Of a DNA stretch of 64,000 bases, positions 1 to 64,000 are shown piece after piece (positions within the stretch are counted from its first letter, which is position 1; each line of letters opens with the position of its first letter). The translations under genes and the position numbers were made by a program. The notes under the pieces were generated by a model. The model was not told the origin of the DNA, did no database searches, and worked only from the letters and a program-made list of their open reading frames with translations. Location of the stretch: contig CP066697.1 of the NCBI GenBank assembly GCA_016432625.1, positions 279,363-343,362 on the forward strand, in the 5' to 3' direction. The DNA comes from Candidatus Berkelbacteria bacterium (GTDB lineage Bacteria; Patescibacteriota; UBA1384; 2-12-FULL-50-11).

Positions 1-671
1 TTTGCTATTCCAAAAATAACGTCAAAATCATTGGCTCGCATGCTGGTTTGAGTGTTGGAGCTGATGGCGCGACCCATCAGGCGCTTGAGGATGTGGCGAT
101 AATGCGCGTGTTACCAAATATGGTCGTGGTCGTGCCGTGCGATGCGACTGAAGCACATAAAGCCACCCTCGCAATCGCTAAACATAAAGGCCCGTGTTAT
201 TTACGACTCGGTCGAGAGAAAGTCCCCACCATCACGAGCGAGGAAACGCCGTTTGAACTTGGTAAAGCGATAACTATAACTAAAGGTAGCGATGTGACGA
301 TTGTCGCCAATGGCCCATTAGTATTCAACGCTCTACAGGCAGCTCACCAGCTTGAAGGCACGTACTCCGTCAGGGTCGTTAACCTTCATACCGTTAAACC
401 GTTAGATCATAAGACAATTTTAGACGCGGCAGAGGAGACCGGCGCCATTGTTACTGCCGAGGATCATCAAATTGACGGCGGAATGGGCTCGGCTGTTGCT
501 GAGCTGGTTAGCCAATTTAATCCGGTACCAGTTGTACGTGTCGGGGTTAAGGACAGTTTTGGTGAATCTGGATCGGTTAAGGAGTTAATGGACCACTTCG
601 GGCTAAACGTCGAGGCTATCTGCGACGCGGTCAAAAAAGCCATCACCCTGAAGGGAAAAAATGCTCGTTAA
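1..671 (+). CDS. tkt: transketolase, C-terminal subunit (5' partial; reading frame is open to the window edge)
   Basis: The in-frame translation upstream of the listed ORF reads ...IGSHAGLSVGADGATHQ, the transketolase central-domain motif. The rest is a transketolase C-terminal domain. The stop is TAA at 669-671. Confidence 0.8.
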   Translation, partial: CYSKNNVKIIGSHAGLSVGADGATHQALEDVAIMRVLPNMVVVVPCDATEAHKATLAIAKHKGPCYLRLGREKVPTITSEETPFELGKAITITKGSDVTIVANGPLVFNALQAAHQLEGTYSVRVVNLHTVKPLDHKTILDAAEETGAIVTAEDHQIDGGMGSAVAELVSQFNPVPVVRVGVKDSFGESGSVKELMDHFGLNVEAICDAVKKAITLKGKNAR

Positions 672-1506
672 CCTAACGAAAATACTCGCCTTGGCGGACG
701 AGGGCCACTACGCGATTGGCGGCTTCAATATGACCACACTCGAATCGGCCATGGCGGTTGTGGAGGCCGGAGAACAAGAAGATTCACCAGTCATCTTACA
801 AATTAGTGAGAAAACGATTGATTATATGGGCCTCGACTTGGCGTTTGCCATCGCCAAAACATTGGCCGATCGGGCAAAAGTGCCAGTTTGCGTCCATTTC
901 GATCACGGACGAAATTTTGAGCTCGTCGAACAATCCCTTCGAACTGGATTCTCCTCGGTCATGCTCGATGTCTCGCAAATGGAAAAGAACAAACGTATCC
1001 CGTTCGTCAAAGACTTTACGCTTAAAGCTCACAGGCTTGGGGCAACGGTCGAAGCGGAGGAGGATCAGATCGGAGGTCGAGAAGATTACGTCGAGGGTGA
1101 CAATAGCCATTTCACCGACCCAAAACGAGCCATGACTTTCGTTAAAGAGACCGGCGTTGATGCTTTTGCGGTTTCAATTGGTTCAACTCACGGCAAGCCA
1201 CTGCCACACGAGAGGCTCGACGTTGAGCTGCTCGCTGAAATTAATAAAGTTGTGAACGTGCCATTAGTCCTGCATGGCGCCTCATCTACCGACGAGAAAC
1301 TAGTGCGTGAAGTGATTTCAGCGGGGGTTTGCAAAATTAATATCGATACCGATTTGCGTCTAGCTTTCACACGCGAGTTGCGTCGTACTTTAAAGGATCC
1401 GGACATTTACGATCCGCGAGAAGAGCTTAAACCATCTCGTGACGAGATTATCGAAGAAGTTCGCCGACATATTAAGTTGTTTGGCAGTAGTGGGAAAGCC
1501 CGCTAA
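661..1506 (+). CDS. fba: class II fructose-bisphosphate aldolase
   Basis: It has the HFDHG and LHGASS motifs of class II FBA/tagatose-bisphosphate aldolases. Its start overlaps the tkt stop. Confidence 0.85.
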   Translation: MLVNLTKILALADEGHYAIGGFNMTTLESAMAVVEAGEQEDSPVILQISEKTIDYMGLDLAFAIAKTLADRAKVPVCVHFDHGRNFELVEQSLRTGFSSVMLDVSQMEKNKRIPFVKDFTLKAHRLGATVEAEEDQIGGREDYVEGDNSHFTDPKRAMTFVKETGVDAFAVSIGSTHGKPLPHERLDVELLAEINKVVNVPLVLHGASSTDEKLVREVISAGVCKINIDTDLRLAFTRELRRTLKDPDIYDPREELKPSRDEIIEEVRRHIKLFGSSGKAR

Positions 1507-1523
1507 GATGTCCAAGGAGGAAA

Positions 1524-2522
1524 ATGCTTAAAATTGCAATCAACGGTTTCGGCAGAATCGGGCGCACAGCAGCGCGAATCTTGCTTACTCACCATGCGGA
1601 ACAGGCCGAACTCGTCGCGGTTAATGATTTAACAGACCCCAAAACGCTGGCCCACCTTTTTACGTACGACTCAAATTACCGGACCTTCTCGCCCGCAGCC
1701 AAAAGCGATAGCGATCTAATTATTGTTGGTGAAAAACAGATAAAAGTTTTTGCCGAGCAAGACCCAGCGAAATTACCTTGGGACGAGTTAAATGTTGACG
1801 TGGTACTTGAATGCACTGGTCATTTCACGGACGGTAAAACCGCCGCAGCTCATCTTAAAGCCGGAGCTCGTCGGGTTGTGATTTCAGCACCTGCTGACAA
1901 CGCCCCGACGCATGTTCTTGGCGTTAATGACGAAACGGCTCACGAATCTGAAGTTATCAACAATGCCTCATGCACGACTAACTGTATTAGCCCGGTCGCC
2001 GCGGTGATGCATGCCAAGTTTGGTGTGGCAAAGGCAATGATGACAACAATTCACTCGTACACTCAGGATCAGAATTTGCAGGACGGACCACACAAGGATT
2101 TGCGTCGCGCTCGCGCCGCCGCTCAAAATATTGTCCCAACGACAACCGGCGCCGCTAAAGCAACAACGGAAGTTATTCCCGAGCTTAAAGGCTTATTTGA
2201 TGGTCTAGCCATCAGGGTTCCAACACCGGTCGGTTCGCTAGCCGATTTCACTTTCTTACTAAAAAGTAAGACGACTGTGGACGAAATTAAGCAGGTACTA
2301 ATCGATGCCGCAAAAAGCCCGAGGTATCGGGGGATTCTTGAGGTAACAGACGAGCCGCTTGTTTCATCAGATGTTATTGGTAACCCTGCCTCAGCTATTG
2401 TCGACTTGTCGCTTACCCAAGTGATCGATGGCGATATGGCAAAAGTAATTGCCTGGTACGACAACGAATACGGCTATTCTTGCCGGCTTGTCGAGATGGC
2501 TCTAAAAGTTGGGGCAAAGTAA
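1524..2522 (+). CDS. gap: glyceraldehyde-3-phosphate dehydrogenase
   Basis: INGFGRIGR Rossmann N-terminus and the ASCTTNC active-site motif. An AAGGAGG RBS precedes the ATG. Confidence 0.9.
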   Translation: MLKIAINGFGRIGRTAARILLTHHAEQAELVAVNDLTDPKTLAHLFTYDSNYRTFSPAAKSDSDLIIVGEKQIKVFAEQDPAKLPWDELNVDVVLECTGHFTDGKTAAAHLKAGARRVVISAPADNAPTHVLGVNDETAHESEVINNASCTTNCISPVAAVMHAKFGVAKAMMTTIHSYTQDQNLQDGPHKDLRRARAAAQNIVPTTTGAAKATTEVIPELKGLFDGLAIRVPTPVGSLADFTFLLKSKTTVDEIKQVLIDAAKSPRYRGILEVTDEPLVSSDVIGNPASAIVDLSLTQVIDGDMAKVIAWYDNEYGYSCRLVEMALKVGAK

Positions 2523-3208
2523 TGCGCAGCGGTACCTACGACGGGGCGACGATTTCAGCGTTGGGCCATGACGGCTTTATTGTCGAATATCCCGAGCAAA
2601 AGTTTACTTTTGCCTTTGATCCGTATGACGTCAAAGACGAGTTCGTTACTCCAGTGGACTTTGTTTTTGTGTCTCACCCACATTTCGACCACTGTGACGT
2701 TAACTCAATCAGAAAGCTTCTGAAGCCGAGCGGTAAAATATTTGCCCCGCCGGCCGCCGCAAAGGAGCTGGAGTCATTCGGCGCCCAATTAGAAATTTTT
2801 GATGGCAAAGATAAGCGCGCCACGAAATTTTTTAAATATTGGACGGTTCCTGCTTACAATATCGATAAATTTCGAACACCAAACGAAGTATTTCACCCTA
2901 AGGAAGCAGGTTTTGTTGGCTGGATCATTGAAGTTGGTGCGACGCGCTACTACCACGCTGGTGACAGTGACTTCACCCCTGAAATGGCGGAGTTAAAGAA
3001 GATTGACGTTGCCTTTCTACCGATCTCTGGGACGTTTGTAATGACACTCGAGGAGGCGATCAAGGCGGTTGAAGTTTTGGAGCCAGATGTGGTTGTGCCG
3101 ATGCATTTCGGTAAGTTACTTGGCTCGGTATCTGACGCCCATCGTTTTGCTAATTTACTGAAGGAAAAGTCCAAGATTCTTGTTCTATCAACCGAGAGCT
3201 ATCCGTGA
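2522..3208 (+). CDS. metallo-beta-lactamase-fold hydrolase
   Basis: It has an HPHFDHCD (HxHxDH) metal-binding motif. The ATG overlaps the gap stop (TAATG). An alternative upstream start at 2480 would overlap gap. Confidence 0.6.
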   Translation: MRSGTYDGATISALGHDGFIVEYPEQKFTFAFDPYDVKDEFVTPVDFVFVSHPHFDHCDVNSIRKLLKPSGKIFAPPAAAKELESFGAQLEIFDGKDKRATKFFKYWTVPAYNIDKFRTPNEVFHPKEAGFVGWIIEVGATRYYHAGDSDFTPEMAELKKIDVAFLPISGTFVMTLEEAIKAVEVLEPDVVVPMHFGKLLGSVSDAHRFANLLKEKSKILVLSTESYP

Positions 3209-3245
3209 CTTTGGACGGTTTTTAAGGTAGAATTTGGCTCGTCAA

Positions 3246-4373
3246 ATGGTAAGAATTTATGCCGATTACGCTGCGGCCACACCGACCGATAAGAAAGTTG
3301 CACTAGCAATGCAGCCTTTTTTTACGAACAATTTCGGTAATCCGTCGAGCAATCATAACTTCGGACGTTTCGCGGCTGACGCGGTAGAGTCCTCACGAGC
3401 CGAGATTGCGAAATTTATCAACGCCAAACCCAAAGAAGTATATTTTACTGGTACCGGCACTGAGAGTAATAATTTAGCTATTTTGGGGGCCGCAAGGGCA
3501 AATAAAAAAACCGGCAACCACATTGTTACCACTCAAATTGAGCACCCCAGTGTTCTAACCACCTGCCAAGCACTAGAGCGTGATGGATTACAAGTTGCAT
3601 ATGTCGCCCCACATGAGAATGGAACGGTATCACCGAAGCAAATTGCGTCCGCCGTCACGGCCAAGACGTCCCTTATCAGTGTCCATCTGGCAAACTCTGA
3701 AATCGGCGTAATCCAGGACGTCGCCGCTATTGTACAAGCGGTGAAGTCGAAAAACCCTCAAACCCTTGTACATGTTGATGCTTGCCAAGCAACGAGTTTT
3801 ATCGAGTTCGATGTTCAGAAACTTGGGGTGGATCTGTTGGCGTTTAATGGTAGCAAGGCATATGGCCCGAAAGGTATCGCGGTGCTTTACGTACGAGATA
3901 AGGTTAGCATTTTCCCGTTAATTTACGGTGGGGGACAGGAACAGAGTTTGCGTAGCGGTACTGAGAATGTGCCGGGGATCGTCGGACTAGCGGAAGCGGT
4001 TCGAATTATTAAGAACAACCGCCAAAAAGACTTCATTAAGATAAGTGATTTGCGAGATTTTCTTCAAGCAGAGCTTAAAAGTCTCGGTAATATTTTAGTT
4101 AACTGTGAAGACGCCCCACGCTTACCTAACCATCTTTCGGTGACACTCGCGAAGACTAAGTCCACCGATCTCGTCCGCGATTTAGATGCGGCAGGAATCG
4201 CTGTGTCGGCAGGAAGCGCCTGCAGCTCAAAGAGTCTAGCCGAGTCACATGTTTTAGCCGCCATCGGGCTCAATTCTCAGCTGGCGAATAAAACGATCCG
4301 TATAACGCTTGGGCGGGAAACAACAAGCAGCGATTGTCGAACGATTATCGACACAATTAAAACGTTAGTCTAA
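3246..4373 (+). CDS. cysteine desulfurase / class V aminotransferase (IscS/NifS-like)
   Basis: N-terminus is YADYAAATP and the PLP-lysine region is FNGSKAYGPKG. An alternative TTG start lies at 3234. Confidence 0.75.
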   Translation: MVRIYADYAAATPTDKKVALAMQPFFTNNFGNPSSNHNFGRFAADAVESSRAEIAKFINAKPKEVYFTGTGTESNNLAILGAARANKKTGNHIVTTQIEHPSVLTTCQALERDGLQVAYVAPHENGTVSPKQIASAVTAKTSLISVHLANSEIGVIQDVAAIVQAVKSKNPQTLVHVDACQATSFIEFDVQKLGVDLLAFNGSKAYGPKGIAVLYVRDKVSIFPLIYGGGQEQSLRSGTENVPGIVGLAEAVRIIKNNRQKDFIKISDLRDFLQAELKSLGNILVNCEDAPRLPNHLSVTLAKTKSTDLVRDLDAAGIAVSAGSACSSKSLAESHVLAAIGLNSQLANKTIRITLGRETTSSDCRTIIDTIKTLV

Positions 4374-4709
4374 TGGTCCCGCGCGATTGCTTGGGACCAT
4401 TGAGAGCCGTCATTGGCTAGACTTGCCACCTGTCGTTACCCTGCTCACGTTCTGCCCGTTCGGCGATGTACCGCTCAATCGGACCGCGCGTGTCATTCTG
4501 GGACGACGGCTGGGGTCGTAGCTCGTCAGTTGTTGCTTCACCACGTAGTCGGGCGAAGCAGCAGCTGTTGAGATCAGGGTTAAATAAGGAACACCAATCT
4601 GGGTCACTACACATGCTGTCCTCCCGCTCTGTAGAATGAGCAGTTGCCTTTCGGTATGAATATCTTAGTATTAACTTCAACGATAATAAACATTGATAAG
4701 GAGGCCGAG

Positions 4710-5297
4710 ATGTACGAAGCCAAAAAATTTAGTTCGATTCGCGAGCTTGATGGTATTAGCGAACGGACTATGACCGAGCACTATAAGCTCTACGAGGGTT
4801 ATGTTAAGAAGTGGAACGAGATTATCGGCGAATTACGGGAAGTTGACCTGGCTTCGGCGAACCAAATTTCCTCAAAATTTCGTGCCCTGTCGGTCGAGAT
4901 GACTTTCGCGTTGTCGGGCATAAAAAATCATGAGGTATATTTCGGGCTCCTAGGTGGTAGTGGTGAGCAACCGTCGGGCAAATTGTTAGAACGACTTACC
5001 AAAGACTTTGGCTCGTATGAATCATGGAAAGACATTTTCACCGCTGCTGGTATGGCAGCTCGCGGTTGGGCACACCTAGTTTGGGATCGTGACTTAGAGC
5101 GCTTGCTGGTGATCGTTGGCGATTCTCAAAATACTTATTTGAACTGGAATTCTGTTCCGCTGGTTGCACTGGACGTCTACGAGCATGCTTATTTTATCGA
5201 CTACGGCGTAAAACGCGCTGACTACGTTACAGCGTTCTTTAAGAACATCGACTGGTCGGTCGTCGAAAAACAATTCGCAGCGGTAAGTGTCAGATGA
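4710..5297 (+). CDS. Fe/Mn superoxide dismutase family protein
   Basis: C-terminal DVYEHAYFIDY metal-ligand motif and a mid NHEVYF motif. The ATG at 4710 is preceded by an AAGGAGG RBS. The N-terminal His motif is atypical (EHYKLYE). Confidence 0.75.
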   Translation: MYEAKKFSSIRELDGISERTMTEHYKLYEGYVKKWNEIIGELREVDLASANQISSKFRALSVEMTFALSGIKNHEVYFGLLGGSGEQPSGKLLERLTKDFGSYESWKDIFTAAGMAARGWAHLVWDRDLERLLVIVGDSQNTYLNWNSVPLVALDVYEHAYFIDYGVKRADYVTAFFKNIDWSVVEKQFAAVSVR

Positions 5298-6124
5298 TTA
5301 TCGGTGCTCACGTACCGACTGCGGGTGGCTTGGAGACCGCTCTTAAAAAGGGTCGCGAGATCGGCGCGGAAGCGCTACAAATCTTCCCCTCAGCTCCCTT
5401 GCAGTGGAAAATTCGTGGTTGGAGCGACGAGGCATGTGCGGCTTTTCTAGAGGCATGGCCGAAACAATTTAAACAAGTTATCTTTCATGGCATATATCTA
5501 ACTAACCTTGCAGGCGCTTCAGCGGATAACGTCGTCAAAACAATTACTGCCTTAACCGAGACGCTAAAATTAGCCCCGAAAGTTGGCGTCGTGGGAACGG
5601 TTTTCCACCCAGGCACTTATAACGGCGGAATCGAAAGCAACGCCAAACAAATTAAGCAAATTATTAAGACGGTACTCGACGCAACACCACCCGAGGCTAA
5701 ATTAATTTATGAGAACTCAGCTGGCTCAACAATCGGCGGTAAACTCGAAGATTTGGCTTGGTTGTTAGAAAATTCAAGCGACCGAAAACGTGCCGGTGTT
5801 TGTTTGGATACTTGCCACGCTTTCGCGGCTGGGTACGACATCTCCAATGCCGAAGGTTACGAAAAGTATGTTAACGAAGTCTCTCGGCTTATTGGCCTGG
5901 AGAACGTGTTCTGCTGGCATCTCAATGACTCAAAATTTGATCTTGGTGCCAAACGCGACCGGCACGAGAATATCGGCGAAGGGAAGATGGGATCACTGCC
6001 GTTTGAGCTCATCGTCAATGACGAACGTTGGGCAAACTTGGCCGGATATCTTGAAGTACCGGGCTACGACAACCTCGGGCCAGACGCGAGAAACGTTGCC
6101 ACACTCACGAAATTGCGTCCATAG
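5294..6124 (+). CDS. nfo: endonuclease IV (AP endonuclease family 2)
   Basis: HGIYLTNLA, HLNDSK and DRHENIGEG motifs. The start overlaps the SOD stop (ATGA). Confidence 0.85.
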   Translation: MIIGAHVPTAGGLETALKKGREIGAEALQIFPSAPLQWKIRGWSDEACAAFLEAWPKQFKQVIFHGIYLTNLAGASADNVVKTITALTETLKLAPKVGVVGTVFHPGTYNGGIESNAKQIKQIIKTVLDATPPEAKLIYENSAGSTIGGKLEDLAWLLENSSDRKRAGVCLDTCHAFAAGYDISNAEGYEKYVNEVSRLIGLENVFCWHLNDSKFDLGAKRDRHENIGEGKMGSLPFELIVNDERWANLAGYLEVPGYDNLGPDARNVATLTKLRP

Positions 6125-6269
6125 TACCAACTCGCCAATTTTCCATACCCGCCGGGATCGAAGAACCCTAGGGAAAGCAGTTGGCATACAATTTCTTCCT
6201 GCCAACTTCTATTGTAACTGGCTCGGGCCTTTGTTTAACTGTACAAGAAGTAAGAATTAGGAGGAAAAA

Positions 6270-6695
6270 ATGAAAACGTTAATATGGGTAGTAGTAATTT
6301 TGGTTCTGATCATCGCGGCTTGGTTCTTGTTTGGTAATAAGAATAACGACAGCAGTAGTAATGACGATGTGTCCAACCAGCAATCCGGCACCGCTAGCCA
6401 AGACGATGGTAGCGTCGCTGTTGAGCGAACAATCGCTTATACCGACAACGGTTTTTCGCCTGATTCTGCAACTGTCAAAGCTGGCACCAAAGTAATCTTT
6501 CGCAACGATAGCAGCAATCCACTTTGGGTTGCATCTGATCCTCACCCAACGCATACAGGAATGCCGGGACTTGATGCTGGCAAGAACTTAGCCAAAGGCG
6601 AGAGCTTTTCCTTCACTTTCAACGAGGTCGGCGCCTGGGGTTATCACAACCATTCCGACACGTCTGACACCGGCAAGATAACCGTCGAGAAATAG
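6270..6695 (+). CDS. membrane-anchored cupredoxin-like domain protein
   Basis: N-terminal transmembrane helix and a Ser/Asp-rich linker, then a beta-rich domain with HPTHTGMPG and YHNHSD motifs reminiscent of plastocyanin-like proteins. No Cys ligand. Strong AGGAGG RBS. Confidence 0.5.
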   Translation: MKTLIWVVVILVLIIAAWFLFGNKNNDSSSNDDVSNQQSGTASQDDGSVAVERTIAYTDNGFSPDSATVKAGTKVIFRNDSSNPLWVASDPHPTHTGMPGLDAGKNLAKGESFSFTFNEVGAWGYHNHSDTSDTGKITVEK

Positions 6696-6697
6696 CG

Positions 6698-8239
6698 CTA
6701 TTTCTTAGTCAATAAATCGTTCGTATAACCTGGGAAGAAATCCTGGCGGATGTTCGATCTTGGCACGCCCATCTCGCCTAAAAGTTGCGACAAAGCTTCG
6801 ACCATCGGCTCTGGTCCAGAGACATAGAACAGTTGGCTAAGCAGGTCAGGTACTTCCTCCTTTATCACAGCAGGGCTTATCTGACCTTTATAGCCGCTCC
6901 AGTTTTCTGGTGGGTTGCTGACAACGGTTACTATCTTCAGGCCAAATGCCTCGCTGGCTTCGTGGAAAAGATCCATGAAAACCAAATCCTCGGCGGTTTT
7001 AGTAGCATAAATGAGAATAATATCGCGTCGTTCGCCGCTATCGACGAGATATTTAATCATGCTGCGGAACGGGGTGATGCCGATGCCACCGGCAATAAAA
7101 ACCAATGGCTTGGTTTTATCGCTTGGCATGACGAAGTCGCCTTCAAGGCCGCGTGCAAAGACTTGTTGATGCGGTTTTAAGGCTCGCAAGGCTGTCTTAA
7201 AACTGCTCGACTTATCAGCAAAACGGGTGGTTAGAAGCAGGAGTTTTTCGGTAGGCGATGAGGAGATAGTAAACCAGCGCCTTACCCCACGACTATCTGG
7301 ACTAGAGTGTGGTAACGTCCATTCCAAAAACTGTCCGGGCACAAAATTAACTTTCGGCTGCGGCTCAAAAGTGAAAAGTTCAATTGTCGGCGCTAATTTA
7401 TCTTGTTTAACGAGCGTCATAGTAAAGTAGTCAATCTTCTCCACAACTCGGGCGAGAATGTTTCCGAGTAAGAGTGATAATTCGAGCGAGTAGGGGATAC
7501 TTGGTAAAAAGCGCTGAATAGCCACGCCGCCAAAAGCAATTAACACCGCGTAGGCGTAACCAAGACGGTGATTAGCTGGGGAGGTTGCCGGCTCTGGCAG
7601 CATCACTAACGCAAAGAAAAATAGCGGCGAGTTTAGTAACAAGCCTTCGATGAGCTTGGCGTTGTCCGATAGCGGCAGCCCAGTTCCGTTCAGAGTAAAG
7701 AATAGGAGAAGAAAGGCCACTATATATACCACGGCCATTTTTAACCGGCGAATCTTGTATCCGATTAGAATAGCGCCAGCCACCACTAAAACGGTTAGTG
7801 GCATAACTCCTATCCACCAGCTCGCCCCCGTTCCGGTAGTTAAATACATCGTAACGACACCAACTGCTGCTGGGTTGAAGATATGGCGGGATTTAAACCG
7901 CAGAAGGTATTTCGATGCCATTGCTGCTGCAGCGGCAATTAGCAGCGGCAGCCACGAGGCGCTTAACGAGGCTGGACCAACAATAAGGGCGAGGATAAGC
8001 GAAGAGATCAGCCACGATTCTGGATTAGGTCTGACTTTGAAAAATCGTGCCAGTAACAAATTGAAGACGTAGCAGCTAACGACAGAAACAAGCGTGGTTG
8101 TGGCTATCGCACTCGCTTCAAACGGTACTTTATCCGCCAGTGCCAAAACGAAAGCAATCGCCAGCATCCCAGCGAGAAACCGCACCATTAGCGCATACAT
8201 CGTCATTGATCCCAAAAACTTTGTTAATGCGGGCCTCAT
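6698..8239 (-). CDS. membrane flavoprotein oxidoreductase: NqrB/RnfD-like polytopic domain fused to a ferredoxin-NADP reductase-like FAD/NAD(P) domain
   Basis: The N-terminal half has at least 6 hydrophobic helices with HIFNPAA and a TTGTGAS (flavinylation-like TGAS) motif. The C-terminal half has RWFTISS (RxYS FAD motif) and GGIGITP (NAD(P) motif). Confidence 0.6.
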   Translation of the reverse strand: MRPALTKFLGSMTMYALMVRFLAGMLAIAFVLALADKVPFEASAIATTTLVSVVSCYVFNLLLARFFKVRPNPESWLISSLILALIVGPASLSASWLPLLIAAAAAMASKYLLRFKSRHIFNPAAVGVVTMYLTTGTGASWWIGVMPLTVLVVAGAILIGYKIRRLKMAVVYIVAFLLLFFTLNGTGLPLSDNAKLIEGLLLNSPLFFFALVMLPEPATSPANHRLGYAYAVLIAFGGVAIQRFLPSIPYSLELSLLLGNILARVVEKIDYFTMTLVKQDKLAPTIELFTFEPQPKVNFVPGQFLEWTLPHSSPDSRGVRRWFTISSSPTEKLLLLTTRFADKSSSFKTALRALKPHQQVFARGLEGDFVMPSDKTKPLVFIAGGIGITPFRSMIKYLVDSGERRDIILIYATKTAEDLVFMDLFHEASEAFGLKIVTVVSNPPENWSGYKGQISPAVIKEEVPDLLSQLFYVSGPEPMVEALSQLLGEMGVPRSNIRQDFFPGYTNDLLTKK

Positions 8240-8329
8240 CTCTTAATTGTTAGCATACGAAGGGCGCAAAATCTTGTACTTCAGGTCAGACGTTACGTAT
8301 AGTGAGGACAACATAGGAAGGAGGTGAAA

Positions 8330-8743
8330 ATGAATTACGATATCTCTGTAAATTATTGGGCAGTGTTTGTGGCAGCAATCGCATATATGGTGGTTGGTTA
8401 TATATGGTACAGTTTGCCAGTGTTTGGTCGGATGTGGATTGCTGCTATAGGTAAAACCGAACAGGAGATTAAGGAAGGTTATAAACCGGTCACGATGTTG
8501 TGGACCTATATTTTGGCCGCAATCGGGGCTTATGTTTTGGCTCACTTTATTCGGCTTGTGGGCACCACAACGATGACTGAGGCTCTCCAGACTGCTGCTT
8601 GGGCTTGGGTCGGCTTCATTGCTGTGACAATGGCTACGAATGCTTTTTATGAAGGTCGGAGCGCTAGACTCTTCTGGATTAACGCGCTTTACCAACTAGT
8701 TTCAATCCTAATTGCCGCGGCAATTTTATTTGCCTGGCAGTAG
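8330..8743 (+). CDS. small polytopic membrane protein (DUF1761-like)
   Basis: Four predicted hydrophobic helices. The ATG at 8330 is 6 nt downstream of GGAAGGAGG. Confidence 0.5.
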   Translation: MNYDISVNYWAVFVAAIAYMVVGYIWYSLPVFGRMWIAAIGKTEQEIKEGYKPVTMLWTYILAAIGAYVLAHFIRLVGTTTMTEALQTAAWAWVGFIAVTMATNAFYEGRSARLFWINALYQLVSILIAAAILFAWQ

Positions 8744-8749
8744 TCTTCG

Positions 8750-8786
8750 AAGCAAAAACAGCCTAATCTTAAGGCTGTTTTTGCTT
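8750..8786. terminator. bidirectional intrinsic terminator between convergent genes
   Basis: A 15-bp perfect stem (aagcaaaaacagcct / aggctgtttttgctt) with a 6-nt loop and T/A runs on both sides. It overlaps the last codons of the minus-strand gene. Confidence 0.6.
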
Positions 8787-9164
8787 GTCTTCTAAAAGTT
8801 CCTTGATAGCGCCGAGGTAAAAGCTCTTCCAGCCGTCTATAAGGTCTTTCGTCTCTTCTTCGGGGTGGCCAGTCTGTGTTAACTCGACACGAGTCACGTC
8901 GCCCTCTTCAAACAATTCAAAAACAACTGTCGAGGGGCTTGGCCAGTCACCGTACTCCCAGTCTTGAACTAACTTCTTCTTCGGCACTACGATTGTATTT
9001 GTGCCGTGAATCTCTCCTCCCCAAAACTCGAATCTACTACCGACTTTTTCGTCCATTATCGCTGGACCGCCTTCCCATTTGTCGATTTCTGCTGGGTCAG
9101 TCAGAGCTTTCCAAACGGCTGTTATCGGGGCGTTGATTGTTACTGTCAGGTGAATTTCGTCCAT
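8769..9164 (-). CDS. SRPBCC-superfamily protein (AHSA1 / activator of Hsp90 ATPase-like)
   Basis: 131 aa. Overall similarity pattern to AHSA1-domain proteins (TVTINAPITAVWKALTDP...). Confidence 0.5.
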   Translation of the reverse strand: MDEIHLTVTINAPITAVWKALTDPAEIDKWEGGPAIMDEKVGSRFEFWGGEIHGTNTIVVPKKKLVQDWEYGDWPSPSTVVFELFEEGDVTRVELTQTGHPEEETKDLIDGWKSFYLGAIKELLEDKQKQP

Positions 9165-9185
9165 GATTCATTTAATATACCTTTT

Positions 9186-9932
9186 ATGCGTTATGAAAAA
9201 AGCCGCTATACCTACGATCCAAAATCTAAAGGTCCGTTCAAACTGTCACGCACCAAGATTGATAACTTCCTAAAGTGTCCACGTTGCTTTTACCTTGATC
9301 GGCGTTACGGCGTCGGCCAACCGCCAGGATTTCCGTTCACCCTCAATTCGGCGGTGGACTTTTTGCTCAAAAAAGAGTTCGACGCCCATCGCGCGGTAGG
9401 TACTAAGCACCCTTTAATGGAAAATTACGGAGTCGACGCAACACCGTTCGATCACACGAAATTGAGCCAGTGGCGAGAAAACTTTGAGGGCATCCGTTAC
9501 CATCATCAACCGACAAATTTTATAGTCTTCGGCGCTATAGACGATGTTTGGATTAATTCACAAAAAGAACTACATATAGTTGATTACAAAGCGACCTCAA
9601 AAGAAGGGGCAATAAGTTTGGACGCCGAGTGGCAAATTGGCTATAAGCGACAAGCTGAAGTTTATCAATGGTTATTTCGTCGCAACGATTTCAAGGTGTC
9701 TGACACTGCCTACTTTGTTTACGTCAACGGGCGTAAGGATCGCGAAGCGTTCGACGCTAGATTAGAGTTTGATGTCCATTTACTCCCGTATAGTGGTGAT
9801 GATTCGTGGGTAGAGCCGACACTTGTTGATATCAAAAAAACTCTCGATAATGCAGCTATTCCTGAGGCCAATCCAGACTGTGAATACTGCCAATACTCGC
9901 GCGAACGAAACACGGTAGAAACGTCCTCGTAA
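9186..9932 (+). CDS. PD-(D/E)XK nuclease family protein (Cas4/RecB-nuclease-like) with N- and C-terminal CxxC pairs
   Basis: IVDYKATSKE (D..xK) catalytic motif, CPRC near the N-terminus and CEYC near the C-terminus. The ATG at 9186 avoids overlap with the upstream minus-strand gene. Confidence 0.6.
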   Translation: MRYEKSRYTYDPKSKGPFKLSRTKIDNFLKCPRCFYLDRRYGVGQPPGFPFTLNSAVDFLLKKEFDAHRAVGTKHPLMENYGVDATPFDHTKLSQWRENFEGIRYHHQPTNFIVFGAIDDVWINSQKELHIVDYKATSKEGAISLDAEWQIGYKRQAEVYQWLFRRNDFKVSDTAYFVYVNGRKDREAFDARLEFDVHLLPYSGDDSWVEPTLVDIKKTLDNAAIPEANPDCEYCQYSRERNTVETSS

Positions 9933-10121
9933 GAACTGCCATAAAAGTCTCCTTAAGGCCGAGCTATAATTGGCGGGTCATGGTTGACGACGCGAAAAAA
10001 GAAGATCCAGTCGAAGAAACTATTCACCGAGGTTGTGGGCTGCCGGTGTTATTTTTGTCGATGTTTCTATTAGGTTGGCTGATTATCACTCTTACAACCT
10101 AATTTTTTGGGGTAAGCGAAA

Positions 10122-10141
10122 GCCCTGTTACATGAACAGGG
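10122..10141. terminator. perfect 10+10 bp palindrome between convergent genes
   Basis: gccctgttca|tgaacagggc, preceded by a T-run on the + strand. It could equally be a protein-binding site. Confidence 0.4.
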
Positions 10142-10189
10142 CTTCGGGTGACCCACTCGGGGTCAAGTTGGCCTTGCGGCCGCCTCGAC

Positions 10190-12091
10190 TCAGTCGTCGA
10201 GGTTGAGAAGCTTCTTCAGGCCCTCAAGGTCGTTTGCAGCGAGCAACTGCTTGGCTGCAGCGGCTGCCTCTGGATTGGCTCGGAAAGCCTCACCGACGAC
10301 CTTAGTTTGCATGAGCTTCTGCTTTTTGCGCACGAGCGCCGCCATTGCCTCGTCTTGCGCCGCCATTTCCGCTTCGAGCTCGGCCAACGAATCGTCGATG
10401 GTCTTCTCGATCCTAGGAGTGGACGGCTGAACGTTCGGTATGGCCCCGACCGGTTTTTTAGCCGGAGTTTGCTTTCTCACTGCGGAGGCAGCCGGCGCCG
10501 TAGTGGTGCCATTTGTCGCTTTGAGATCTGCAATCACCTTGCTAGCCGAATCGACCTTCTGAAGGTCAAGTTCGCGCTGTCGTGTCGTGCTTGCGTCAAA
10601 CTCGGCTTCGCGTTCCTTCCAGATCGGTTGCCAAGCTTCAACGAGAGAGACTAGCTTCTCGTTGATCGTGTAGCCTACACCGTACGGGTTGCGTCGCTCC
10701 CCGGTGATGTAGCGAGCGTTTGATAACGCTCGGTGGGAGGCCTCAATGACTTTCTCGTTTGTCGTCCAGACATCCAGGGCTTTGCGAAGCGCCGCCCAGT
10801 ATGAGTCCGCTATGAGGAAGTTTGTGCCCTCAGAAGCCGCGATCAGCGTCTCGCCGACCGTGGCAATGCCCTCGTCTGAAGCGACGCGCTCCAGCAAGTT
10901 GTTCAGTCGAGTCTCCGTTAGCTGGTCGCCTTGGGGGCGACTTTTCTTGGCGAGTTCAATTGCTTCTCGCTGCTTGACCACGACGTAGCCTTTGTGTTCG
11001 TACGGCTCTCCGCACTGCTCGAGCACCTTGCGACGCACGAGCTGGCTTAGGCCGCCACCGATCCGACGATCGGCGATTTCATTTGAGTCGATGCCGATTC
11101 TTTGTAAGTACCGACAGAAGACGGCAAGCGTAGCCACGTAGGATAGAGATCCTGACAATGGGTCGGCCTCTGCCATCAGCTCCGCTTCCAGAGCGGCTAG
11201 CTTCTGTTCGTTCTGAAAGAGGTCGCCAAAGGTGCCCTTCTGTTCAGTCTGAGGAGTCGGCGACGCGGCAGGATCCGCTGCGTCATGAGTGTCGAGTTTT
11301 CCCGGTGCGGCCGGTTTCGTGTCTCCCTCGTTGGTAACGGGGGGAGTATCAGCGGGCGGCTGTGGAACGACGACCGTAGTGACGGCCTGCTGGGCAGGCG
11401 GTTCAGGCGTCGTTTGCTGGGTAAAACCAGCTGCAGCTGTTACAACAGCGGCAATAGAGGCGTCTTTCGTCAGCGTGAAGTGGCTAATCGTCTTGCCGTT
11501 CTGAGCGAACGGGAAGAGGTGACTGCCACGCACGAGGCGAAGAAACGCGTCTTGAACGAGCTCTTCACTCGGGTTCTTAACGCCACTGCTGTCTTCGATA
11601 ACGCAGACAACTGCAGTTGCAACCTCTGTGATCGGGATCAAGCCGCGATCCGTCTTCGGGTCGACAACAAGTTGAACGACCAGATTCAGGTGGCTTTCGT
11701 TCCAGAACACGTCGGGGTTGATGCTTGCCTGTCGCTCGCTTATGTTGACGACGACGCTCGACGGCGCCGACTTCTCCTCAGCAGCGCTGACCTTAGCGTG
11801 AACCACGCTGGGGTCGAGTGGGCTGTGAACCTGGGCCCGGAAATGATAACAAGTGTCGTTATCACCCGGTTGGCAAACGCCTTCGATCAAGCGGCCATTA
11901 CGGCGGCTGATCTTGACGCCCTTCCGGTGATGCGTACCCTTGATCTTCTCTCCGATCCAGAGCTCGATTTTGCCTGCGCATTGCAGGCGGTCGCTGAAAC
12001 GTCGTTCGATTGACTCGAAGAAGTCCTTGGGGGCTTCTTTCCGCCGATCGTGACGCTCGAATGTTAACGAACGAGTTTTCGTTTCTATCAC
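10190..12091 (-). CDS. hypothetical protein, 633 aa, with Pro/Thr/Ala-rich central linker and C-terminal coiled-coil; GC-rich
   Basis: Long ORF, about 60% GC versus a backbone of about 47%. No domain recognised. Confidence 0.55.
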   Translation of the reverse strand: MIETKTRSLTFERHDRRKEAPKDFFESIERRFSDRLQCAGKIELWIGEKIKGTHHRKGVKISRRNGRLIEGVCQPGDNDTCYHFRAQVHSPLDPSVVHAKVSAAEEKSAPSSVVVNISERQASINPDVFWNESHLNLVVQLVVDPKTDRGLIPITEVATAVVCVIEDSSGVKNPSEELVQDAFLRLVRGSHLFPFAQNGKTISHFTLTKDASIAAVVTAAAGFTQQTTPEPPAQQAVTTVVVPQPPADTPPVTNEGDTKPAAPGKLDTHDAADPAASPTPQTEQKGTFGDLFQNEQKLAALEAELMAEADPLSGSLSYVATLAVFCRYLQRIGIDSNEIADRRIGGGLSQLVRRKVLEQCGEPYEHKGYVVVKQREAIELAKKSRPQGDQLTETRLNNLLERVASDEGIATVGETLIAASEGTNFLIADSYWAALRKALDVWTTNEKVIEASHRALSNARYITGERRNPYGVGYTINEKLVSLVEAWQPIWKEREAEFDASTTRQRELDLQKVDSASKVIADLKATNGTTTAPAASAVRKQTPAKKPVGAIPNVQPSTPRIEKTIDDSLAELEAEMAAQDEAMAALVRKKQKLMQTKVVGEAFRANPEAAAAAKQLLAANDLEGLKKLLNLDD

Positions 12092-12240
12092 GTCATACCT
12101 CCATTGGTGCTGCGACGATGGACCTGGAAACGATTTCCAGATCCGGTTACTGACGGGCAGTAACCGTAGTGACGAAATTCTACTCTACACTGAGCAAAAA
12201 TCAAGGCTTTTGCAAGTCATTTTGAGCTGCTGATATGGAA

Positions 12241-12264
12241 ACGCCTCCCGGTTAGGGGAGGCGT
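12241..12264 (-). terminator. hairpin downstream of the 363-aa gene
   Basis: acgcctccc-ggtta-gggaggcgt stem-loop, 20 nt after the stop on the minus strand. The following T-run is weak. Confidence 0.35.
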
Positions 12265-12284
12265 CTTCGGGTTGCGTCCAAGTG

Positions 12285-13376
12285 TTACTTCCACAAGGAC
12301 GCGATTTGGGTCTCGTCGAGATGCTGCAAGAGTGAGTTGCTTGACGGGTCAACGTCAGCAGCTTTCGCTGCCTCGATTTTGCCGGCAAGCTCCGCTTGCT
12401 GCTGCTGGCAGGTCTGCACTTCCTGCTCGGATCGCACCACGTTCCTGCGTGCCTGTTCGAGTCGTGACTGCGCTCGGGTGAGCTCAGTTTCGAGTTGTTC
12501 CTCCTCCTTCTTCAAGGACAAGAGCGTTTTTCGCGTTTCGATCAAGGTGCGCAGTGCCTCGACTTTCTCGCGAGCCCCAGGCGCCATGCCCTGAACGCTA
12601 CCCGACAGAAGCTGCCGAATGGCGCTGAGGGCGAGCTTCTTACCACGCCGGTCCAGGAGGTAGTTGTTTTGCTCGTCTTGCATGACGACGTTCGTCTCCA
12701 AGAGAACCCTCTTGGCAACGTAACGGCAACCTTGGCGCATCTTGCCCTCGCCGGTAGCTAGCTCGTGAGTCAACTCGATCACAACATCGAACTCTTCTTC
12801 GGTGCACGAAGCGTTGTCGAGGCACCAGATGTAGTTCAACACTACGTCGTTCTGCAGGAAGTCGCGACGCCAGGCCTGCTCGCAATCGGCGCAGATCTGG
12901 GCCAAGGGTATTCCTGAGTCGGCCTCGGCATCGTTCCATCGCTTCGGCTCCCGGATCCCGAGCCGCTGACAGACCACGTCTACACCGATATTGAGTGGGT
13001 TAATCAGCGTGTAGAAAGCTTGGAGCGAGTCGCCGTGCTGTACCAAGACCTTGATAGAGTCTCGGTTCGGCACGCATTCGATCGGTTCGAAGGCAAAGGT
13101 GACTTCTTTTCTGCCTGCCGCCGCCGAAATCACCTCGATCTCGACGTCGCCAGTGATGCCACGCTTCTGAAGCTCGCTGATGACGTAGTCGATAAACTCT
13201 TGAGGCCTATCGACATTCTTGAGAATTGAAGCGGCTTTGACGGACTTATCGGCCGCCGCACGCGCTTCTTGCTCGGTGAGGCCTAGGGCAGTGCCCACGA
13301 CCGCACTGAGGTGCCGCAGATTTTTAATTTTCAATTCCGATAATCCTCCACGAAATGCCCAGGCATTGTAAAGCAA
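12285..13376 (-). CDS. hypothetical protein, 363 aa, C-terminal coiled-coil; GC-rich
   Basis: Long ORF co-directional with and upstream of the 633-aa gene. No domain recognised. Confidence 0.55.
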   Translation of the reverse strand: MLYNAWAFRGGLSELKIKNLRHLSAVVGTALGLTEQEARAAADKSVKAASILKNVDRPQEFIDYVISELQKRGITGDVEIEVISAAAGRKEVTFAFEPIECVPNRDSIKVLVQHGDSLQAFYTLINPLNIGVDVVCQRLGIREPKRWNDAEADSGIPLAQICADCEQAWRRDFLQNDVVLNYIWCLDNASCTEEEFDVVIELTHELATGEGKMRQGCRYVAKRVLLETNVVMQDEQNNYLLDRRGKKLALSAIRQLLSGSVQGMAPGAREKVEALRTLIETRKTLLSLKKEEEQLETELTRAQSRLEQARRNVVRSEQEVQTCQQQQAELAGKIEAAKAADVDPSSNSLLQHLDETQIASLWK

Positions 13377-13410
13377 ATAAACGGATAAATCTAGCCTAGA
13401 GGCAGACGTT

Positions 13411-15042
13411 TTATTGAGTGCTTAAAGATTTCTTCGACTGTCTTTTACGCTGAAAACCGATAGCGAAGCGGTGGACTTCGTCGCGGATTCGACTTAGCAG
13501 TAGCAGCCCTTTGTGGCCACGAGTAACGGCTATTGGCAATTTGCGGCCGGGCAAAAAGACTCGATCAGGTTTTTTTGCTAGCGCTATTATTGTCTTAGGT
13601 TGAATAGGGGCGTCTTTTATCCCTTCAAGGGCGGATTTCAGTTGCTCAACGCCACCGTCGATCACCATTATGTCCGGCGCAGTCCGGGTTGTATCACTGA
13701 AGCGGCGATGCATTACCTCCCGGATCATCGCAAAGTCATTCTGGCCCTCAACGGTTTTTATTTTATAGCGACGGTACTCGTTTTTATCTGGTTTGCCGTT
13801 AACGTAACAGACAGTTGCCCCAACCGGTTCCGAACTACCCAGATTAGAAATATCAACAGCTTCAATACGAGTTGGTAGAGCCGGGAGCTTAAGTAGTTCC
13901 TGAACAGCGACAACGCTTTTAAATGATTGGTCGGTCCTGAGGAGTCTCGTTTCGAGTTTGGCAGCGGCGTTCCTTGCGGCTAGTTCAACCATTTGCCGTT
14001 TCTCGCCGCGCTCGGCAGTCCGCAGTTCGACCTTTTTGCCGGCGACGGTACCGAGAAACTTGGCAATTACATCCTGGTCGCTGATTTCTTCGCTTAACGC
14101 TACAAGACCAGGAATTTCAGAAAAATTTTGGTAAGCACTAATTATAAAACTCCTCACTACTTCATTCTGATTCTCACTGCCGGTTAATTGAAAATAAAAG
14201 GTTTTCTGTCCAGTTACTCGACCTTCTCTTACCATCAGGACGCTGACAGCAGCACTCATTTGGGTTTGAGCGGCGGCAATCACGTCGTAATCATCCTGAA
14301 TTGTAGAGATAACCTTTTGCCGGCTGAGTATTTGCTCAACTGATTGCAGTCGGTCGCGTAACTTGGCTGCTAATTCGTACTGCTCATTCTTCGCAGCCAG
14401 TCGCATCCGATCATCAAGGTCATCAACGAGATGCTTCCTTTTGCCTTGCAAAAATTCAATGGCGCGATCAACTCGCTCCTGATAGGACTCCTCGTCAACC
14501 TCGCCGCTCAGTGGGCAGGTGAACTCGCCGAGCTGACAACTCAAACACGCTCGGTCACGGTTGGGTCGAAGAGGTGTGCTACTGATGTGGATCCCGTAGA
14601 TTTTACGAAGAAACTCCAAAGTGTTTATGGCGTCTCGGCCAGAAAGATATGGTCCAAAGTATATGGCCTTGTCTTTGTTTCGCTTTCGAGTAACTGTAAA
14701 ACGCGGGATCGCCTCGTTTAAGACGACTTTAAGAAACGGGTAAGCCTTGTCGTCGGTAAGCTTAATATTGAAACGGGGCAAGTGTTGCTTGATTAGTGTC
14801 GCTTCGAGCATTAACGCCTCAACCTCGTTGGTTACAACGATAGTTTCCACGTTATGGACAAAACCCATCATCACTTGAATCCAGGGGCGGTCGTTATTTT
14901 TACCAGAGAAATAACTCCCGACCCGGCTTTTAAGGTTTAAAGCCTTACCGACATAAAGAATCTGTCCTGAGACGTCCTTAAATAGGTAAACACCTGGTTT
15001 ATCTGGGAGTCCCTGCCACAAATTCTTCTGGGCACTAATCAT
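13411..15042 (-). CDS. uvrC: excinuclease ABC subunit C (short form lacking C-terminal helix-hairpin-helix domain)
   Basis: N-terminal GIY-YIG (GVYLFKDVSGQILYVGKALNLKSRVGSYF), UvrBC-interaction region and RDEVHRFAIGFQRKR near the C-terminus. It ends about 60 aa earlier than canonical UvrC. Confidence 0.9.
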   Translation of the reverse strand: MISAQKNLWQGLPDKPGVYLFKDVSGQILYVGKALNLKSRVGSYFSGKNNDRPWIQVMMGFVHNVETIVVTNEVEALMLEATLIKQHLPRFNIKLTDDKAYPFLKVVLNEAIPRFTVTRKRNKDKAIYFGPYLSGRDAINTLEFLRKIYGIHISSTPLRPNRDRACLSCQLGEFTCPLSGEVDEESYQERVDRAIEFLQGKRKHLVDDLDDRMRLAAKNEQYELAAKLRDRLQSVEQILSRQKVISTIQDDYDVIAAAQTQMSAAVSVLMVREGRVTGQKTFYFQLTGSENQNEVVRSFIISAYQNFSEIPGLVALSEEISDQDVIAKFLGTVAGKKVELRTAERGEKRQMVELAARNAAAKLETRLLRTDQSFKSVVAVQELLKLPALPTRIEAVDISNLGSSEPVGATVCYVNGKPDKNEYRRYKIKTVEGQNDFAMIREVMHRRFSDTTRTAPDIMVIDGGVEQLKSALEGIKDAPIQPKTIIALAKKPDRVFLPGRKLPIAVTRGHKGLLLLSRIRDEVHRFAIGFQRKRQSKKSLSTQ

Positions 15043-15186
15043 GATCGGGGAAATGGTATCACAGATAAGACTTCAAGTCAGGGGACGAATATGGTTCAAA
15101 AAATTCGCGCCAGGCCGTTGGCGCTTCCTTGCGCTACCCCAATGGCGATCATCGCTACTATATATACCTGTAATAGTATATTCTTC

Positions 15187-15267
15187 GTAGGGGCAAGGGG
15201 CTTCATTGCGAAGTCAGCCCCTTACCCCTACAACCCCATCCCCAACACGCTCCCTACGGGGTTAAGG
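15187..15267 (+). repeat. R repeat copy A: GC-rich hairpin (gtaggggcaaggggc / ttcattgcgaagtca loop / gccccttacccctac) plus downstream box ccccaacacgctccc
   Basis: A near-identical copy in inverted orientation lies at 26504-26581. Related copies lie at 59343-59412, 60070-60220 and 60995-61042. Confidence 0.8.
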
Positions 15268-15331
15268 TGAAAACTTTCGGTTCGTTCCGGAAGGATCGCG
15301 GTAACAGCCCCTCAGTTTCGACTATTAACTA

Positions 15332-15385
15332 ATCGAAAAACAAGCAAATCTAACCCTCAAGCAGGTTATTTACTTGTTTTTCTCC
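15332..15385 (+). repeat. S stem-loop copy A (atcgaaaa-[stem]-aatctaaccctcaagcaggttatt-[stem']-ttttctcc)
   Basis: Direct copy at 26450-26503 with a different but again self-complementary stem. Third copy (reverse complement) at 59425-59475. Possible structured RNA or att-like site. Confidence 0.6.
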
Positions 15386-15543
15386 AGACGCCTGTTCGAA
15401 TGTGCCGGGGGTTGGTCGTTAGGATAGGGGGCGGGCTTCTAAACTCTGAGCCCCCTGTCCTAACATGTAGCCTCGCTTCGTGCGACGAAAAACAATAAAC
15501 AATTAGCATATGCTTCGTAACATAAAAAACATCCTAAACTCAT

Positions 15544-15571
15544 TGACAAATAGATGAGTTTAGAGTATCAT
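15544..15571 (+). promoter_or_regulatory. sigma70-like promoter reading into the GC-rich island
   Basis: TTGACA, a 16-nt spacer, then TATCAT, in an AT-rich patch at the island's left edge. Confidence 0.5.
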
Positions 15572-15584
15572 CTTGCACAACAAG

Positions 15585-15785
15585 TTAGGAAAGAATATTT
15601 TCTACTTGAGCACGTCCAACTAAATAAAGATCGAATGCGTCGGTAGCGCCTTCATCAGTGATTATTGATGACTTTGCGCGCGAATCGGCAAGGTCTTTTT
15701 TGTTGCCCGTGAGGCGGTAGGCCCGTCCTCGGCTTGAGCGATTATGCCTAACGAGGTAGTTGCAACAATAGCCACTCTTTAACAA
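15585..15785 (-). CDS. possible small basic protein (66 aa, TTG start) antisense to the promoter-proximal leader
   Basis: GAGGA lies 5 nt upstream of the TTG. There is no other support. Confidence 0.2.
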   Translation of the reverse strand: MLKSGYCCNYLVRHNRSSRGRAYRLTGNKKDLADSRAKSSIITDEGATDAFDLYLVGRAQVENILS

Positions 15786-16160
15786 CTTGTTTCCTCATTG
15801 CCCACGAGCCTAAGTTCGTGAGTAGCGAGGAGCGGTTGAAGCAATTCGACCGCTGGTAATCCAGTCATGATAAAAAACCACAAAGATCCGCGGGCCGAGA
15901 AGGCTCGCTCTCGTCGAAGTCCGGACTATTCACGCGACCCTGCTGGCTGTTTTGCCAGACATGCCCACAAGGCAGATCGCCGACTTCGCCATATGGGTGT
16001 GAAGGGAAAGCGTCCGAAAATCTACTGGGTGACGACGCTCGGTTGGCGAGCAAGCATTTAGCAGTACAGCGATACGGGCGAGACCAGATCTTCGAATTTG
16101 GTCTCGCCCTCTCATGACACGTTCGATGACTCGAACGTGGCTAGGAGGATAGTAAAAACC

Positions 16161-16511
16161 ATGATTGAATTCGGTCGACTACCGTTTAGCGGAGCCGAGG
16201 ATTTAAAGAGACATCGGGAACGCCTACTTCAGTACATGACTGGACAACACGCCGAGGCCTGCCTGGACAGACTACTTGATGCTGACGCAAAGATCGTCGC
16301 TATCAGCTACACACACGGTCGGGAGTTCGGTAAGGGCGAGGCAATTTACTTCGTCATGTCGGCAGACGAGTCGTCGGTGATGGTCATGAACACAGACGAG
16401 AACAAGCTGACGGGAACCCGACGCGGGAGCTTGCGGGGTGCAGGTGAGAATCTTCTCACGAGATACTTGCTCGACGACAACCTCAGTTCACTTCGCGTGG
16501 CTGCACAGTGA
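16161..16511 (+). CDS. island hypothetical protein (117 aa, cytoplasmic)
   Basis: The ATG is 7 nt after AGGAGGA. Two strong hairpins lie in the leader (16076-16108, 16113-16134). Confidence 0.5.
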   Translation: MIEFGRLPFSGAEDLKRHRERLLQYMTGQHAEACLDRLLDADAKIVAISYTHGREFGKGEAIYFVMSADESSVMVMNTDENKLTGTRRGSLRGAGENLLTRYLLDDNLSSLRVAAQ

Positions 16512-16599
16512 ATACGACACGGTGAGGCGGCAACTTCGGTTGCTCGCCTCACCCTCAATTAAGTTCACAACCACATGTTGCGAACTTTGAGAGAACAAA

Positions 16600-16854
16600 A
16601 TGAAGACTTTACTCGGCCTTTTCTTCGTCACCGTTTGCTGTTTCTTTCTCGGTTCTGGCGGCTTTGTGGCCGTCGAACTCGTCAAGATGATCCAAGCAAA
16701 CCAGATTACATCAACGCAAAGTGCGATCATAACGCTCGTGGTCGTTACCTCACTCGCGTTCGCGGTCGGCTCGTACCGGGCGAGCAAGTACGCGTTCAAA
16801 GGTCAGTTCCGACGGTTCTGGAAGCTGATCAACGGCGGCTGGCTTCCGGTCTGA
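16600..16854 (+). CDS. island small membrane protein (84 aa, 2 TM)
   Basis: Hydrophobic ORF, co-directional and tightly packed with its neighbours. Confidence 0.45.
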   Translation: MKTLLGLFFVTVCCFFLGSGGFVAVELVKMIQANQITSTQSAIITLVVVTSLAFAVGSYRASKYAFKGQFRRFWKLINGGWLPV

Positions 16855-16962
16855 CAACACTTCGAAAACAAGGGCGAAACGGAGCTTCAGCTCCGTATCG
16901 CCCGACCCGCAAAGCTCGTAATAGCGTATGAGTTGTGCGGGTTCTTGGAGGGCCCTCAGTCA

Positions 16963-17301
16963 ATGAAGAAACTCGTCACTCGAGCCTTTACGCTCGTTGA
17001 GATTATGATCATAGTTGTGATCGCAATCGTCCTCTTGCTCGCGATTGCGCTTCCCACCTTTCGCCACGCCAGCGAGACCAGCCGTAAGACCAGATGCATC
17101 GGTGGGCTCGGGCTGATCAGCGCGGCCAAAGAGCAGTGGGTGAAGGACCACAAGAATGGCGGTGGTACGGTTGTGCTTCTGGCTGACCTGTCGCCGCTAT
17201 ACATCAGGGATTTCCCTTCATGTCCCTCGGGTGGCGAGATCACGATCGGCAAGATTGGGGAGGCCCCGACCTGCTCGATTCCTGGTCATGCCTTGCCGTA
17301 A
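16963..17301 (+). CDS. prepilin-type N-terminal domain protein (type IV pilin/pseudopilin-like)
   Basis: MKKLVTRAFTLVEIMIIVVIAIVLL matches the class III signal and hydrophobic segment of type IV pilins (A in place of the usual G before FTLxE). Confidence 0.55.
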   Translation: MKKLVTRAFTLVEIMIIVVIAIVLLLAIALPTFRHASETSRKTRCIGGLGLISAAKEQWVKDHKNGGGTVVLLADLSPLYIRDFPSCPSGGEITIGKIGEAPTCSIPGHALP

Positions 17302-17452
17302 CCAACCCACCCAGTTCGCTCCGGAAGGCGAGACGTAGCTTTGGCTCCGTCTCGCCTCTTCCTTTCAGCCCACACTTTGTTAATTTGAACCTTTCAGTGG
17401 GCTGAAAGGAGGAAACTCCCCGTGATCCCGCGGTTAAGGGTGGAGGAACAAA

Positions 17453-17818
17453 ATGCTAACTTTGCGTAATCAGAACAATGCTCGTACCCTTACCGAATTG
17501 CTAGGATCCCTCACTGGATCGAAGGCGCAGGCGGTGTGCGAGAAGATTCGTCATATGAACGGCATCGTTGAAGCGATCAACGACGCGCCGCGTGGTAATG
17601 CGGGTGTCGAAATCGTTTACTTCGCCGAGCCAGTTCACAACGCACCTGGTGGTGGGCTGTCCCACTATGCCGTCTACTCGGTTTCCACCAACGATATCTG
17701 TGTCTCGCACTGCTATCGAGGCTTGTACAGCTTCTCGTTACAGCGCGAGGAACTCCTGCAAAGGGTCCTCCTCGAAGACGACCGAGAGGCATGGGAAGCC
17801 CTGGCTGGCAAGTGCTAG
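17453..17818 (+). CDS. island hypothetical protein (121 aa)
   Basis: GGTGGAGGA RBS 6 nt upstream of the ATG. Confidence 0.5.
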   Translation: MLTLRNQNNARTLTELLGSLTGSKAQAVCEKIRHMNGIVEAINDAPRGNAGVEIVYFAEPVHNAPGGGLSHYAVYSVSTNDICVSHCYRGLYSFSLQREELLQRVLLEDDREAWEALAGKC

Positions 17819-17937
17819 CTCGTTATCAACTTTGTCGCGAGTCCGACCCTTCGGGGTTCGGGCTCGCGGCTCCGACCTTTACTTCGTGATATTCCCATCC
17901 GTCTTTGACTTCCCAGTCGAGACGGGTGGTGAACAGC

Positions 17938-18195
17938 ATGAAAGTCGTTATATTAGTAATCGTCGCTTGCTTTGTGCTTGGCTGCCAAACTGTGCCGAAA
18001 GAAGATGTTGCCAAAGCTAAAGCTGACTTTTTGCAGCGAACAAGAGGTGTAGTCAACGAAGAGTCCGTTTCTTGTCACGCCTGGGACAAGCTGAACCCCT
18101 ACGTGAGATGTAGTGGTGTAACTGCCCAAGGCAAGGTGATAAGTGCGGTATACCAATGGAATCAAGAGTGGTGCGTGACATTCTACTCCGACTAA
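17938..18195 (+). CDS. island lipoprotein (85 aa)
   Basis: Signal peptide with lipobox (VLGC). Four further Cys. Confidence 0.5.
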   Translation: MKVVILVIVACFVLGCQTVPKEDVAKAKADFLQRTRGVVNEESVSCHAWDKLNPYVRCSGVTAQGKVISAVYQWNQEWCVTFYSD

Positions 18196-18310
18196 ATGGG
18201 GTGGATAAGTCATGAGGCTACCCGATACATCAACCTTTGGCGTCCCGAGGGGACGCTCACTCGTAAGCGACAAGAAAACGTCGCCGACAACCGTTCCTAC
18301 CGGAGGTGGG

Positions 18311-18574
18311 ATGAAGCAAGTACTGTCTGCCGTATGGTCGTGGCTCCTAGCCTTGGGCGCTTGGTGCTTCGAAAACCCTCGCCGTGGTCTAATCACGATC
18401 GCTGCGATTCTGATCCTCGTCTACCCGCCGATTCTCGGTAAGGTAGTTGGTCGGATATTTGAGGCGCTCGCTCCGTTCATTGGCTTATTGCTGATGTTCG
18501 GGATGATCTACCTCATTATCAAGCCACTCCTGCCGAAGCGGCCCAAACCCCAGCAGCGGAGGTCGGACCGATGA
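18311..18574 (+). CDS. island small membrane protein (87 aa, 2 TM)
   Basis: GGAGGTGGG RBS directly upstream of the ATG at 18311. Confidence 0.5.
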   Translation: MKQVLSAVWSWLLALGAWCFENPRRGLITIAAILILVYPPILGKVVGRIFEALAPFIGLLLMFGMIYLIIKPLLPKRPKPQQRRSDR

Positions 18575-18690
18575 CCGCCTGCTGCGACTCTCGGGCGAAA
18601 CGGATCTCGTATCCGTCTTCGCCCTTCAATGAAGCTGCTGAACGCGTGACGTTCGACAGTTTCTAGAAATCTCACGGAGGAAACACACAC

Positions 18691-19044
18691 TTGGGACAAT
18701 CACCTACCATAGGACAGAGTCTGGAATTTCCGGACTTCTTCTACTTCTTGCGGTTCGGTCAAGAAAGCTCGCATTTTGCCGTCACGACCCACCTGGGCGA
18801 GTCGGCGATGTTGTGTTTTCGCTCGATCCGCGACATGGACGTTTACGCTAAGCCCTTCGAGGACACTCCGGGCATGTCGCGTTACGATTCCGACGCTCAG
18901 TCGATTGACTCGGCGCGGGATTTTCTTCGGGAACACTTCCCGAGCTTCCGTGCACTTGTCCTATTCGAGCCGGGCTATGTGCCCGGGCGAGATGAGGCGC
19001 GGCTGTCGGTGCATATCCCGCCGCCGCAACCCGTGATCGGGTGA
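18691..19044 (+). CDS. island hypothetical protein (117 aa, TTG start)
   Basis: GGAGGA lies 10 nt upstream of the TTG. Confidence 0.4.
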   Translation: MGQSPTIGQSLEFPDFFYFLRFGQESSHFAVTTHLGESAMLCFRSIRDMDVYAKPFEDTPGMSRYDSDAQSIDSARDFLREHFPSFRALVLFEPGYVPGRDEARLSVHIPPPQPVIG

Positions 19045-19132
19045 CCACTTACGCCTAACTTGGCGAGGTGGTCGCCCACCTTTCCGTCACCAGGAATTCG
19101 CTATGGCGATATTCGTGGTGGGGGATAAGCGT

Positions 19133-19285
19133 ATGAAACAGTATTCTTCTGAGTCCGATCAGCGCCGCCAGGAACGTTATGAGTTTTGGCGACTGCTTGG
19201 ACTTGGGGCTTTGTGCCTCGTCATCACTACCGCCGTTGTGGTTATCGCAACCCAATGGTGGAACAACCCGATCACCGTCAGGTGA
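19133..19285 (+). CDS. island small C-tail-anchored membrane protein (50 aa)
   Basis: GGGGGA RBS. Single C-terminal hydrophobic helix. Confidence 0.35.
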   Translation: MKQYSSESDQRRQERYEFWRLLGLGALCLVITTAVVVIATQWWNNPITVR

Positions 19286-19301
19286 AGGAGCGCAATGCGC
19301 A

Positions 19302-19610
19302 ATGGAAGAGCTTTTGGCTAGTTTTGACTTTCCGGAAGAGTTCTACATCGTCAGGCTTCTAGATTCCGAGGGCTACGGCCGTACCAATTACTGGGGACTA
19401 CCAGCCATTCTTTGTTTTCAGTTGAAAGATGATGCAGAGAACTTCGCCCGAAGGATGAACCGGGGCAACGAGATCTTGGTGGTCTCGCTCGATTTTGCCA
19501 GGGATCTGGCACTGTCAAGTCACGTGTACCGCTACCTCGTTCTCTACCAGCCTGAGACGCCGGAAGAAGAGTATCCGGCGATCTATGTTCCCGTTTCCAA
19601 AACAGGGTGA
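19302..19610 (+). CDS. island hypothetical protein (102 aa)
   Basis: GAAGGAG RBS upstream. Acidic, soluble. Confidence 0.45.
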   Translation: MEELLASFDFPEEFYIVRLLDSEGYGRTNYWGLPAILCFQLKDDAENFARRMNRGNEILVVSLDFARDLALSSHVYRYLVLYQPETPEEEYPAIYVPVSKTG

Positions 19611-19734
19611 CCAATGGCAAACCAGCCAAACGTCACCCACCTTTCCTCCAGCATGAAGCAATTCGTGCTTGGGGATGAGGGAAACCTCGAGACCTGTAAG
19701 TCCTGACCGCAAGGCAGGCTGGGTAAGGAAAGAA

Positions 19735-20151
19735 ATGGCAGACGAATGGGATGACATCCGCGGCGACATTCGCCAAGGACACGGTATCTTCTTTCGGTAC
19801 TTCTGGCTGTGGCTGATCATCTTGATCGGCTTGAGCTGGGGCGGGACCCTCGCCTACAAGGCTTGGATTCGTCCGACCGAAATCAACTTGGAGACGAAGG
19901 CGATTCGCCAGTCGATCCAGTATCAGGACACGGGCATCACCGCGATGCTCGAGAACGTCAAGGGTTACAAACGGCTCGAAACGGATATCCTGAAGTACGA
20001 AAGCGACCCGGCCAACGCCAAGCTCGTCGAGGGCATGCGCTCACAGCAGCGCTCGCTCTTGGACGACATCGAGACCACTGCCGATCGTATCGGCCGCGAC
20101 CGCGTGCCGGATTCGGTGCGCAGCTTCCTGGCAGCTCACGAGGGAGGGTAA
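19735..20151 (+). CDS. island N-terminally anchored membrane protein (138 aa)
   Basis: AAGGAAAG RBS. One TM helix, then a soluble domain. Confidence 0.5.
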   Translation: MADEWDDIRGDIRQGHGIFFRYFWLWLIILIGLSWGGTLAYKAWIRPTEINLETKAIRQSIQYQDTGITAMLENVKGYKRLETDILKYESDPANAKLVEGMRSQQRSLLDDIETTADRIGRDRVPDSVRSFLAAHEGG

Positions 20152-20158
20152 CGAGACA

Positions 20159-20746
20159 ATGAAAAACCTTTGCACGATCCTTTTGGTCACGGGCATTTTC
20201 TTCGTCTCGGGCTGTGGCTCGGATAACAAGGCAACCGCTGACACCCGTGAGCAGGTGGCTGTGAATAGGCAGCAGGAGATCTACGTGAAGAACCAGCCGA
20301 TCCCGGTCTTCGATTGGAGCCGGACGCGTGATCTTCTGATCCAATTCTACGTTGCCCAAAACGGGGCAGCGGCGACCTGGAGCTACATAACGCCCCAAAT
20401 GGGCGCGACTGTGCTGTTCGAAACACCGAGCCAGGGCTACCCGATCCCGATGGATACTCAGCTCACCAACCCGCTCCAAGCGGTTTGGGAAAGCAATAGC
20501 TATGGGTTGGGTGGACTTACACTCGCACAAGCGGAGCCTAACGGGGTCTTCACCTCGCCGAATACCGACGCGACAATCGTCATGGCGGTAAACGGCGACG
20601 GCACGCTCTCGCCGATCTACACCGAGCTCAAGGTGACCACGTTCCCATTCCCTGTCCGCTGGGATAAGGAGAAGGGGCAGTGGGTTCGGATCGAGGGCAA
20701 GGAGCCTTCTATCAAACTCATCCCCAAAGCGGGGAAGGGTGGATAG
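20159..20746 (+). CDS. island lipoprotein (195 aa)
   Basis: Signal peptide with lipobox (VSGC). GAGGGAGGG RBS. Confidence 0.55.
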   Translation: MKNLCTILLVTGIFFVSGCGSDNKATADTREQVAVNRQQEIYVKNQPIPVFDWSRTRDLLIQFYVAQNGAAATWSYITPQMGATVLFETPSQGYPIPMDTQLTNPLQAVWESNSYGLGGLTLAQAEPNGVFTSPNTDATIVMAVNGDGTLSPIYTELKVTTFPFPVRWDKEKGQWVRIEGKEPSIKLIPKAGKGG

Positions 20747-20846
20747 CGGTTCTTGCCTCTCACCCCTTCGGGTCAGTCCGGCGCAAGCCGGGTCTGGCCC
20801 ACCTTTCCCCGTTCACAATCAATTGTGGGCGGAGAGGAGGTTTGAT

Positions 20847-21122
20847 GTGTACTTCTTACTGTTCGCCGGGCTTTTCGTTGCCTTCTTCTCAGGCTTAGCA
20901 CTGCTGGTCACCCTTATCGTGTACAACTGGGGCATGTTTGGTGCGCGCAAGCGGTTTGGCCGGGAAGAGTTTTGGTCGACACTCGCCAGCGGAAACGATG
21001 ATTTCGACGATGTACGCGAAAATGCGATATGCATACCCGCAATCGCCGTTATCGCTGTCCTAGACCTCATACCCTGGCTCACGAGCAAGCTATTTCGCCG
21101 TCCCAACCAAAAGACGGCGTGA
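20847..21122 (+). CDS. island 2-TM small protein, paralog 1 (GTG start)
   Basis: GGAGG lies 6 nt upstream of the GTG. Two hydrophobic helices. Confidence 0.45.
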   Translation: MYFLLFAGLFVAFFSGLALLVTLIVYNWGMFGARKRFGREEFWSTLASGNDDFDDVRENAICIPAIAVIAVLDLIPWLTSKLFRRPNQKTA

Positions 21123-21228
21123 GCTTCTCATTCGGCTGAAGCGTGTGCATACGCAAACGTTTCAGCCCCCAACTGGATTCTTGACCAGCAGGTCGAGGGT
21201 TCTGAGGGAAACCTTAAGGAGAGAAGAA

Positions 21229-21525
21229 ATGGAAACCCTAAGCAACCTGCTAGGAGTTTTGTTGTTTTGGACTGTCATATCCTTCGGCTTTGCGTCCTTC
21301 GCCCGAGCATCCATGCCGGAGCGTGGGGACAACATGTTCGAGTGGTTTCGACGTATGTGCTTCGGACTTGAGCCAAATGACGGACCGATTTGGCTGGTAG
21401 TTGTCGCTCTGACGCTGCCAACCACTATACTGATCGGGATTTGGGAGTGGGTAGTTTATCCACCTGTTTCCCGAGCAAGTCGCAAGTTTCTTGAACGCAT
21501 CCAAGCCACAGGCAATGCGTCGTGA
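21229..21525 (+). CDS. island 2-TM small protein, paralog 2
   Basis: AAGGAGAG RBS. Preceded by a hairpin plus a conserved 37-bp ttgacc-containing motif. Confidence 0.5.
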   Translation: METLSNLLGVLLFWTVISFGFASFARASMPERGDNMFEWFRRMCFGLEPNDGPIWLVVVALTLPTTILIGIWEWVVYPPVSRASRKFLERIQATGNAS

Positions 21526-21598
21526 CCCGGCTGACGGTACTCGTACCGTCAGCCATCGCTCCTTGACCGTCAGGTAACTGATGATCGGGGATACGAAC

Positions 21599-21913
21599 AT
21601 GTATAACAACATCGACTCACTAACTTGGTGGTGGACTGTAATACTGCCTAGTTGGGTAGTGGCGAATCTGGTGGTGTGGTTCCTCTTCTGTTTGCTCCAC
21701 GCCACAGCTGGTGGACCGGCTGACGGACTCATCCTGTTCTTGAAAAAGCCCTTTGAGAGCCTAGACGAGAACACAGACCGACTTCCTGAACGACTACTCA
21801 TCGTAGGATTCGTTCTATTTTTCCTACCGCTCTTCGTTGCCGTTCAGCTTTGTGTTCTGATTGCACGGCTTGCACGCTTTCTTTGGATTGTCGCTACCAT
21901 AAAACGTGCATAA
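21599..21913 (+). CDS. island 2-TM small protein, paralog 3
   Basis: Same cassette layout as paralog 2. Preceded by a perfect 12-bp-stem hairpin and a ttgacc motif. Confidence 0.45.
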   Translation: MYNNIDSLTWWWTVILPSWVVANLVVWFLFCLLHATAGGPADGLILFLKKPFESLDENTDRLPERLLIVGFVLFFLPLFVAVQLCVLIARLARFLWIVATIKRA

Positions 21914-21999
21914 ACGCTCGCTTTGACTGACGGACACTCTCCGTCAGTCCCCGACTGAATTCTTGACCAGATGGTCGAGGGTTCTGAGGGAGGAACTAA

Positions 22000-22197
22000 T
22001 TGAAAGTGTTTGAATCGTTCATTTCTTGGCTTCTTCAAGCTTGGCTGACCGCCGCGTTTGAGCTCCACACCTTCAAGTGCGAGCAGTGTTTGAACGTTGA
22101 AATGGGGTTAACCGCTCCCGACAGCTTATGCCAGCGAGGCAAAGAGCTCAAAGCCGCGATCGGCGCGGAAGAAACCAACTGTGGGCAACCAAACTAG
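22000..22197 (+). CDS. island small Cys-rich protein (65 aa, CxxC...C...C; TTG start)
   Basis: GGGAGG upstream. Possible zinc-ribbon-like fold. Confidence 0.35.
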   Translation: MKVFESFISWLLQAWLTAAFELHTFKCEQCLNVEMGLTAPDSLCQRGKELKAAIGAEETNCGQPN

Positions 22198-22365
22198 GAT
22201 TGCCCACCCAACTGAGTTTTCAAATCTTTGAAGACTTTGAGGGTTTGTCTGGCCGGATCCGCTCCGGACGCAACGGTATCAGATGAAGTAATTCATTTTG
22301 AAATTTGCCGTTGCACTACCGCCGGAGCGGTTTTGGCTGGACAACGGTTCAGCAGGAGTGAACGT

Positions 22366-22662
22366 ATGTTACAAGTCTGGGTGAATGCTCAACTTGTCCG
22401 CCGAGGCGCTGTAGAAAGCGATTCGGAGGGCATCGCCTACTGCCGTTTCCGCTCTAAAGACGGAGACGTGGTGGCCACTTTCAACGAACGCAAGATTCAG
22501 GAAGAGGGCGGCAACGTCCTCATACCAGGAGCTTGCGACGACCTGATCGGCGAAAATGGCTTCATCGCCGTTAAGCCTGACTACGAGCCGTTTCTTTGGG
22601 GGGTTCACGGCCGCCCGAGAGAAACCGTATTGGTTCCGACAGCTGAGGTGATCTCAAGGTGA
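22366..22662 (+). CDS. island hypothetical protein (98 aa)
   Basis: AGGAGTG RBS 6 nt before the ATG at 22366. Confidence 0.45.
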   Translation: MLQVWVNAQLVRRGAVESDSEGIAYCRFRSKDGDVVATFNERKIQEEGGNVLIPGACDDLIGENGFIAVKPDYEPFLWGVHGRPRETVLVPTAEVISR

Positions 22663-23321
22663 AAAGCCTGACGATCGCCGTATCGCTTATCGTTGCTGCA
22701 ACGGGTTTGATCTTGGCGCTTATGCCGCTGATCTACCCAGGGCAACTTTACCTGATCGAAATCGGCGGCAGCATGGCCGTTGTCGCCGCAGCGTTGCTAA
22801 TTTGGGCAACACTTGTTCTGCGGGAGACTTGCTACTACGAGCTGAGGCTTGTTCGCGAGTCTGGCGGTGACATAGAGGGTTGCCTGGATGTCATGAGCCA
22901 CGACGGGCGAACATTCGTCAGTATCGGGGACATCTACCACCTGATCGATCAGTTCAACGACTCAGCGAACGGCAGCACTCACCTTAAGGTTGAGCGCCGG
23001 CAGATCTCAGCAGACAAGGCTAGTTCGCTTTGCGAACTGTCCTTTGAGGAAGTCTGGGGGATTGAGCCGCTCGAAGCCGAGCTGCTCCTCTTTGCCACGA
23101 CGCAAAGCCAAGGCGCTACGCTTCGTTACGAGGAGATGCCTGAGTTCAAGCTGGCTCTGGTTCACTACCGCTCGGAAATCCTGGCGATGGAAACCACGGA
23201 GTTCGACGGACTTCTGGCTGTCGTCAAGGGTTTGGCCGACAACCACAAGTTCATACGGCTACAAACTAGCCTGCGAACAACGGCGGCCAGTTATGAGGTG
23301 TTCGATGGAATACGCTCATAA
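22659..23321 (+). CDS. island membrane protein (220 aa, 2 N-terminal TM; GTG start)
   Basis: Overlaps the preceding stop (GTGA). Confidence 0.5.
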   Translation: MKSLTIAVSLIVAATGLILALMPLIYPGQLYLIEIGGSMAVVAAALLIWATLVLRETCYYELRLVRESGGDIEGCLDVMSHDGRTFVSIGDIYHLIDQFNDSANGSTHLKVERRQISADKASSLCELSFEEVWGIEPLEAELLLFATTQSQGATLRYEEMPEFKLALVHYRSEILAMETTEFDGLLAVVKGLADNHKFIRLQTSLRTTAASYEVFDGIRS

Positions 23322-23418
23322 TCACGACCACAACCTGGAGGCGCACGAATGAGAGTAATCTCACCCGTGCGCCCACCAACTGCCCGACAAGCTACCGCTT
23401 GAAAGGCTGAGGTTAAAC

Positions 23419-23874
23419 GTGAATAGACCCACATTAGTGCCACTCGTACTCGGGTTTATTTTCGGGTACCTACTTTTCAACACTGGTTTCTTCGGAGGTC
23501 CGTGTGTATTGCCACTGCTCTTGTTGATCGCACTCTACTCGCGAGGTATAGCCAGGATGCGTGAAGCTCATCGCTGGGCTGACATGCAGGCTATTCCCGC
23601 GGGCGACTGGTTGGTGCAGCTAAACATCTTCACCAACATTGGTTGCCAGAAGCATGAGCATCAAGTCCGTGGTGAGTTCAGGAGGCTCATACCCTTCATC
23701 GGCATTCGTTCGCCCGAAGAGGTAGAGCGGATTCGTCAGATGGTGGCGGATGCTTCGGAGGGTGGCTACGACTGGGTCACACTCTACAACCCTCCGGGAT
23801 TACCAAAACAGTTCGAACATCAGGCAACCTCGACGATTACTATCAGGTATTCGCCGTTGGAGGCCCCATCATAA
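23419..23874 (+). CDS. island membrane protein (151 aa)
   Basis: Two N-terminal hydrophobic helices. Confidence 0.45.
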   Translation: MNRPTLVPLVLGFIFGYLLFNTGFFGGPCVLPLLLLIALYSRGIARMREAHRWADMQAIPAGDWLVQLNIFTNIGCQKHEHQVRGEFRRLIPFIGIRSPEEVERIRQMVADASEGGYDWVTLYNPPGLPKQFEHQATSTITIRYSPLEAPS

Positions 23875-23946
23875 GGCGCACGGAACATCTTGTGCGCCCA
23901 CTTCCCCACCGCCTGCGTACAATGCGGACGGTGAGGAGAGTGAAGA

Positions 23947-24180
23947 ATGTATCGCAACATAAGGGGATCATCAGAATTCAAAGTTGGGTGCGTAGTACTG
24001 TTCGCCATGATCGTGCTCGCGATAATGATGATTCCCATAAAGAAACAACGTGACTGGCTAATGCTGTCCTGGATGGTAGCCGCTTGGGCGACCCTCTTTT
24101 TTATTCCCTGGCTCAGATATATTCGCCGGGAAAGAGAGCTTGAAGCACAGAAAAGGTTGAAAGAAAATCAAGCGCCTTGA
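23947..24180 (+). CDS. island small membrane protein (77 aa)
   Basis: GAGGAGAG RBS. Two hydrophobic helices. Confidence 0.45.
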   Translation: MYRNIRGSSEFKVGCVVLFAMIVLAIMMIPIKKQRDWLMLSWMVAAWATLFFIPWLRYIRRERELEAQKRLKENQAP

Positions 24181-24263
24181 CCTTTCGCAAAAGCGCCGAG
24201 TGAAACATCTCGGCGCACCCCCTCTCGTTTCGAACTTCGGTTCAAACGTGGAGGTAGGTGAAT

Positions 24264-24887
24264 ATGAACCGGCTCACAGTAATACTTCATGCCGGTTTAG
24301 TTCGGCTACTGAAGATCGTCGTTTGGCCAGTACTTCGGTACTTTGGCCCCGTCACGTGTGTTAAAGGGGCTACGCTTCCAAAAAAGGGAGGAGTCCTGAT
24401 TGTTGCCAACCACGAAAGCGTCGCCGATCCAGTCGTCGTGCAGTACACCTGCGCGCGACCGATCTGCTTCATGGCAAAAGCGGAGCTTTTCAAGCGCCCA
24501 GTGCTAAGTTTCGTGATTCGGCTGTTTCGCACGTTCATCGTCGAACCCAACACCTCAGATATCAGAGCAATTAGGCAAGCCATCGACTTACTGAAAGCTG
24601 GTGAGGTGGTGTTGGTCTTTCCGGAAGGTAAGATTAACGGCGAAAGTGGGGCTTTGCTTGGATTTCGCAAGGGCGTCGGGCTCATCGCCCGAAAGTCTGG
24701 GGCGACGGTGATTCCATGTGCCATTAGGCACTCCCGCCGCGTCTGGGCAAAGCCATCTTGGATACCAACTGGCCGTCACCAGATGACGGTCATCTGGGGC
24801 AAGGCGTATCGGTTCCGAGTCAGTGATGACAACGAAACAATTGCCACCGAACTTCGACAAGAAGTTTCTGCCCTCCTTGGGCGATAG
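24264..24887 (+). CDS. lysophospholipid acyltransferase (PlsC/LPLAT family)
   Basis: NHESVADP (HxxxxD acyltransferase motif) and FPEG motif. GGAGGTAGG RBS. Confidence 0.65.
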   Translation: MNRLTVILHAGLVRLLKIVVWPVLRYFGPVTCVKGATLPKKGGVLIVANHESVADPVVVQYTCARPICFMAKAELFKRPVLSFVIRLFRTFIVEPNTSDIRAIRQAIDLLKAGEVVLVFPEGKINGESGALLGFRKGVGLIARKSGATVIPCAIRHSRRVWAKPSWIPTGRHQMTVIWGKAYRFRVSDDNETIATELRQEVSALLGR

Positions 24888-24957
24888 GCCTCGAGCCTCT
24901 CGCCCCGCTTCCTCTCGTCTTTGCGACCACTACGGTCGTAGGCGGGGAGGAGAGTGA

Positions 24958-25203
24958 ATGTTTATCGGTGATCGAATCGACAAGATCTGCCAACTTGTCG
25001 CCCTTCTAGGGGTTCTTTTCTGCGTCGGCTCTATGTGGGTCTTCGCTCGTCTGGATAAACCGGTTACTTGGGCTTATTACTCAATGTTAGGCCTTGTTGT
25101 AACATTGGTTGCCCTCACGGTTATTCTCTTTCGGGGAAAACGCTATCAGAAGATGTGGCAGAAAGCCCGATGCATGTTCCTGAAGGAGTGGCCCGATGAC
25201 TAA
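24958..25203 (+). CDS. island small 2-TM membrane protein (81 aa)
   Basis: GGGGAGGAGAG RBS. Confidence 0.5.
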   Translation: MFIGDRIDKICQLVALLGVLFCVGSMWVFARLDKPVTWAYYSMLGLVVTLVALTVILFRGKRYQKMWQKARCMFLKEWPDD

Positions 25204-25292
25204 CATGTCCGTTATCCGGCGCAGCGACTTGCACCCGCTGCGCCCGCTTCCTGACCGCCCGTGAAGAACACGGACGGCGAGGTAGGTGATTA

Positions 25293-25454
25293 ATGTCGAC
25301 AAGTGGAAAATGCCTCATGCTGGGATCGATTGTCCTTGGTTCGATTGCCGGCACCCAGCTACACAGTTTCTGGGTAGGTTTGGGCGTCTGGTTCGGGCTG
25401 GCGATATACGGCTCGGCATTCTTGGTCGCTCAGAACAAAGGGGAAACAAGTTGA
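25293..25454 (+). CDS. island small hydrophobic protein (53 aa). Not in the ORF track; preferred over the listed 25286..25504 frame
   Basis: GAGGTAGGTGA lies 5 nt upstream of the ATG. Product MSTSGKCLMLGSIVLGSIAGTQLHSFWVGLGVWFGLAIYGSAFLVAQNKGETS is membrane-like, as are its neighbours. Confidence 0.35.
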   Translation: MSTSGKCLMLGSIVLGSIAGTQLHSFWVGLGVWFGLAIYGSAFLVAQNKGETS

Positions 25455-25548
25455 GAATCCGCGAAGCGCCGGGCTTAAAAACCCCGGCGCTTTTTGCGTT
25501 TTAAAAAGGTGTAAAATACTTTCATCTGAAACGAGCAGGAGGTGAAAG

Positions 25549-25833
25549 ATGAGCTCGGGCAGTGTTCCTCAAAGCGGCCAGTCCAAAAGTAACCGGCCGA
25601 ATGACTATCAAAGTCTTGGTGGGGCAGGGAACTTCTTCCTTGAGCCCGACGAGGTTTATGGAACTGCACCGGACTATGCCAGTTATCTCAAGGTCATTGG
25701 TCTGATCTTGGGCGAATCGGGCATCGTTTACGGTCTCTACCGGTTCGGCAGTCCGTTGGCGTTAGTGGTTCTCGTCGCCATAATCTTTTTGGCGATCTTA
25801 GCCTACGGCGTTAATAGGGTGCTGTTTGAATAG
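25549..25833 (+). CDS. island C-terminally anchored membrane protein (94 aa)
   Basis: GCAGGAGGTGA RBS. Confidence 0.5.
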   Translation: MSSGSVPQSGQSKSNRPNDYQSLGGAGNFFLEPDEVYGTAPDYASYLKVIGLILGESGIVYGLYRFGSPLALVVLVAIIFLAILAYGVNRVLFE

Positions 25834-25888
25834 CGGCTGGACGATTTCCAAAGATGTCGGGTCAAACTCGGCAAAGGAGGTGGGTCTA

Positions 25889-26140
25889 ATGGTGATCCAA
25901 GAGAAACCTCGAAACGACGAGTGGCGTGAGCGTTACGCTCACCCGCATCAGACGCGCTTGAGCCGTGTGGCTGAGGAAATACGGTTAATACCCGTGGTTC
26001 TCGGTCTGGCGATTGGTGGACTGGTGCTTGTTGGTCTGTCGGTTGGCTTCTCCGCGCCAATATATGCCGGAATTATTCTGTTCTCATTCGGAATACTGGC
26101 GGAATGGCTGCTGGGCAGACACTATGACTACACGTCTTGA
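25889..26140 (+). CDS. island membrane protein (83 aa)
   Basis: AAAGGAGGTGGG RBS before the ATG at 25889. Confidence 0.5.
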   Translation: MVIQEKPRNDEWRERYAHPHQTRLSRVAEEIRLIPVVLGLAIGGLVLVGLSVGFSAPIYAGIILFSFGILAEWLLGRHYDYTS

Positions 26141-26449
26141 AACTAGGACGTGGCTCGGGGCGGCTTCGGCCGCCCCAATTCTATATAAAAATGTTGCGCT
26201 GACTTGACGCATAGGCATACACTATTACTGAGTTGATCTCGGCAACCGTCGAGGTGGCTTGCATCGGAGGGAAAACATGAAGAAACTCTATCGTTTCCGG
26301 TCGCACGCGACGCACAAGCAGCACAGACGTCTACTGCATATGCTCGCCGCGAGCTTCATCGGCCGGGTGGCCTGGGGGTAGGCCGACGCAATCCTTCGAC
26401 ATCAAGTACGGCCCGGGTTTCTAACCCGGGCCGCTTGCTTAATATAAAT

Positions 26450-26503
26450 ATCGAAAATGGTGCGAATCTAACCCAAAGCAGGTTATTCGCCCATTTTCAT
26501 CCG
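26450..26503 (+). repeat. S stem-loop copy B (direct repeat of 15332-15385 with compensatory stem)
   Basis: atcgaaaa-tggtgcg-aatctaacccaaagcaggttatt-cgcccat-tttcatcc. Confidence 0.6.
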
Positions 26504-26581
26504 TAACCCCGTAGGGAGCGTGTCGGGGATGGGGTTGTAGGGGTAAGGGGGTGACTTCGCAATGAACCCCTTTACCCCTAC
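26504..26581 (-). repeat. R repeat copy B (inverted copy of 15187-15267), abutting the uvrA stop codon
   Basis: Its reverse complement reads gtaggggtaaaggggttcattgcgaagtcaccccccttacccctacaaccccatccccgacacgctccctacgggg. Confidence 0.8.
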
Positions 26582-29484
26582 TCACTTTTTTCTACAGACG
26601 GAGAATGTTTTGCTTTCTTGCCAAAAATAACGGGCTCTAAAACTTTCCCGGTTAACGAGGCTTTGGTTAACGCCACCTCTTCTGGCGTTCCTTTGGCAAC
26701 AATCGTGCCGCCTGCTTCGCCACCTCCGGGTCCTAAATCAATCAGCCAGTCAGCACTTTTGATAACGTCTAGGTTGTGTTCGATAACAACGATTGTGTTA
26801 CCACGGTCAACCAGCTTCTGAAGAACGAGCAGTAGGCGTTCGACGTCGGAAAAATGAAGGCCGGTCGTCGGTTCATCTAAAACATAGAGAGTTTTGCCGG
26901 TATCGCGCCGTGAGAGCTCGGAAGCGAGCTTGATTCGTTGCGCTTCACCGCCGGACAACGTTGTTGCCGGTTGTCCGAGGCGAATATAGCCCAAGCCAAC
27001 TTGCTGCAAAGTGCGCAGTTTGTCAGCGAGAACGCCGATATTTTCAAAAAATTCCAACGCTTCATCGACGGTCATATTGAGAACCTGGGAGATATTCTTC
27101 CCTTTCCAGGTAACTTCAAGCGTCTCGCGGCTATAGCGTGTGCCCTTACAAACGTCGCAGGTGATATAAACATCGGGCAGGAAGTTCATTTCGATCTTAA
27201 TTACCCCGTCGCCCTGACAGTTTTCGCAACGTCCACCGACAACGTTAAAAGAAAACCGACCTGGTTTATAACCGCGACTTCGGGCGGAAGGCGTAGCGGC
27301 GAAAAGCTGGCGAATCGGGTCAAAAGCCTTGGTGTAGGTGGCCGGGTTGCTGCGCGGAGTACGGCCGATAGGGGACTGATCGATTTCGATTATCTTGTCG
27401 ATATGTTCGGTCCCGGTGATCGACTCGTGACTGCCCGGCACGTCGCTTTTTAAGCCGAGTTTCATACTAATTCCTTTACTAAGAATCTCAGTGACTAGGG
27501 TTGATTTACCCGATCCAGAAACTCCCGTCACGGCGACAAAACGCTTTAGCGGAATGTTGGCGGTGATGTTCTTGAGATTATTCTCTTTAGCTCCGTGAAT
27601 GGTGATGTTTGTGTGCCCTTTCTCGATCGTGCGTCGTTCTGGCAGGGCAATTTTCTTATCGCCGCTTAGGTACGGCGCGGTGATTGATTTGGGGTTCTTT
27701 AAGACTTCGTCTAAAGTTCCGGCGGCAACGATTGTCCCGCCGTGTTCACCAGCTCCCGGGCCGATATCGACGACGTAGTCCGCTTCGCGAATAGTTGCCT
27801 CGTCGTGCTCAACAACAATTACCGAGTTGCCTAAATCTCGCAGACGTTTCAGGGTTTCAATGAGTCGGTCGTTGTCGGTTGGGTGAAGGCCGATTGTCGG
27901 CTCGTCCAAAACATACAGGATACCGACAAGCGCCGAACCAATCTGTGAGGCAAGGCGGATGCGTTGGCTTTCACCGCCGGCCAGAGTTGTAGCGGTGCGA
28001 TCAAGCGTCAAATAGTTGAGCCCGACTTTTCCCAGGAATTCGAGTCGGCTAGCAATTTCGAGCAATACCTTGCCGGCGATATTGGCTTCGCGGGCGTTTA
28101 ATTTTAATTCATCAAAGAATGCTCGTGCCTTGTCGATTGTGAGTTGCGACACTTCAGCGATATTTTTGCCGCCAACTTTTACGATTAGTGCGTCTTCCTT
28201 CAGACGAGCGCCTTTGCAGGTTTTGCACTCGCTGGAGAGCATATAGCGCTCGATTTGCTCGCGCACCATGTCTGACTCGGTTTCATGGTAGCGAGATTCA
28301 AGGTGCGGAATGAGTCCACGAAAACCAACCATAAAATGATGGGCAACACCGGCGGAGTAGTACTTTAGTTTTAGCTTTAACGGCGCTCCGACGCCGTAAA
28401 GAAGCTTATTTAAGTCTTGTTTCTCAAGTTTTTTGATCGGCACGTCAACGCTCATCCCAAAATGCTCGGCAGCGTTTTTAAGCAAAATTCCGTAATAGTT
28501 TGTTGGCGAGTACGTCCAGGGCATAATACCGCCCTCGGCAATTGATTTATTGTCGTCGGGAATGATTAAAACCTCGGAAACCTCTTTTTTGAAGCCTAAG
28601 CCGTGACAGTCTTCGCAAGCGCCATAAGGGCTATTGAATGAAAACGACCGGGGCGAAATTTCACCCAAAGAAAAACCGTCGTATGGGCAGGCTAAATCCT
28701 CGCTCAGCATCAATTCGTCGTCTTTGCCTTCCTGAGCAATAATAACCAAGCCTTTAGAAAGCTTAATTGCTGTTTCCATCGCTTCGTTCAAGCGGGTGCG
28801 ACTTGATTGGCCCATAATTAGTCGGTCAACTACCACTTCAATGTTGTGGGCTTTATAGCGGTCCAGCTGGATTGAATCAGTCAGGGCGTACATCTCGTCG
28901 TTGACTCGAACGCGGGCAAAACCACCCTTATATAGGTCGTAGAGTAATTGGTGATATTCGCCTTTGCGGCCACGGACGACCGGCGCAAGGACGATTACGC
29001 GGGTGTCTTGCGGCAACGACTCGACCAGGTCAACCATCTGGTCGGTCGTTTGGCGCGAGATTGGCCGGCCGCATTTAGGACAAAACGGGGTCCCAACCCT
29101 GGCAAAAAGTAGTCTCAGGTAGTCGTAAATTTCTGTCACCGTGCCAACCGTCGAGCGTGGATTATGGGAGACGGTTTTTTGGTCGATTGAAATCGCTGGC
29201 GAGAGCCCTTCGATATAATCTACGTCGGGTTTCTCCATTTGACCCAAAAATTGCCGGGCGTAGCTTGAGAGCGATTCCATGTAACGGCGCTGTCCTTCGG
29301 CGTAAATCGTGTCGAAGGCCAGGCTGGACTTGCCAGAACCTGACAGGCCAGTGAAAACAATTAGTTTTTCGCGCGGCAACTCAAGGTCAATGTTTTTGAG
29401 ATTATGTTCGCGGGCGCCTTTAATAACTATAGTTCCTGCGGAACTTTCGAGGGCTTTGCTTGAGATCTTTTCTTCCGTTGCCAT
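26578..29484 (-). CDS. uvrA: excinuclease ABC subunit A
   Basis: 968 aa. Duplicated ABC ATPase ([20 protein letters not shown]), zinc-finger Cys clusters and LSGGE signature motifs. Confidence 0.95.
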
Positions 29485-29562
29485 AGCAATCTATTGTACC
29501 AAACAATTCCCGAAACATTTCTAGCCATTGTGACGCTGGTGCGGGACGGTTAGAGTTAAACA

Positions 29563-30657
29563 ATGCCAGAGACAGAAACTTCTTCACCGACTGAAGTATT
29601 GGGACTTGAACGCGATCCGTACGAGCGTCTCGAGTCAGACGAGCGAGAGTACCTTTATGCCGAAACCGGCGAACTGGCTAAATATTGGGAGGGCGCGTAT
29701 TCCGACGCACTGGAGAAAACTTCCACCTGGGACGAATTCCGCCAGGAAATTTATGATAATCATCAGGCTCAACAAGCCTTGAGGGGAAACTACGAAGATA
29801 ATCCAGCGGTTTTGAGGGCGTTTGATAAGGTTAATTATATTTTCGGCTCTATGCCGTCGGCGCTTGTCGATCCTCAGGCCAATTTGTTACTCGCAAGTTA
29901 TAGAAACGAACGCGGCAACGTGGCCAAGCTTTACTCCGAGGAGGATATGCAGGCAATCAAAGCTGGCAACCACGAATTGAATACTCACCAAAGCGCGATG
30001 CGCGAAGCCGAGTGGATTAACGAAACTATTTGGTCATTACTACGATTTCGGGCAAACGAGCTGACCGAGCCAAAGAGCTTTACTAATGGTAAGGGGCGAA
30101 AAGAAGTTATAGAGGCAGGGCAAACCTTGCCGGAGATGCTTATCCCCCTGATGGCCAAAACATTCGAGAAGGGCATGCCAGCCCGCATGGCTAGACAAGA
30201 GTTTTCCTGGATGTTGAGTGGGGTATACGGCCCGGTCAAATTGGCGCGGGCTGCTCGGGCTGCGGGTTTTAGGGCGATTTTACCCAATCCGTACTGGGAC
30301 GTGGTCGGAAAAGTTGATCTTAACCTCGCTACCGAAGACCGCAGGACGTTATATCCGGTACAGATAAAATCAACACGGCAGTCAGCAGAGTTTGCCAGAT
30401 ATTTCAGCGATGCGCCTTCGATGGATTTCGGAGGCCGTGAAGTGGCGCCGCGTGATGAATGGACTGCGCTCGACAACTTCTGCGCCAAAGTTCAACAGAC
30501 CTCAAATTGGCGCTCTTCAGGTATTGATATTATCCCCAAATGGGCTAGAATGTATGACGCTCAAGCAGATATTGCTGGGTTCAAGGCTGTTCTGGCTGAC
30601 AAGCCCGATCCTAAAGAGGTCGAGTTGCTAGCTGCTTTGAAAGGAAACCGCCCATGA
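29563..30657 (+). CDS. hypothetical protein (364 aa) between uvrA and uvrB
   Basis: Long ORF. No domain recognised. Confidence 0.5.
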   Translation: MPETETSSPTEVLGLERDPYERLESDEREYLYAETGELAKYWEGAYSDALEKTSTWDEFRQEIYDNHQAQQALRGNYEDNPAVLRAFDKVNYIFGSMPSALVDPQANLLLASYRNERGNVAKLYSEEDMQAIKAGNHELNTHQSAMREAEWINETIWSLLRFRANELTEPKSFTNGKGRKEVIEAGQTLPEMLIPLMAKTFEKGMPARMARQEFSWMLSGVYGPVKLARAARAAGFRAILPNPYWDVVGKVDLNLATEDRRTLYPVQIKSTRQSAEFARYFSDAPSMDFGGREVAPRDEWTALDNFCAKVQQTSNWRSSGIDIIPKWARMYDAQADIAGFKAVLADKPDPKEVELLAALKGNRP

Positions 30658-30857
30658 ATCAATTGGACCAACCGCCGCCGGTGACGCCAAAGCCAGAATC
30701 TCTACCAACGGACAACGTAGAGGCTGAGCTTGAGGCGATCACCCCCGAAGACGTCATGTCTCGGGATCTTGAAGAGGTGCTCCAAGAGGACGCGCCTAGC
30801 AAATAACGGCAATCACAGTTCATACGCCGGCACCAAGGATGGTTGCCGGCTTTGATT

Positions 30858-32843
30858 TTATACCGACGTTAACTTCTCCCGCTCTTTCTGCATCTTTTTT
30901 AGTTTTATCACTTCGTCACGCAGGATAGCGGCTAGCTCGAATTGAAGCTCGTTTGAAGCGGCTTTCATCTGACGCTCTTTTTCGCGTACCATAGCGTCGA
31001 TATTGCCACGAGCCAGCTCTTTCTCGATCTTATCCAGCCCCACAGATTCCACAATTTCCCGCTCGATAATTGAAGTAATTTCTTTGGAGATAGATTGGGG
31101 CGTAATACCATTGTCCTTATTGTGCTGCTCCTGAATCTTACGGCGCCGGTTCGTCTCGTCGATGGCTTTTTTCAGGCTGTCGGTGATGTTATTGGCGTAT
31201 AAAATAACTTGCCCTTGAACGTTTCTGGCGGCGCGGCCAATTGTTTGAATCAGGCTTCGTTCGCTGCGCAAGAAACCTTCTTTATCAGCATCAAGAATCG
31301 CCACAAGCGAAACTTCTGGTAGATCCAAACCTTCGCGGAGCAAGTTAACGCCGATCAAAACGTCGAATATGCCCTTTCGTAGATCGCGCAGTATCTCTAC
31401 CCGCTCCAGCGTTTCGATGCCCGAATGTAAATATCTAACCTTGAGCCCTTGCTCTTGCATGTAATCGCTGAGTTCTTCGGCCATCTTTTTCGTCAGTGTC
31501 GTCACGAGGACTCGCTCCTGTTTTTCGACGCGGTCTTTCACACGTTCCATTAGATCAGCCACTTGGTTGTCACACGGCTGTATTATTAATTCTGGATCGA
31601 GCAGGCCGGTCGGGCGGATAATCTGTGAGACTGTATTCTGGGTTTTTTGCAGCTCGTACTGGCCTGGGGTTGCTGAGGTGTATATAACCTGATTAATGCG
31701 CTGCTCAAATTCAGGGAATTTTAACGGCCTGTTGTCGCGCGCCGAGGGGAGGCGGAAGCCGTGCTCGACCAGGATGTCTTTGCGAGCTTTGTCGCCGTTG
31801 TACATCCCGTTTAGTTGTGGCACAGTCACGTGCGACTCATCTATTACTAGCAAGAAATCTTTAGGAAAATAGCCAAGCAAGGTATTTGGGGCGTCGCCGG
31901 GCTGGCGCCCGTCGAAGTGACGGGAATAGTTTTCGATCCCGTTGCAGTAACCAATCTCGCGGATCATTTCGAGGTCGTAACGTGTTCGTCGGCGCAACCG
32001 CTCGGCCTCGAGGAATTTGTCGCTCGCTTCCATTCTTTTAAGCTGTTCATCCAATTCATGCTCGATAGATTTTGTGGCCTGCTCGATTTGCTCTGGCGGT
32101 GTGACGAAGTGACGTGACGGATAAATTACCGCAACACGCAAAGTTTGTAGCGGCGAATTTGTCGTTGGGTCGATCTCCTCAATGTTCTCGACGGTATCGC
32201 CAAAAAGGTTTAGACGAATTATCCGTTGGGAGTTTGCTGGCATCACTTCAATGACGTCGCCACGAGCTCTAAAATTACCGCGTTCCATCGCCACGTCATT
32301 GCGTTGGTACTGCAAGAAAACTAACTTGTCGATAATTTCGTCGCGGTTAATGTTCTCACCGCTACGGATGACGAGCATCGCTTTTTGGTATTCCTCAGCC
32401 GAGCCGAGGCCGTAAATACAGGAGACAGAAGCGACGACAATGACGTCTTGGCGTGAGAGGACGGCTTGAGTGGCGGCGTGGCGCAAGCGGTCAATCTCAT
32501 CGTTAATCTGCGCTTCTTTTTCTATATAGGTATCGGTATTCGGAATGTAGGCCTCTGGTTGGTAGTAATCGTAATAGCTGACGAAGTATTCAACGGCATT
32601 TTTTGGGAAAAAATGACGGTACTCGCTGGTTAGCTGGGCGGCTAAAGTTTTGTTGTGAGCAATTACTAGCGTTGGCTTTTGGATCGCTTGAATGACATTT
32701 GCGGCGGTGAAAGTTTTACCTGAGCCAGTTACCCCCAAAAGTATCTGGTGTTTCAACCCCTTTTTCACGCCAGCAACCAACGATTCGATGGCTGTTGGCT
32801 GGTCACCCTTTGGCTCAACGGACTTAATTAATTCAAATCCCAT
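30858..32843 (-). CDS. uvrB: excinuclease ABC subunit B
   Basis: 661 aa. GVTGSGKT Walker A, helicase motifs and a C-terminal UVR domain. Confidence 0.95.
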   Translation of the reverse strand: MGFELIKSVEPKGDQPTAIESLVAGVKKGLKHQILLGVTGSGKTFTAANVIQAIQKPTLVIAHNKTLAAQLTSEYRHFFPKNAVEYFVSYYDYYQPEAYIPNTDTYIEKEAQINDEIDRLRHAATQAVLSRQDVIVVASVSCIYGLGSAEEYQKAMLVIRSGENINRDEIIDKLVFLQYQRNDVAMERGNFRARGDVIEVMPANSQRIIRLNLFGDTVENIEEIDPTTNSPLQTLRVAVIYPSRHFVTPPEQIEQATKSIEHELDEQLKRMEASDKFLEAERLRRRTRYDLEMIREIGYCNGIENYSRHFDGRQPGDAPNTLLGYFPKDFLLVIDESHVTVPQLNGMYNGDKARKDILVEHGFRLPSARDNRPLKFPEFEQRINQVIYTSATPGQYELQKTQNTVSQIIRPTGLLDPELIIQPCDNQVADLMERVKDRVEKQERVLVTTLTKKMAEELSDYMQEQGLKVRYLHSGIETLERVEILRDLRKGIFDVLIGVNLLREGLDLPEVSLVAILDADKEGFLRSERSLIQTIGRAARNVQGQVILYANNITDSLKKAIDETNRRRKIQEQHNKDNGITPQSISKEITSIIEREIVESVGLDKIEKELARGNIDAMVREKERQMKAASNELQFELAAILRDEVIKLKKMQKEREKLTSV

Positions 32844-32962
32844 AACGTGGACATTCTACCTGAAAATGGGTTGGTAGTCCCTTGTCTTGGAGATAGTTAA
32901 CCGGTACAATTCCCCGGTCAGATTGATCTTTAAACGCTTCGACGGCGTTAGGAGGATGTAGT

Positions 32963-33517
32963 ATGCCGATTGCCATAGGCTTAGGGGAGATCGGCTGGAC
33001 GTCCAATCTCTTTCCCTGGTGCCACGACCAAGAACACACCGGGATCTACTTGCGCCCGAACGACCCAAGAGACATTGCCCATCAAGTACAGACGCCCTCA
33101 GCGTACTTTCTTGATTCATCCGGCATGGATAGGTCACGAAGAGCCTTAAACAAGCTGATTGAAGTCAATTTCAATTACTTCGCGCTGGAACCGGACACTC
33201 GTTTGGTTGATATTCGTGGTCGCAAGTACGACTTCGTCATCAACCGCGACACCGAACAGGTCCTGCAGTACGACGAATCATGGCTGCTTGAGGACGCCGG
33301 GCGCGAAGGGATTGAAAAGTGCTTCACTTGTGAGGCAGTTGATCTGTTCTGGCGGCTCGACCGCTATCGTGAGATCCGCACCCTTGATTGGAAAGAGCCG
33401 AACTTGATCGTCAGCTTCGATGGGATGATGAACACCGTCAATCCGAACGAGTTTATCTTTACTCTGACGCGACGGATGTCAGAGTGGTGGCGACTGATCA
33501 ACCAGCTCAGATCGTGA
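32963..33517 (+). CDS. hypothetical protein (184 aa)
   Basis: GGAGGA RBS. Followed by a terminator hairpin at 33523-33560. Confidence 0.45.
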   Translation: MPIAIGLGEIGWTSNLFPWCHDQEHTGIYLRPNDPRDIAHQVQTPSAYFLDSSGMDRSRRALNKLIEVNFNYFALEPDTRLVDIRGRKYDFVINRDTEQVLQYDESWLLEDAGREGIEKCFTCEAVDLFWRLDRYREIRTLDWKEPNLIVSFDGMMNTVNPNEFIFTLTRRMSEWWRLINQLRS

Positions 33518-33582
33518 GGGACCGAGCCCCGAGCCACATTAGAGTGGTTCGGGGCTTTTGCTATCCTAATAGATATAAAAAG

Positions 33583-33612
33583 AGTCAGCGGCCGGAGATT
33601 CCGGCCGCTGAT
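33583..33612 (-). terminator. intrinsic terminator for the GlcG-like gene
   Basis: 12-bp stem tcagcggccgga/tccggccgctga, followed on the minus strand by a ctcttttta run. Confidence 0.6.
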
Positions 33613-33631
33613 GCGGGTTGTTCCAGACGCG

Positions 33632-34132
33632 CTAGCCCGTTTGACTAGCTTCGCCCCAGGGTGAAGGGTGGCCGCCGAGCTTAGCAAGCCCGATTGCCAC
33701 GTAGCCGATCATTCGTGAGATCGCCTCATCGAGCTCGGCCTGTCCGCCGCTCGTGCCGACTGCGAGGTGGAAACCGTCGCAGCAGATGTAGACGCCGCCG
33801 GGGTAAAAAGCCCCATTGACCTTGATCTCTTCACTGACGAGTTCCGGCTTTTGGCTTAACGCCCAACCGCCATTGACCCGGTGCTCGGCGGAGAACTTAG
33901 CCTTGTTGACGCCGTAGAGCTGGTAAGGATGCTCGTAGTCCTTAACGCTCCCAAGCATCTCGGAGTGCAGCAGGTCGCCGCTCTCTGGATCGACGAGAAA
34001 GATGGCGATGTCGTGACGTTTGAACGTGCCGTCGTTCATCATGCTGCGAATCGCGGGCAAAGCGTGATGAACTGCTTCGCGGGCGACTTCGGGCGTGATG
34101 CTTCTTAAAGTTACAGGTGCGCTTGATTCCAA
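33632..34132 (-). CDS. GlcG/HbpS-like (DUF336) putative heme-binding protein
   Basis: LAVGTSGGQAELDEAI resembles the conserved G-x-SGG motif of DUF336 proteins. Confidence 0.45.
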   Translation of the reverse strand: MESSAPVTLRSITPEVAREAVHHALPAIRSMMNDGTFKRHDIAIFLVDPESGDLLHSEMLGSVKDYEHPYQLYGVNKAKFSAEHRVNGGWALSQKPELVSEEIKVNGAFYPGGVYICCDGFHLAVGTSGGQAELDEAISRMIGYVAIGLAKLGGHPSPWGEASQTG

Positions 34133-34354
34133 CTAGTGCCTCCTCAACTTCCAGGGAAGTTGTTGGGGTTATTTTGGCTAAAATCTACAGGTAAGTCAAC
34201 GTGTTGAACCTGTAAAAATCGTTAAAGCCTTGACAGGTTTATCAGGTGTCTTTAGTAATGTAAGAGTTAACCAGAACAACTGGTTAAAGACTCTTGAGCT
34301 TGGGAGTCGCAATAGAATCGCAACATAACCACAGGGGAAGGAGGTGAGAAGTTT

Positions 34355-34558
34355 ATGGCATTTAGTACACAGTCCAAGAAGTCAGGTAAGACTTACTACT
34401 TGCACTCGAAGTCGGTTACGCTACGCGGCGGCCGCCAGCAGACCATCTACTACTTCGCGCAAGATGTTCGTGACGGCGCAATGGATTCCGTCCCTTCTGG
34501 TTACATGGTGATGGAGAACCCACGCACGGGTCTACCGATGTTAAAGAAGAGTATGTAA
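34355..34558 (+). CDS. small hypothetical protein (67 aa)
   Basis: GGAAGGAGGTGA RBS. Upstream TTGACA promoter-like box and a ttaaccag/ctggttaa palindrome. Confidence 0.5.
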   Translation: MAFSTQSKKSGKTYYLHSKSVTLRGGRQQTIYYFAQDVRDGAMDSVPSGYMVMENPRTGLPMLKKSM

Positions 34559-34658
34559 GACGTTCGACAATATGTTGGATGTTTACCAAAGATCCGTCCT
34601 AACAGACGGGTTTTTGGTTGAAAATACCTGTTGAACAGTCGTACAATGGAATCCCGCC

Positions 34659-36020
34659 ATGAGGAAATTCAATCTTCAGTTCGCTTTAGTGACGGTCATC
34701 ATCGATTTACTGATGTTATGGCTAGCTATGGCTGTGGCTTATCAAATTAGAAGTAACGGCGAGGAGCTTTACCTTTGGTCGCTTAGTTACTACTCGTTGT
34801 TTGTTTTGAAATTCCTGCCGGTTTGGCTGGTTCTATTTATATATCAAGGGCTCTATCGTTTGCGTACACCGATTAAAGGTTGGACAGCGATTGCCCGCAC
34901 GACAACGGCGATTCTCTCTGGGTGGGGCGTGATCTTAATTTATCTTTACTTATCAAGATCACCTGAAGCGCTAGTCTTCCCCCGGCTAATTATTGCCTAC
35001 GGACTCGGACTGACTTTGCTATTTGTCTTCATTGGCCGTTTTTTGCTAGATGGCTTCAGGCGCTTGCTTAACTCCCAGGGCTACGGGCTGATCAGAGCAG
35101 CTGTTATTGCAAAAGACGAACAAGTAGATTTTATTAAGACACTTTCGCAGCCAACCCATGGACGCGTGATCCAAGGAGTTATAACCGCTGATTATCTAGA
35201 AGCGCTGAGAGGTCTCGTCCAAAATAAGAAAATTGACGAGCTTATTGTGGCGCTGCCCGGATTAGACGAAAAAACAATTTTGTCGTTAGTCGACTGGGCC
35301 GAGACCAACTACGTTAATTTCGTTCAAGTACAGACTTTACTGTCCGTGAAAGCGACGAACATTGAGACTGGTTCTTTGGCAGGAACGCCGGTAATCTTCT
35401 ACAAACAATCGCCGCTTGATGGTTGGGGGCGAATTTTCAAACGAGCCTTTGATCTTGTCTTGGTGATACCGCTGCTCATCATTATTTCCCCGCTGTATTT
35501 CCTGTTGGCGTTACTAGTCAAATTATCTAGTCCCGGACCGGTTTACTATAAAGAGAAGCGAGTTGGCCAAGACGGTCAGGAATTTGTTGTCGGTAAGTTT
35601 CGCAGTATGTACGCCGACTGGCGCGAGCGTTTTCCGAATGTCCAAGATTGGTCAGCCGATGAGGCCACCGACGTTCGTATCACGCCGCTCGGGAGAGTGC
35701 TAAGAAAAACTAATCTCGACGAGTTGCCCCAGCTCTGGGACGTTTTGACTGGGCGGATGAGTATTGTTGGGCCACGGCCTGAACAGCCAAAATACGTCGA
35801 AAAATTCGCTCAAGAAATTCCCGCCTACGTCAAACGTCATCACGTTAAGTCTGGCTTAACAGGATGGGCACAAATTAACGGCTTGCGTGGTAATACGCCA
35901 ATTCCTGACAGGGTTAAATACGACCTCTACTATATAGAGAACTGGTCTATATGGTTCGACCTCCGTATTATTCTTGGCACGGTCGTTTATATCTTCCGTC
36001 AGTTCGTTACCAGCTCATGA
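34659..36020 (+). CDS. polyprenyl-phosphate sugar phosphotransferase (bacterial sugar transferase, WbaP-like)
   Basis: N-terminal TM block, then a C-terminal sugar-transferase domain (KFRSM, PRPE motifs). Confidence 0.75.
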   Translation: MRKFNLQFALVTVIIDLLMLWLAMAVAYQIRSNGEELYLWSLSYYSLFVLKFLPVWLVLFIYQGLYRLRTPIKGWTAIARTTTAILSGWGVILIYLYLSRSPEALVFPRLIIAYGLGLTLLFVFIGRFLLDGFRRLLNSQGYGLIRAAVIAKDEQVDFIKTLSQPTHGRVIQGVITADYLEALRGLVQNKKIDELIVALPGLDEKTILSLVDWAETNYVNFVQVQTLLSVKATNIETGSLAGTPVIFYKQSPLDGWGRIFKRAFDLVLVIPLLIIISPLYFLLALLVKLSSPGPVYYKEKRVGQDGQEFVVGKFRSMYADWRERFPNVQDWSADEATDVRITPLGRVLRKTNLDELPQLWDVLTGRMSIVGPRPEQPKYVEKFAQEIPAYVKRHHVKSGLTGWAQINGLRGNTPIPDRVKYDLYYIENWSIWFDLRIILGTVVYIFRQFVTSS

Positions 36021-37120
36021 GAATTGCCCTCGTTCATGACTTTCTGAACACCTGGGGTGGGGGAGAGTACGTCTTAAAAGTTTTCACCGAGCTTTATCCT
36101 GAGGCGCCGATCTATTCGCTCACTTATAAGCAGGCGATTGTCGACGAATTTTTTCCAGGGAGAAAAATAATTCCGAGCTTCTTGCAAAACTATCCAGGGA
36201 TGCCGGATAAGTTCAAATACTATCTATCGTTTATGCCGAAAGCGATCGAATCGTTTGATTTTAGTGATTATGACGTCGTGCTGTCCGATTCGTCAGCTTA
36301 CGCAAAGGGCGCCATTACAAAAGGGGCAACAAAGCACGTTTGCTACCTGCATACGCCAACGCGTTATCTGTGGAGTGATCGAGAAGAATATATTAAAAAC
36401 GCGCCCATTCCGCTGCCGATTATTGGACGAAGCGTAGTTAAGGGTATCGTCAAAAAATTACAAAAATGGGATTTAGAGGCCGCTAAACGGCCTGATGTAA
36501 TAATCGCTAATTCAAAATACATCGCCGAACGTACCCGAACCTACTATCACCGGGACCCAGAGTATGTGGTTTTTCCTCCGGTGAACGTGAAGCAGTTTAA
36601 GATCGGCACGCCAGGCGATTACTTCCTGGTTCTAGCGCGTGCTGAGCCGTACAAGCGAACAGACCTCGCGATTCAAGCAGCCAACAAGCTCGGGCTTAAG
36701 CTCAAAGTGGTTGGAGGAGGAACTAAAATTAAGTACCTACAGGAAATGGCCGGACCGAATGTTGAATTTTTGGGCCGTGTCAGTGAGGAAGAGAAAGTAA
36801 GGTTGTTCTCTGGTTGTTTAGCCTTCATATTCCCGCCAAAGGAGGACGCTGGTATTACGCCACTTGAAGCGATGGCTTCAGGACGGCCGGTGATTGCGTA
36901 CAGCGAGGGCGGAGCGTTAGAGTCGGTAGTTGAGGGCGAGACGGGCGAGTTTTTTTCCGACCAGACTGTCGACTCACTTGTTGAGGTACTAAAAGTTTTC
37001 GATCCATCAAATTACAATCCGCAGAAAATCAGGCAGCACGCGGATAAATTCGACAAGGAGATTTTCAAAAATAGAATCCAACAAATCGTTAACGACGCAT
37101 TGAGTTCAGACAAGCGCTGA
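36017..37120 (+). CDS. glycosyltransferase family 4 (GT-B fold)
   Basis: The EX7E-type C-terminal motif region. The ATG overlaps the upstream stop (ATGA). Confidence 0.7.
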   Translation: MRIALVHDFLNTWGGGEYVLKVFTELYPEAPIYSLTYKQAIVDEFFPGRKIIPSFLQNYPGMPDKFKYYLSFMPKAIESFDFSDYDVVLSDSSAYAKGAITKGATKHVCYLHTPTRYLWSDREEYIKNAPIPLPIIGRSVVKGIVKKLQKWDLEAAKRPDVIIANSKYIAERTRTYYHRDPEYVVFPPVNVKQFKIGTPGDYFLVLARAEPYKRTDLAIQAANKLGLKLKVVGGGTKIKYLQEMAGPNVEFLGRVSEEEKVRLFSGCLAFIFPPKEDAGITPLEAMASGRPVIAYSEGGALESVVEGETGEFFSDQTVDSLVEVLKVFDPSNYNPQKIRQHADKFDKEIFKNRIQQIVNDALSSDKR

Positions 37121-37160
37121 GTTAGTATTCATCCACGGTTTTCGTTCTTGAGGTGAAACA

Positions 37161-37628
37161 ATGAAAATGTTGGCGCTAACGTATCGCTATATCGGTCCTG
37201 ACGCCGCGCATCAGCTGCTTTTGGAGCCGATTGAAAGGGGCGACAACGTCGTTATCCCGATCAGTGGCGAACAGTACATGAAGATGTTTCCGCACGTTGG
37301 TCGAACGGAGCTGGAGGATCAGACTTACGTTCTGGAAAACATCTACGACCCGAAACTGGCAGTACACGAGCCGGATATCCTGCTCGTTTATATCGGCCAC
37401 CATGCCGTAGACAAGACGGCCGAGTTTCTGACCCATTTTGGGGGCTCTGAAGTTCATGTCGTCACTTGCCAATGCGACTTGGAGGCGCGCAAGAAGGCGT
37501 TGTCAACGTACGCGTTTCGCCGGGCGATAATGCATCCCCAAAGCGAATGCGGCGGCAACAAAACTATGCATCGGTTGGTCATGGAGTTCCTCGAAACGGG
37601 CGCTCTTCACTATCCACGTCCTAGCTAG
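37161..37628 (+). CDS. hypothetical protein (155 aa)
   Basis: GAGGTGAAA RBS. Unknown function. Confidence 0.45.
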   Translation: MKMLALTYRYIGPDAAHQLLLEPIERGDNVVIPISGEQYMKMFPHVGRTELEDQTYVLENIYDPKLAVHEPDILLVYIGHHAVDKTAEFLTHFGGSEVHVVTCQCDLEARKKALSTYAFRRAIMHPQSECGGNKTMHRLVMEFLETGALHYPRPS

Positions 37629-37700
37629 ACGAACGACCACTTTGGGCGCGATTCAACACGGATCGCGCCCCGTCATATTTGGCTTGTTTTATCCTTATAA

Positions 37701-39662
<1,962 letters not shown>

Positions 39663-39665
39663 ACA

Positions 39666-42386
39666 ATGAGCGACGAAATTAACCCACAAGAAGAAATCGA
39701 AGAAACTCCGGAAGAATCAACGGAAGATAGTATTCCCCAAGACGAACCGTCGGCTGAAAGTACTGACGAGAGTAGTGAGGGCGCGCTTCTTGACGATTAC
39801 ATCGAGGAGGACAAACCAAAACAGACGGAATACGGCTTAATTAAGCCACGCTCGATTTATAACGAGATGTCCGACTCTTATCTCGATTACGCTATGAGCG
39901 TCATTGTCATGCGCGCTCTGCCAGATGTACGCGACGGCTTAAAACCAGTTCAACGCCGCATTCTTTACGCCATGAGCGAGATCGGACTGACGGCAAACGC
40001 CAAGCATCGAAAATCCGCCAAGATCGTCGGTGAAGTTCTAGGTAATTACCACCCGCATGGCGATATGGCTGTCTACGACGCGATGGTCCGTATGGCTCAG
40101 TGGTGGAGCCTGCGGATGCCGCTTGTTAATGGCCAAGGAAACTTTGGTTCGATGGACGGCGATTTCCCCGCAGCCCCGCGTTACACCGAAGCACGTTTAG
40201 CGACGCCTGCCGAAGCGCTGCTAGCAGATATCGATAAGAACACGGTTGATTTTCGGGAGAACTACGACGGCACTAAAATGGAGCCGAGCGTTCTTCCGAC
40301 ACGGCTGCCAAACCTCCTTATTAACGGTTCGCAAGGTATCGCTGTCGGTATGGCCACCAACATCCCGCCTCACAATCTCGACGAAATCGTCGAAGCACTA
40401 GTTTTATTAATTGATAAGCCAGACACGGAAATTGATGAGCTTCTAACGATCGTCAAAGGCCCGGACTTTCCAACATCAGGGATAATCTACAACCAAAAAG
40501 ACATAAACGAAGCGCTCTCCACAGGACGAGGTCGTATTATAATTCGCGGCCGAGCTGAAATTATAGAAGATAAACGCCGCGACTCAATTGTCGTTACCGA
40601 GTTGCCATATCAAGTGAACAAGGCCACCTTCATTACCCATATTGCCGATCTAGTTAAAGCGAAGAAGATCGAAGGTATCAGCGATATTCGCGACGAGTCA
40701 GACCGAAAAGACGGTGTACGAGTAGTAATTGAGCTAAAACAGGGTGCTCACGCTAATAAAATCTTAAACCAGCTCTACAGCCTGACCGAGCTGCAGACTG
40801 TTGTGCACTACAACATGGTGGCTCTAATCGACGGCATTCAGCCTCGCTTACTCAATCTGAGCGACGCCCTTGAGGAATTTATCGCCCACCGAATAGTTGT
40901 TGTCACCCGTCGTACCGAGTACGAGCTCGGCATTGCTAAGGATCGAGCCCATATTTTAGAAGGTCTAAAGATTGCTCTCGACCATCTCGACGAAATTATT
41001 GCCCTAATCCGTAAATCAGAAGATCGCGACGCCGCTAAGGCAGCGCTTGTGTCTCAATTTAAACTCAGTGAGCGTCAGGCCAACGCCATTCTGGATATGC
41101 GTTTGTCGCAACTTGCGAATCTGGAACGACAACGAGTTTACGATGAGTATGACGCAATCATGAAACTGATCGCCGACTTGGAAGACATCCTTGCTAAGCC
41201 CGAGCGCGTTCGTCAGATCGTCAAGGACGAATTGACGGATCTCAAGAAAAAGTACCACCAAGAACGCCTGACCGAAGTACGACCGGAACCACTTGGCGAA
41301 TTGGCGGCAACTGACTTAATTCCGCAGGAAAATGTTCTTATTAGTCTAACGGTCGGTAATTATGTCAAAAGGTTGACTACCGATACTTATAAATCGCAAT
41401 TACGTGGCGGTAAGGGTGTAATAGGTATGACGACCCGGGAAGATGACGCTGTTAAAGAAATTGTTTATGCCACAACCCATGACGACGTAATCTTCTTTAC
41501 AGACTGGGGTCGTGCCTTCCGTATTAAAGCGTACGAGATTCCTGCTTCCAGCCGACAAGCCAAGGGCATAGCCTTGCCGAACATTATCCGCATCTCACCG
41601 CAAGAAAAAGTTACGACGGTGCTGACTGTCAAACAATCTGACGAAGGGCATTTCTACTTTTTCGCCACCAAGAAAGGTACCGTCAAACGTGTCCCGGTGG
41701 AAGCGTTCACAAACGTTCGCAAAAGCGGCATTGCAGCCATTAATTTAAATAAAGGCGACCAGCTACTTTGGGTAAAACAGACCTCCGGCTCCGATGAAAT
41801 TGCTCAAATTACGCGTGACGGTCAAGTTATCGTTTATAACGAATCCGAAGTTCGCCAGATGGGCCGTGGCGCAGCCGGTGTGCGCGGCATTAAACTTAAA
41901 GGTGACGACGAAGTGATCGAGATGACTGTCCTAAATAGCGACTCACGCTCTGTAGTAGTTATTTCCGAACGTGGCATTGGTAAACAAGTCGATCTCAAAG
42001 AGTTCCGCAACCAGCACCGTGGCGGTAGTGGCGTACGCATAGCCAAGTTGAATGACAAAACGGGTCGTCTAGCCGACGGGGCTGTTGCGACCGCCGAGGC
42101 CAAAGATTTAATTATTAGTACTATTACTGGCCAAGTCATTCGAATCGGCGTTTCTTCAGTCAAGAAGCTTTCCCGTCAGGCCTCCGGCGTTATACTAATT
42201 CGTCTTAATGAAAACGATCGCGTTAGCTCCCTAACCGTCGTTGGCGAAGAAGCTGAGGAGGGCAACGTCGAGACTGCCGAAGCAGTAAAAACGAGTAACG
42301 ACGCTTCAGTTCCGACCGAAACCGAGGTAGAATTAGAGCCGACTGCTTCTGAGGGCTCTGTTGAGAGCGAGGAAGCGGAAAAGTAA
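39666..42386 (+). CDS. gyrA: DNA gyrase subunit A
   Basis: Active-site Tyr region ([10 protein letters not shown]), QRR-region HPHGD and a C-terminal beta-pinwheel with acidic tail. Confidence 0.95.
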
Positions 42387-42393
42387 TCGTCAA

Positions 42394-44100
42394 ATGACTG
42401 ATACAAAATTACTACATTTACCCGAAACAGTTTCGGTCCGGACACTTGCAAGCCAACTTAACGTTGAGCCGACTGCCGTAATCGGCAAATTAATTGCCAA
42501 CGGCGTGATGGCGCATATTAACCAGAACCTCGATTACGATACCGCCGCACTGTTGGCGGAAGAGTTTGGTTTCACGACTGAACCAGAGGTAAAAACTGCC
42601 GCGCAAATTACAAAATCAATTGACACCAAAAATGCCGAAGCCCGCGCGCCAATTGTGACGATCATGGGCCATGTTGATCACGGTAAAACGAGCTTACTTG
42701 ACTATATCCGCTCAACAAACGTTGCGGCCGGAGAATCCGGTGGAATTACGCAAAATATTTCCGCCTACCAGATAGACTTCACAACCAGCGACAAACAAAC
42801 AAGAAAAATTACTTTTATCGATACGCCTGGGCATGAGGCTTTCTCGGCCTTACGGGCGCACGGCGCGAGCATCACCGATTTGGTTGTGTTGGTAGTGGCG
42901 GCTGATGACGGCGTAAAACCGCAAACCATTGAAGCAATTAATCACGCTAAACTCGCCGGTGTGCCAATTATTGTCGCTATTAACAAAACTGACGTGGGCA
43001 AAGCAAACATCGAACGGGTCAAGCAACAGCTCGCGGAGCACGAACTAATTCCTGAAGAATGGGGCGGCAAGACTGTCATGACGCCGCTAAGCGCGAAGAC
43101 CGGTGACGGCGTAGACAATCTTCTCGAACTCATCATCCTAACTACTGACTTACTTGAATTGAAGGCAGACGCCAGCCTAAATCCTGAGGGAATCGTTTTA
43201 GAGGCCAACCTTGATAAGCAAGTTGGACCGATCGCTACGGTCCTCATATATAACGGCACACTCCACACTGGCCAAGTGCTCGTTGTCGGCAAGACCTATG
43301 GACGGATTCGCTCATTGGAAGACGACCGCGGCCGCAAACTACCTTCGGCAGGACCGGCTCAACCGGTAGTTATAACGGGCCTTAAAGATGTCCCGACGTT
43401 TGGTGACCGAATCGAAGCAGTGCCAAACGAAAAAGTGGCCAAAACCATGACGCAATCGGGCAGTAAAACAGGCTCCAAGACCGCTGGTGACTCGAATAAC
43501 TCCTTCCGGATCGTTTTGAAAGTTGATGTCGGCGGATCACTGGCCGCGCTCGAGGACTCGATTCACAAATTAAAAATAAAAGACGCAACCGTTGAGATCC
43601 TTAGTGCCGGAATCGGGCAGATTAATGAGAATGATATTAACCTTGCCAAGGCCTCTGGTGCTGCGGTAATTTCTTTCCGCTCAGCGCCTCTTAAGCGAGT
43701 CTTGGACTTAGCGGAAAAAGACGGCGTGCCAGTCAAGGAATTTTGGATCATTTACGAAGTTATTGATTTTCTTAAAGATAAGCTAACCGAAATTGCTACC
43801 CCAACTTACGTCACTATCGAAGTCGGCCGCCTGAAAGTGCTCGAAGTCTTCTCCGCCAAGGGGCCGAACGCCATCGCTGGTGGTGAGGTAACGGAAGGCG
43901 AAGTCTCAAAGAACAAAGATGTTGTCATCTTCCGAGAAAAAGAAGAAGTCGGTAAAGGCAAAGTGATTAGCGTTAAAATGGGCAAAGTGGATGTCGATAA
44001 AGCCGAAAAAGGTGCGCAGTGCGGTATGAGCCTTGAGCAATTATCAGCTCCAGTTGAAAAGGGTGACGTCTTGGTGTTTTCCGAGACAAAAGAAGAGTAA
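42394..44100 (+). CDS. infB: translation initiation factor IF-2 (short form)
   Basis: [13 protein letters not shown]1 motif, DTPGHEAF and NKTD. 569 aa. Confidence 0.9.
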
Positions 44101-44103
44101 CTC

Positions 44104-44574
44104 ATGCCACACATTCACGATCTGATCGATTTCACGGTCGAGGCGTTTGTGGTTCATAAAAACAAGGTGCTGCTGCGGAAGCACGACAAGTACAATATGT
44201 GGCTTTCGGTCGGTGGGCATATTGAGCTAGATGAAGACCCGAACCAAGCCGCGCTCAGAGAAGTCAAAGAAGAGGTTGGGCTCGACGTTAAGATTATTGG
44301 TGAAGCGATCAATATTCCAGAGAATGGGCCCGAATATATGGAACTAATCCCGCCGCTATTTCTGAATCGTCACCGAATTAACCCTAATCACGAGCATGTC
44401 ACGCTTGTTTACTTTGCCACTAGCGACTCTGACAAGCTGAATTTAACTGACGGGGAAGAAAAAAGTGACGACTGTCGGTGGTTTACGCAGAGTGAGCTAA
44501 AGGAGCTCGAGGGTCTCCGGCCGTCAGTCAAGGCTCAGGCGTTACTTGCCCTGCAAAGACTAGCGACAAATTAA
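44104..44574 (+). CDS. NUDIX hydrolase
   Basis: Nudix box GGHIELDEDPNQAALREVKEEVGL. Confidence 0.8.
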   Translation: MPHIHDLIDFTVEAFVVHKNKVLLRKHDKYNMWLSVGGHIELDEDPNQAALREVKEEVGLDVKIIGEAINIPENGPEYMELIPPLFLNRHRINPNHEHVTLVYFATSDSDKLNLTDGEEKSDDCRWFTQSELKELEGLRPSVKAQALLALQRLATN

Positions 44575-44653
44575 TTGTTAGATCGCCGTTAGTAGTGGTA
44601 GGATTTATGAGGAGGGCATTATCGAGACCTTACAGAATATTTGGACAGGTTGG

Positions 44654-46168
44654 TTGCAGTTTGGTTTAGGGGCGACTAGTCGCCAAGCCTTCTTTGTCGT
44701 CGATCTTGTCATAAGCGCGATCATTATTTTCCTCATCCTGCGCTTCTTCAACTTCAAGAGAGGCCTAGCTTATTTTCTGGTAGTTTTTGGCGCTATCGTT
44801 GGCCTAGTAATCTCCGCTAATTACACTTTGCCAGCGCTTCACTTGCTCTCTCAGCTAATTTTAACCGTGCTGATTGTCGGTTTGCCGCTTTTCTTTGAGG
44901 AGAAATGGTTAGCATTATTCAATCGTGGTACGACCAACGATTTTCCGAGCGCTCCAAAACCGCGATACCTTAATACTTTTTGGATGGCACTTATCTCGCT
45001 TGTTGTTGGGCTCTTGTTTGCGGCGATCAGTAACGGCCCCGGTGTTAAAACCGCAGAATTACCACAGGGGGTGGCGGTCTCAGCCACAAACTTGAAGGAA
45101 GGCATTAGCGCCAATTTTGGCTCACAGAAACGGATAAGCGTTATAGTTCAAGCGCCCCGCTCGGTTTGGGCGACACTTAAAGACGAGGATTTCTCGGCTT
45201 CGGCTGATGTTAAAAATCTTGAAGAAGGAACTCACGAGGTAGCAATTATGGTTACCAGTAAAAAGAGCGACGTCAAAATTGTCCGAACCAAGCCAACGAA
45301 GGTCACGGTTACATTAGAGCCGGTGATACGTAAAACAGTTGCCGTCGTGGCGCGCTACGTTGGTAAGGCTGGAAACGACTTGGTTCCGGGTGACCCGGTT
45401 TTCGATCCAGACAAAGCCGAGATCACCGGACCCAAATCTGTTGTTGAAGACGTGAGCCAGGCGGTTGTGGAGGTTAAGTTAGACGGATTAGCGCAAAACA
45501 TTGACCAGAAATTTCGCTTAGTAGCCTTGAACTCTAGCGGCCAGGTTATAGAAGATGTCACGTTTTTGCCCGTAGAAGTCGCTGCTAAGGTGCCGCTTGT
45601 TAAGGCTGGCAAGCTTAAAACGGTCGGCATTAAGGTCAAGACGACCGGTGCGCCAACCGCCGGTTATTGGGTTGAACAACTCCTACCAACACCTAGCACC
45701 GTTGTCGTTACAGGTTCGGCTGATGCTCTCGATAAACTAACATTTATTGAAACCGATGCTGTTTCTGTTTCTGGGCTGAGCGCTGATAGCGAGGTCCAGA
45801 TTACTCTGGCTTTTCCAAGTGGTATCGCCGCGGCCGAGCCGATTAACAAAGTCACGGTCAAGATTGACCTCAGTGAAACAAACTCGGTTAAAACAATCGC
45901 CCCGACTATCACCTATGACGGCGTTGATGCTTCACTGAAAGTCACCACTATCAACCCGACCTCAGTTAGTGTTGTTGTCAGTGGCACTAACCAAGTGCTA
46001 AACGCCCTCAACGGCGGCGACATTAACTTAAAGCTCAATTTATCTGCCTATAAGTCGGCCGGAACCTATGCCGTGACGATTAAAAATGAAAACTTTGTGA
46101 TGAAAGAGGGGACGGCACTTGTTAGTTTCCTTCCCTCGGTCATCAATGTTACATTAGAGCTGAAGTGA
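44654..46168 (+). CDS. YbbR-like repeat protein (CdaR-like) with N-terminal TM region
   Basis: Multiple ~80-aa beta-rich repeats after hydrophobic N-terminal helices. Confidence 0.55.
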   Translation: MQFGLGATSRQAFFVVDLVISAIIIFLILRFFNFKRGLAYFLVVFGAIVGLVISANYTLPALHLLSQLILTVLIVGLPLFFEEKWLALFNRGTTNDFPSAPKPRYLNTFWMALISLVVGLLFAAISNGPGVKTAELPQGVAVSATNLKEGISANFGSQKRISVIVQAPRSVWATLKDEDFSASADVKNLEEGTHEVAIMVTSKKSDVKIVRTKPTKVTVTLEPVIRKTVAVVARYVGKAGNDLVPGDPVFDPDKAEITGPKSVVEDVSQAVVEVKLDGLAQNIDQKFRLVALNSSGQVIEDVTFLPVEVAAKVPLVKAGKLKTVGIKVKTTGAPTAGYWVEQLLPTPSTVVVTGSADALDKLTFIETDAVSVSGLSADSEVQITLAFPSGIAAAEPINKVTVKIDLSETNSVKTIAPTITYDGVDASLKVTTINPTSVSVVVSGTNQVLNALNGGDINLKLNLSAYKSAGTYAVTIKNENFVMKEGTALVSFLPSVINVTLELK

Positions 46169-46515
46169 TGAGACACGATTCAAAACACCACTCAAAGAAG
46201 CACTGGGAGCAATGGCTAAAGCTGAACGGCACCGGTGTTGGAGTAGTGACGATTTCACTGGTCGTCCTCGCCGGAGTTATCGGACTCTATCTGCTCGACA
46301 TTCGCCTCAGCCCTAGTGATATCCGTACTGAGAATAATGTCACCGTTCGTCTCCAAGTAACTGATCACGACGCAACAAGTTTTTTAATTAACAGCCTCAC
46401 TGACAACTCTCAATCACCCGTCTATAACGACAGTCAATTGAAACAAATTAATCGCGAGACTTCTGGACGAATCCCGACGATGTTCAGAATTCAAGGAACG
46501 CTAACTTACCGATGA
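46165..46515 (+). CDS. small membrane-anchored protein (116 aa)
   Basis: Translationally coupled to neighbouring genes. One TM helix. Confidence 0.45.
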   Translation: MMRHDSKHHSKKHWEQWLKLNGTGVGVVTISLVVLAGVIGLYLLDIRLSPSDIRTENNVTVRLQVTDHDATSFLINSLTDNSQSPVYNDSQLKQINRETSGRIPTMFRIQGTLTYR

Positions 46516-47912
46516 ATAACAAGTTAAAGGTAGTTGTACTGGGTCTTGCCGGGGTGATTGGCAGCTTTTTGTTCGCAGTCACACCAGTGCTGGCGCAAGC
46601 GGAGTTAAAGATAAACTTGCCGCCGAGATTGATTTTTACTCCTAACGAGTTTCTTTTTAATAGAGACAAATATGTTTTCCGTGAAAATCCGCCAAGGCTT
46701 GACCCTAACGGTTCCATAAGTGGTACTCAGATAGTACGCGTTGAGACAGTAGACCAAGATCAGGGCACTGGTGGGGATGAACGCGGCGAATACTATCGGA
46801 TTATTGTCGGCAATATCGAAAAAAACTGGTTTGGTTACAACCCTCTGCAAAAAAGTAAGAAGCTTTTTGCCAATCTTGTGCCAATGGTTGAACGTGTTAA
46901 AGCTTACGCGCCTCCACCGGCAACCAATATTTTACTTTTCCGCCGAGCCTACCCGTTTCGTTTGACACTTAAACAGCCTGTTTCAGCCGAGAATATCGAT
47001 ACACTTGCCGCGTATATATCCGAAAAGGGCAGAAAGGATAACGCCTTTTTCGGCTCTACGACGTGTCAAGAGGACGGATCCCGCTCTTTTATATGTTTTA
47101 AAGAGACAGTGATTGTCACTAACCCCGATACCTCACAGATCACCTTGACGCTCAGTCAAAAGACAAAACTTAGTGGCATTTACGTACAGGGTAATATTGC
47201 GGCACCGCAACAAATTGCTCATCTTCGCCTGGCTCCTAACGCCATTGCTGTTGGTGGCAGTTTTCAAGACGTGACTGGCACTAAGTTGGACCAATATCTG
47301 CGGGATACACCCACGTCGCAAATCAAATGGGACGGAGCTGACGGCGCCGCCGCTAAGATTGATCAGCTCTACGAGAAGCGAACCCGCGGTACGACCATTG
47401 GTCGAAGTGTTATCAGTGGCGTTTGGTACCTCAACACAGCCAGCGATAATCCGGCTGAGTTCCAAACCCCAACTTCTTTCACTTCGCCGCCCGATGGCCG
47501 TTTATGGAACGTTAATCCGGCCAATAACACTTTCACCTTCAATGACGTCGATTTCCGCGGACAGGGAACGGTTGTAATTAACGGTAATGCGATCTTTAAC
47601 GGCTCCGTAAAATGCTCTGATTCGAAGCGTGTGGGTGTGCTGGTGCGTGGTAATATCGTCTTCAATACTACTCACGTTGAATGTGGTGCCTACGTTGCCT
47701 TAGGAAGCGGCGCGGCCGGGTTCATTGATATCGCGGCTGAACCGCCAGCCGACGGCGGGACAGTACGGGGTATATTTGTCGCTAAAGGCAACATTACTAT
47801 CCCGAATGCAGCTGCTTCGCCGCTCCTAATTGATTATGACGGCGCGTTTGCTCAGCAACCGACAGTTCTATTCAAGGAACTACTGACAATTCTGCTCATA
47901 GCCTTGTCGTAA
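46512..47912 (+). CDS. secreted hypothetical protein (466 aa, signal peptide)
   Basis: N-terminal signal peptide ending in AQA, then a Gly/Asn/Thr-rich beta-type sequence. Confidence 0.55.
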   Translation: MNNKLKVVVLGLAGVIGSFLFAVTPVLAQAELKINLPPRLIFTPNEFLFNRDKYVFRENPPRLDPNGSISGTQIVRVETVDQDQGTGGDERGEYYRIIVGNIEKNWFGYNPLQKSKKLFANLVPMVERVKAYAPPPATNILLFRRAYPFRLTLKQPVSAENIDTLAAYISEKGRKDNAFFGSTTCQEDGSRSFICFKETVIVTNPDTSQITLTLSQKTKLSGIYVQGNIAAPQQIAHLRLAPNAIAVGGSFQDVTGTKLDQYLRDTPTSQIKWDGADGAAAKIDQLYEKRTRGTTIGRSVISGVWYLNTASDNPAEFQTPTSFTSPPDGRLWNVNPANNTFTFNDVDFRGQGTVVINGNAIFNGSVKCSDSKRVGVLVRGNIVFNTTHVECGAYVALGSGAAGFIDIAAEPPADGGTVRGIFVAKGNITIPNAAASPLLIDYDGAFAQQPTVLFKELLTILLIALS

Positions 47913-48935
<1,023 letters not shown>

Positions 48936-49128
48936 CAAAAAGTTAATCTGGGCTACTATAAGCGTAGCTTAGTAAGAAACCGAAATGCGACAGGCAGCCG
49001 CTAGGATACTGCACGTATCCTAGTCGATTTCGCGCATTTAACAATTGAATAAACATGCCGCACGGGTGGGTGGCAAATAAGAGCTTGAGGAGGCTAAACT
49101 GCGTAAGTATTTTCGACCGCTGGAGTCG

Positions 49129-52100
49129 GTGACTAGTTTTTCGAACTTAATCGAAGTGCAGCTAAAGAGCTATCTATGGTTGTTTGAAGAGGGTTTGGGC
49201 GAACTATTAAATGAAGTTTCGCCAGTAGAGGACTTTACGGGGAAAGTTTTCTCTTTGGAATTCGGCGAGTATTCGTTAGACAAGCCGAAATACGACGAGA
49301 AGACCGCCAAAGACAAGAATCTAACTTTTAAAGCGCCGCTACGGTGCAAGGTTAAGCTTGTTAATAAGTTGACTAATAAATCAAAGACCGGAGAGGTCTT
49401 TTTGGGCGACTTCCCATTAATGACCGAACGGGGAACGTTTATTATTAACGGTGTTGAGCGAGTTGTGGTTAGCCAAATTGTCCGTTCGTTCGGAATCTTT
49501 TTTGTCTCGGAAGAAATTGGCGCCAGACGCCTATTCGGCGCCAAGGTAATTCCTAACCGCGGTGCTTGGCTTGAGTTTGAGACCAACTCTCGCGACGTAA
49601 TCTCCGTGAAAGTTGATCGAAAACGACGCATTCCTGCCACCACCTTCCTCCGCGCTCTTGGTAAATACGACGACGCAAAAATTAAGAGTCTATTCAAAGA
49701 TATCGATACCAACCCGGACCACCATTACATCGACGCTACGCTTGCTCGTGACCCGGCCAAAACTCAAGAAGAGGCTGTGGTAGAAGTTTACAAGCGTATT
49801 CGTCCAGGGGATCTGGTAACGCCAGAAACAGCCGAAACGTTTATTCAGACTATTTTCTTCAACTCGAAACGCTACGACCTCGGTCGCGTTGGCCGCTACA
49901 AAATTAACCAGCGACTTGAAATGAATCTGCCGAATAACGCGACTAACCGCGTGTTGCGCGTTGAGGATATCGTTTCCACAATTCGTGAAATTATCCGCCT
50001 CAACAATACCCCAGGCGCCGAGCAAGATGATGTTGATCACTTGAAGAATCGCCGTGTTAAAGCCGTCGGCGAACTGGTCCAGAACCGCCTTCGTGTCGGC
50101 CTACTTCGTATGGAGCGCATTATCAAGGACAGAATGAGTCAGATTGTCGATCCGGAAGAGGTAAACCCGGTCACGCTTGTTAACTCCCGACCGGTAGCGG
50201 CAATTTTGCAAGAATTCTTCGCCTCTTCTCAGATGAGCCAATTCATGAACCAAACCAACCCGCTTGCCGAGTTGGAGCACAAACGGACGCTTTCTGCGAC
50301 CGGCCCAGGTGGTTTATCACGCGAACACGCCGGCTTTGATGTCCGTGACGTTCACCGTTCGCACTACGGTCGTATCTGCCCGATTACCACTCCGGAAGGT
50401 CAGAACATTGGTTTAGTTGGCTACCTTGCAACTAGCGCCCGCGTTAACGAATACGGCTTCATTGAAACTCCGTTCCGTAAAATTGAACATAAAGACAACA
50501 AGGCACGCGTTACAGAAAAGGTTGAGTACCTCGACGCCTACGAAGAAGAAAAGTACACCCTAGCGCCGTATTCGGCCAAAGTTGACGACAAAGGTTACGT
50601 TATCGGCTCACGAATTATCGCCCGCCGAGGCGGTGATCCAGTTGTTGAAGCAACCGGTAAGGTTGACTACATCGATATCTCGCCACAGCAGATCGGCGCT
50701 ATTGCCGTTGCGCTTATCCCGTTCGTCGAACACGACGACGCCGTCCGCGCCTCCATGGGTTCTAACATGCAACGTCAAGCCGTGCCGCTGGTCCGCAGCG
50801 AAGCGCCTATTATCGGTACTGGGCTAGAAGGTTCCGTTAAGGATTCTGGTCAGCTCATTGTCGCCGAAGAAGATGGCGAAGTATCGTACGTTGACGCCGC
50901 TAAAATCGTGCTCAAAACTAAGCGTGGCGAAAAAACTTACGACCTCTTGAAGTTCTCCCGCTCAAACCAGTCGACTTGTATTAACCAGCGACCAATCGTG
51001 GAGATCGGTCAGAAGGTTAAGATCGGCGACGTGATCGCCGACTCCTCGGCAAGTGATCAGGGCGAACTGGCTATCGGCCAGAACGTGACCGTCGCTTATA
51101 TGAGCTGGGGCGGCTACAACTATGAAGACGCCATCATCGTTAGCGAACGTCTAGTTAAAGACGATCGCTACACCTCAATTCACATTGAAAAATATTCTGC
51201 TGAAGTGCGCGACACTAAACTTGGCCCGGAATTAGTCACGCGCGACATTCCTAATGTCGGCGACGAAGCACTAGCCAACCTTGATGAGCAGGGCATTGTC
51301 CGCATCGGCGCCGAGGTCTCAGCCGGCGACATTTTGGTCGGTAAAATTACTCCTAAAGGAGAAACCGAACTAACGGCTGAGGAAAAACTACTCCGAGCCA
51401 TCTTTGGCGAAAAGGCCAAAGACGTTAAGGACACCTCACTGCGCTTGCCTCACGGTGAGTACGGTAAGGTAGTCGCCGTCAAGATTTTCTCCAAAGAACA
51501 AGGCGACGAACTACCAGCCGGCGTTTATCAGCAAATCGAAGTCTCAGTGGCTCAAATGCGCAAAGTCACCGTTGGTGACAAAATGGCCGGCCGACACGGT
51601 AACAAGGGTGTCATCTCTAGGGTCGTTCCAGAAGAGGACATGCCGTTCCTACCTGACGGTACGCCAGTTGACATCATCTTGAACCCGCTCGGCGTTATTT
51701 CGCGCATGAACCTCGGACAAATTCTTGAAACCCACCTAGGCTGGGCCGCAAAGAAGCTCGGCTACCGGGTTGCTTCGCCGGCTTTTCACGGCGTTCCAGT
51801 TGCCGAGATCGAAAAAGAACTCGCCAAAGCTGACTTGCCAGTATCCGGCAAGATCCAACTGCGAAACGGTCGCGACGGTAACGATTACGACCAAGAAACA
51901 ACCGTCGGCATTAAATACTTACTGAAACTAATTCACCTTGTCGACGACAAGATGCACGCCCGCTCAACCGGCCCGTACTCCATGGTCACTCAGCAGCCGC
52001 TCGGTGGTAAAGCCCAATTCGGCGGTCAGCGATTTGGTGAAATGGAAGTGTGGGCATTGGAAGCTTACGGCGCCGCCCATACCTTACAAGAAATGCTGAC

Positions 52101-52473
52101 GATTAAATCTGACGACGTTATCGGCCGAGCCAAAGCTTACGAAGCGATTATTAAGGGCGAAACTATTCAGAAACCACAGATCCCGGCCTCATTTGCCGTT
52201 CTCGTGCGTGAGCTTGAATCGCTAGGCTTAAACGTTGAAGTCATCGAAACAGAAGAAAAGATGAATGAGATTACTGAAGAGCAAAGCTTGCTTGAAGACC
52301 AGGGCCTGCCAGAAGGCAAGCTGCGAATTACCGACCCGTTGGGCGAAGACGCCGACGAGATGGTTCGTGATACCGCTGCTCGCCAAACCGCAATCGACGA
52401 ATCACCGGAAGAGCAAGAGGTACTCACCAGAAAATCAGCCTCAAAAGCTTCCAAAGAAAGGAAGGAGGACTAA
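49129..52473 (+). CDS. rpoB: DNA-directed RNA polymerase subunit beta (true start probably upstream, non-canonical)
   Basis: 1114 aa, unmistakable RpoB. Conserved N-terminal residues (LRKYFRPLES) are encoded upstream of the listed GTG with no ATG/GTG/TTG in frame. Confidence 0.95.
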   Translation: MTSFSNLIEVQLKSYLWLFEEGLGELLNEVSPVEDFTGKVFSLEFGEYSLDKPKYDEKTAKDKNLTFKAPLRCKVKLVNKLTNKSKTGEVFLGDFPLMTERGTFIINGVERVVVSQIVRSFGIFFVSEEIGARRLFGAKVIPNRGAWLEFETNSRDVISVKVDRKRRIPATTFLRALGKYDDAKIKSLFKDIDTNPDHHYIDATLARDPAKTQEEAVVEVYKRIRPGDLVTPETAETFIQTIFFNSKRYDLGRVGRYKINQRLEMNLPNNATNRVLRVEDIVSTIREIIRLNNTPGAEQDDVDHLKNRRVKAVGELVQNRLRVGLLRMERIIKDRMSQIVDPEEVNPVTLVNSRPVAAILQEFFASSQMSQFMNQTNPLAELEHKRTLSATGPGGLSREHAGFDVRDVHRSHYGRICPITTPEGQNIGLVGYLATSARVNEYGFIETPFRKIEHKDNKARVTEKVEYLDAYEEEKYTLAPYSAKVDDKGYVIGSRIIARRGGDPVVEATGKVDYIDISPQQIGAIAVALIPFVEHDDAVRASMGSNMQRQAVPLVRSEAPIIGTGLEGSVKDSGQLIVAEEDGEVSYVDAAKIVLKTKRGEKTYDLLKFSRSNQSTCINQRPIVEIGQKVKIGDVIADSSASDQGELAIGQNVTVAYMSWGGYNYEDAIIVSERLVKDDRYTSIHIEKYSAEVRDTKLGPELVTRDIPNVGDEALANLDEQGIVRIGAEVSAGDILVGKITPKGETELTAEEKLLRAIFGEKAKDVKDTSLRLPHGEYGKVVAVKIFSKEQGDELPAGVYQQIEVSVAQMRKVTVGDKMAGRHGNKGVISRVVPEEDMPFLPDGTPVDIILNPLGVISRMNLGQILETHLGWAAKKLGYRVASPAFHGVPVAEIEKELAKADLPVSGKIQLRNGRDGNDYDQETTVGIKYLLKLIHLVDDKMHARSTGPYSMVTQQPLGGKAQFGGQRFGEMEVWALEAYGAAHTLQEMLTIKSDDVIGRAKAYEAIIKGETIQKPQIPASFAVLVRELESLGLNVEVIETEEKMNEITEEQSLLEDQGLPEGKLRITDPLGEDADEMVRDTAARQTAIDESPEEQEVLTRKSASKASKERKED

Positions 52474-55400
52474 ATGGCCGAACTTAAGTTAAACACCCGA
52501 ACCGAAAAAGCCGAGTTCAACCTCATGAACTTCGAGGGGCTGCGCATTCGCGTAGCTTCCACGACAGATGTTGAGCGTTGGAGCTACGGCGAGGTCCTAA
52601 AACCAGAAACGATCAACTATCGTACCCAGAAACCTGAGCGTGACGGTCTTTTTGACGAGCGAATATTCGGCCCGACTAAAGACTGGGAATGTTACTGCGG
52701 CAAGTACAAACGGATTCGTTACAAAGGCGTAATTTGCGATAAATGTGGCGTTGAAGTCACTCGTGCTTCTGTTCGACGCGAACGCATGGGTCACATTGAC
52801 CTTGCCGTTCCGGTATCACACATCTGGTACGTCCGTGGTGCGCCGTATGTCATGAGCACTCTGCTCGACATCTCCGTCACCGACCTCGAAAAAGTTAACT
52901 ATTTTGCTGGATTTGTAATCGTTGACGTTAACGAAGAATTGAAAGCCGAAGCGTTCGAGCAGCTGGATGGCGAGTTCAAAGCCGGCAAGCAGTTACTTAA
53001 AGACGCGCCTGAGCGCCTCGAGCAGCTCGAAAACAACTATAAAACAACCAAAGCCGAACTAAACGCCCTCCAACCAAAAACCGTTATCGCCGAAGGTAAA
53101 TTCCATGAGCTTTCATACCGTTTCGGTAACCTTATTAAGGTTGGTACCGGCGCTGAAGCCTTACTCGACCTCTTGAAGAAAGTTGATCTCGATGAAGAAA
53201 TCGCTGAGATCAGGGCTCTCGCCAAGGGTGCCTTACCAAACGCCTATCGTCGTTTGATGAAGCGTCTACGCTTAGTCACCGACATGAAACTGGCTGGTAT
53301 TAAGGCCGAAGATCTCATAATCGCTAAATTGCCGGTGCTGCCGCCTGATTTGAGACCAATGGTTCAGCTTGATGGTGGACGTTTCGCCTCTAGCGACTTA
53401 AACGATCTATATCGCCGCGTTATCAACCGCAACAACCGTCTAAAGCGGCTTATGAACCAAGGTGCGCCAGATGTTATTGTCCGCAACGAAAAACGCATGC
53501 TCCAAGAAGCTGTTGACGCCCTCATTGATAACTCTGCCCGCAAAAGCCAAACGACTACCGGCATCGGCCGGCAGCCAAGATCTCTATCTGATATGTTGCG
53601 CGGTAAACAGGGTCGTTTTCGCCAGAACTTACTGGGTAAGCGCGTTGACTACTCTGGCCGTTCAGTTATCGTCGTCGGCCCAAACTTGAAACTTGACCAA
53701 TGTGGTCTGCCAAAGGTTATGGCACTTGAATTATTCAAGCCGTTTGTCATCTCACGCCTAATTGCTGACGGCTATGTTCACAACGTCAAGAACGCCGCCC
53801 GCTTAATTGAGCGTGGCACGCCTGAAGTTTGGGAAATATTGGAACAAATTACTAAACAGGCCGTCGTTATGCTTAACCGCGCCCCGACGCTGCACCGTCT
53901 AGGTATCCAAGCTTTCCGACCGCTGCTAATCGAAGGTAAAGCAATCCAGCTACACCCGCTTGTTTGTGCTGCCTACAACGCCGACTTCGACGGTGACCAA
54001 ATGGCCGTACACGTACCACTCTCGGTTCAGGCACGTTTCGAAGCGGAAAGTTTAATGCTGTCAACGAACAACCTGCTTAAGCCGGCTTCTGGTGAGACAC
54101 TCGTCGCACCACGTCTCGATATAGTTTTTGGCATCTATTACCTTACCAACTCAGCCAAAGGCGTCAAAGGCGAAGGAAAAGTGTTTGGCTCGATCAGTGA
54201 TGTGCAGATGGCTCACACGCGTGGTGAAATTCACCCGCACGCCGCCATCCAGTTACGTCACGGTGAAGAGCGGATCGAAACCACCGCCGGCCGCGCAATC
54301 TTTAACTCAGTGATGCCAGAGGGCTACATCTTCGTTAACGACGTCTTGGACGCTAAAAAGCTCAAGAAAATCATCCGCGACATCTACAAGAAATTCGGCA
54401 AAGAAGCGACGGCTAAACTCGCCGACGACTTGATGGCACTCGGCTTCAGATTTGCTGAACGCTCTGGTATGACCATGGCAATTTCTGACATCCAAGTCCC
54501 TGAAATCAAGAACGAATATCTAAAACAGGGCGAAGAGGCAGTCGAGGAAATCACCAAACGCTACCGCCGCGGTCTCTTAAACGAGGATGAACGACGCAAA
54601 CTAACAATTGAGGAGTGGACCAAAGTTCGTGGCAAAATCGAGAAGGCAGTTTTCGATCAATTTGATCGCAACAGTCCCGTTTGGACGATGGTTGACTCCG
54701 GTGCTCGTGGCTCAAAGAACTCCCTTACTCAGCTCTCAGGTATGAAGGGCTTGGTGGTTAACCCGGGTGGTGAGATTATCGATATTCCAATCCGCTCTAA
54801 CTACAAAGAAGGTCTATCAGTACTTGAATACTTCATCTCCACTCACGGTTCCAGAAAGGGTAAGTCAGACACCTCGCTCAAGACTGCTGACGCAGGCTAT
54901 CTAACCCGTCGGTTAGTCGACGTTGCCCAAGACCTAGTCGTAACGACTGAAGACTGTGGTGTTAAAGAAGGTGTCTTAGTCTCGGAAAACGAAAGCGAGC
55001 AATTCGGCCAGTCATACGCTGATCGTCTACTTGGCCGCGTTCTGATTGAACCGATCAAAGACAAGAGCGGCAAGGTTCTACTCAAGACTGGCGAAGAGAT
55101 CACTGAGGACAACATCAAACACATTCTTGATAACGACATCAAACAGCTCACTGTTCGTTCAGTTCTCTACTGTAAGTCAGGCTGGGGTGTCTGCCAGAAC
55201 TGTTACGGTCGCGACCTAGCGACTGGCCGTAAAGTGGAGCTAGGCACCGCTGTTGGTATCATGGCCGCTCAAGCAATTGGTGAGCCAGGTACGCAGCTGA
55301 CGATGAAAACCTTCCACTCCGGTGGTGTGGCTCATGGCGGCGACGTCACGAGCGGTCTACCGCGCGTTGAGGAAATTTTCGAAGCCCGCCCACCACATAA

Positions 55401-56289
55401 TCCGGCTATTGTCAGCGAAGTCGCCGGTAAAATCTCAATCTACGAAGAGAAAGATCACCAGTACGTTGAGGTTATTAGCGAAGAAATTCCTGAGGAAGAG
55501 TACGAACTTGAAGAAGGTTACGAGGCAGTCGTTAAGAGCGGTGATGTTGTTAAGCCAAAACAGGCCATCGCAACTGCTCCCGACAAAAAGGCTGTCCGCG
55601 CCGCTATCGGCGGTAAGATTCGCCTTGAAAAAGGAAAAGTCTTCATCAAGTCGGCTGAGCCGCTTAAGGTCAACTACCAAGTACCTGCTGATTCAACCCT
55701 TCGGGTTAAAAGCGGCGAGTCAGTTGAGCGCGGCGACATGCTAACTGAAGGTCACCTAGATCTCACTATGGCACTCGAATTACGCGGTTTGCGCGACACC
55801 CAGAAATACATTATCCGCGAAGTTCAAAACATCTACGCCGGTCACGGTGCAGAGGTTAACGAAAAGCATATCGAGATTATTGCTCGAGCCATGCTGGCAA
55901 AGATCCGAGTTGTTGAAGGTGGCGAGTCCACCTTACTAACCGGTGGAATTGTCGACCGCTTGGTTGCCGAGCGCATCAACGACCGCCTGAAGAAAGATCA
56001 TAAGCAGCCCGTCCAATACGAGCAGATTGTTCTTGGTATTACCCGAGCTTCGCTCAACACCAATAGCTTCCTATCGGCGGCTTCCTTCCAGGAAACCACC
56101 AGCGTTCTTATCAAGGCGGCAATTCGTGGCGCTGTTGACCCACTCAAAGGACTTAAAGAGAACGTTATTATCGGTAAACTGATCCCCGCCGGTACTGGAT
56201 ATAACGCCGAACCGATCATTGAAGAAGTGGCCGCGCCCGAGCGTCCCGAAGCTAAGCCGCGGGTTGAATCGAAGGCTGAAACCGAGTAA
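52474..56289 (+). CDS. rpoC: DNA-directed RNA polymerase subunit beta'
   Basis: 1271 aa. NADFDGD catalytic motif and Cys4 zinc finger (CYCGKY...CDKCG). Confidence 0.95.
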   Translation: MAELKLNTRTEKAEFNLMNFEGLRIRVASTTDVERWSYGEVLKPETINYRTQKPERDGLFDERIFGPTKDWECYCGKYKRIRYKGVICDKCGVEVTRASVRRERMGHIDLAVPVSHIWYVRGAPYVMSTLLDISVTDLEKVNYFAGFVIVDVNEELKAEAFEQLDGEFKAGKQLLKDAPERLEQLENNYKTTKAELNALQPKTVIAEGKFHELSYRFGNLIKVGTGAEALLDLLKKVDLDEEIAEIRALAKGALPNAYRRLMKRLRLVTDMKLAGIKAEDLIIAKLPVLPPDLRPMVQLDGGRFASSDLNDLYRRVINRNNRLKRLMNQGAPDVIVRNEKRMLQEAVDALIDNSARKSQTTTGIGRQPRSLSDMLRGKQGRFRQNLLGKRVDYSGRSVIVVGPNLKLDQCGLPKVMALELFKPFVISRLIADGYVHNVKNAARLIERGTPEVWEILEQITKQAVVMLNRAPTLHRLGIQAFRPLLIEGKAIQLHPLVCAAYNADFDGDQMAVHVPLSVQARFEAESLMLSTNNLLKPASGETLVAPRLDIVFGIYYLTNSAKGVKGEGKVFGSISDVQMAHTRGEIHPHAAIQLRHGEERIETTAGRAIFNSVMPEGYIFVNDVLDAKKLKKIIRDIYKKFGKEATAKLADDLMALGFRFAERSGMTMAISDIQVPEIKNEYLKQGEEAVEEITKRYRRGLLNEDERRKLTIEEWTKVRGKIEKAVFDQFDRNSPVWTMVDSGARGSKNSLTQLSGMKGLVVNPGGEIIDIPIRSNYKEGLSVLEYFISTHGSRKGKSDTSLKTADAGYLTRRLVDVAQDLVVTTEDCGVKEGVLVSENESEQFGQSYADRLLGRVLIEPIKDKSGKVLLKTGEEITEDNIKHILDNDIKQLTVRSVLYCKSGWGVCQNCYGRDLATGRKVELGTAVGIMAAQAIGEPGTQLTMKTFHSGGVAHGGDVTSGLPRVEEIFEARPPHNPAIVSEVAGKISIYEEKDHQYVEVISEEIPEEEYELEEGYEAVVKSGDVVKPKQAIATAPDKKAVRAAIGGKIRLEKGKVFIKSAEPLKVNYQVPADSTLRVKSGESVERGDMLTEGHLDLTMALELRGLRDTQKYIIREVQNIYAGHGAEVNEKHIEIIARAMLAKIRVVEGGESTLLTGGIVDRLVAERINDRLKKDHKQPVQYEQIVLGITRASLNTNSFLSAASFQETTSVLIKAAIRGAVDPLKGLKENVIIGKLIPAGTGYNAEPIIEEVAAPERPEAKPRVESKAETE

Positions 56290-56300
56290 ACTGACTTGTA

Positions 56301-56717
56301 ATGCCGACGATTAACCAATTAATTAGGAAAAGCCGAAAAAGCGTGGCCAGCAAGTCCAAATCGCCAGCGCTTCACCGTGGCTTTAACTCTTTGAAGAACC
56401 GACCCGTTCAGTTTCCCAAGGGTCGGCCGCTCATCCGTGGGGTCTGCACAAAAGTCACCACCATGACGCCAAAGAAACCTAACTCTGCTCTGCGTAAAAT
56501 CGCCCGTGTCCGCTTAACTAGCGGCCAGGAAGTCACCGCTTATATTCCGGGCATTAAACACAACTTGCAGGAGCACTCGTTGGTTCTCGTCCGCGGCGGC
56601 CGCGTTAAAGATTTACCAGGTGTGAAGTATCACATTGTCCGTGGCGTCTTGAACGCTGACGGCGTTGAAAATAGAAAACAGGGTCGCTCTAAGTACGGAG
56701 CCAAGAAGGCGAAGTAA
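56301..56717 (+). CDS. rpsL: 30S ribosomal protein S12
   Basis: [11 protein letters not shown]-terminus and [10 protein letters not shown] motif. Confidence 0.95.
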
Positions 56718-57190
56718 TGAGAGGACGACGCAACATCAAACGCCCGGCTGTACTGCTTGATTCAAAGTACGCCGATCCACTAGTTACTAAGTTCATCAAC
56801 CGCGTCATGGAACGCGGTAAAAAAGATACCGCGGAACGCTTGGTTTACGCAGCTCTTGAGCGCCTTGCTAAGGAAAACAACAAAGAAGTCCCGGCCTTAT
56901 TCGCCGAGATCATTGAAAAGGCAGCGCCGATCCTTGAGGTTCGCTCTCGCCGTGTTGGCGGAGCAAATTACCAGGTCCCGGTAGAAGTCCGTCCAAGCCG
57001 CAAAGTCATTTTGGTTTTGCGCTGGATCGTCACCACTGCCCGAAGTCGCAAAGGCGTGCCGATGTCGGTCGCGCTCTACAACGAGATGAAAGATGTCCTC
57101 GGCGGCACTGGTTCAGTCATGAAAACCCGCGAAGACATGCACAAAATGGCCGAGGCCAACCGCGCCTTTGCCCACTTTGCTAGATACTAA
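56717..57190 (+). CDS. rpsG: 30S ribosomal protein S7
   Basis: Typical S7 sequence. Overlaps the rpsL stop. Confidence 0.9.
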
Positions 57191-57203
57191 TTCTGGGGCA
57201 ACT

Positions 57204-59291
57204 ATGGCACGTGAATATCCGTTAGAGAGTGTCCGTAACTTTGGCATAATTGCTCACATCGACGCTGGTAAAACCACCGTTTCGGAACGCATCCTGTTCT
57301 TCACCGGTAAAACTTACAAGATTGGTGAAGTACACGAGGGTGCGGCCGTCATGGACTGGATGGAGCAGGAACAAGAGCGTGGTATTACTATCACCGCCGC
57401 CGCTACCACCACTTTTTGGAAAGATCACACGTTCAACATCATCGACACCCCGGGACACATCGACTTTACCGTTGAAGTTCAGCGCTCTCTGCGCGTGCTT
57501 GACGGGGCGGTGACCGTTTTTGATGGTGTGGCCGGTGTTGAGGCGCAAAGTGAAACTGTTTGGCGACAAGCCGACAAGTATAAAGTACCGCGAATCTGTT
57601 TCGTCAATAAACTCGATCGTATCGGGGCGGATTTCAAGCACGTTATTAAAACCATTCACGATCGTCTCGGCGCCAAGACAGCGATTCTCCAACTGCCAAT
57701 CGGCACCGAGGATCAGTTAAAGGGTGTTGTCGATTTACTCGAGAACAAAGCCCTGGTTTGGCCAAAAGAAGAAGCCACCGAACCCACGATCGAAGACGTT
57801 CCGGCCGATATGAAAGCCGAAGTCGAAGAGTATCGCAGTAAACTAATCGAACAAATCGCCGAAACTGACGAAGCCCTGCTGGAAAAGTTTTTTGCCGGTG
57901 AAGAGCTCGCTATTGATGAGTTGAAAAAAGCGCTTCGTAAAGCGGTCATCAATGTCGAACTCTTTCCCGTCATGGCTGGTTCTGCCCTCAAAAACAAAGG
58001 CGTTCAGCCGTTGCTAGACGCAGTTGTTGATTATCTTCCGTCGCCGCTTGATGTTCCGCCGGTTGAGGGAATTAACCCGAAAAACGAAGAAGAAAAAATT
58101 GTCCGCGAAACTTCTGACGACGTACCATTTACAGCCCTTGCCTTTAAAGTCGCAACCGATCCTTTTGTTGGCTCGTTAACGTTCTTCCGCGTCTACGCCG
58201 GAAAACTTGCTGCTGGCTCGTATGTTTTAAACCCTGGAAAAGGCGAGAAAGAACGTATCGGTCGCATCGTCCGCTTGCACGCCAATAGCCGCGAGGACGT
58301 CAAAGAAGTCTACGCTGGTGAAATTGCCGCTGCTGTGGGATTAAAAGCCACTACTACTGGCGACACTCTCTGCGCCGAAAATGCGCCGATCGTGCTGGAA
58401 CAGATCAGTTTCCCAGAGCCGGTCATCAAAATGTCAATCGAGCCGAAAACCAAAGCCGACCAAGAAAAAATGGGCGCTGCCCTGCAACGTCTCGCCGCCG
58501 AAGACCCAACTCTACGTTTATCTAAAGACGAAACTGGCTCACAAACGCTGATCGAAGGCATGGGCGAGCTTCACCTCGACATTATCGTCGACCGCATGAA
58601 GCGCGAGTTCAACGTTGAAGCCATTAAAGGCGCGCCGCAGGTTGCTTACAAAGAAACGATCAAAAGCACCGTCAAACAAGAAGGCAAATACATCAAACAA
58701 ACCGGTGGCCGCGGCCAGTACGGTCACGTTTGGCTGCAAATCGAGCCGCAAGAATCAGGAACCGGCTTTGAATTCGTCAACAAGATTGTCGGCGGCACCA
58801 TTCCTCGCGAATTCATTCCTTCAGTTGAAAAGGGTATCAAAGACGCCCTGACCAAGGGTGTAGTTGCCGGCTATCCAATGGTTGATATTAAAGCCACGCT
58901 TTACGATGGTTCGTACCACGACGTCGACTCTAGTGACGTTGCCTTCCAGATTGCCGGCGCCATGGCCTTCAAAGATGGTTGTAAAAAAGCTAACCCGATT
59001 CTCCTTGAACCGATAATGAAGGTTGAAGTCGTCACGCCGGAAGAGTTCTTCGGTAACGCGATGGGCGACTTAAACAGTCGTCGTGGCCGAGTAATGGGTA
59101 CCGAAGATCGCGGCAACTCCAAAGTTATCGACTCGCACGTCCCGCTTGCTGAAATGTTTGGCTACATCACTGATCTTCGCGGTATGAGCCAAGGACGAGC
59201 TTCGTTCACCATGGAATTTGACCATTACGAAGAGGCGCCGAGCAATATCACCGCTGGCATCGTTGGGAAAAGTGCCAAGGCAGAGGCGTAA
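57204..59291 (+). CDS. fusA: elongation factor G
   Basis: [17 protein letters not shown] and NKLD motifs. ATG at 57204. Confidence 0.95.
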
Positions 59292-59312
59292 AATATTTTG
59301 AATCAAAAGCAG

Positions 59313-59337
59313 AGAAGCGCCGATGCGGTGCTTTTTT
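59313..59337 (+). terminator. intrinsic terminator after fusA
   Basis: gcgccgatgcggtgc hairpin followed by tttttt. Confidence 0.6.
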
Positions 59338-59342
59338 GTTTC

Positions 59343-59412
59343 GCAGGAGGTAGGGGAATTCATTGCGACGTCATCCCCCTACCTCCTGCACCTCCACCCC
59401 CGACACGCTCGC
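59343..59412 (+). repeat. R repeat copy C (hairpin 59343-59389 plus ccccgacacgctcgct box)
   Basis: Loop attcattgcgacgtca and box are shared with copies A and B. Confidence 0.75.
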
Positions 59413-59424
59413 TCATGGCTGAAG

Positions 59425-59475
59425 GCAAAAAGCGACTTCATAACCTGCCTAGGGGTTAGATTCAGCCGCTTTTTA
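59425..59475 (-). repeat. S stem-loop copy C (reverse orientation)
   Basis: Its reverse complement reads aaaaagcggctg-aatctaacccctaggcaggttat-gaagtcgcttttt. Confidence 0.5.
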
Positions 59476-59515
59476 ACTATTTAATAAAATACATACAAAA
59501 TACGGGGCGAAGGCG

Positions 59516-59544
59516 TTGACTTTGAGGTGGGTTTAGGGTATTAT
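59516..59544 (+). promoter_or_regulatory. strong sigma70-like promoter (TTGACT, 17-nt spacer, TATTAT) with no ORF downstream
   Basis: The consensus-like boxes are followed about 110 nt later by a hairpin/T-run terminator (59656-59690). Confidence 0.5.
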
Positions 59545-59551
59545 TCGCCAG

Positions 59552-59690
59552 CGTTCGACGGCTTCCTTTGGAAGCAAACTTCCGGCTGTGGCCAGGTTGT
59601 GCAAACAACCGACCTAAACCACGTAAGCCCCAATTCAAGAATCGTCGAACGAAACCGGCTCCCGCCACCATACGGGAGCCGTTTCATATT
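59552..59690 (+). ncRNA. candidate small RNA (promoter-to-terminator unit of about 130 nt) convergent with the 67-aa hydrophobic-protein gene
   Basis: Defined only by the promoter at 59516-59544 and the terminator cggctcccgccaccatacgggagccg + tttcatatt. No credible ORF. Confidence 0.3.
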
Positions 59691-59734
59691 ATGTATGAGT
59701 TGGGCCCGGGAAGTTCATCCCGGGCCCTTTCTGG

Positions 59735-59938
59735 CTACCGCTGTGGAGGCAAAGGGCCTCCGCCGAGTGTCTCGCCCATGCCTAACGCAAAGGCGATAAA
59801 CATGGGAGAAAGTGCGATGCCGATGCCGGCATACATCACCTGTTCCTGGTGAAACAAGGCAGCGATGCCGGTAATGATCAGTCCGAAGACTGTTCCAGAT
59901 GCGTATGGGTGCCTTCGCACAAAAGAAACGAACCTCAT
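59735..59938 (-). CDS. small hydrophobic protein (67 aa, 2 TM), candidate type I toxin-like
   Basis: GGAGGT RBS 6 nt from the ATG. Extended -10 (TGgTATACT) upstream. Two tandem hairpins downstream on the minus strand. Confidence 0.5.
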   Translation of the reverse strand: MRFVSFVRRHPYASGTVFGLIITGIAALFHQEQVMYAGIGIALSPMFIAFALGMGETLGGGPLPPQR

Positions 59939-60069
59939 CCGGTTACCTCCTACCGATGTTTCGCAGAGTATACCAGTTAACCCCCACCTAATCCATATAA
60001 AACCCGTCGAAAAGTAAATCGAAAATTACCAAGCCATGGAACAGCGCGGTAATTTTCTCCTCAACCGCG

Positions 60070-60220
60070 TAGCGAGCGTGTCGGGGTGAGACCGCCAGTG
60101 AGAAGCCAACTGCTTGGCTTTGAACCGGTCGAACGGGTTGAGGCCTATTCGTAGAATGCCGAAACCCCGCTTCATTTGTTGGTAGGGGCTGACTTCGCAA
60201 TGAATTCCTCTACCTCCTGC
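60070..60220 (-). repeat. R repeat copy D (box tagcgagcgtgtcgggg, about 95-nt spacer, hairpin with loop ttcgcaatgaatt)
   Basis: Reverse-complement orientation relative to copy C. Forms the right inverted repeat of the insertion. Confidence 0.7.
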
Positions 60221-60371
60221 AAAACAAAAAGCGGCCTTTGGCCGCTCGCTGCTTTTGATTCAAAATGTTTTAAGCTCCGGCTAGCGAGGGCGAATTGCTC
60301 ACGCTAGTCTGGATTTTTTAACAAAAGATATATATAATTCCGACTAATCTTCGGATTACAGGAGGAACCCC

Positions 60372-60851
60372 TTGGAAGAGAACGTTAAAGATGATCGGAG
60401 AATCTGGGCGCTGATTCGAGAAATCGATGAGGTTAAGAAGCGCTCCTTGCTTCCACCCGGACAGCAGGAAATGAGTAAGGCCAGACGATGCAAATTAGCT
60501 CGTCGGCTTATGTACCTTCTTGATGATGCGAAAGGCGTGATGACGGAAAGCGAATTATTCAGCCACCTAGGCACTACGGCTGAAGAGTATCACACGCAGT
60601 GTTCGCCAAAGTACGGTGATGCGACGATCGTCGAATTCGTCAGGTCTCGAGACGCCAAACTCGATAACCTACGCGAAAGGTGTTTAGACACACTTGATCC
60701 GAACAGGGTCAAGATCGGCACATCAAGGTCGAGTGGACGAGCGATTAGTTTCCTGAGCAATGCCGAGCAGGGCGCAGGAGCTGAACTCTCAATTGACAGG
60801 TGCATCTCGCTTCTCGAGGAGTTACGCAAAATCCAAGACGAGGCGAAATGA
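60372..60851 (+). CDS. hypothetical protein (159 aa, TTG start)
   Basis: CAGGAGGA RBS 5 nt before the TTG. GC-rich. No domain recognised. Confidence 0.45.
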   Translation: MEENVKDDRRIWALIREIDEVKKRSLLPPGQQEMSKARRCKLARRLMYLLDDAKGVMTESELFSHLGTTAEEYHTQCSPKYGDATIVEFVRSRDAKLDNLRERCLDTLDPNRVKIGTSRSSGRAISFLSNAEQGAGAELSIDRCISLLEELRKIQDEAK

Positions 60852-60994
60852 AGACGATACGAAGGCCGAGGCGCGCAAGCGCTGAGGCCTTTTTCTTTAC
60901 TTATCACCCAAAAACCACGAGCCATGCTCCGTGAAACAGGATCAGCGAGCGGTTTTCACCTCGCCCCTGCGGGTGGCGTGCTTGGGTGGGGAGT

Positions 60995-61042
60995 GCAGAG
61001 GGGTAGGGCAGCGCTTCGCAAGTAGCACCCCTACCCCTCTGC
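60995..61042. repeat. R-like hairpin copy E (diverged), followed by a T-run
   Basis: gcagaggggtaggg / loop cagcgcttcgcaagtagca / cccctacccctctgc. The loop shares cttcgcaa with other R loops. An upstream agcgagcg box lies at about 60953. Confidence 0.55.
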
Positions 61043-61102
61043 TTGAGTTTTCGCTGCTACAATTAGGAAAGACGTCAGCACCCTGTCTTAACGAAAGGAG
61101 CC

Positions 61103-61132
61103 TTGACGCTCCTTCTGATAACCAGGTACAAT
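61103..61132 (+). promoter_or_regulatory. sigma70-like promoter for tuf
   Basis: TTGACG, an 18-nt spacer, then TACAAT, about 65 nt before the tuf ATG. Confidence 0.5.
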
Positions 61133-61198
61133 AGCGAAGCTAGACACAATATGCAAACTAGTTAAATAATTATTAGGTTAAAGGAGAAGTTTAAATAA

Positions 61199-62380
<1,182 letters not shown>

Positions 62381-62402
62381 TCATCAATTTGTACCTTAGA
62401 AA

Positions 62403-62747
62403 ATGAGTGAATCAAAACACAAAAACGAAAAGCGCACACAAGCTAAGTCCTCGATCCGCATTAAGCTCAAAGCTTACGATTACCGGGTCATCGACCGTAG
62501 CGCTAAGAAGATAATTGAAACTGCTGAACGGACCGGGGCGGTGGTTGCTGGACCTATCCCGCTGCCAACGGAAAAGAACCTCGTCACGGTCAACCGTTCA
62601 ACGTTCGTCCACAAAGACGCGCGTGAGCAGTTCGAGATCCGCACCCACAAACGCATCATCGACGTCTTGGACCCAAATCCAAAGACTTTAGATGCCTTGA
62701 TGAATCTGGACTTGCCAGCGGGTGTAGACATAGAGATTAAGACTTAA
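62403..62747 (+). CDS. rpsJ: 30S ribosomal protein S10 (with short basic N-terminal extension)
   Basis: IRIKLKAYD...LPTEK...THKRIIDV S10 signature. Confidence 0.9.
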
Positions 62748-62773
62748 GTTGAACTAAAAAACCTAAGCGCAGA

Positions 62774-62804
62774 AAGCCCCAGGTGAAAGCCTGGGCTTTT
62801 TGTG
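62774..62804 (+). terminator. intrinsic terminator after rpsJ
   Basis: gccccagg-tgaa-agcctggggc followed by tttttgtg. Confidence 0.7.
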
Positions 62805-62817
62805 CTAAGTAAACAAC

Positions 62818-63513
62818 ATGGATCCCAATAGTGATGAGTATAAGAATTTTCTAGCCTTCAAGGAAGATAGGCTCGGGACAGCAAAACTGCGAGATGAGGT
62901 TGTTGATAAGTTTGTTGGACATATCACAGATAATCTTAAGCAGCGACGTGAGCTACTGAAGCATATAACAATTATCTCCGCAGGTATTGTTGCGGTTTTG
63001 CCTGTGATACAAAACGGAAGCGATAATAGTAACTTGTTTTTCTGGGGAATATTCTTACTGCTAGTCACGGTGGTGCTAACGGTTAGTTATTTGCGAGAGA
63101 AGATGGACCTTGAAGGACAATCTCTGCAAGACAATTCGGAGAAGTATCTGACTATACTCAAGACAAAGCTTGCCCTACTTGATCGGTACATCGGTGAGCG
63201 GAAATTCTCTAATAACAATGTTTCTGAGTATCTGGATGAGTTGGAGAATGAGCCAACTATTAGAGAGCTTGGACGAGAGGTAGGTAAACCCGCAGAAAAA
63301 GAACGTTTAGAATATTTCTCTGAGTTCGTTGTCTTTTTATTCGTAAGCGCACTTTTCCTTTTAGCTTCAGCACTTGTTCCGTTGTCCCTAAATCCCTACG
63401 AGTTTTTTTCAACAATTGTCGTGATATTCATCGTTTCCTTCACTGGGTTTGCTTCATTACTCTCTCGAGTAATCACCGACATCATCGACTACTTTTTGCA
63501 TAGGATCAGGTAA
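62818..63513 (+). CDS. hypothetical membrane protein (231 aa)
   Basis: Several hydrophobic helices. Lower GC than the backbone average. Confidence 0.5.
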   Translation: MDPNSDEYKNFLAFKEDRLGTAKLRDEVVDKFVGHITDNLKQRRELLKHITIISAGIVAVLPVIQNGSDNSNLFFWGIFLLLVTVVLTVSYLREKMDLEGQSLQDNSEKYLTILKTKLALLDRYIGERKFSNNNVSEYLDELENEPTIRELGREVGKPAEKERLEYFSEFVVFLFVSALFLLASALVPLSLNPYEFFSTIVVIFIVSFTGFASLLSRVITDIIDYFLHRIR

Positions 63514-63524
63514 CCCTCTTGCGA

Positions 63525-63914
63525 CTAGGCCCGTATAATCTTTTCCATTGGCCTACCCTTGGCCAGGTCGTCGATGAGTTTGTCTAGAATTCGAACTTCG
63601 CGGACTATTGGGTCGGTGATTTCTTCGATCCGTACGCCACAGATTGTGCCAGTAACTTTAGTGCGGTTGGGATTGGGTTTGGGAGCTTGGGAGAAAAACG
63701 CTTCGAAATCAGTTTCGCTATTGAGTACGGCTTCTAATTCTTTTTGAGAATAACCCGTCAGCCAGCGGATAATTTCATCAACTTCAGCTTTGGTGCGGCC
63801 CTTTTTCTCGGCCTTGGCAACATAAAACGGGTACACCCCCGCCACCTTCATTTTATATATTCGTTGTTTCGACTTCTCGGTATCCATAATTAGTTCCCTT
63901 ATTCTACCAAACAC
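63525..63914 (-). CDS. DUF2200-like protein (129 aa)
   Basis: [27 protein letters not shown] resembles the conserved N-terminus of the DUF2200 family. The start could be the internal Met. Confidence 0.45.
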
Positions 63915-64000
63915 CCCTAATTTCCTAGCATATGCTATGGCAATGGCCGGTCGTGATGACCGGCCAATACTTGGGAGCGAGCGGTTACTCGCGAGAGATG

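What the first reader, a model, noticed from the sequence alone, without database searches (positions are those of the whole stretch)
15187..26581. 11.4 kb GC-rich gene island between uvrC and uvrA, bounded by inverted R hairpin repeats and direct S stem-loops
From about 15.2 to 26.6 kb the GC content rises to roughly 58%, against about 47% for flanking uvrC, uvrA and the rpo/ribosomal genes. The block holds about 25 short ORFs, all on the + strand, tightly packed or overlapping. Most have GGAGG-type RBSs, and several use GTG/TTG starts. Their products are mainly small 1-2-TM membrane proteins, plus two lipoproteins with lipoboxes, a type IV pilin-like prepilin, a PlsC-type acyltransferase and a few small soluble or Cys-rich proteins. 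No integrase, transposase, terminase or capsid gene is recognisable. The edges are marked by an ~80 bp hairpin repeat (15187-15267 and its inverted copy 26504-26581) and a ~55 bp stem-loop in direct orientation (15332-15385; 26450-26503). A consensus sigma70 promoter (15544-15571) fires into the block. The block therefore looks like an acquired cell-envelope or host-interaction island, or a non-phage mobile island. The composition and GTG/TTG usage would fit acquisition from a higher-GC donor, but that is speculation.
Basis: partly seen in the sequence, partly recalled or inferred. Interest (0 to 1): 0.85.

Follow-up and report, generated by a model that had tools for sequence, protein, structure and literature searches.

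The report
Hypervariable envelope-gene operon in a Berkelbacterium
Between two DNA-repair genes of an ultra-small candidate-phylum bacterium lies a fast-changing 10.6 kb operon of about 25 small membrane and surface proteins. It is driven by one conserved promoter and a previously undescribed structured leader RNA. It is an old, clade-wide variable locus, not a recently inserted mobile element bounded by repeats.

Summary
The sequence features exist, but the numbers and the interpretation need correcting.

**What holds up**
- The window comes from a Candidatus Berkelbacteria (CPR) genome.
- Between uvrC and uvrA lies one co-oriented unit: a near-consensus promoter, a 232-nt leader, about 25 small ORFs and a strong terminator.
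- Most products have predicted membrane-spanning segments. There are also two lipoproteins, a pilin-like protein and a PlsC-type acyltransferase. No mobility or phage hallmark gene was found.
- All 11 ORFs with orthologues have dN/dS 0.06-0.32, so they are real genes.

**What needs correcting**
- The GC excess is real but modest: 53.9% against 49.3%, not 58% against 47%.
- Four more distant relatives have uvrA next to uvrC, with gaps of 0.2-2.9 kb.
- Five closer relatives carry a variant island at the same site. They share the promoter, the leader and a GC excess, but their gene content differs strongly. The island is therefore old and in flux, not a recent import from a high-GC donor.
- The R and S repeats are parts of one ~140-nt three-hairpin repeat. 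This repeat also occurs in the fusA-tuf spacer. It is absent from the uvrA end in the closest relative and is inverted at the uvrC end there. It does not mark the island ends.

**New observations**
- The leader RNA has covariation support and no Rfam match.
- The uvrA-proximal part of the island is an array of structured spacers alternating with small genes.

Function is inferred to be cell-envelope or surface variation.

The parts
15183..15285 (-). Partial copy (hairpins H2 and H1, no S hairpin) of the three-hairpin repeat unit.
   Evidence: Covariance model R1 scores 75.6 bits, E 1e-18. The hairpin folds at -37 kcal/mol, z -3.9.
15328..15477 (+). Complete three-hairpin unit (S, H2-like, H1-like). 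Together with 15183-15285 it forms a ~290-nt composite. This composite is inverted relative to its flanks in relative L091.
   Evidence: R1 scores 132.6 bits. blastn aligns 15187-15446 plus/plus with L091 6641-6902, while both flanks align plus/minus.
15543..15571 (+). Sigma-70-type promoter (TTGACA, 17 nt, TATCAT) of the island operon.
   Evidence: 11 of 12 positions. TTGAC and the -10 T/A positions are invariant in six genomes.
15570..15801 (+). Conserved structured 5' leader RNA (seven helices). It contains an internal terminator-like hairpin at 15670-15695 followed by U6, and a conserved tail CUUUAACAACUUGUUUCYUC.
   Evidence: The alignment of six genomes gives 45 pairs, 94.8% of cells paired. 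13 pairs show double changes against 4.0 +/- 1.6 in shuffles (0 of 500) and 2-3 in slid controls. Model R2 scores 218-237 bits in six genomes and 28 bits in L003 at the same position. No Rfam match.
15867..16061 (+). 64-aa strongly basic protein (net +13). It is a paralogue of the small ORF at 26259-26381 (motif RRLRHM).
   Evidence: Orthologues in L091 (62%) and L102 (58%). dN/dS 0.29.
16161..16511 (+). Soluble ~116-aa protein, family A (paralogue of 17453-17818).
   Evidence: Alignment A8. Orthologue in L102 at 62%. Absent in L091.
16600..16854 (+). 84-aa protein with two TM segments.
   Evidence: Orthologue in L091 at 62%, dN/dS 0.15.
16963..17301 (+). Type IV pilin-like protein (N-terminus KLVTRAFTLVEIMIIVV...).
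   Evidence: N-terminal matches to pilin/pseudopilin models are all below cut-off: NCBIfam E 1e-4, PHROG E 1e-6, Pfam N_methyl E 0.04. The 44%-identical homologue in L103 carries a weak N_methyl hit.
17453..17818 (+). Soluble 121-aa protein, family A. One of the best-conserved island genes.
17938..18195 (+). Small lipoprotein (lipobox VLGC).
   Evidence: Sequence. Signal/TM segment. No orthologue in L091.
18311..18574 (+). 87-aa protein with two TM segments. Conserved family.
   Evidence: Orthologues in L091 (65-77%) and L103 (36%). dN/dS 0.25.
18691..19044 (+). Soluble acidic 117-aa protein, family B.
   Evidence: Paralogue of 19302-19610, E 3e-7. Orthologues in L091 (65%) and L103 (29%). dN/dS 0.06. 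No PDB or Pfam match.
19103..19285 (+). 60-aa single-TM protein.
   Evidence: Gene called in L001.
19302..19610 (+). Soluble acidic protein, family B paralogue.
19735..20746 (+). Two-gene module: a TM protein (19735-20151) plus a 195-aa lipoprotein (20159-20746, lipobox VSGC).
   Evidence: The lipoprotein has 28 homologues at 40-60% identity, with Cys19 invariant. The pair recurs in other CPR contigs in unrelated contexts (L082, L084). The lipoprotein also occurs in L083 and L087. It matches phrog_24725 at E 1.5e-9 and is 37-47% identical to proteins of lytic Vibrio phages. Absent in L091.
20847..21913 (+). Three small proteins with two TM segments each (20847-21122, 21229-21525, 21581-21913).
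   Evidence: No family match.
22000..22662 (+). A Cys-rich 65-aa ORF (22000-22197) and a soluble Cys-rich protein (22228/22366-22662). A 48-nt hairpin-plus-SD module at 21944-21991 is repeated at 21162-21209.
   Evidence: repeat D1, 90%. Orthologue in L090 at 64-71%, dN/dS 0.18. A visually similar 58-aa ORF lies in L091 (resemblance judged by eye, not scored).
22659..23874 (+). A 220-aa protein with two N-terminal TM segments (22659-23321) and a 2-TM protein (23419/23557-23874).
   Evidence: The 220-aa protein has a single homologue cluster among 1.84 billion representatives. Orthologues in L090 at 35-46% and L103 at 46%.
23866..25551 (+). Cassette-like array. Structured ~85-nt spacers lie at 23866-23949, 24181-24266, 24871-24962 and 25204-25295, with a weak one at 25454-25551. 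They alternate with genes 23947-24180 (2-TM), 24264-24887 (PlsC acyltransferase), 24958-25203 (2-TM) and 25293-25454 (TM).
   Evidence: Spacer alignment A10 and model R3 score 39-84 bits in the window, L090 and L103, and only inside islands. The same spacer (96% over 53 nt) precedes PlsC here and a 54-aa TM ORF in L090. PlsC matches PF01553 at E 3e-25 and has the NHxxxxD and PEG motifs.
25549..26140 (+). The last two operon genes (94 aa and 104 aa, TM).
   Evidence: 25826-26140 is 85% identical to its L090 orthologue. dN/dS 0.24, pS only 0.31.
26157..26176 (+). Intrinsic terminator of the operon (8 G-C pairs, tail AATTCTATAT).
26259..26436 (+). Ancestral resident of the uvrA-uvrC spacer: a 34-40-aa basic ORF (ATG at 26278) followed by the hairpin 26411-26436.
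   Evidence: Homologues lie at the same place in L004 (45%), L090 (83%) and L103 (61%); a similar ORF in L002 was read by eye from the sequence. dN/dS 0.12.
26446..26585 (+). Complete three-hairpin unit (S, H2, H1) overlapping the uvrA stop codon. It is absent at this position in L090.
   Evidence: R1 scores 134.7 bits. L090 sequence 3440-3525 has no such unit.

Best explanation
The block is a clade-conserved but hypervariable chromosomal operon, that is, a flexible genomic island, in a Candidatus Berkelbacteria (CPR) genome.

**Shown**
- One strong, conserved sigma-70 promoter lies at 15543-15571.
- It is followed by a conserved, structured ~230-nt leader RNA that contains an internal terminator-like hairpin with a U tract.
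- About 25 small genes follow on the same strand, ending at the terminator 26157-26176.
- The products are mostly small membrane-anchored or exported proteins. There are also two lipoproteins, a pilin-like protein, a lysophospholipid-type acyltransferase and two small soluble families.
- The small basic ORF next to uvrA is the ancestral resident of the uvrA-uvrC spacer.
- Gene content changes by gain, loss and replacement of single genes or small modules. Part of this happens in an array where conserved structured spacers alternate with small genes.
- The 'R' and 'S' hairpins belong to a separate, dispersed three-hairpin repeat family. They sit in the flanking spacers but do not delimit the island.

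**Inferred**
- The island grew between the leader and the ancestral small ORF in the common ancestor of a Berkelbacteria subclade.
- The repeated spacers give homologous recombination a substrate for changing gene content.
- The operon remodels or varies the cell envelope and surface of an episymbiotic cell, for host contact or escape from phages and antagonists.
- The leader gates or sustains transcription of the long operon, by attenuation or by a riboswitch- or antitermination-like mechanism.
For: **Host and site**
- UvrC is 51-58% identical to that of Berkelbacteria MAGs. Sources name the proteins as Candidatus Berkelbacteria.
- uvrA and uvrC are adjacent in L004, L002 and L005, and 2.9 kb apart in L003.

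**Variant islands at the same site**
- L090 and L091 overlap by 24 nt and so form one genome with a ~10.6 kb interval. It holds 11 orthologues at 35-88% identity. It lacks about 12 window genes, including PlsC, the pilin-like gene and both lipoproteins. It has NfeD and SPFH/flotillin genes instead.
- L103 has a complete 7.2 kb interval with 16 small ORFs.
- L104 has at least 10 kb, L092 at least 4.4 kb, and L102 is partial.

**Coding and composition**
- dN/dS is 0.06-0.32 for 11 ORFs.
- A GC excess recurs in relatives, e.g. L104 island 49.7% against 43.5-45%.

**Promoter, leader and terminator**
-.

**Envelope bias**
-.

**Spacer array**
-.

**Exchange**
- Four-fold-site divergence is 0.478 in island genes against 0.624 in uvrA, uvrC and p364, Fisher p 4e-6.
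- The lipoprotein gene, in two loci paired with its TM-protein neighbour, occurs elsewhere, including next to transposases and in phages.

**Repeats are not island ends**
-.
Against: - No expression data are available. A single transcript and an envelope role are inferred only from sequence.
- Apart from PlsC, no protein has a significant match to a family of known function. Two structure models are mediocre (pLDDT 68-70) and gave no significant fold match.
- The lower synonymous divergence could reflect constraint on GC3 rather than exchange.
- Loss of the island in the distant relatives, rather than gain in the subclade, is not excluded, because no phylogeny was built.
- The L092 island shares no BLAST-detectable protein with the window. 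'Same island' there rests on position, the leader and gene type.
Confidence: 0.6

Rival explanations
1. The block is a poly-immunity or antagonism-defence locus. It would be an array of diverse small immunity proteins (membrane and soluble) against toxins or bacteriocins of neighbours or hosts. Such arrays are co-oriented, vary between strains and lack mobility genes.
For: - The block is a co-oriented, hypervariable array of small ORFans with several paralogous soluble families.
- Evolution is fast, yet selection is purifying.
Against: - The fold matches are weak and the model has low confidence (pLDDT 68).
- No toxin gene or toxin domain was found in or beside the island.
- No PADLOC match.
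- A pilin-like protein, lipoproteins, PlsC and, in L091, flotillin/NfeD fit envelope building better than immunity.
Confidence: 0.15
2. The block is a degraded or non-canonical integrated mobile element (cryptic prophage, integrative plasmid or island). Its ends would be the inverted hairpin repeats.
For: - An 81-nt inverted repeat with 93% match brackets the block.
- GC3 is elevated.
- The lipoprotein family occurs in phages and near integrases and transposases elsewhere.
- The block is absent from distant relatives.
- The same repeat units flank another small insert between fusA and tuf.
Against: - No integrase, transposase, replication, packaging or capsid gene was found.
- No tRNA gene is present.
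- The repeat is missing at the uvrA end in L090 and throughout L103, although both have the island.
- An ancestral ORF and terminator lie inside the repeat-bounded span.
- The island occupies the same site in at least 5 diverged genomes with a conserved host-type promoter and leader.
- The repeat patterns are absent from viral contigs, and the lipoprotein from plasmids.
Confidence: 0.08
3. The block is an integrase-independent cassette platform. The conserved promoter and leader would act as an expression platform. Small gene cassettes, each carrying a structured spacer, would be captured and shuffled behind it by a dedicated recombination mechanism acting on the hairpins. This would be analogous to an integron array.
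For: - The promoter and leader are conserved while the cargo differs completely.
- Structured spacers alternate with small genes, and the same spacer precedes different genes in two genomes.
- Three-hairpin units with conserved loops and covarying stems flank this locus and the fusA-tuf insert.
Against: - No recombinase is encoded at or near the locus in any of the genomes examined.
- The spacer module is found in only ~1.7 kb of the island. Most intergenic gaps lack any shared site.
- Ordinary homologous recombination and tandem duplication explain the pattern.
- No attC-like R'/R'' core sites were seen.
Confidence: 0.12

Closest known systems
Flexible (replacement/additive) genomic islands of free-living bacteria (Lopez-Perez, Martin-Cuadrado & Rodriguez-Valera 2014, PMC4033161)
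   Same: Both occupy a fixed chromosomal position between conserved core genes and are present throughout a lineage with different genes in each genome. Both encode exposed or envelope structures, lack a dedicated mobility gene, have deviating composition, and show signs of exchange by homologous recombination.
   Different: The classical cases are glycosyltransferase/O-antigen, flagellar or pilus clusters compared between strains of one species. Here the cargo is about 25 tiny ORFan membrane proteins in one operon behind a conserved structured leader. The host is a CPR bacterium and the comparisons are at genus-like distances. The synonymous-substitution peaks at the boundaries described in that paper were not tested.
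Genomic islands reported in Patescibacteria/CPR genomes (PMC12455944)
   Same: That study reports hundreds of composition-detected islands and HGT regions in 125 aquifer Patescibacteria genomes, so islands in CPR genomes are expected.
   Different: Those were predicted with IslandViewer4, and the example shown carries a restriction-modification system. No conserved leader RNA, uvrA-uvrC site or small-membrane-protein operon appeared in the passages I searched.
Chromosomal integron cassette arrays and CALINs
   Same: Both have co-oriented small, mostly ORFan genes behind a common promoter, with variable content and structured sites between some genes.
   Different: No IntI, attI or attC-like site is present. 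The structured spacers cover only part of the array and lie upstream of genes, where they include the ribosome-binding site.
REP/BIME/REPIN elements and MITE- or PATE-like hairpin repeats
   Same: The R and S sequences form a dispersed ~140-nt unit of three hairpins in intergenic DNA. The outer hairpin begins with GTAG in several copies. Copies occur in either orientation, singly or as inverted pairs, and their number varies between genomes.
   Different: No RAYT or Y1 transposase is seen in the window. Hairpin loops are conserved while stems covary, which would also fit a small RNA. The genome-wide copy number is unknown.
Leader RNAs of long surface-structure operons (riboswitch or attenuator leaders; processive-antitermination RNAs such as EAR of the Bacillus eps operon)
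   Same: Both are conserved structured 5' RNAs ahead of a long envelope operon. This one has an internal hairpin with a U tract that could terminate or be bypassed.
   Different: There is no sequence or Rfam similarity to any described family. The ligand or factor, and even whether the RNA acts in cis, are unknown. The comparison comes from my own knowledge and was not tested.

Membership tests
Classical horizontally acquired genomic island (Hacker/Kaper criteria) | Present in some genomes and absent from related ones at the same site | tested here: met
   uvrA-uvrC gaps are 0.2-0.7 kb in L004, L002 and L005 and 2.9 kb in L003. They are 7-11.5 kb in the window, L090+L091 and L103, and at least 10 kb in L104.
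Classical horizontally acquired genomic island (Hacker/Kaper criteria) | Base composition deviating from the core genome | tested here: met
   GC is 53.9% against 49.3%, and GC3 62.7% against 51.9%, p 1.5e-7. The same excess is seen in every island-bearing relative, so it does not indicate recent import.
Classical horizontally acquired genomic island (Hacker/Kaper criteria) | Insertion next to a tRNA/tmRNA gene with flanking direct repeats generated by integration | tested here: not met
   No tRNA or tmRNA gene is present in the window. The flanking repeats are diverged members of a dispersed family. They are absent in L090 (uvrA end) and in L103.
Classical horizontally acquired genomic island (Hacker/Kaper criteria) | Mobility genes (integrase, transposase, conjugation) | tested here: not met
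   None was found in Pfam, PHROGs or NCBIfam scans of the ORFs.
Flexible genomic island (fixed site, variable content, exposed structures) | Same chromosomal location across a lineage, with different gene content | tested here: met
   Six genomes have islands between or next to uvrC and uvrA, behind the same promoter and leader. Shared proteins range from 11 (L090/L091) to none detectable (L092).
Flexible genomic island (fixed site, variable content, exposed structures) | Cargo encodes exposed or envelope structures | tested here: inconclusive
   19 of the 25 ORFs have predicted TM or signal segments. Lipoboxes, a pilin-like N-terminus and PlsC are present. No localisation or function data exist.
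Flexible genomic island (fixed site, variable content, exposed structures) | Exchange by homologous recombination through conserved flanks | tested here: inconclusive
   Four-fold-site divergence is lower in the island than in the flanks (0.478 against 0.624, p 4e-6) and is heterogeneous between genes, 0.25-0.72. GC3 constraint is an alternative explanation.
Prophage | Integrase, terminase, capsid or tail genes | tested here: not met
   PHROG matches were limited to a pilin-type N-terminus and one unknown-function family, phrog_24725.
Integron / CALIN | IntI integrase and attC sites separating cassettes | tested here: not met
   No tyrosine recombinase was found. No shared site lies between most ORFs. 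The spacer module (R3) lacks attC core sites by inspection and lies upstream of the start codons. No dedicated attC model was run.
Type IV pilin / pseudopilin | Class III signal peptide with N-methylation motif (G/A|FTLxE) followed by a hydrophobic helix | tested here: inconclusive
   The motif RA|FTLVE plus a helix is visible. Pfam N_methyl scores 13.9 bits (cut-off 21.2), and NCBIfam pilin models give E 1e-4 to 7e-3, all below cut-off. No prepilin peptidase or pilus ATPase is in the window.
PlsC/LPLAT acyltransferase (PF01553) | Domain match above the curated cut-off, with catalytic NHxxxxD and PEG motifs | tested here: met
   PF01553 scores 88.8 bits (cut-off 23). The motifs ANHESVAD and FPEGK are present in the translation. 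TIGR00530 scores 82.8 bits, below its 103 cut-off, so the substrate is not assigned.
Any Rfam RNA family (for the leader and for the hairpin units) | Match at the gathering score | tested here: not met
   No match at gathering score in the whole window. At E <= 10, 15150-15900 gives only chance miRNA/snoRNA hits.
REP/REPIN elements | Many dispersed copies per genome and an associated RAYT (Y1 transposase) gene | not testable with these tools
   Six or seven copies lie at two loci in 64 kb. The rest of the 769-kb genome could not be read, and no Y1 transposase is in the window.

The most novel reading that the evidence does not exclude
A conserved promoter plus a novel structured leader RNA may form a dedicated expression platform. 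Behind it, CPR bacteria would accumulate and shuffle small envelope-protein cassettes without an integrase, using structured spacer modules and three-hairpin repeats as recombination or processing sites. This would be a previously undescribed surface-variation system of episymbiotic ultra-small bacteria. The leader would act as a new riboswitch or processive-antitermination element.
Probability: 0.15. Interest if true: 0.8.

Novelty: new variant of a known kind. Interest (0 to 1): 0.5.

Why it matters
CPR/Patescibacteria are thought to live attached to host cells, yet most of their small membrane proteins have no known role. This locus concentrates such genes in one operon at a fixed site and changes them quickly, while keeping the promoter and a structured leader constant.

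That makes it a concrete, comparable target for asking how these cells vary their surface. It also yields three uncatalogued RNA/DNA motifs that can be searched for in other CPR genomes:
- the leader RNA;
- the three-hairpin repeat;
- the structured spacer that includes the ribosome-binding site.

Finally, it is a caution that repeats bracketing a GC-shifted block do not by themselves show mobility.

Tried and rejected
- **Prophage, ICE or plasmid.** Pfam, PHROGs, NCBIfam and PADLOC scans gave no hallmark gene. The ~11 kb contigs carrying the lipoprotein looked like possible free replicons; the one examined (L082) is chromosomal, with ftsK, recA and ppdK.
- **Repeat patterns in viral contigs.** None found.
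- **Metagenome scan with the leader core.** It returned only the L092 organism plus five chance 21-24-nt matches.
- **High-GC donor for PlsC.** The closest relatives are 37-38% identical, and the one examined is a housekeeping cmk-plsC gene of a non-CPR bacterium.
- **Structure-based function.**
  - Profile searches of families A and B against PDB and Pfam found nothing.
- **Leader as a small ORF.** Rejected, because indels between genomes break the reading frame.
- **Campbell-type duplication of S plus the small basic ORF.** Rejected. The order is mirrored (R-S...ORF against ORF...S-R), and the S copies differ by compensatory changes, not by recent duplication.
- **Internal terminators as evidence for antitermination.** The count does not exceed chance: 15 found against 13.6 +/- 3.7 expected.

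Full report
**Observation check**

The window is a Candidatus Berkelbacteria (CPR/Patescibacteria) chromosome segment.
- Its UvrC is 51-58% identical to UvrC of Berkelbacteria MAGs.
- Public records name the identical proteins 'Candidatus Berkelbacteria bacterium', on a 768,791-bp contig.
- uvrC (13411-15042), uvrA (26578-29484) and uvrB (30858-32843) all lie on the - strand.

The described repeats exist.
- An 81-nt inverted repeat (15187-15267 / 26501-26581) is 93% complementary.
- A ~54-nt direct stem-loop (15332-15385 / 26450-26503) is ~77% identical. Its stems differ by compensatory changes, and it folds far better than shuffles, z -4.1 to -5.6.

The promoter TTGACA-17-TATCAT at 15543-15571 is real, matching 11 of 12 positions.

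The GC shift is real but overstated.
- GC is 53.9% in 15187-26581 against 49.3% elsewhere.
- GC3 is 62.7% against 51.9%, Mann-Whitney p 1.5e-7.
- A second GC-rich block (10190-13376, 56.7%) lies beyond uvrC.

**Anatomy**

From the promoter the order is:
- a 232-nt non-coding leader (15570-15801);
- about 25 + strand ORFs, many with GGAGG-type ribosome-binding sites;
- a strong terminator (26157-26176);
- a 34-40-aa basic ORF with its own hairpin (26259-26436).

19 of the 25 products have predicted TM or signal segments, and two of these have lipoboxes. One product has a pilin-type N-terminus, but all matches are below curated cut-offs. One is a PlsC-type acyltransferase with intact motifs. Two soluble families are each present twice.

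Pfam, PHROGs, NCBIfam and PADLOC gave no integrase, transposase, phage structural gene or defence gene. No tRNA gene and no Rfam family was found.

**Comparison with relatives**

*Distant relatives (UvrC 51-58% identical).* uvrA is followed directly by uvrC.
- The gap is 520 bp in L004, ~670 bp in L002 and ~190 bp in L005.
- L004 and L002 hold only the small antisense basic ORF, plus one small TM ORF in L002.
- L003 has 2.9 kb with four small antisense ORFs.

*Closest relative.* Contigs L091 and L090 come from one sample and overlap by 24 identical bases. UvrA is 93% identical and UvrC 73%.
- Its interval is ~10.6 kb, with orthologues of 11 island ORFs at 35-88% identity.
- It lacks about a dozen window genes, including PlsC, the pilin-like gene and both lipoproteins.
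- It has a 196-aa TM protein, an NfeD/YqiJ-like protein and an SPFH/flotillin protein instead.

*Other relatives.*
- L103 (UvrC 67%) has a complete 7.2-kb interval with 16 small antisense ORFs. These include pilin-like, 18212-like, family-B, 23419-like and small basic homologues.
- L104 (66%) has at least 10 kb with 15 ORFs.
- L092 (71%) has at least 4.4 kb with 11 ORFs of the same kind but no BLAST-detectable homology.
- L102 (69%) has the first two genes.

In every case the island is GC-richer than its own flanks. For example, the L104 island is 49.7% against 43.5-45%. So the locus is a clade-wide feature with rapid turnover, not a recent import.

**Are the ORFs genes?**

For the 11 ORFs with orthologues, Nei-Gojobori dN/dS is 0.06-0.32. 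The value for uvrA is 0.018. The ORFs are therefore coding and under purifying but relaxed selection.

Synonymous divergence is unexpectedly lower in the island than in the flanking core genes.
- Pooled four-fold-site differences are 0.478 (95% CI 0.43-0.53) against 0.624 (0.59-0.66), Fisher p 4e-6.
- Individual island genes range from 0.25 to 0.72.
- This fits exchange of island segments between lineages after the core diverged. Constraint on GC3 is an alternative.

The lipoprotein gene (20159-20746) recurs in unrelated contexts in other CPR contigs; in L082 and L084 its TM-protein neighbour (19735-20151) accompanies it. One lipoprotein copy lies next to a Y1 transposase and another among integrases. 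The lipoprotein also has 37-47% identical homologues among small accessory genes of lytic Vibrio phages. The island is therefore a mosaic.

**The leader RNA**

The promoter and the following ~230 nt are conserved in all six island-bearing genomes, even where the cargo is entirely different. This stretch is far better conserved than synonymous sites of the neighbouring uvrC.

The six-sequence alignment supports seven helices (45 pairs).
- 94.8% of cells are paired.
- 13 pairs show changes on both sides, against 4.0 +/- 1.6 in shuffles (0 of 500) and 2-3 in slid controls.
- G-U pairs favour the + strand.

A covariance model finds the leader once per genome at the same position. It also finds a weak copy (28 bits) in L003, where mainly the 3' hairpin (loop CUAAYGAG) and the tail CUUUAACAAYUUGUUUCCUC are kept.

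Helix 4 (15670-15695) is followed by an invariant U tract, which makes it a possible attenuator. Nothing in Rfam matches. Indels between genomes rule out a coding explanation.

**The R and S repeats**

R and S are parts of one ~140-nt unit of three hairpins, in the order S, H2, H1. The hairpin loops are conserved and the stems covary. Model R1 finds these copies in the window:

| Position | Strand | Note |
|---|---|---|
| 15328-15467 | + | complete unit |
| 26446-26585 | + | complete unit |
| 15183-15285 | - | partial copy |
| 59340-59481 | - | in the fusA-tuf insert |
| 60014-60214 | + | interrupted; in the fusA-tuf insert |
| 60903-61046 | + | in the fusA-tuf insert |

The fusA-tuf insert is 1.9 kb long.

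At the uvrC side, the composite 15187-15477 is inverted relative to its flanks in L091. Other genomes differ:
- L092 has one unit.
- L102 has two units back to back.
- L103 and L104 have none.
- L090 has none at the uvrA end, where only the ancestral terminator hairpin separates the small ORF from uvrA.

The repeats are therefore a dynamic, dispersed REP/MITE-like family, or a small-RNA family, that settles in these spacers. They are not island ends.

**A cassette-like sub-array**

Between 23.87 and 25.55 kb, small genes alternate with a conserved ~85-nt spacer. The spacer consists of a GC hairpin, a C/U-rich tract, a variable hairpin and the ribosome-binding site GGAGAGUGA. The C/U tract is predicted to pair with the ribosome-binding region.

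Model R3 finds this spacer only inside islands: four to five times in the window, three times in L090 and twice in L103. The same spacer (96% over 53 nt) precedes PlsC in the window but a 54-aa TM ORF in L090. Repeated spacers give homologous recombination a simple way to add, delete or swap genes. That step is inference.

**Interpretation**

The best-supported reading is a flexible genomic island in the sense of PMC4033161. It has a fixed site, lineage-wide presence, variable envelope-related cargo and no mobility genes. It is organised as one operon under a conserved promoter and a structured leader. Islands as such are common in Patescibacteria (PMC12455944).

The function, envelope or surface variation in an episymbiont, is inferred from protein features only.

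Three rivals remain:
- a poly-immunity locus, supported only by weak fold hints;
- a degraded mobile element, which conflicts with the relatives;
- an integrase-free cassette platform, the most novel reading.

**Limits**

No expression data, full genome or phylogeny were available. The structure models are mediocre and most proteins remain ORFans.

Noticed in passing
window 59291-61199: fusA and tuf, normally adjacent, are separated by a 1.9-kb insert. It holds three copies or remnants of the same three-hairpin repeat, a 67-aa 2-TM ORF (59735-59938, - strand) and a 159-aa ORF with no family match (60372-60851). This is a second small accessory insert flanked by the repeat family.
   Followed up: partly
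window 59516-59690: A promoter-like TTGACT-17-TATTAT is followed by ~140 nt ending in a hairpin plus T run (cggctcccg...cgggagccgtttcat). This is a candidate small RNA gene with no Rfam match at gathering score.
   Followed up: no
window 10190-13376: A second GC-rich (56.7%) accessory block lies downstream of uvrC. It holds two large ORFan proteins (633 aa and 363 aa, - strand) with no significant Pfam or NCBIfam match. Homologues are present in L091 and L103 and partly in L104. The block is absent in L092 and L102, where uvrC abuts the PD-(D/E)XK nuclease gene.
   Followed up: partly
window 15187-15477 vs L091 6641-6902: The ~290-nt composite of hairpin repeats between uvrC and the island promoter is inverted relative to both flanks in the closest relative. 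This could be a past inversion or an invertible segment.
   Followed up: partly
window 15107-15124 (- strand): A terminator-like hairpin with a T run lies just upstream of the uvrC start on the uvrC strand and is conserved in L091. It may end a - strand transcript through the repeat units or attenuate uvrC.
   Followed up: no
window 13411-15042: UvrC is short (543 aa) and lacks the C-terminal helix-hairpin-helix domain present in the non-CPR homologues listed (PF12826/PF14520 appear only in proteins of about 600 aa or more).
   Followed up: no
window 21162-21209 and 21944-21991: A 48-nt direct repeat (90% identical) forms a hairpin just upstream of two different island genes' ribosome-binding sites. 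It is a second type of repeated intergenic module inside the island.
   Followed up: no
window 33001-34500: Another local GC peak (55.6% in 33001-34000) lies around ORFs 32963-33517 and 33632-34132, which have no Pfam match.
   Followed up: no
L083 (3.4-Mb contig ERZ25039595 contig_26991) 10001-10555: A 51%-identical homologue of the island lipoprotein sits in a large, non-CPR-sized genome. It lies amid three tyrosine recombinases, an rve and a mutator-type transposase and toxin-antitoxin genes. The lipoprotein family therefore travels on mobile DNA outside CPR.
   Followed up: no

Follow-up and report, generated by a model that had tools for sequence, protein, structure and literature searches.

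The window analysed here, a stretch of 64 kb, holds the genes uvrC (13411-15042, minus strand), uvrA (26578-29484, minus strand) and uvrB (30858-32843), and also fusA and tuf with the spacer between them. Its EF-G and UvrC proteins assign it to Candidatus Berkelbacteria (Patescibacteria/CPR). Scattered among these genes are six related copies of a small repeat, referred to below as R: c1, c2, c3, a disrupted c4, a diverged c5 and a diverged copy named R2. The original prediction listed five copies and called them a minimum. All five exist at the places given, as matches to the loop and the box and a model scan attest, while the sixth, R2 (15391-15465, minus strand), had been overlooked.

The copy c1 (15187-15267, plus strand) lies 145 nt 5' of the uvrC start and points away from that gene. 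Its 15-bp hairpin (15187-15231), with the loop TTCATTGCGAAGTCA, is followed by a C-rich spacer, a box (15240-15252), a mini-hairpin (15252-15260) and then GGTTAAGG. R2 is a diverged inverted copy in which a hairpin at 15418-15464 with the loop TCAGAGTTTAGAAGCCC is followed by the box-like sequence CCCCCGGCACAT. A further hairpin, T (15328-15388, minus strand; z -4.7), is flanked by an A-run and a T-run and has the apex ATAACCTGC-N4-GGGTTAGATT on the minus strand. It has the shape of a bidirectional terminator and occupies the standard position after R2, with which it forms a standard hairpin-box-T unit converging on c1. The long form found upstream of uvrC consists of this standard unit and a second hairpin and box, those of c1, which face the same T; about 95 nt separate it from the c1 box.

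Downstream of uvrA, c2 (26501-26581, minus strand) comprises a hairpin (26537-26581), a box (26516-26528) and a mini-hairpin. It is sense to uvrA, whose stop codon TAG (26580-26578) falls inside the GTAG that opens the c2 hairpin, and a T hairpin (26445-26495; z -3.7) follows on the c2 strand directly after the box. The remaining copies, c3, c4 and c5, are all found in the 1907-nt spacer between fusA and tuf. The first of these (59343-59425, plus strand; z -6.5) starts about 4 nt past the fusA terminator and has a 16-bp hairpin (59343-59389) with a GCAGGAGG-type stem and one change in the loop, a box at 59398-59410 and a T hairpin (59424-59476, plus strand), with a promoter-like site at 59516, 40 nt further on. 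In c4 (60021-60220, minus strand), the left arm and the loop, together with 9 nt that remain of the right arm (60181-60220), are separated by an insertion of about 85 nt from the box (60074-60086), which is trailed by a T-like hairpin with A- and T-runs (60021-60057). About 60 nt 5' of the tuf promoter, c5 (60915-61043, minus strand; z -6.8) has a hairpin at 60995-61042, a box-like tract and a mini-hairpin CCC-GCA-GGG reaching to 60958, and a terminator unrelated to T (60934-60915).

Three inverted pairs, each with the hairpins outside and the boxes inside, can be drawn among these copies: c1/R2 (280 nt), c3/c4 (about 880 nt) and c1/c2 (11.4 kb). The last of them forms an 81-nt inverted repeat, 93% complementary, whose halves are 11,233 nt apart. 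The c3/c4 pair has 46 nt in common at 91% identity, and a further 30-nt inverted repeat (90%) takes in the last bases of fusA and its flank (59286-59315, plus strand; duplicated in inverted form at 60246-60275), so that the c3/c4 inverted repeat reaches past R into fusA-flanking DNA.

The sequence TTCATTGCGAAGTCA occurs exactly at 15202 (plus), 26552 (minus) and 60190 (minus) and with a single mismatch at 59359 (plus), and the box CCCCGACACGCTC exactly at 26516 (minus), 59398 (plus) and 60074 (minus) and with a single mismatch at 15240 (plus). Allowing up to two mismatches, eight box matches are observed against 1.45 expected, a count reached in none of 100 shuffles; the conserved loop and box that had been claimed are therefore real. 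A covariance model was built from four copies and run over the whole window with filters off. It retrieves c2 (26501-26582, minus; 110 bits), c1 (15186-15267, plus; 109 bits), c3 (59342-59425, plus; 63.5 bits), c5 (60958-61043, minus; 37.7 bits, E 4e-7) and R2 (15391-15465, minus; 30 bits, E 2e-5), and c4 as two half-hits (60159-60215 and 60059-60119, minus). No site in the 64 kb scores beyond these six copies. Hairpin folding energies lie at z -4.5 to -6.8 relative to shuffled sequences (z -5.4 for c1). A 9-mer, ACGCTCGCT, had also been reported to recur at 21917 within the island between uvrA and uvrC; it actually lies at 21914, is one of two extra matches against 0.69 expected, goes unseen by the model and is best treated as chance. 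One could still ask whether the copies are ordinary, unrelated terminator hairpins that look alike by accident, as they are intergenic and near gene ends and the window holds other GC-rich hairpins. That view has next to no probability and is already refuted by the identical 15-nt loop and shared box, by model E-values from 1e-23 to 4e-7, by orthologues in other genomes and by covariation.

The unit is larger than the hairpin and box originally described. Both of those are present, and a mini-hairpin and T belong to it as well, giving an intergenic, structured, mosaic module of about 135 nt whose parts follow one another in the order hairpin, C-rich spacer, box, 3-bp mini-hairpin and T. The hairpin has 15-16 bp, is rich in G and C and carries the invariant apical sequence UUCAUUGCGAAGUCA. 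The box CCCCGACACGCUC follows the single-stranded C-rich spacer, and the mini-hairpin CNC-TAC-GNG is usually followed by GGTTAAGG. T is a terminator-shaped hairpin flanked by an A-run and a U-run (T-run in the DNA), with an invariant apex of its own, ATAACCTGC-N3-4-GGGTTAGATT. Two details of the first description need correction. The box, said to stand at a variable distance of 0-100 nt, is at a constant 8 nt from the hairpin in c1, c2 and c3, and only c4 departs from this spacing, owing to its insertion and truncated right arm; the stems of c1 and c2 read GTAGGGG rather than GGTAGGGG.

Every copy is trailed by a terminator-like hairpin. In c1, c2 and c3 this is T with its second conserved motif, whereas the degenerate c4 and c5 are trailed by terminator-like hairpins other than T. 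In six of six standard units (c2, c3, the unit of the related locus L012, and R2 of the window and of the related loci L015 and L019), T lies on the same strand directly past the box, and the T motif occurs only beside R-type hairpins. With folding energies of -14.7 to -16.2 kcal/mol (z -2.1 to -4.7), T combines the stable hairpin and U-run of an intrinsic terminator. A simple terminator scanner missed the T hairpins, whose loops exceed 8 nt. No convincing promoter is found ahead of c1, R2, c4 or c5, and a promoter within R or the box has also been rejected: the candidate TTGCGA-17-TACAAC of c1-type copies is not kept in the c3 type, and the scanner finds none.

This architecture, a 5' hairpin followed by a C-rich tract and a terminator that is always present, resembles that of small RNAs with C-rich seeds, and the c3 type even contains CACCUCC. 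R might then be the gene of a small trans-acting RNA, or of one derived from a 3' UTR, whose seed would pair with G-rich ribosome-binding sites; an independent gene of this kind could also survive the inversion seen in L015 (below). Such a role is very unlikely, given that the hairpins are not consistently preceded by a promoter, that c3 begins 4 nt past another terminator, that the loop is the most conserved part while the C-rich tract varies between subtypes, and that no convincing targets were found within the window.

Differences among the stems had been read as compensatory, and they are. In a hand-made alignment of eight hairpins, with N as gap placeholder, the fraction of cells that pair is 93.4%, which falls to 45-58% if the partner columns are shifted, and six of the 16 pairs have changed on both sides; none of 500 shuffles reaches the observed values. 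The c3 subtype has a paired 1-bp insertion in its stem. The middle pair of the mini-hairpin appears across copies as C-G, A-U, G-C and U-A, which are all four Watson-Crick types, and its covariation score of 0.40 is attained by two of 500 shuffles. As a 3-bp stem cannot matter in duplex DNA, the covariation of the mini-hairpin points to a single-stranded form, and the selection on structure that was originally proposed is real for that form, judging from hairpin and mini-hairpin together. Either strand might be the one that folds. Read in the orientation proposed for the RNA, the stems contain about nine A.C and about four G.U mismatches by the author's count, and the complement folds slightly better in eight of 11 hairpins; the slight lean towards the complement is not significant and was dropped as evidence.

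Other pairings were considered and rejected. A pseudoknot between loop and box (GCG..GUC with GAC.CGC) can be drawn, but there is no usable covariation for it: neither element varies in R, and the signals from the diverged copies are mixed. Pairing of the R loop with TGACTTTGCG, a conserved leader sequence, is not kept in L019.

No named family accounts for the module, in agreement with the original prediction. Rfam release 15 yields no match over the whole window at gathering thresholds, and over 15000-16300 only spurious miRNA and snoRNA matches with E of at least 1. ARAGORN finds no tRNA or tmRNA genes in the window, which speaks against a tRNA-derived fragment, and a literature search on such a repeat returned nothing relevant.

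The locus upstream of uvrC can be followed through related uncultured Berkelbacteria-like bacteria. R lies 5' of uvrC in the window, in L015 (UvrC 73% identical to that of the window), in L012 and L016-18 (71%), in L019 (69%) and in L002 (66%). The 15-nt loop is identical in the window, L015, L019, L012 and L002, and the R unit is 83-93% identical compared with about 66-68% for uvrC DNA, as measured for L012 and L002. Counterparts of R2 are present at 6839-6920 of L015 and 1190-1274 of L019. Two further relatives, L020 (UvrC 67%) and L021 (66%), have kept both flanks and retain only decayed remnants of R, so the element is dispensable there. On this distribution, c1 is an ancestral element upstream of uvrC and not an insertion scar.

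The original prediction placed R always at the boundaries of atypical DNA and suggested that copies mark insertion junctions. For c1 the comparison of orthologous loci does not bear this out, as the copy is conserved in five lineages. L020 is organised like the window, small opposite-strand ORFs filling about 7 kb between uvrA and uvrC, and it has no R. The sequence comparison accordingly identifies the supposed island as a long-standing variable region of this clade between uvrA and uvrC, not as a recent insertion. Only c2 and the fusA-tuf copies appear to be lineage-specific. At the c2 site, L020 lacks the standard T-box-R unit, and its uvrA stops 12 codons sooner, right at a simple terminator. 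In the relatives L006 and L005, whose EF-G is 93% identical, fusA and tuf are separated by only 103 and 156 nt, respectively, without R, and the 951-nt spacer of L007 (EF-G 86%) contains a different ORF and no R. On these alignments c2 and c3-c5 look like additions specific to the lineage of the window. R is thus not a marker of foreign DNA, and the tempting reading that these repeats simply flag foreign islands is in need of correction. No informative match in Pfam, PHROGs or NCBIfam was obtained for eight ORFs of the island, for the fusA-tuf ORFs or for three ORFs in the flanks.

The uvrC-upstream module has also been rearranged. In L015 the module corresponding to 15187-15446 of the window is inverted in place between colinear flanks, and the long and short forms differ in the orientation of T alone. 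The L015 inversion lies between two copies of a AGCATATGCT-like palindrome, and in the window two degenerate copies of AGCATATGCT bracket the module, which could represent an old duplication or an operator; no clear direct duplication flanks c2 or c3-c4. These palindromes, or the inverted R copies themselves, might be crossover sites at which a recombinase flips the 280-nt module or, through the 93% identical c1/c2 repeats around 11.2 kb, a region of 11 kb. A dedicated inversion switch is nonetheless very doubtful indeed. The orientation differences are seen between species only, the window and L020 do not differ in the orientation of the island, and the genes checked include no invertase; a rare inversion that became fixed would be accounted for by ordinary recombination at inverted repeats.

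Outside this clade, close look-alikes of the module turn up in one Helicobacter strain. A BLAST search of 50,697 phage records matched it to a single prophage, from Helicobacter sp. 13S00477-4 (82% identity over 66 nt, E 4e-6), and the covariance model scores the copy at 44 bits (E 4e-9). Its G-rich and C-rich arms are those of R, down to the same C.A mismatch, and it also has the loop core ATTGCGAAGTC, a C-rich spacer and the AACACGC form of the box in common with R. Two more copies (Hel2 and Hel3) are present in Helicobacter, one degenerate and one truncated. All three are intergenic and in sense orientation, start 29-42 nt past a stop codon inside late operons, and are without clear U-run terminators after them. 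Rfam returns nothing at E of up to 1 on the Helicobacter loci. Searches of plasmids, of 5,426 complete E. coli genomes and of 2.9 million IMG/VR contigs yielded no further copy; IMG/VR matches to four patterns outside the one Helicobacter genome lack the hairpin and were rejected as chance. One strict loop pattern finds a single true copy in 185,579 species-representative genomes, and a metagenome scan with a strict loop pattern gives one true match along with chance matches. These scans, like the single locus per relative, do not show that the dispersed family of the original prediction extends through the genome. The near-identical prophage core points to either a shared molecular partner or the transfer of a very small element between phyla. 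It also invites the broader idea that the hairpin and box, with or without T, are an undescribed element recognised by a protein or an RNA and common to Patescibacteria (CPR) chromosomes and Helicobacter phages, with the loop AUUGCGAAGUC and the ACACGC box as its contact surface. Whether cast as a new control RNA for termination or antitermination or as the recognition end of a new small mobile element, this idea is unlikely, though not far-fetched.

A more specific version would have the module control elongation in the manner of nut or put sites, the loop being recognised by a dedicated protein (the counterpart of N at boxB), the box CGCUC-N-CUA serving as a boxA-like site for NusB/NusE, and the complex setting whether transcription stops at T. 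The succession of hairpin, box and terminator matches the boxB-boxA order of rrn type, and, as in lambda nut sites and rrn leaders, the loop is sequence-specific on a covarying stem, a single-stranded box starting with CGCUC is nearby, a terminator lies downstream and phage operons are involved, the Helicobacter copies being inside late operons. By eye, the box agrees at seven of nine positions with the boxA consensus CGCUCUUUA, which we take to be YGCUCUUUA. This resemblance is partial. Also in favour is a much better boxA-like string, CACTCTTTAACAAC, which stands in the conserved leader downstream of the module and indicates that the lineage probably uses antitermination of the boxA type. 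The loop of R has 15 nt and is not a GNRA-like pentaloop, the positions after uvrA and fusA are not operon starts, and no N-like gene was identified, nor is an N-like protein known. Read-through past c2 and c3 would lead into DNA that is antisense or unrelated, inversion of the module is tolerated in L015, and the Helicobacter copies have no clear terminator on which to act. Taken together, these points make elongation control of this type distinctly improbable.

Among known elements, the closest in kind are probably the intergenic palindromic elements of the ERIC, BIME and Correia type. ERIC (IRU) elements are imperfect palindromes of about 127 bp found in Enterobacteriaceae and Vibrionaceae, for which we know of no transposase. 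R resembles them in its low to moderate copy number, its intergenic position near gene ends, in regions that for R are probably transcribed, and in either orientation, the conservation of copies at orthologous sites with compensatory changes suggestive of selection on RNA structure, and its patchy taxonomy. It differs in its CPR host and in its build: where ERIC is one long palindrome, R has a hairpin whose large loop is invariant, a box set apart from it and a terminator hairpin of its own. The two are not similar in sequence, and the R unit has no BLAST match in the 5,426 E. coli genomes.

REP, BIME and REPIN sequences likewise are GC-rich extragenic hairpins at gene 3' ends, sometimes over stop codons and in inverted doublets, and BIMEs are mosaics with other conserved motifs. 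The c1-type stem opens with GTAG, as REPs do, but in R these bases are paired inside the stem and the c3 type opens with GCAG, whereas the GTAG of REPs lies outside the stem. In REPs the stem, an imperfect palindrome of 20-40 nt, is the conserved recognition feature; in R the invariant part is the loop, carried on a covarying stem. R also appears to have few copies compared with the tens to hundreds per genome of REP or REPIN families, with six copies at two loci in the 64 kb and a single locus in each relative (the model scans covered 92.8 kb of loci from relatives, and 43.3 kb of L020 and L021), and no gene for a RAYT, the Y1 HUH transposase of such elements, is seen among the called genes and scanned ORFs of the 64 kb. 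The Correia elements of Neisseria (CREE/NEMIS) and the BOX and RUP elements of Streptococcus are small, intergenic and ORF-less, and either have inverted ends or are modular. They are co-transcribed, with effects on promoters, termination or the processing of mRNA. They differ from R in being high-copy MITEs with defined terminal inverted repeats and target duplications (TA for Correia), neither of which is established for R, and they have no sequence similarity to it.

Other systems were rejected. The stems of R lack the R''/R' cores of integron attC sites (RYYYAAC...GTTRRRY), the hairpins are confined to the ends instead of following every ORF, and no integrase is present among the genes checked; R2 of the window alone shows GTTAGGA...TCCTAAC, which is not kept in L015 or L019. 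Retrons, group II introns and IS200/IS605 ends are set aside as their defining features are absent.

The main rival is that R is non-autonomous mobile DNA, a MITE-, REPIN- or foldback-like element whose ends are the hairpin and box and which an enzyme encoded elsewhere, recognising these ends as DNA, moves or copies, sometimes with cargo between two inverted ends. The three inverted pairs with hairpins outside and boxes inside fit this, as do the lineage-specific insertions of c2 and c3-c5, the truncated and decayed copies, the flip of the L015 module between palindromes, the REP-like GTAG opening and the look-alike in Helicobacter prophages but nowhere else in the phage, plasmid and IMG/VR collections. 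Several observations sit badly with it. Neither family matches nor record annotation reveal a transposase, RAYT, recombinase or invertase among the window genes and ORFs checked, and the c3/c4 repeat runs into fusA-flanking DNA as in a segmental duplication. Low copy number and an orthologous copy kept over deep divergence with covarying stems indicate long-term constraint, not recent spread. Within a given strand, inverted ends have unlike loops, a poor fit to single-strand-specific HUH enzymes, and covariation between arms is not expected if terminal inverted repeats are bound as double strands. The covarying mini-hairpin and the obligatory terminator are left unexplained. Mobile DNA pure and simple is accordingly possible but, on balance, unlikely.

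The module itself is a real, unnamed, structure-constrained non-coding element; what goes beyond its anatomy, conservation and covariation, the proposed function included, is interpretation. Several features together argue for action as a single strand: the parts keep a fixed order, even a 3-bp stem covaries, the position after ORFs is in sense orientation, and loop and box stay invariant while the stems vary. We infer that R is selected in this form, most likely as an RNA read from hairpin through box to T and co-transcribed with the upstream gene. At the same time, lineage-specific additions, truncated copies, inverted pairs, the L015 inversion and the patchy distribution suggest a small palindromic repeat that is now and then copied as DNA and promotes rearrangement. 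By analogy with ERIC or BIME, the two views appear compatible. The reading that we tentatively prefer, at a probability of roughly 45%, is that R is an ERIC/BIME-like mosaic element which works as single-stranded RNA where transcripts end and of which DNA-level copies are occasionally made. The RNA would form or insulate transcript 3' ends, with termination at T and the long hairpin protecting the 3' end, while loop and box would be presented to a putative sequence-specific partner. New copies may arise rarely, through DNA-level copying into gene 3' ends, and because copies sit as inverted repeats, their placement would favour inversions and inverted duplications.

Some of the observations above bear the signature of mobile DNA and weigh against an RNA role: the sporadic distribution in one CPR clade and one Helicobacter strain, the decayed copies (c4, c5, Hel2, Hel3 and the L020 and L021 remnants), the insertion polymorphism and the geometry of inverted pairs.

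Patescibacteria have tiny genomes and, to our knowledge, almost no characterised non-coding elements. A module more conserved than the neighbouring uvrC, with clear covariation and no Rfam entry, is a candidate for a new structured RNA or DNA motif in this group. Its inverted copies coincide with an in-place inversion, with inverted duplications and with lineage-specific DNA in the otherwise rigid fusA-tuf junction, and it may help to explain how these streamlined genomes are rearranged.

Two minor features of the sequence may be added. Strings resembling the 3' end of 16S rRNA are present in R (GTAGGGGAA, GAAGTC, AACCTGC..GGTTAGAT and CACCTCC); they do not follow the order of 16S rRNA, CACCTCC is confined to the c3 subtype, and mimicry was rejected, the strings being probably a coincidence. 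With regard to a possible G-quadruplex or mirror repeat, the complementary strand carries four G-tracts in c1-type copies, which are interrupted in the c3 type.

The uvrC, uvrA and uvrB genes lie in one cluster (window 13411-32843), and a block of small, family-less and often membrane-like ORFs separates uvrC from uvrA. One of these ORFs has a prepilin-type N-terminus, and another is an acyltransferase. The same uvrC/uvrA layout with an intervening block is found again in L020, a uvrC-region locus of a related lineage, where the ORFs differ; the block is therefore a hypervariable region of the clade. The G+C content of this region is 52-59%, against 46-50% nearby. A 48-nt direct repeat containing TTGACC (90%; 21162-21209 and 21944-21991) lies inside the variable region and may have arisen by duplication of a promoter or leader internal to it.

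At the uvrC end of the variable region, a sigma-70-like promoter (TTGACA-17-TATCAT; 15543-15571) is followed by a non-coding leader of ~290 nt. This leader is conserved across five uvrC-region loci of related lineages (L012, L015, L019, L020 and L021), and it has indels whose lengths are not divisible by three. It contains a boxA-like string of the rrn/lambda type (CACTCTTTAACAAC; about 15770-15795) and precedes a conserved basic ORF of 64 aa (15867-16061). This arrangement (15543-16061) looks like an antitermination leader for the 11-kb run of small ORFs on the same strand. A 34-aa paralogue of the basic protein (MKKLYRFRSHATHKQHRRLLHM...; 26278-26382) is encoded where the variable region borders uvrA, and is conserved in the same place in L020 (about 2790-2890).

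The sequence upstream of uvrC carries further elements. A conserved hairpin with a T-run (GCGCCAACGGCCTGGCGC GAATTTTTT; 15107-15124, minus strand) precedes the uvrC start by ~65 nt, in a leader with 90% identity to that of L015, and may be an attenuator or give rise to a short leader transcript. The R-T-R2 module, in which a terminator-shaped hairpin stands between a copy of the repeat R and a diverged inverted copy, has the palindrome AGCATATGCT and degenerate copies of it on both sides in several genomes: in the window (15505-15514 and about 15173-15182), L015 (6616-6625 and 6929-6938) and L021 (9567-9580 and 9703-9716). In L015, the inversion breakpoints coincide with copies of the palindrome. 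These sequences may serve as an operator upstream of uvrC or as a crossover site, or they may stem from an old target duplication.

Beyond uvrC, a stretch with 56-58% G+C (10190-13376, minus strand) encodes two large ORFs of 633 and 363 aa. Neither has a match in Pfam or PHROGs, and the 363-aa ORF has only a far sub-threshold match in NCBIfam. Homologous genes come after uvrC in L015, L020 and L021.

The fusA-tuf insertion contains a promoter (TTGACT-17-TATTAT; at 59516) that is predicted to yield a non-coding transcript of ~180 nt, with a bidirectional terminator (59703-59730) at its 3' end. A hydrophobic 67-aa ORF with a GGAGG ribosome-binding site (59938-59735) converges on this terminator, an arrangement (59516-59938) that resembles a type I toxin-antitoxin pair. 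Between c4 and c5, two of the R copies in this spacer, a 159-aa ORF (60372-60851) has no match in Pfam, PHROGs or NCBIfam; the fusA-tuf spacer of a relative (L007) holds a different ORF, of 149 aa, on the other strand.

The closest relative (GCA_022843855.1) has a complete type I restriction-modification system inserted immediately 3' of rpsJ (L005 4825-12528), with HsdM, HsdS and HsdR along with NYN and AAA genes. This insertion interrupts the conserved str/S10 gene order at a further point in this clade. Separately, a Helicobacter prophage (BK070152.1; L050 1300-4000) contains units of about 640 nt arranged in tandem. Every unit has a site resembling a strong promoter and an ORF of 75 aa, and these ORFs share 91-99% identity with one another.

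Follow-up and report, generated by a model that had tools for sequence, protein, structure and literature searches.

The repeated TTGACC motif of a Candidatus Berkelbacteria gene island most likely represents a conserved RNA hairpin punctuating one long operon, not a promoter

The early mRNA of phage T7 carries intercistronic RNase III processing signals (R1.1 and others), and similar stem-loops occur in polycistronic operons. The REP/BIME elements of enterobacteria are also transcribed, and are known to stabilise the mRNA upstream of them. Bacteria of the CPR are uncultured episymbionts whose genomes are full of small membrane proteins that cannot be annotated. The locus considered here belongs to one of them, Candidatus Berkelbacteria bacterium (GCA_016432625.1, contig CP066697.1, 279,363-343,362 of the forward strand), and the DNA inspected is a 64-kb stretch (hereafter the window) of a genome of ~769 kb. 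An earlier note on this stretch had described a repeated 37-nt motif containing TTGACC, preceded by hairpins taken for terminators, and had proposed the hexamer as a possible -35 element. The repeated motif is most probably no promoter but a conserved hairpin of the RNA, serving as punctuation within one long operon. The fuller reading, in which the spacers of a whole island hold intercistronic RNA modules of a single long operon instead of terminator-promoter pairs, has in our judgement an even chance of being right.

An island of small orphan genes between uvrA and uvrC

The motif lies in an island of ~11 kb with ~24 small genes, all on one strand and mostly encoding membrane or secreted proteins, which is inserted between uvrA and uvrC, two genes that are neighbours in three relatives. 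The GC content of the island is 54-55%, against 47-50% in most of the remaining window, and an inverted repeat of 81 nt flanks it:

15187-15267, no strand: left arm, which duplicates the uvrA 3' end/terminator region in inverted orientation
26501-26581, no strand: right arm, beginning at the uvrA stop codon (26578-26580, minus strand)

The two arms are 93% complementary, with 11,233 nt between them. The block 15197-15273 is kept in a relative, L050 (86%), and a direct repeat of ~53 nt lies just within the right arm of the inverted repeat (26450-26502, matching 15332-15385). An inverted form of the island was not seen in public assemblies, for which an exact look-up of the UvrC protein returned a single arrangement, and literature searches for such an island yielded none describing it. 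A phage origin of the region was rejected, since neither a blastn search of phage records with 20700-22300 nor a tblastn search of phages with 22 island proteins, concatenated, gave any match. The sole neighbour with phage homologues is a 195-aa lipoprotein, and a scan of viral contigs with this protein found none.

The genes around the motif are situated in the middle of the island:

20847-21122, plus strand: gene 1, an orphan of 91 aa with a GTG start, two hydrophobic segments and the Shine-Dalgarno sequence GGAGAGGAGG
21229-21525, plus strand: gene 2, an orphan 2-TM protein of 98 aa (NCBI HZB70_01185)
21599-21913, plus strand: gene 3, an orphan 2-TM protein of 104 aa, for which gene callers favour the ATG at 21581 (110 aa)
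22006-22197, plus strand: fourth ORF, 63 aa (65 aa from the TTG at 22000), with four Cys and not 2-TM

Genes 1-3 were correctly placed by the earlier note, with two hydrophobic 19-residue segments apiece, and are also called by independent annotation; the fourth ORF is called in L002. The three proteins have a common layout, in which ~30 acidic-loop residues separate TM1 from TM2 and the tail is basic (predicted topology N-in/C-in), and are, as had been noticed, unrelated to each other when aligned (Smith-Waterman z <= 1.0), on which ground both their paralogy and the suggested gene duplication were rejected. The proposed likeness to immunity-protein or holin-like arrays found no backing either: genes 1-3 match nothing in Pfam, PHROG, NCBIfam, PADLOC or PDB, and no neighbouring gene carries the domain of a lysis, endolysin or bacteriocin partner.

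Could the region hold nothing functional, with ORFs that are spurious or decaying, a repeat left over from a recent local duplication, and hairpins that arise incidentally in foreign DNA of high GC content? Genes 1-3 have zero homologues among 5.8 billion clusters or by exhaustive HMMER search, there is no population variation for testing selection, and the codon log-likelihood is weakly positive (+0.05 to +0.09, weaker than the mean of 0.285 for long training genes), all of which would suit this explanation, as would the high GC content of the island. The coding signal assumed by the earlier note is nevertheless borne out, in that the plus frame is the best of six in every ORF, the GC1>GC3>GC2 profile is that of the genome's long genes, and a Shine-Dalgarno sequence precedes each start. 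The shared layout of the three proteins also speaks against decay, and an overlapping antisense ORF (21250-21801, 183 aa) has a negative codon score. Spurious ORFs in a functionless region thus seem very improbable, and genes 1-3 encode genuine, lineage-restricted small membrane proteins and are strict orphans.

A two-hairpin module in the island spacers

The 37-nt motif is indeed present in exactly two copies in the 64 kb, against none in 100 shuffles, and its second copy lies at 21955-21991 and not, as had been given, two positions earlier at 21953-21989. It sits within a 48-nt repeat (21162-21209 and 21944-21991, 90% identical), the copies of which flank genes 2 and 3 at a distance of 782 bp, with sharp edges and unrelated sequence on either side. 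The motif corresponds to a stem-loop, hairpin B, and its flanks. Hairpin B has a 12-bp, G.U-rich sense-strand stem, and a CCC/GGG helix closes it on the far side of an internal loop that is purine-rich and conserved (AAYU / YGA); it lies just 5' of the ribosome-binding site or overlaps it. Another, GC-rich stem-loop (hairpin A) is found 3-25 nt downstream of the stop codon:

21134-21167, plus strand: hairpin A1, stem of 15 bp without a U-tract, then CCCCAACT
21165-21213, plus strand: hairpin-B module copy 1, CCC-AACU-(12-bp hairpin 21175-21202, four G.U pairs)-UGA-GGG, holding the 37-nt motif
21529-21554, plus strand: hairpin A2, a perfect 12+2+12 palindrome, no U-tract
21560-21591, plus strand: second hairpin of the gene 2-gene 3 spacer, UCCUUGACCGUCAGGUAACUGAUGAUCGGGGA, whose 3' arm includes the Shine-Dalgarno (GGGGA) for the start at 21599
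21925-21949, plus strand: hairpin A3, 10-bp stem, no U-tract
21947-21995, plus strand: hairpin-B module copy 2 (hairpin 21957-21984)
22204-22248, plus strand: hairpin-B module copy 3, with the flanks CCCAACUG / UUGAGGG kept and a wholly different stem sequence (24.3 bits)
16551-16598, plus strand: divergent hairpin-B copy with a CUC/GAG basal helix (20.9 bits, E 0.014)
23372-23418, plus strand: weak possible further copy, CCCACCAACUG-N24-CUGAGG (11.5 bits, E 1.5, alone not significant)

The hairpin at 21134-21167 and the palindrome at 21529-21554 are as first reported, while the third begins at 21925 as claimed and ends at 21949, not 21945. A ctgacgg/ccgtcag core, ascribed to all three, is not contained in A1, since this hairpin reads GGCTGAAGCG...CGTTTCAGCC; what A1, A2 and A3 have in common is the stem base G-R-C-T-G-A. 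Nor is each gene preceded by hairpin and motif: among genes 1-3 the full motif stands only before gene 2, its second copy precedes the fourth ORF, gene 3 has a different hairpin and gene 1 none. The short version placed before gene 3 is ccttgaccgtcagg at 21561-21574 (one position off), and only CCTTGACC is common with the motif. The hairpin plus motif is still a real module that recurs between genes while the coding sequence between its copies varies, and the copies are associated with genes, in intergenic regions of the island and on the sense strand. A likeness of 16 nt between an arm of hairpin A2 (21522-21537) and the coding sequence of gene 3 (21711-21726) is at chance level by estimate.

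Copy 2 of the module has three differences from copy 1, all structure-neutral (one G.U to A-U change and two loop bases). Searches with nhmmer and a covariance model recovered the copies at 22204 and 16551 in the window, and one in each of two related genomes (L053 8274-8226, L050 114-68), which gives a family of six copies, four of them in the window. Each recovered copy is in an island spacer, on the sense strand and directly after an A hairpin. Taken one by one, the divergent copies have marginal E-values (0.002-0.2). Copy 3 is preceded by the hairpin 22181-22207, and the copy at 16551-16598 lies upstream of a gene for an 84-aa 2-TM protein (16600-16854). A second covariance-model round gave no significant new members, no score exceeded 15.6 bits in ~1 Mb of control/related loci, and the window had no gathering-score match in Rfam, with only two chance-level miRNA matches at E<=1 in 15000-26500. 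Exact-pattern scans returned 38 matches in GTDB representative genomes, a set that does not include the source genome (each a lone match, by chance or in coding sequence, in an unrelated taxon), and 7 in IMG/VR (unrelated coding sequence).

The general plan of a spacer is hairpin A, next a linker rich in C, with the sequence (G)CCCAC(C)CAAYU or CCCACCUUUCC, and then hairpin B; this A+B plan is present in 15 of 20 island spacers, and in the L050 island too. The spacers around the motif fold far more stably than shuffles (z -6.6, -4.6, -6.2 and -4.0). Over the 20 island spacers (55-168 nt), the mean z is -4.7 for the sense and -3.35 for the antisense strand, the sense strand being the more stable (Wilcoxon p 0.008), against a mean of -2.8 for other window spacers. 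In the hairpin-B family, 96.6% of cells are paired and 8 of 15 pairs show double compensatory changes, a result reached by 0 of 500 shuffles, although three of the six members came from a covariance model, which favours paired positions, and the alignment was fitted to that structure; RNAalifold predicts the same structure independently. The stems contain 13 G.U cells (15% G.U pairs) and only 3 non-pairs, which fits an RNA of the sense strand, and not DNA or the antisense strand. The genomes carrying the module in this form have a UvrC identity of only 56-72%, a distance over which a neutral spacer should have been randomised, and this further weakens the notion of a functionless remnant.

Another possibility is that the A+B modules act as DNA, as REP/BIME-, MITE- or attC-like repeats or recombination sites that mark cassette boundaries and promote the gain, loss and shuffling of small genes. 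Several features recommend it: the sharp boundaries of the repeat and the direct repeats around genes 2 and 3, the inverted and direct repeats around the island, the integron-like array of same-orientation, apparently promoterless small ORFs behind one promoter, and the almost wholly different gene content of the islands that bear the same module type in two other genomes. The linker CCCAAC even has a superficial similarity to the R'' box of attC (RYYYAAC), but CCCAAY faces YGAGGG, so that only CCC/GGG pair, AAC has no GTT partner, and there is no R''/R' inverted pair. The element is also shorter (40-49 nt) than attC (~55-140 nt), and its G.U pairs and more stable sense fold do not match the bottom DNA strand in which attC folds. 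No integrase, transposase or RAYT is found among the tested window ORFs (an integrase domain is absent from 50 scanned ORFs, 30 large ones of the window and 20 island/small proteins), no copy of the module lies beyond island spacers in 64 kb or ~1 Mb of related loci, and assemblies on record hold a single arrangement. We therefore consider a role as DNA element unlikely.

Terminators, promoters and the extent of the transcript

The candidate signals for the start and end of one long transcript are the following:

15543-15571, plus strand: sigma-70-like promoter, TTGACA-17-TATCAT, with 11/12 the closest match of the whole window
15605-15799, plus strand: conserved non-coding leader with a boxA-like ACTCTTTAACAAC at 15774-15786
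25460-25498, plus strand: canonical stem and U-tract terminator, GCGCCGGG...CCCGGCGCTTTTTGCG, the only one on the sense strand of the island

The promoter is embedded in a palindrome, TAAACTCAT-N10-ATGAGTTTA, and L050 has TTGAC and a TA-rich -10 at the same position. The leader is 75% identical to that of L050 over 199 nt, with frameshifting indels. The boxA consensus is GYTCTTTAANA (PMC5725501), and ACTCTTTAACA, ~200 nt downstream of the promoter, agrees with it at 9 of 10 specified positions, position 1 being mismatched, though this consensus is gamma-proteobacterial and may not be that of this organism's own rRNA boxA. GCCACTCTTTAACAACTTGTTTC is identical in L050, and the sole exact occurrence of CTCTTTAACAA in the window lies in the leader.

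An alternative to a single transcript is that the small genes are transcribed separately, one unit per gene, with hairpin A as intrinsic terminator of the gene upstream and TTGACC as the -35 of the next one, perhaps for an alternative sigma factor. The position of the A hairpins right after stop codons would be in keeping with this, but the U-tract expected immediately behind the stem of an intrinsic terminator is lacking, unlike in the genome's own terminators: the 8 nt after the stem hold a mean of 2.1 T for stop-proximal hairpins of the island, compared with 4.9 after other genes of the window (p = 0.001), so that the name of terminator given to them is not supported. As to the hexamer, TTGACC agrees with the -35 box in five of six positions, and CPR promoters may follow other rules. 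In the six-member family it nevertheless varies (TTGACC, CCAACC, TTCAA, ACAACC, TCGGCT), with columns that co-vary with the 3' partner arm, and no -10 (TAnnnT) occurs 16-18 nt past it, where the sequence is GAGGGA, TGAGGG or AGGGAA; the promoter scan finds no site at the motif. Being unconserved, co-varying and devoid of a -10, the hexamer is better explained as the arm of a stem than as a promoter box, all the more so as conservation is concentrated in the flanks CCCAAY / YGAGGG and not in a -35/-10 pair. A sigma-54 promoter, a K-turn and a tRNA T-arm were also weighed from the sequence and discarded. Promoter-like sites are depleted within the island (2, against 5.8 +/- 2.1 expected), in a sigma-70 consensus scan that may miss CPR promoters. 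In favour of separate units, the module of L053 has a canonical terminator on either side, and might therefore be at the head of a short transcript. Overall, separate transcription units for each gene appear rather improbable.

Under the preferred reading of one long operon, transcription would start at the 15543-15571 promoter, pass through the boxA-like leader, read through the A hairpins and end at the terminator at ~25.46-25.50 kb, and the modules would act on the mRNA. They may serve, much as T7 RNase III sites or REP/BIME elements do, as processing or stability punctuation, with A as a protective 3' hairpin, the single-stranded linker as a cleavage site and B as a 5' hairpin, or alternatively as protein-binding or translation-tuning elements; cistrons of the same transcript could thereby differ in expression level. 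Sequestration of the Shine-Dalgarno by the C-rich linker was attractive by eye and was dropped, as the mean pairing probability (0.69) did not differ significantly from the value obtained when the upstream sequence was shuffled (0.65, p 0.30), which leaves a role in translational masking unsupported.

Significance and comparison with known systems

The locus brings some order to the small-membrane-protein "dark matter" of CPR genomes: a fast-turnover island at a fixed place, with a conserved promoter and leader, and an RNA module that is absent from Rfam and has been kept, with compensatory changes, across genomes down to 56% UvrC identity. Should the module control how a long operon is processed or translated, it would represent a new RNA motif with a regulatory role, and its covariance model would offer a practical means of locating similar islands in further CPR genomes; should it be ordinary punctuation of the mRNA, the gain is mainly a corrected annotation, with neither promoter nor terminators at these sites. 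A bolder proposal, which we put forward as speculative and unlikely to hold in full, is an undescribed type of CPR locus: a hypervariable set of orphan small-membrane genes fixed at uvrA/uvrC and bracketed by inverted repeats, with one conserved promoter, a boxA-type antitermination leader, and a two-hairpin RNA module (a new motif class) delimiting each cistron as both punctuation and gene-swap boundary, which would diversify an envelope repertoire for the interface between episymbiont and host.

Among described systems, integron arrays with their attC sites and Pc promoter also have small same-orientation ORFs, mostly of unknown function, behind one promoter, and elements conserved in structure over sequence. 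In the island, however, no IntI was found in the scanned ORFs, the elements are too short and devoid of R''/R' pairing, and both the G.U pairs and the strand bias speak for RNA instead of a bottom-strand DNA. REP/BIME elements resemble the modules as short, GC-rich and often paired hairpins without U-tracts, after stop codons between co-transcribed genes, but are genome-wide, conserved in sequence and associated with RAYT, whereas in the DNA available the module was seen in island spacers only, with A and B hairpins of distinct kinds, and structure, not sequence, conserved. The boxA/Nus leaders of rrn, lambda nut and suhB differ in having G and not A at position 1, the presumed island operon is protein-coding, and its boxA-like element is a candidate; like them, it lies past a promoter, is kept in a relative, and heads a long hairpin-rich operon. 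The island module is a candidate processing element, with a lower helix of only 3 bp, two separate hairpins per spacer and no sequence relation to the RNase III sites of T7, yet it shares with them the position of a structured element between nearly all genes of a long same-strand transcript, next to ribosome-binding sites, and a helix with an asymmetric internal loop that would act in the sense RNA.

Orphan small membrane-protein genes

The ORFs, the paired hydrophobic segments, the hairpins and the repeat that an earlier note had described are all found in the sequence, and the finding is real, but its interpretation has changed. Rather than a set of terminator-promoter cassettes, what emerges is a series of orphan genes for small membrane proteins with conserved sense-strand RNA modules between them, probably in a single long operon on a variable CPR island. 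Three of these genes are:

20847-21122, + strand, gene 1 (91 aa)
21229-21525, + strand, gene 2 (98 aa)
21599-21913, + strand, gene 3 (104 aa; 110 aa from the ATG at 21581)

A codon log-likelihood model, for which the window's 21 longest genes served as training set, ranks the + frame first among the six for every ORF (+0.05 to +0.09; the training genes average 0.285), GC by codon position is as expected for coding sequence, and a Shine-Dalgarno sequence lies upstream of each gene. An antisense ORF (21250-21801, 183 aa), which would cross a spacer, has a negative codon score. The gene 2 product is identical to NCBI protein HZB70_01185 from a Candidatus Berkelbacteria bacterium MAG. The three proteins have no mutual similarity (z <= 1), only self-matches among 5.8 billion clusters, and no match in Pfam, PHROG, NCBIfam, PADLOC or PDB; for gene 3, HMMER likewise gave no homologue when 1.84 billion representatives were searched exhaustively. 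Each nevertheless carries two hydrophobic segments in a common layout, read from the sequences (TM1, an acidic loop of ~30 residues, TM2 and a basic C-terminal tail), which by the positive-inside rule suggests an N-in/C-in helical hairpin.

Spacer hairpins and their covariation

Most island spacers (15 of 20) follow one plan, from a GC-rich hairpin after the stop codon (hairpin A), through a linker, to a second hairpin before the ribosome-binding site (hairpin B). The stability of every spacer near genes 1-3 is far above that of dinucleotide shuffles (z -4.0 to -6.6), and over the 20 island spacers the sense strand is significantly more stable than the antisense (mean z -4.7 vs -3.35, p 0.008), the mean for other spacers in the window being -2.8.

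The A hairpins had been taken for terminators. Genes outside the island do end in classical terminators with a stem and U-tract (for example after ends 33517, 34558, 59291, 60851 and 62747), whereas the stop-proximal island hairpins are followed by C-rich sequence, with a mean of 2.1 T in the following 8 nt vs 4.9 elsewhere (p 0.001). On its sense strand, the island has a single canonical terminator (25460-25498). The sequence ctgacgg, thought common to all three A hairpins, is missing from the first; what they share is a stem base G-R-C-T-G-A, and compensatory changes maintain their pairing. The third ends at 21949, beyond the end first assigned to it. The word (G)CCCACC recurs right after A hairpins in island spacers (19074, 19635, 20797; also 22202 and 23371), continued by TTTCC or (C)AACTG, and CACCUUUCC is similar to the anti-Shine-Dalgarno end of 16S rRNA. 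Masking of the Shine-Dalgarno sequence by the C-rich linker, apparent by eye, was unsupported (0.69 vs 0.65, p 0.30).

The 37-nt motif containing TTGACC is indeed repeated, with two exact matches in the window vs none in 100 shuffles, and it lies within a longer repeat of 48 nt, whose copies (21162-21209 and 21944-21991) are 90% identical. Its second copy lies at 21955-21991 and its short version at 21561-21574, both slightly displaced from the positions first reported. The full motif stands ahead of gene 2 as claimed, but not ahead of the other genes, the second copy preceding a fourth ORF (22006-22197). In the folded spacer, the motif is an RNA hairpin, hairpin B: GGAUUCUUGACC-AGCA-GGUCGAGGGUUC forms 12 bp with four G.U pairs, and the three differences between module copies 1 (21165-21213) and 2 (21947-21995), one G.U to A-U and two loop bases, are structure-neutral.

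Comparison DNA came from loci of UvrC relatives in metagenomes. An nhmmer profile built from the two copies matched locus L053 (UvrC 56% identical) within its uvrA-uvrC insert, on the strand that is sense for the insert's genes; this element, GAAUUCCCAACC-CUGU-GGUUGGUGGUUC with flanks CCCAACC and CGAGGGAA, retains 11 of 12 pairs with two double compensatory changes. Three further copies were recovered with a covariance model, all on the sense strand, in spacers and immediately 3' of an A hairpin, while ~1 Mb of other loci gave no score above 15.6 bits.

Module copies found with the covariance model
22204-22248 (window), sense, 24.3 bits
16551-16598 (window), sense, 20.9 bits
114-68 of locus L050 (UvrC 72% identical), sense, 19.3 bits

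The six-member alignment has a basal helix CCC/GGG, an internal loop AAYU / YGA and an upper helix of 9-12 bp, and RNAalifold predicts the same structure. Paired cells amount to 96.6% and both-side changes occur in 8 of 15 pairs (matched by none of 500 shuffles), in an alignment fitted to the structure-aware model from which three of the six members came, with modest individual E-values. Thirteen G.U cells are compatible with a sense RNA only. The TTGACC hexamer is not conserved across the family and is therefore not the -35 box once proposed. The module has no family match in Rfam and thus appears undescribed; from its anatomy, we infer a putative role in processing, stability, translation or protein binding.

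Two structured stretches deserve mention. In L053 (8180-8420, - strand), a canonical terminator lies on either side of the ~230-nt stretch that holds the A+B module; the module is followed by no more than a 10-codon mini-ORF, so in this relative it might belong to a small non-coding RNA. At 168 nt, the spacer 22198-22365 is exceptionally long, and its fold is very stable (-75.8 kcal/mol, z about -8); it carries an inverted repeat with 23-nt arms (22245-22267 / 22322-22344) downstream of its module copy, and may be a further structured RNA.

The uvrA-uvrC island and its relatives

Genes 1-3 belong to a series of some 24 short ORFs, all on the + strand (45-220 aa, 16.1-26.1 kb), with uvrB further on:

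13411-15042, - strand, uvrC, bordering the island
26578-29484, - strand, uvrA, bordering the island

An independent Logan assembly contig matches 11229-31525 without differences. The island has 54-55% GC vs 47-50% for most of the window; one or more hydrophobic segments occur in 18 of its 24 proteins, and a single gene has a Pfam domain (PlsC-type acyltransferase). The gene at 16963-17301 is type IV pilin/pseudopilin-like: its N-terminus has a prepilin-type hydrophobic segment, and ComGC, PilA and GspG in NCBIfam match it weakly. Directly upstream of gene 1, a predicted 195-aa lipoprotein (20159-20746) matches phrog_24725 (unknown function); it has homologues, 37-47% identical, in Vibrio phages (T5-like Thalassavirus, Demerecviridae; Schitoviridae), where they are surrounded by rows of small genes that are mostly hypothetical, and it also matched Synechococcus and Clostridium phages (identity unlisted, below 60%). 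Beyond this lipoprotein, nothing suggestive of a phage or plasmid turned up, and no integrase or transposase was found among the window ORFs examined.

In three related loci (L051, L057, L121) uvrC directly follows uvrA, with gaps of about 80-530 nt, whereas L053 has a 3-kb insert and L050 has 5 kb or more of small ORFs on the opposite strand, with spacers of the same plan (A / CUUCC-type linker / B). Island proteins gave no tblastn match in the relatives' uvrA-uvrC loci, and an 87-aa two-TM protein (18311-18574) weakly resembles an L050 ORF (26% over 70 aa). Given inserts in some relatives, adjacency in others and near-absent protein matches, the site is, on these comparisons, a shared, fast-turning-over island. 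Downstream of uvrC, two large ORFs (10190-13376, - strand; 633 and 363 aa) have raised GC (53-57%), no Pfam match and no counterpart in related loci, so uvrC has lineage-specific DNA on both sides.

The 11.2-kb island is bracketed by an inverted repeat of 81 nt whose arms (15187-15267 and 26501-26581) are 93% complementary. The left arm, an inverted duplicate, adjoins uvrC, and the uvrA stop codon is where the right arm starts. The repeat could be the mark of a segment able to invert, or of one that was once mobile; a single orientation was found in the assemblies on record. Just inside the arms, direct repeats of ~53 nt (15332-15385 and 26450-26502, 74-80% identical, ATCGAAAA..GCRAATCTAACCC.AAGCAGGTTATT) may be att-like remnants of insertion.

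Promoter, leader and proposed read-through

The best sigma-70-like site in the window, TTGACA-17-TATCAT (11/12, 15543-15571, + strand), lies ahead of the first island gene, and 15-26 kb contains two promoter-like sites vs 5.8 +/- 2.1 expected. The promoter sits inside a 9-bp inverted repeat, TAAACTCAT-N10-ATGAGTTTA, that could be an operator; with the leader that follows, it takes up the region 15535-15799. L050 conserves the promoter and the ~200-nt leader (15605-15799), which is non-coding since its alignment has frameshifting indels. Within the leader, boxA-like GCCACTCTTTAACAACTTG is identical in the window and L050, and the element at 15774-15786 reads ACTCTTTAACAAC. A termination-resistant transcription complex led by boxA would, we infer, explain how the 10-kb unit could be read through although almost all its genes are followed by a strong hairpin; compared with the published boxA consensus, GYTCTTTAANA (PMC5725501), which is gamma-proteobacterial and may not be this organism's, the leader element matches save at position 1.

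Follow-up and report, generated by a model that had tools for sequence, protein, structure and literature searches.

The REP, BIME, and REPIN sequences of proteobacteria are mobilized by RAYT transposases, IS200-like enzymes of the Y1/HUH type. The BOX elements of Streptococcus pneumoniae are modular repeats of the form boxA-boxB-boxC, and the Correia (NEMIS) elements of Neisseria, which are 100 to 155 bp in length, have 26-bp terminal inverted repeats (TIRs) and a TA target duplication. Type I toxin–antitoxin loci with convergent RNAs are represented by txpA/RatA and bsrG/SR4 of Bacillus subtilis. The genomes of CPR bacteria, small and streamlined, are usually said to contain few repeats and little mobile DNA. 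Few bacterial gene orders are as conserved as that of the str operon, and the gap between fusA and tuf is normally short.

Here we analyze a 64-kb stretch (the window) of the genome of an uncultivated Candidatus Berkelbacteria bacterium, in which a covarying three-hairpin repeat family, S-box-R, frames strain-specific cassettes between fusA and tuf, and a composite of these repeats has been flipped between genomes. Like REP and REPIN sequences, the R/S modules are GC-rich extragenic hairpins in multiple copies, often located directly after stop codons; they form inverted doublets as one unit (the composite upstream of uvrC), are conserved at orthologous sites, and show no target duplication. 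The GTAG that many REP stems begin with or contain may have its counterpart here in GTAGGGG at the stem base of some copies and in internal GGTAGGGG of others. Unlike those sequences, R is longer (45 to 50 nt) and has a large conserved loop, R/S consists of three parts, among them a bidirectional terminator, its copies are sparse (six in 64 kb), the ORFs scanned include no RAYT, and the host belongs to the CPR and has a ∼0.77-Mb genome. The modules resemble BOX elements in being modular, with middle parts optional or swapped (here S-type and X-type modules and inserts), and in being strongly folded and intergenic, with no coding capacity and no known transposase. However, there is no sequence relation between the two, and R/S modules carry terminator hairpins and outward-facing pairs able to enclose cargo. 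As with Correia elements and MITEs, the unit between fusA and tuf is intergenic, is bounded by inverted repeats, may carry promoters and terminators, and varies in presence among close relatives, but it shows no duplication, its outer "TIR" is a host terminator, and it spans 984 bp and contains genes. If the modules are mobile, they would offer a way to study how reduced genomes gain new genes; if they belong to the host, they would represent a conserved structured motif not described before. In both cases, a box-R covariance model is now available for searching.

The fusA–tuf Spacer Is a Dynamic Insertion Site

The fusA product is identical to QQG50154.1 and shares 91.5 to 93% identity with 695-aa Berkelbacteria EF-G proteins; among the matches listed in an EF-G search of genome contigs, which were from distant taxa, the best reached 67%. 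The fusA stop codon occupies positions 59289 to 59291, and the spacer that separates it from tuf measures 1,907 nt (∼1.9 kb). A preliminary description of this locus had held that fusA ends at 59291 with a terminator of its own and that tuf starts at 61199 behind its own TTGACG/TACAAT promoter. Both statements are borne out: the fusA terminator (T1a) folds and has a homolog in the relative L094, and the promoter motif is kept in three relatives, lying directly 3′ of fusA in L081 and L082 and upstream of tuf in L083. The coordinates of all features are collected in Table 1.

Table 1. Features of the fusA–tuf region and of related repeat loci in the window
Feature	Coordinates	Strand	Basis and details
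Paralogous composite upstream of uvrC	15183–15466		R(-)box(-)X(-) 15183–15330, S 15336–15381, box′(+)R′(+) 15377–15466
Module B (S-box-R), uvrA 3′ end	26459–26585	+	Covariance model match, 92 bits
fusA (EF-G, 695 aa from ATG)	57204–59291	+	ORF list; ORF opens at 57168
T1a, fusA bidirectional intrinsic terminator (A-tract, hairpin, T-run)	59292–59342	+	Outer left inverted repeat
Module C, intact S-box-R	59343–59474	-	R 59343–59389, box ∼59390–59431, S 59426–59474
Sigma-70-like promoter TTGACT-N17-TATTAT, inside the unit	59516–59544	+	Promoter scan, 10/12 matches
Candidate structured small RNA	59551–59690	+	Ends at terminator-like hairpin 59656–59681 or hairpin 59703–59733
GGGCCCGGG/CCCGGGCCC hairpin, putative shared terminator of small RNA candidate and 67-aa ORF	59703–59733		Sequence and fold
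67-aa ORF, two hydrophobic segments	59735–59938	-	ORF list; hydropathy
Module D, damaged X-box-R	60020–60220	+	X-like hairpin ∼60020–60052, box 60053–60086
T1b, inverted copy of fusA terminator region	60221–60272	-	Outer right inverted repeat; inverted-repeat calls
Terminator-like hairpin and T-run between the unit and the 159-aa gene	60276–60319	+	Fold of 60225–60320
159-aa orphan ORF (HZB70_01015)	60372–60851	+	ORF list; AGGAGGA Shine-Dalgarno
Terminator of 159-aa gene	60861–60898	+	Fold −22.7 kcal/mol, z = −4.1; then TTTTTCTTT
Module E, diverged box-R	60932–61045	+	Box 60953–60993, R hairpin 60995–61042
tuf promoter TTGACG-N18-TACAAT	61103–61132	+	Promoter scan
tuf (EF-Tu, 393 aa)	61199–62380	+	ORF list; same position in relatives' 393-aa EF-Tu genes

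The insertion that had been proposed at this site is polymorphic among relatives, with spacers of 103 nt in L081, 113 nt in contig P0006, 156 nt in L082, 438 nt in contig P0004, 951 nt in L083, and 1,907 nt in the window. As the spacers of the closest relatives are only 103 to 156 nt long (103 and 156 nt at EF-G identities of 92 to 95%), that of the window is a lineage-specific expansion. EF-G identity among L081, L082, L094, and the window is 91.5 to 95%, and L081, which is empty, and L094, which has a terminator plus one R module, differ in this way at 95% EF-G identity. In L094 a T1 homolog directly follows fusA, and X-box-R comes next. The spacers of 113, 438, and 951 nt have unrelated content; the 149-aa gene in the L083 spacer was considered as a homolog of the 159-aa ORF and proved unrelated. 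In L082, 44 nt of the fusA 3′ end are present in a second, statistically significant copy, showing that the fusA junction is prone to rearrangement. The locus itself is base-for-base the same in two independent Logan assemblies, and this agreement, together with inverted arms that are just 83% identical, indicates that it is not an assembly artifact. At the gathering threshold, Rfam gave no match in the whole 64-kb window, and E-value searches of 59200 to 61250 and 15470 to 16120 returned chance-level matches only; ARAGORN found no tRNA or tmRNA.

The Inverted Ends Combine the fusA Terminator with R Modules

A 984-bp unit (59289 to 60272) within the spacer has ends that are inverted copies of ∼100 nt. 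A unit of ∼1 kb with such ends had been described as starting at 59292; the repeats are real, with 59289 to 59378 matching 60185 to 60272 at 83% identity over 90 nt (blastn, E = 4e-15), but the left edge falls on the T of the fusA stop codon, at 59289. The terminal 18-mer is the same in both arms, ATTTTGAATCAAAAGCAG occurs exactly twice in the 64 kb, once per arm, and a further perfect inverted block of 16 nt links 59398 to 59413 with 60071 to 60086. T1a folds with −20.7 kcal/mol (z = −3.9) and aligns without a break to the post-fusA sequence of L094, and L083 has a similar terminator after fusA. In the folds of T1a and of the L094 and L083 T1 sequences the A-tract pairs with the T-run, and all three classify as intrinsic terminators. 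The T1b hairpin, GCGGCC-AAA-GGCCGC, also folds and resembles the T1 hairpin of L094; the terminator stems of the two arms thus differ in sequence and still pair, just as the preliminary description had stated. Judged by alignment, the outer ∼50 nt of each "TIR" is a copy of the terminator of fusA itself, and the apparent 100-nt ends are an inverted duplicate of this native terminator plus two outward-facing R modules. T1b, the inverted copy, would have originated by duplication. An R hairpin had been assigned to each arm. That of the left arm is intact (module C), but that of the right arm (module D) is broken: alignment and folding place a 97-nt insert at 60087 to 60183, where it has taken the place of the basal half of the 5′ arm, and leave a truncated R at 60182 to 60220.

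The inverted ends, with their common 18-mer, together with the short spacers of L081 and L082, which resemble empty sites, and the lack of a transposase inside the unit, would suit a classical nonautonomous TIR element (a MITE or composite transposon) that uses its ∼100-nt ends as recognition sites for a DDE-type transposase encoded elsewhere. Such an element is nonetheless quite improbable here. No direct target-site duplication, which one might have looked for in a MITE-like unit, is present at the unit borders, where the flanks read ...GAGGCG on the left and AGCTCC... on the right (GCG and AGC at the junctions) and the repeat extends into the stop codon of fusA. The fusA 3′ coding end, sought as a duplicate at the right border, was not found in the window. 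The left terminus has its ortholog in the terminator that follows fusA in relatives, the right arm carries an internal disruption, and a length of 984 bp with transcription units of its own is atypical for a MITE. Moreover, the 64-kb window and ∼110 kb of related Berkelbacteria contigs contain this terminus at no other locus, blastn against four related contigs gave no further copy, and phage and plasmid collections contained no match to the unit termini. What survives of the earlier MITE-like reading, with mobilization by R/S modules, is an insertion at a polymorphic site and a dispersed R/S family; its outer TIR is a native terminator, its junctions lack a duplication, and the unit contains its own genes. 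As for the further units with the same termini that it had envisaged, the T1 terminus is confined to this locus within the window and the related contigs, and the R part is dispersed, with six copies. The spacer is a real, dynamic insertion site and not a classical transposon.

S-box-R Is a Covarying Structured Repeat

The S-box-R repeat is clade-specific and previously undescribed. It spans ∼135 nt and consists of S, a terminator-like hairpin with A/T-run flanks, a conserved box, and R, a hairpin with a 14- to 16-bp stem and the conserved loop TGACTTCGCAATGAA. The S hairpins of C, L087, and A are bordered by A and T runs and classify as intrinsic terminators. Our box-R covariance model detected six copies in the 64-kb window of the 769-kb genome, all intergenic, and half of these cluster in the fusA–tuf spacer around the inserted cassettes. 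Among relatives, it located one copy each in L087, L092, L093, and L094, two each in L091 and L095, and none in L081, L082, and L083. Within the spacer, the model matched module C at 59340 to 59431 (93.4 bits), module D at 60053 to 60133 and 60181 to 60215, and module E with 65 bits; the latter match substantiates the diverged R hairpin that had been reported after the 159-aa gene. Module C folds into three hairpins with −68.3 kcal/mol (z = −6.0). Module E probably corresponds, on sequence grounds, to the lone module that follows fusA in L094, and it is preceded at 60932 to 60952 by a possible T1 remnant, a 21-nt, 81% inverted match to 60242 to 60262 that is weak alone. In module B, the uvrA stop codon sits in the base of the R stem.

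R stems covary strongly. Across nine stems, with the register set by hand, 133 of 134 positions pair, and at 11 of the 14 positions at least two pair types occur. The covariation score of 0.298 compares with 0.208 ± 0.027 in shuffles, none of 500 shuffles reached it, and the unshifted register scored best. GTAGGGG is found at the stem base in A, B, L091a, and L095a, GGTAGGG is found inside the stem in C, L087, L094, E, and L091b, and A′ has GATAGGG. The S-to-R strand gives the better fold for 8 of 11 R hairpins; for modules B and C, the adjoining gene would transcribe the opposite strand. A search of JGI metagenomes with the exact 19-base R-loop pattern produced five matches, with L087 as the only true extra locus, and viral contigs produced none. 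Similar peptides from overlapping ORFs in A, B, and C raised the idea that the R module is a small ORF, which we rejected because frames and start codons differ by copy and both hairpin arms would be coding. An integron cassette array (attC) was also considered and set aside, as inspection by eye revealed no RYYYAAC/GTTRRRY cores in S or R, the module orientations are mixed, and the ORFs scanned contain no integrase domain.

A Repeat Composite Upstream of uvrC Is Conserved in Place and Inverted Between Genomes

The composite upstream of uvrC is ∼285 nt long, its hairpins R and R′ point outward, and it yielded covariance model matches of 99.1 and 62.5 bits. Conserved S-box-R copies lie upstream of uvrC in four related genomes. 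L095 has kept the composite and L087 has a single module; in L091 the entire composite has the opposite orientation to that in the window and in L095, and the breakpoints lie at the bases of the hairpins. The modules are 86 to 93% identical among genomes whose UvrC proteins are 69 to 73% identical. Their retention at an orthologous site despite this level of UvrC identity makes them more like selected structured repeats of the REP or BOX kind than like a young MITE, and the long conservation of the composite at one site argues for a host function and against mobility. Module C shares 84.7% identity over 137 nt with the uvrC-upstream module of L087, to which it is nearer than to the window's own uvrC copy.

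The presence of a related R-bounded composite in both orientations among genomes, along with inverted repeats that flank promoters in the fusA–tuf unit, would also be compatible with an invertible DNA switch, the repeats serving as invertase sites that flip the 0.8-kb interior. We consider this extremely unlikely, because the NCBI sequence and the two Logan assemblies have a single orientation across both arms, the arms are just 83% identical and one is disrupted, no invertase is nearby among the window ORFs scanned, and a flip would leave the expression of the flanking genes unchanged.

Conservation in place upstream of uvrC in four genomes speaks in favor of purely local rearrangement, with no mobile behavior and with R/S as fixed host elements such as terminators or RNA- or protein-binding hairpins. 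The inverted repeat would then go back to a single event of template switching or inverted duplication that involved the fusA terminator together with a resident R, and the orphan cassettes would have entered by unrelated illegitimate recombination. This account agrees with the native position of T1 at the fusA 3′ end in L094 and L083, the restriction of T1-type termini to this one place in the data, the missing target duplication, the 44-nt duplicate in L082, and the decay of modules D and E. Against it stand four observations: module C is nearer to another genome's uvrC module than to the copy in its own genome, the R module after fusA is present or absent at 95% EF-G identity, a full composite is inverted with its breakpoints at hairpin bases, and three of the six copies gather around the inserted cassettes. 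These points suggest that the modules themselves move or recombine, and we regard local rearrangement as possible but somewhat improbable.

A Model for Cassette Accretion Between fusA and tuf

We see an even chance that a structured repeat of the REP/REPIN or BOX type, putatively mobilized, served as the nucleus around which cassettes accreted at a site that is permissive and insulated in its transcription. The fusA–tuf spacer would be this permissive site, insulated beforehand. In the clade, fusA is followed either directly by the tuf promoter or by a bidirectional terminator and then the tuf promoter. Some 1.8 kb has accreted in this strain, comprising clade-specific structured intergenic repeats and two strain-specific orphan cassettes. 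The R-bounded composites may act as nonautonomous units of the REP/REPIN or BOX kind, whose hairpins would mediate duplication, inversion, and recombination of the composites, either through host recombination or template switching or through an enzyme encoded elsewhere; any DNA that lies between two modules would travel with them or be retained. The built-in bidirectional terminators would shield fusA and tuf expression from the cassettes, and such shielding would account for tolerance of the insertion.

The R hairpins, with box and S, could even be the recognition sites of an unrecognized hairpin-directed recombination or single-strand transposition system in this CPR clade, which we deem unlikely. 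A system of this kind would flip R-bounded composites, copy modules across loci, and seed cassettes in otherwise invariant operons, and its enzyme would be encoded outside the window or among the large domain-less ORFs. The unit has no transposase, as previously noted, and in 20 unannotated window ORFs Pfam identified no transposase, integrase, or invertase domains. The gene tables of related contigs list no transposase, and the window ORFs scanned include no Y1/HUH gene of the RAYT type. The 64-kb window and ∼110 kb of related contigs contain neither a second R pair with cargo nor an excision product or empty site with exact junctions.

The Insert Carries a Candidate Small RNA and Two Orphan ORFs

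Inside the unit, which is not empty, lie a 67-aa ORF, a sigma-70-like promoter, and a candidate RNA with strong structure. A 195-nt fold of the RNA candidate region (59548 to 59742) has −87.4 kcal/mol (z = −6.6), and the candidate belongs to no Rfam family. The 67-aa ORF is preceded by a GGAGGT Shine-Dalgarno sequence 6 nt upstream and by an extended −10 element, TGgTATACT, at ∼59968 to 59976. It appears to be unannotated by NCBI, as the accession numbers of fusA and the 159-aa gene are consecutive. The only database match of this ORF is itself, and it has no paralog in the window or in relatives.

This arrangement recalls txpA/RatA and bsrG/SR4 in that a hydrophobic ORF of small size faces a convergent small RNA, each with its own promoter; the two have a common terminator region and occupy an intergenic island flanked by repeats. 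The interior of the unit might accordingly be read as a type I toxin–antitoxin-like pair, in which a small membrane peptide and a convergent small RNA share a terminator and addiction explains the retention of the unit. The two hydrophobic segments, strong Shine-Dalgarno sequence, and own promoter of the ORF fit this idea, as do the highly structured RNA candidate with its own promoter and the GC hairpin common to both. In contrast to the B. subtilis loci, however, overlap and complementarity are not apparent, and Pfam, PHROG, NCBIfam, and PADLOC show no homology to any toxin family; the ORF, with its 67 aa and two hydrophobic segments, seems large for a type I toxin, and it is apparently unannotated by NCBI. 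The complementarity of the RNA candidate to the 5′ region of the ORF mRNA was no better than that of shuffles (z = +1.2 and +0.5), and because the candidate has a terminator of its own ahead of the ORF, their overlap may be nil. We judge a toxin–antitoxin function to have only a slim chance.

Neither the 67-aa nor the 159-aa ORF has a Pfam, PHROG, NCBIfam, or PADLOC match. Word-based searches and searches of 1.84 billion representatives with both ORFs returned self-matches plus one low-complexity chance match, and among those representatives the sole real match of the 159-aa ORF was itself. The 159-aa protein is predicted, with low confidence, to be all-alpha; a single-sequence AlphaFold2 model had a pLDDT of 55.7, too poor for a fold search. 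The gene had been described as GC-rich. The ORF is present where it had been placed, but its GC content of 0.50 to 0.52 equals that of its neighborhood (∼0.51), and the inserted DNA has the same GC content as the host.

The fusA–tuf spacer in the window and its relatives

The window EF-G, UvrC and the product of a 159-aa ORF are identical to NCBI entries QQG50154.1, QQG50199.1 and QQG50153.1 (hypothetical protein HZB70_01015), respectively, all encoded on one 768,791-bp contig of a Candidatus Berkelbacteria (CPR) metagenome-assembled genome. The window gene order is rpoB-rpoC-rpsL-rpsG-fusA-(1.9 kb)-tuf-rpsJ. As the preliminary description stated, fusA ends with its own terminator (T1a, directly after the stop), and tuf lies behind its own promoter. 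This promoter is kept in the related contigs L081, L082 and L083, indicating that tuf in this clade is transcribed from it irrespective of upstream content.

The same locus was retrieved from relatives located through EF-G (identity to the window protein in parentheses). The spacer measures 103 nt in L081 (~93%), where the tuf promoter begins 14 nt past the fusA stop, 156 nt in L082 (~92%), 113 nt in the P0006 contig (83%), 438 nt in the P0004 contig (88%) and 951 nt in L083 (86%). The L083 spacer comprises a terminator, an opposite-strand 149-aa gene unrelated to the window 159-aa ORF, and a small promoter–terminator unit. In L094 (91.5%), whose EF-G is 95% identical to that of the empty-site L081, a terminator homologous to T1a is followed by a plus-strand X-box-R module, and the contig ends within the spacer. 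With relatives differing thus in spacer length and content, the insertion proposed earlier is indeed polymorphic, and the 1.9-kb spacer is a lineage-specific expansion of an already insulated site.

In L082 (2922-3000), 44 nt of the fusA 3′ end, stop codon included, recur as a diverged direct duplicate 15 nt past the real stop (alignment score 46 versus 12.5 ± 2 in shuffles, a significant match). This copy could be left over from an earlier integration that was later excised, or have arisen by tandem duplication at the junction.

Features of the fusA–tuf spacer, the repeat modules and neighboring loci (window positions unless a contig is named)
Feature	Position	Strand	Basis	Remarks
fusA stop	59289-59291	+	sequence, ORF list	
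T1a, bidirectional intrinsic terminator	59292-59342		fold, alignment	outer 50 nt of left arm
Promoter inside unit	59516-59544		promoter scan	
Candidate structured RNA	from ~59551		fold of 195 nt	-87.4 kcal/mol, z = -6.6
Terminator-like hairpins of RNA candidate	59656-59681, 59703-59733			
67-aa ORF	59938 to 59735			convergent with RNA candidate; GGAGGT, extended -10 element, two hydrophobic segments
97-nt insert in module D	60087-60183			own small hairpins; replaced linker and half of R stem
tuf promoter	61103-61132	+	promoter scan	TTGACG-N18-TACAAT
tuf start	61199	+	ORF list	
Module A	15183-15273	-	covariance model	
Module A′	15377-15466	+	covariance model	
Module B	26495-26585	+	covariance model	
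Module C	59340-59431	-	covariance model	
Module D	60053-60220	+	covariance model	split by insert
Module E	60953-61045	+	covariance model	
~240-nt region	15544-15840	+		
~240-nt region, L087	2189-2470	+		
~240-nt region, L091	6250-6590	-		
~240-nt region, L095	800-1105	-		
231-aa membrane ORF	62818-63513			downstream of rpsJ
DUF2200 gene	63525-63914			downstream of rpsJ

Inverted ends of the 984-bp unit

The ~1-kb unit with ~100-bp inverted ends described previously is real, with 59289-59378 pairing with 60185-60272 (83% over 90 nt, E = 4e-15), but it starts at the T of the fusA stop codon rather than at 59292. A second block is a perfect 16-mer (59398-59413/60071-60086). Two independent Logan assemblies match the locus base for base (58584-61005 and 59714-60620) and the arms mismatch at 17% of positions, which excludes an assembly artefact. 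Whereas the left arm has the R hairpin reported for both, in the right arm the 5′ side of R is missing its basal half, lost to the 97-nt insert, whose sole match was a chance-level RAGATH-10 score.

T1a consists of a GC hairpin within an A-tract paired with a T-run. L094 and L083 likewise have a T1-type terminator directly 3′ of the fusA stop, and the window–L094 alignment runs without a break from the fusA coding region to the end of T1. Therefore, T1 is host sequence and the outer repeat is native in origin; judged by its sequence, T1b (60221-60272) in the right arm appears to be an inverted duplicate of this host terminator. No direct repeat indicative of a target-site duplication was found in the flanking sequence outside the arms, and the search for further units with the same termini found the 18-mer ATTTTGAATCAAAAGCAG once per arm and nowhere else in the window. 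With no target duplication, termini unique in the window and a size that does not fit, a classical MITE is very improbable, and the MITE-like label was not earned. In the main alternative, which seems to us rather unlikely, the modules would be host elements fixed in place, and a single local event of inverted duplication would have produced the inverted repeat.

A new family of structured repeats around the added cassettes

Inside T1, both arms are built from members of a repeat family that was defined on copies in the window and in its relatives. A module consists of S, a hairpin that is conserved at its apex (TAACC...GGTTA), varies in its paired base and is flanked by A and T runs; a box, TTTTCACCTTAACCGCGTAGCGAGCGTGTCGGGG; and R, a 14-16-bp hairpin with the loop TGACTTCGCAATGAA. 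Some copies have an "X" segment in place of S or displacing it. With filters off, a covariance model built on box and R located exactly six copies in the window, half of them inside the fusA–tuf spacer. Among relatives it found one in L087 (L092 and L093 are from this organism too), two in L091, one in L094 and two in L095, and none in the 8-22 kb each of L081, L082 and L083. The modules matched no Rfam family.

The R stems diverge widely in sequence and retain pairing: in a manual register of nine copies, 133 of 134 positions are paired and 11 of 14 show at least two pair types. In a model-fitted alignment the covariation score was 0.298, a value that none of 500 shuffles reached (0.208 ± 0.027), with the unshifted register best. 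For eight of 11 R hairpins the S-to-R strand gives the more stable fold, a weak hint that this strand is the relevant one. Copies upstream of uvrC share 86-93% nucleotide identity across genomes, compared to only 69-73% for the UvrC proteins, suggesting that the copies are constrained or continually homogenised. Module C matches the L087 uvrC module (84.7% over 137 nt) more closely than the window's own uvrC copy. At module B, the R hairpin has GTAG at its base (26578-26581), which makes the uvrA stop (TAG, minus strand); hence the module abuts or overlaps the coding end.

In the window and L095, a ~285-nt composite upstream of uvrC has R and R′ facing outward from a central S, R adjoining uvrC and R′ a conserved RNA-like gene that runs divergently. 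In L091 (6630-6925) the whole R′-S-R composite is inverted relative to window 15183-15466 and L095 1188-1472, within the same flanks, and the breakpoints coincide with the outer base of each hairpin; the composite has flipped as one unit. L087 has just one S-type module upstream of uvrC. The 984-bp unit shares the outward-facing design, with C on the left, D on the right, ~560 nt of cargo between and T1 copies outside. Module E, adjoining the tuf promoter, looks from its sequence like a decayed counterpart of the single L094 module; a possible T1 remnant before it (60932-60952) matches too weakly to rely on.

Beyond the unit lie a plus-strand terminator and the 159-aa ORF, which has AGGAGGA and is followed by a terminator of its own. 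Insert GC content equals that of the host, and the 159-aa gene, previously called GC-rich, is ordinary in this respect; its product is predicted to be all-alpha (low-confidence structure model). Both this and the 67-aa ORF are orphans whose sole real database matches are themselves, with no family matches or paralogues. The RNA candidate showed no excess complementarity to the 5′ region of the 67-aa ORF, so that support for a type I toxin–antitoxin reading is architectural only. Just upstream of module B (24958-26140), four to five small ORFs follow one another (53-104 aa); they have hydrophobic segments and are unlike the 67-aa ORF in sequence.

The reported absence of a transposase holds: no transposase or recombinase domain occurs in 20 otherwise unannotated window ORFs, none is listed among the annotated genes of related contigs, and phage and plasmid collections gave no match. 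The original finding is real, and the repeat family is its more notable result. We give about an even chance to R-bounded composites acting like REP/REPIN- or BOX-type non-autonomous units. R hairpins would promote duplication, inversion and recombination of composites, and module terminators would render insertions harmless, so that cassettes could pile up between them.

Neighboring loci

The conserved ~240-nt region adjoining the uvrC composite is divergent from uvrC and has its own TTGAC...TA...T promoter. The long invariant blocks CTTGAGCAC, GCGTCGGTAGCGC, CCTAACGAGG and CACTCTTTAACAAC are common to four genomes (mean column identity 72%). The region matched no Rfam family; it may represent a small RNA or a leader not described before. 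uvrC is also adjoined by two large ORFs (633 and 363 aa; 10190-13376, minus strand). Pfam domains are absent from both, and PADLOC scored them only faintly. Both are candidates for undescribed functions; no other uncharacterised protein of appreciable size is encoded near a repeat copy.

The rpsG–fusA spacer varies too, from only ~13-22 nt in the window and L081 to ~220-250 nt in L082 (617-835), L083 (9749-10001) and L094 (379-597); that of the P0004 contig holds a 59-aa ORF. rpsJ is not followed by rplC in the window, where the 231-aa ORF is low in GC (0.40-0.42) with weak SLATT/DUF4231 matches. Cargo downstream of rpsJ differs among L081, L082 and L083 (a serine hydrolase, a type I restriction-modification system or a PIF1 helicase), and the P0006 contig has three additional genes ahead of rplC. 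This region resembles a second hot spot for insertions within the ribosomal gene cluster.
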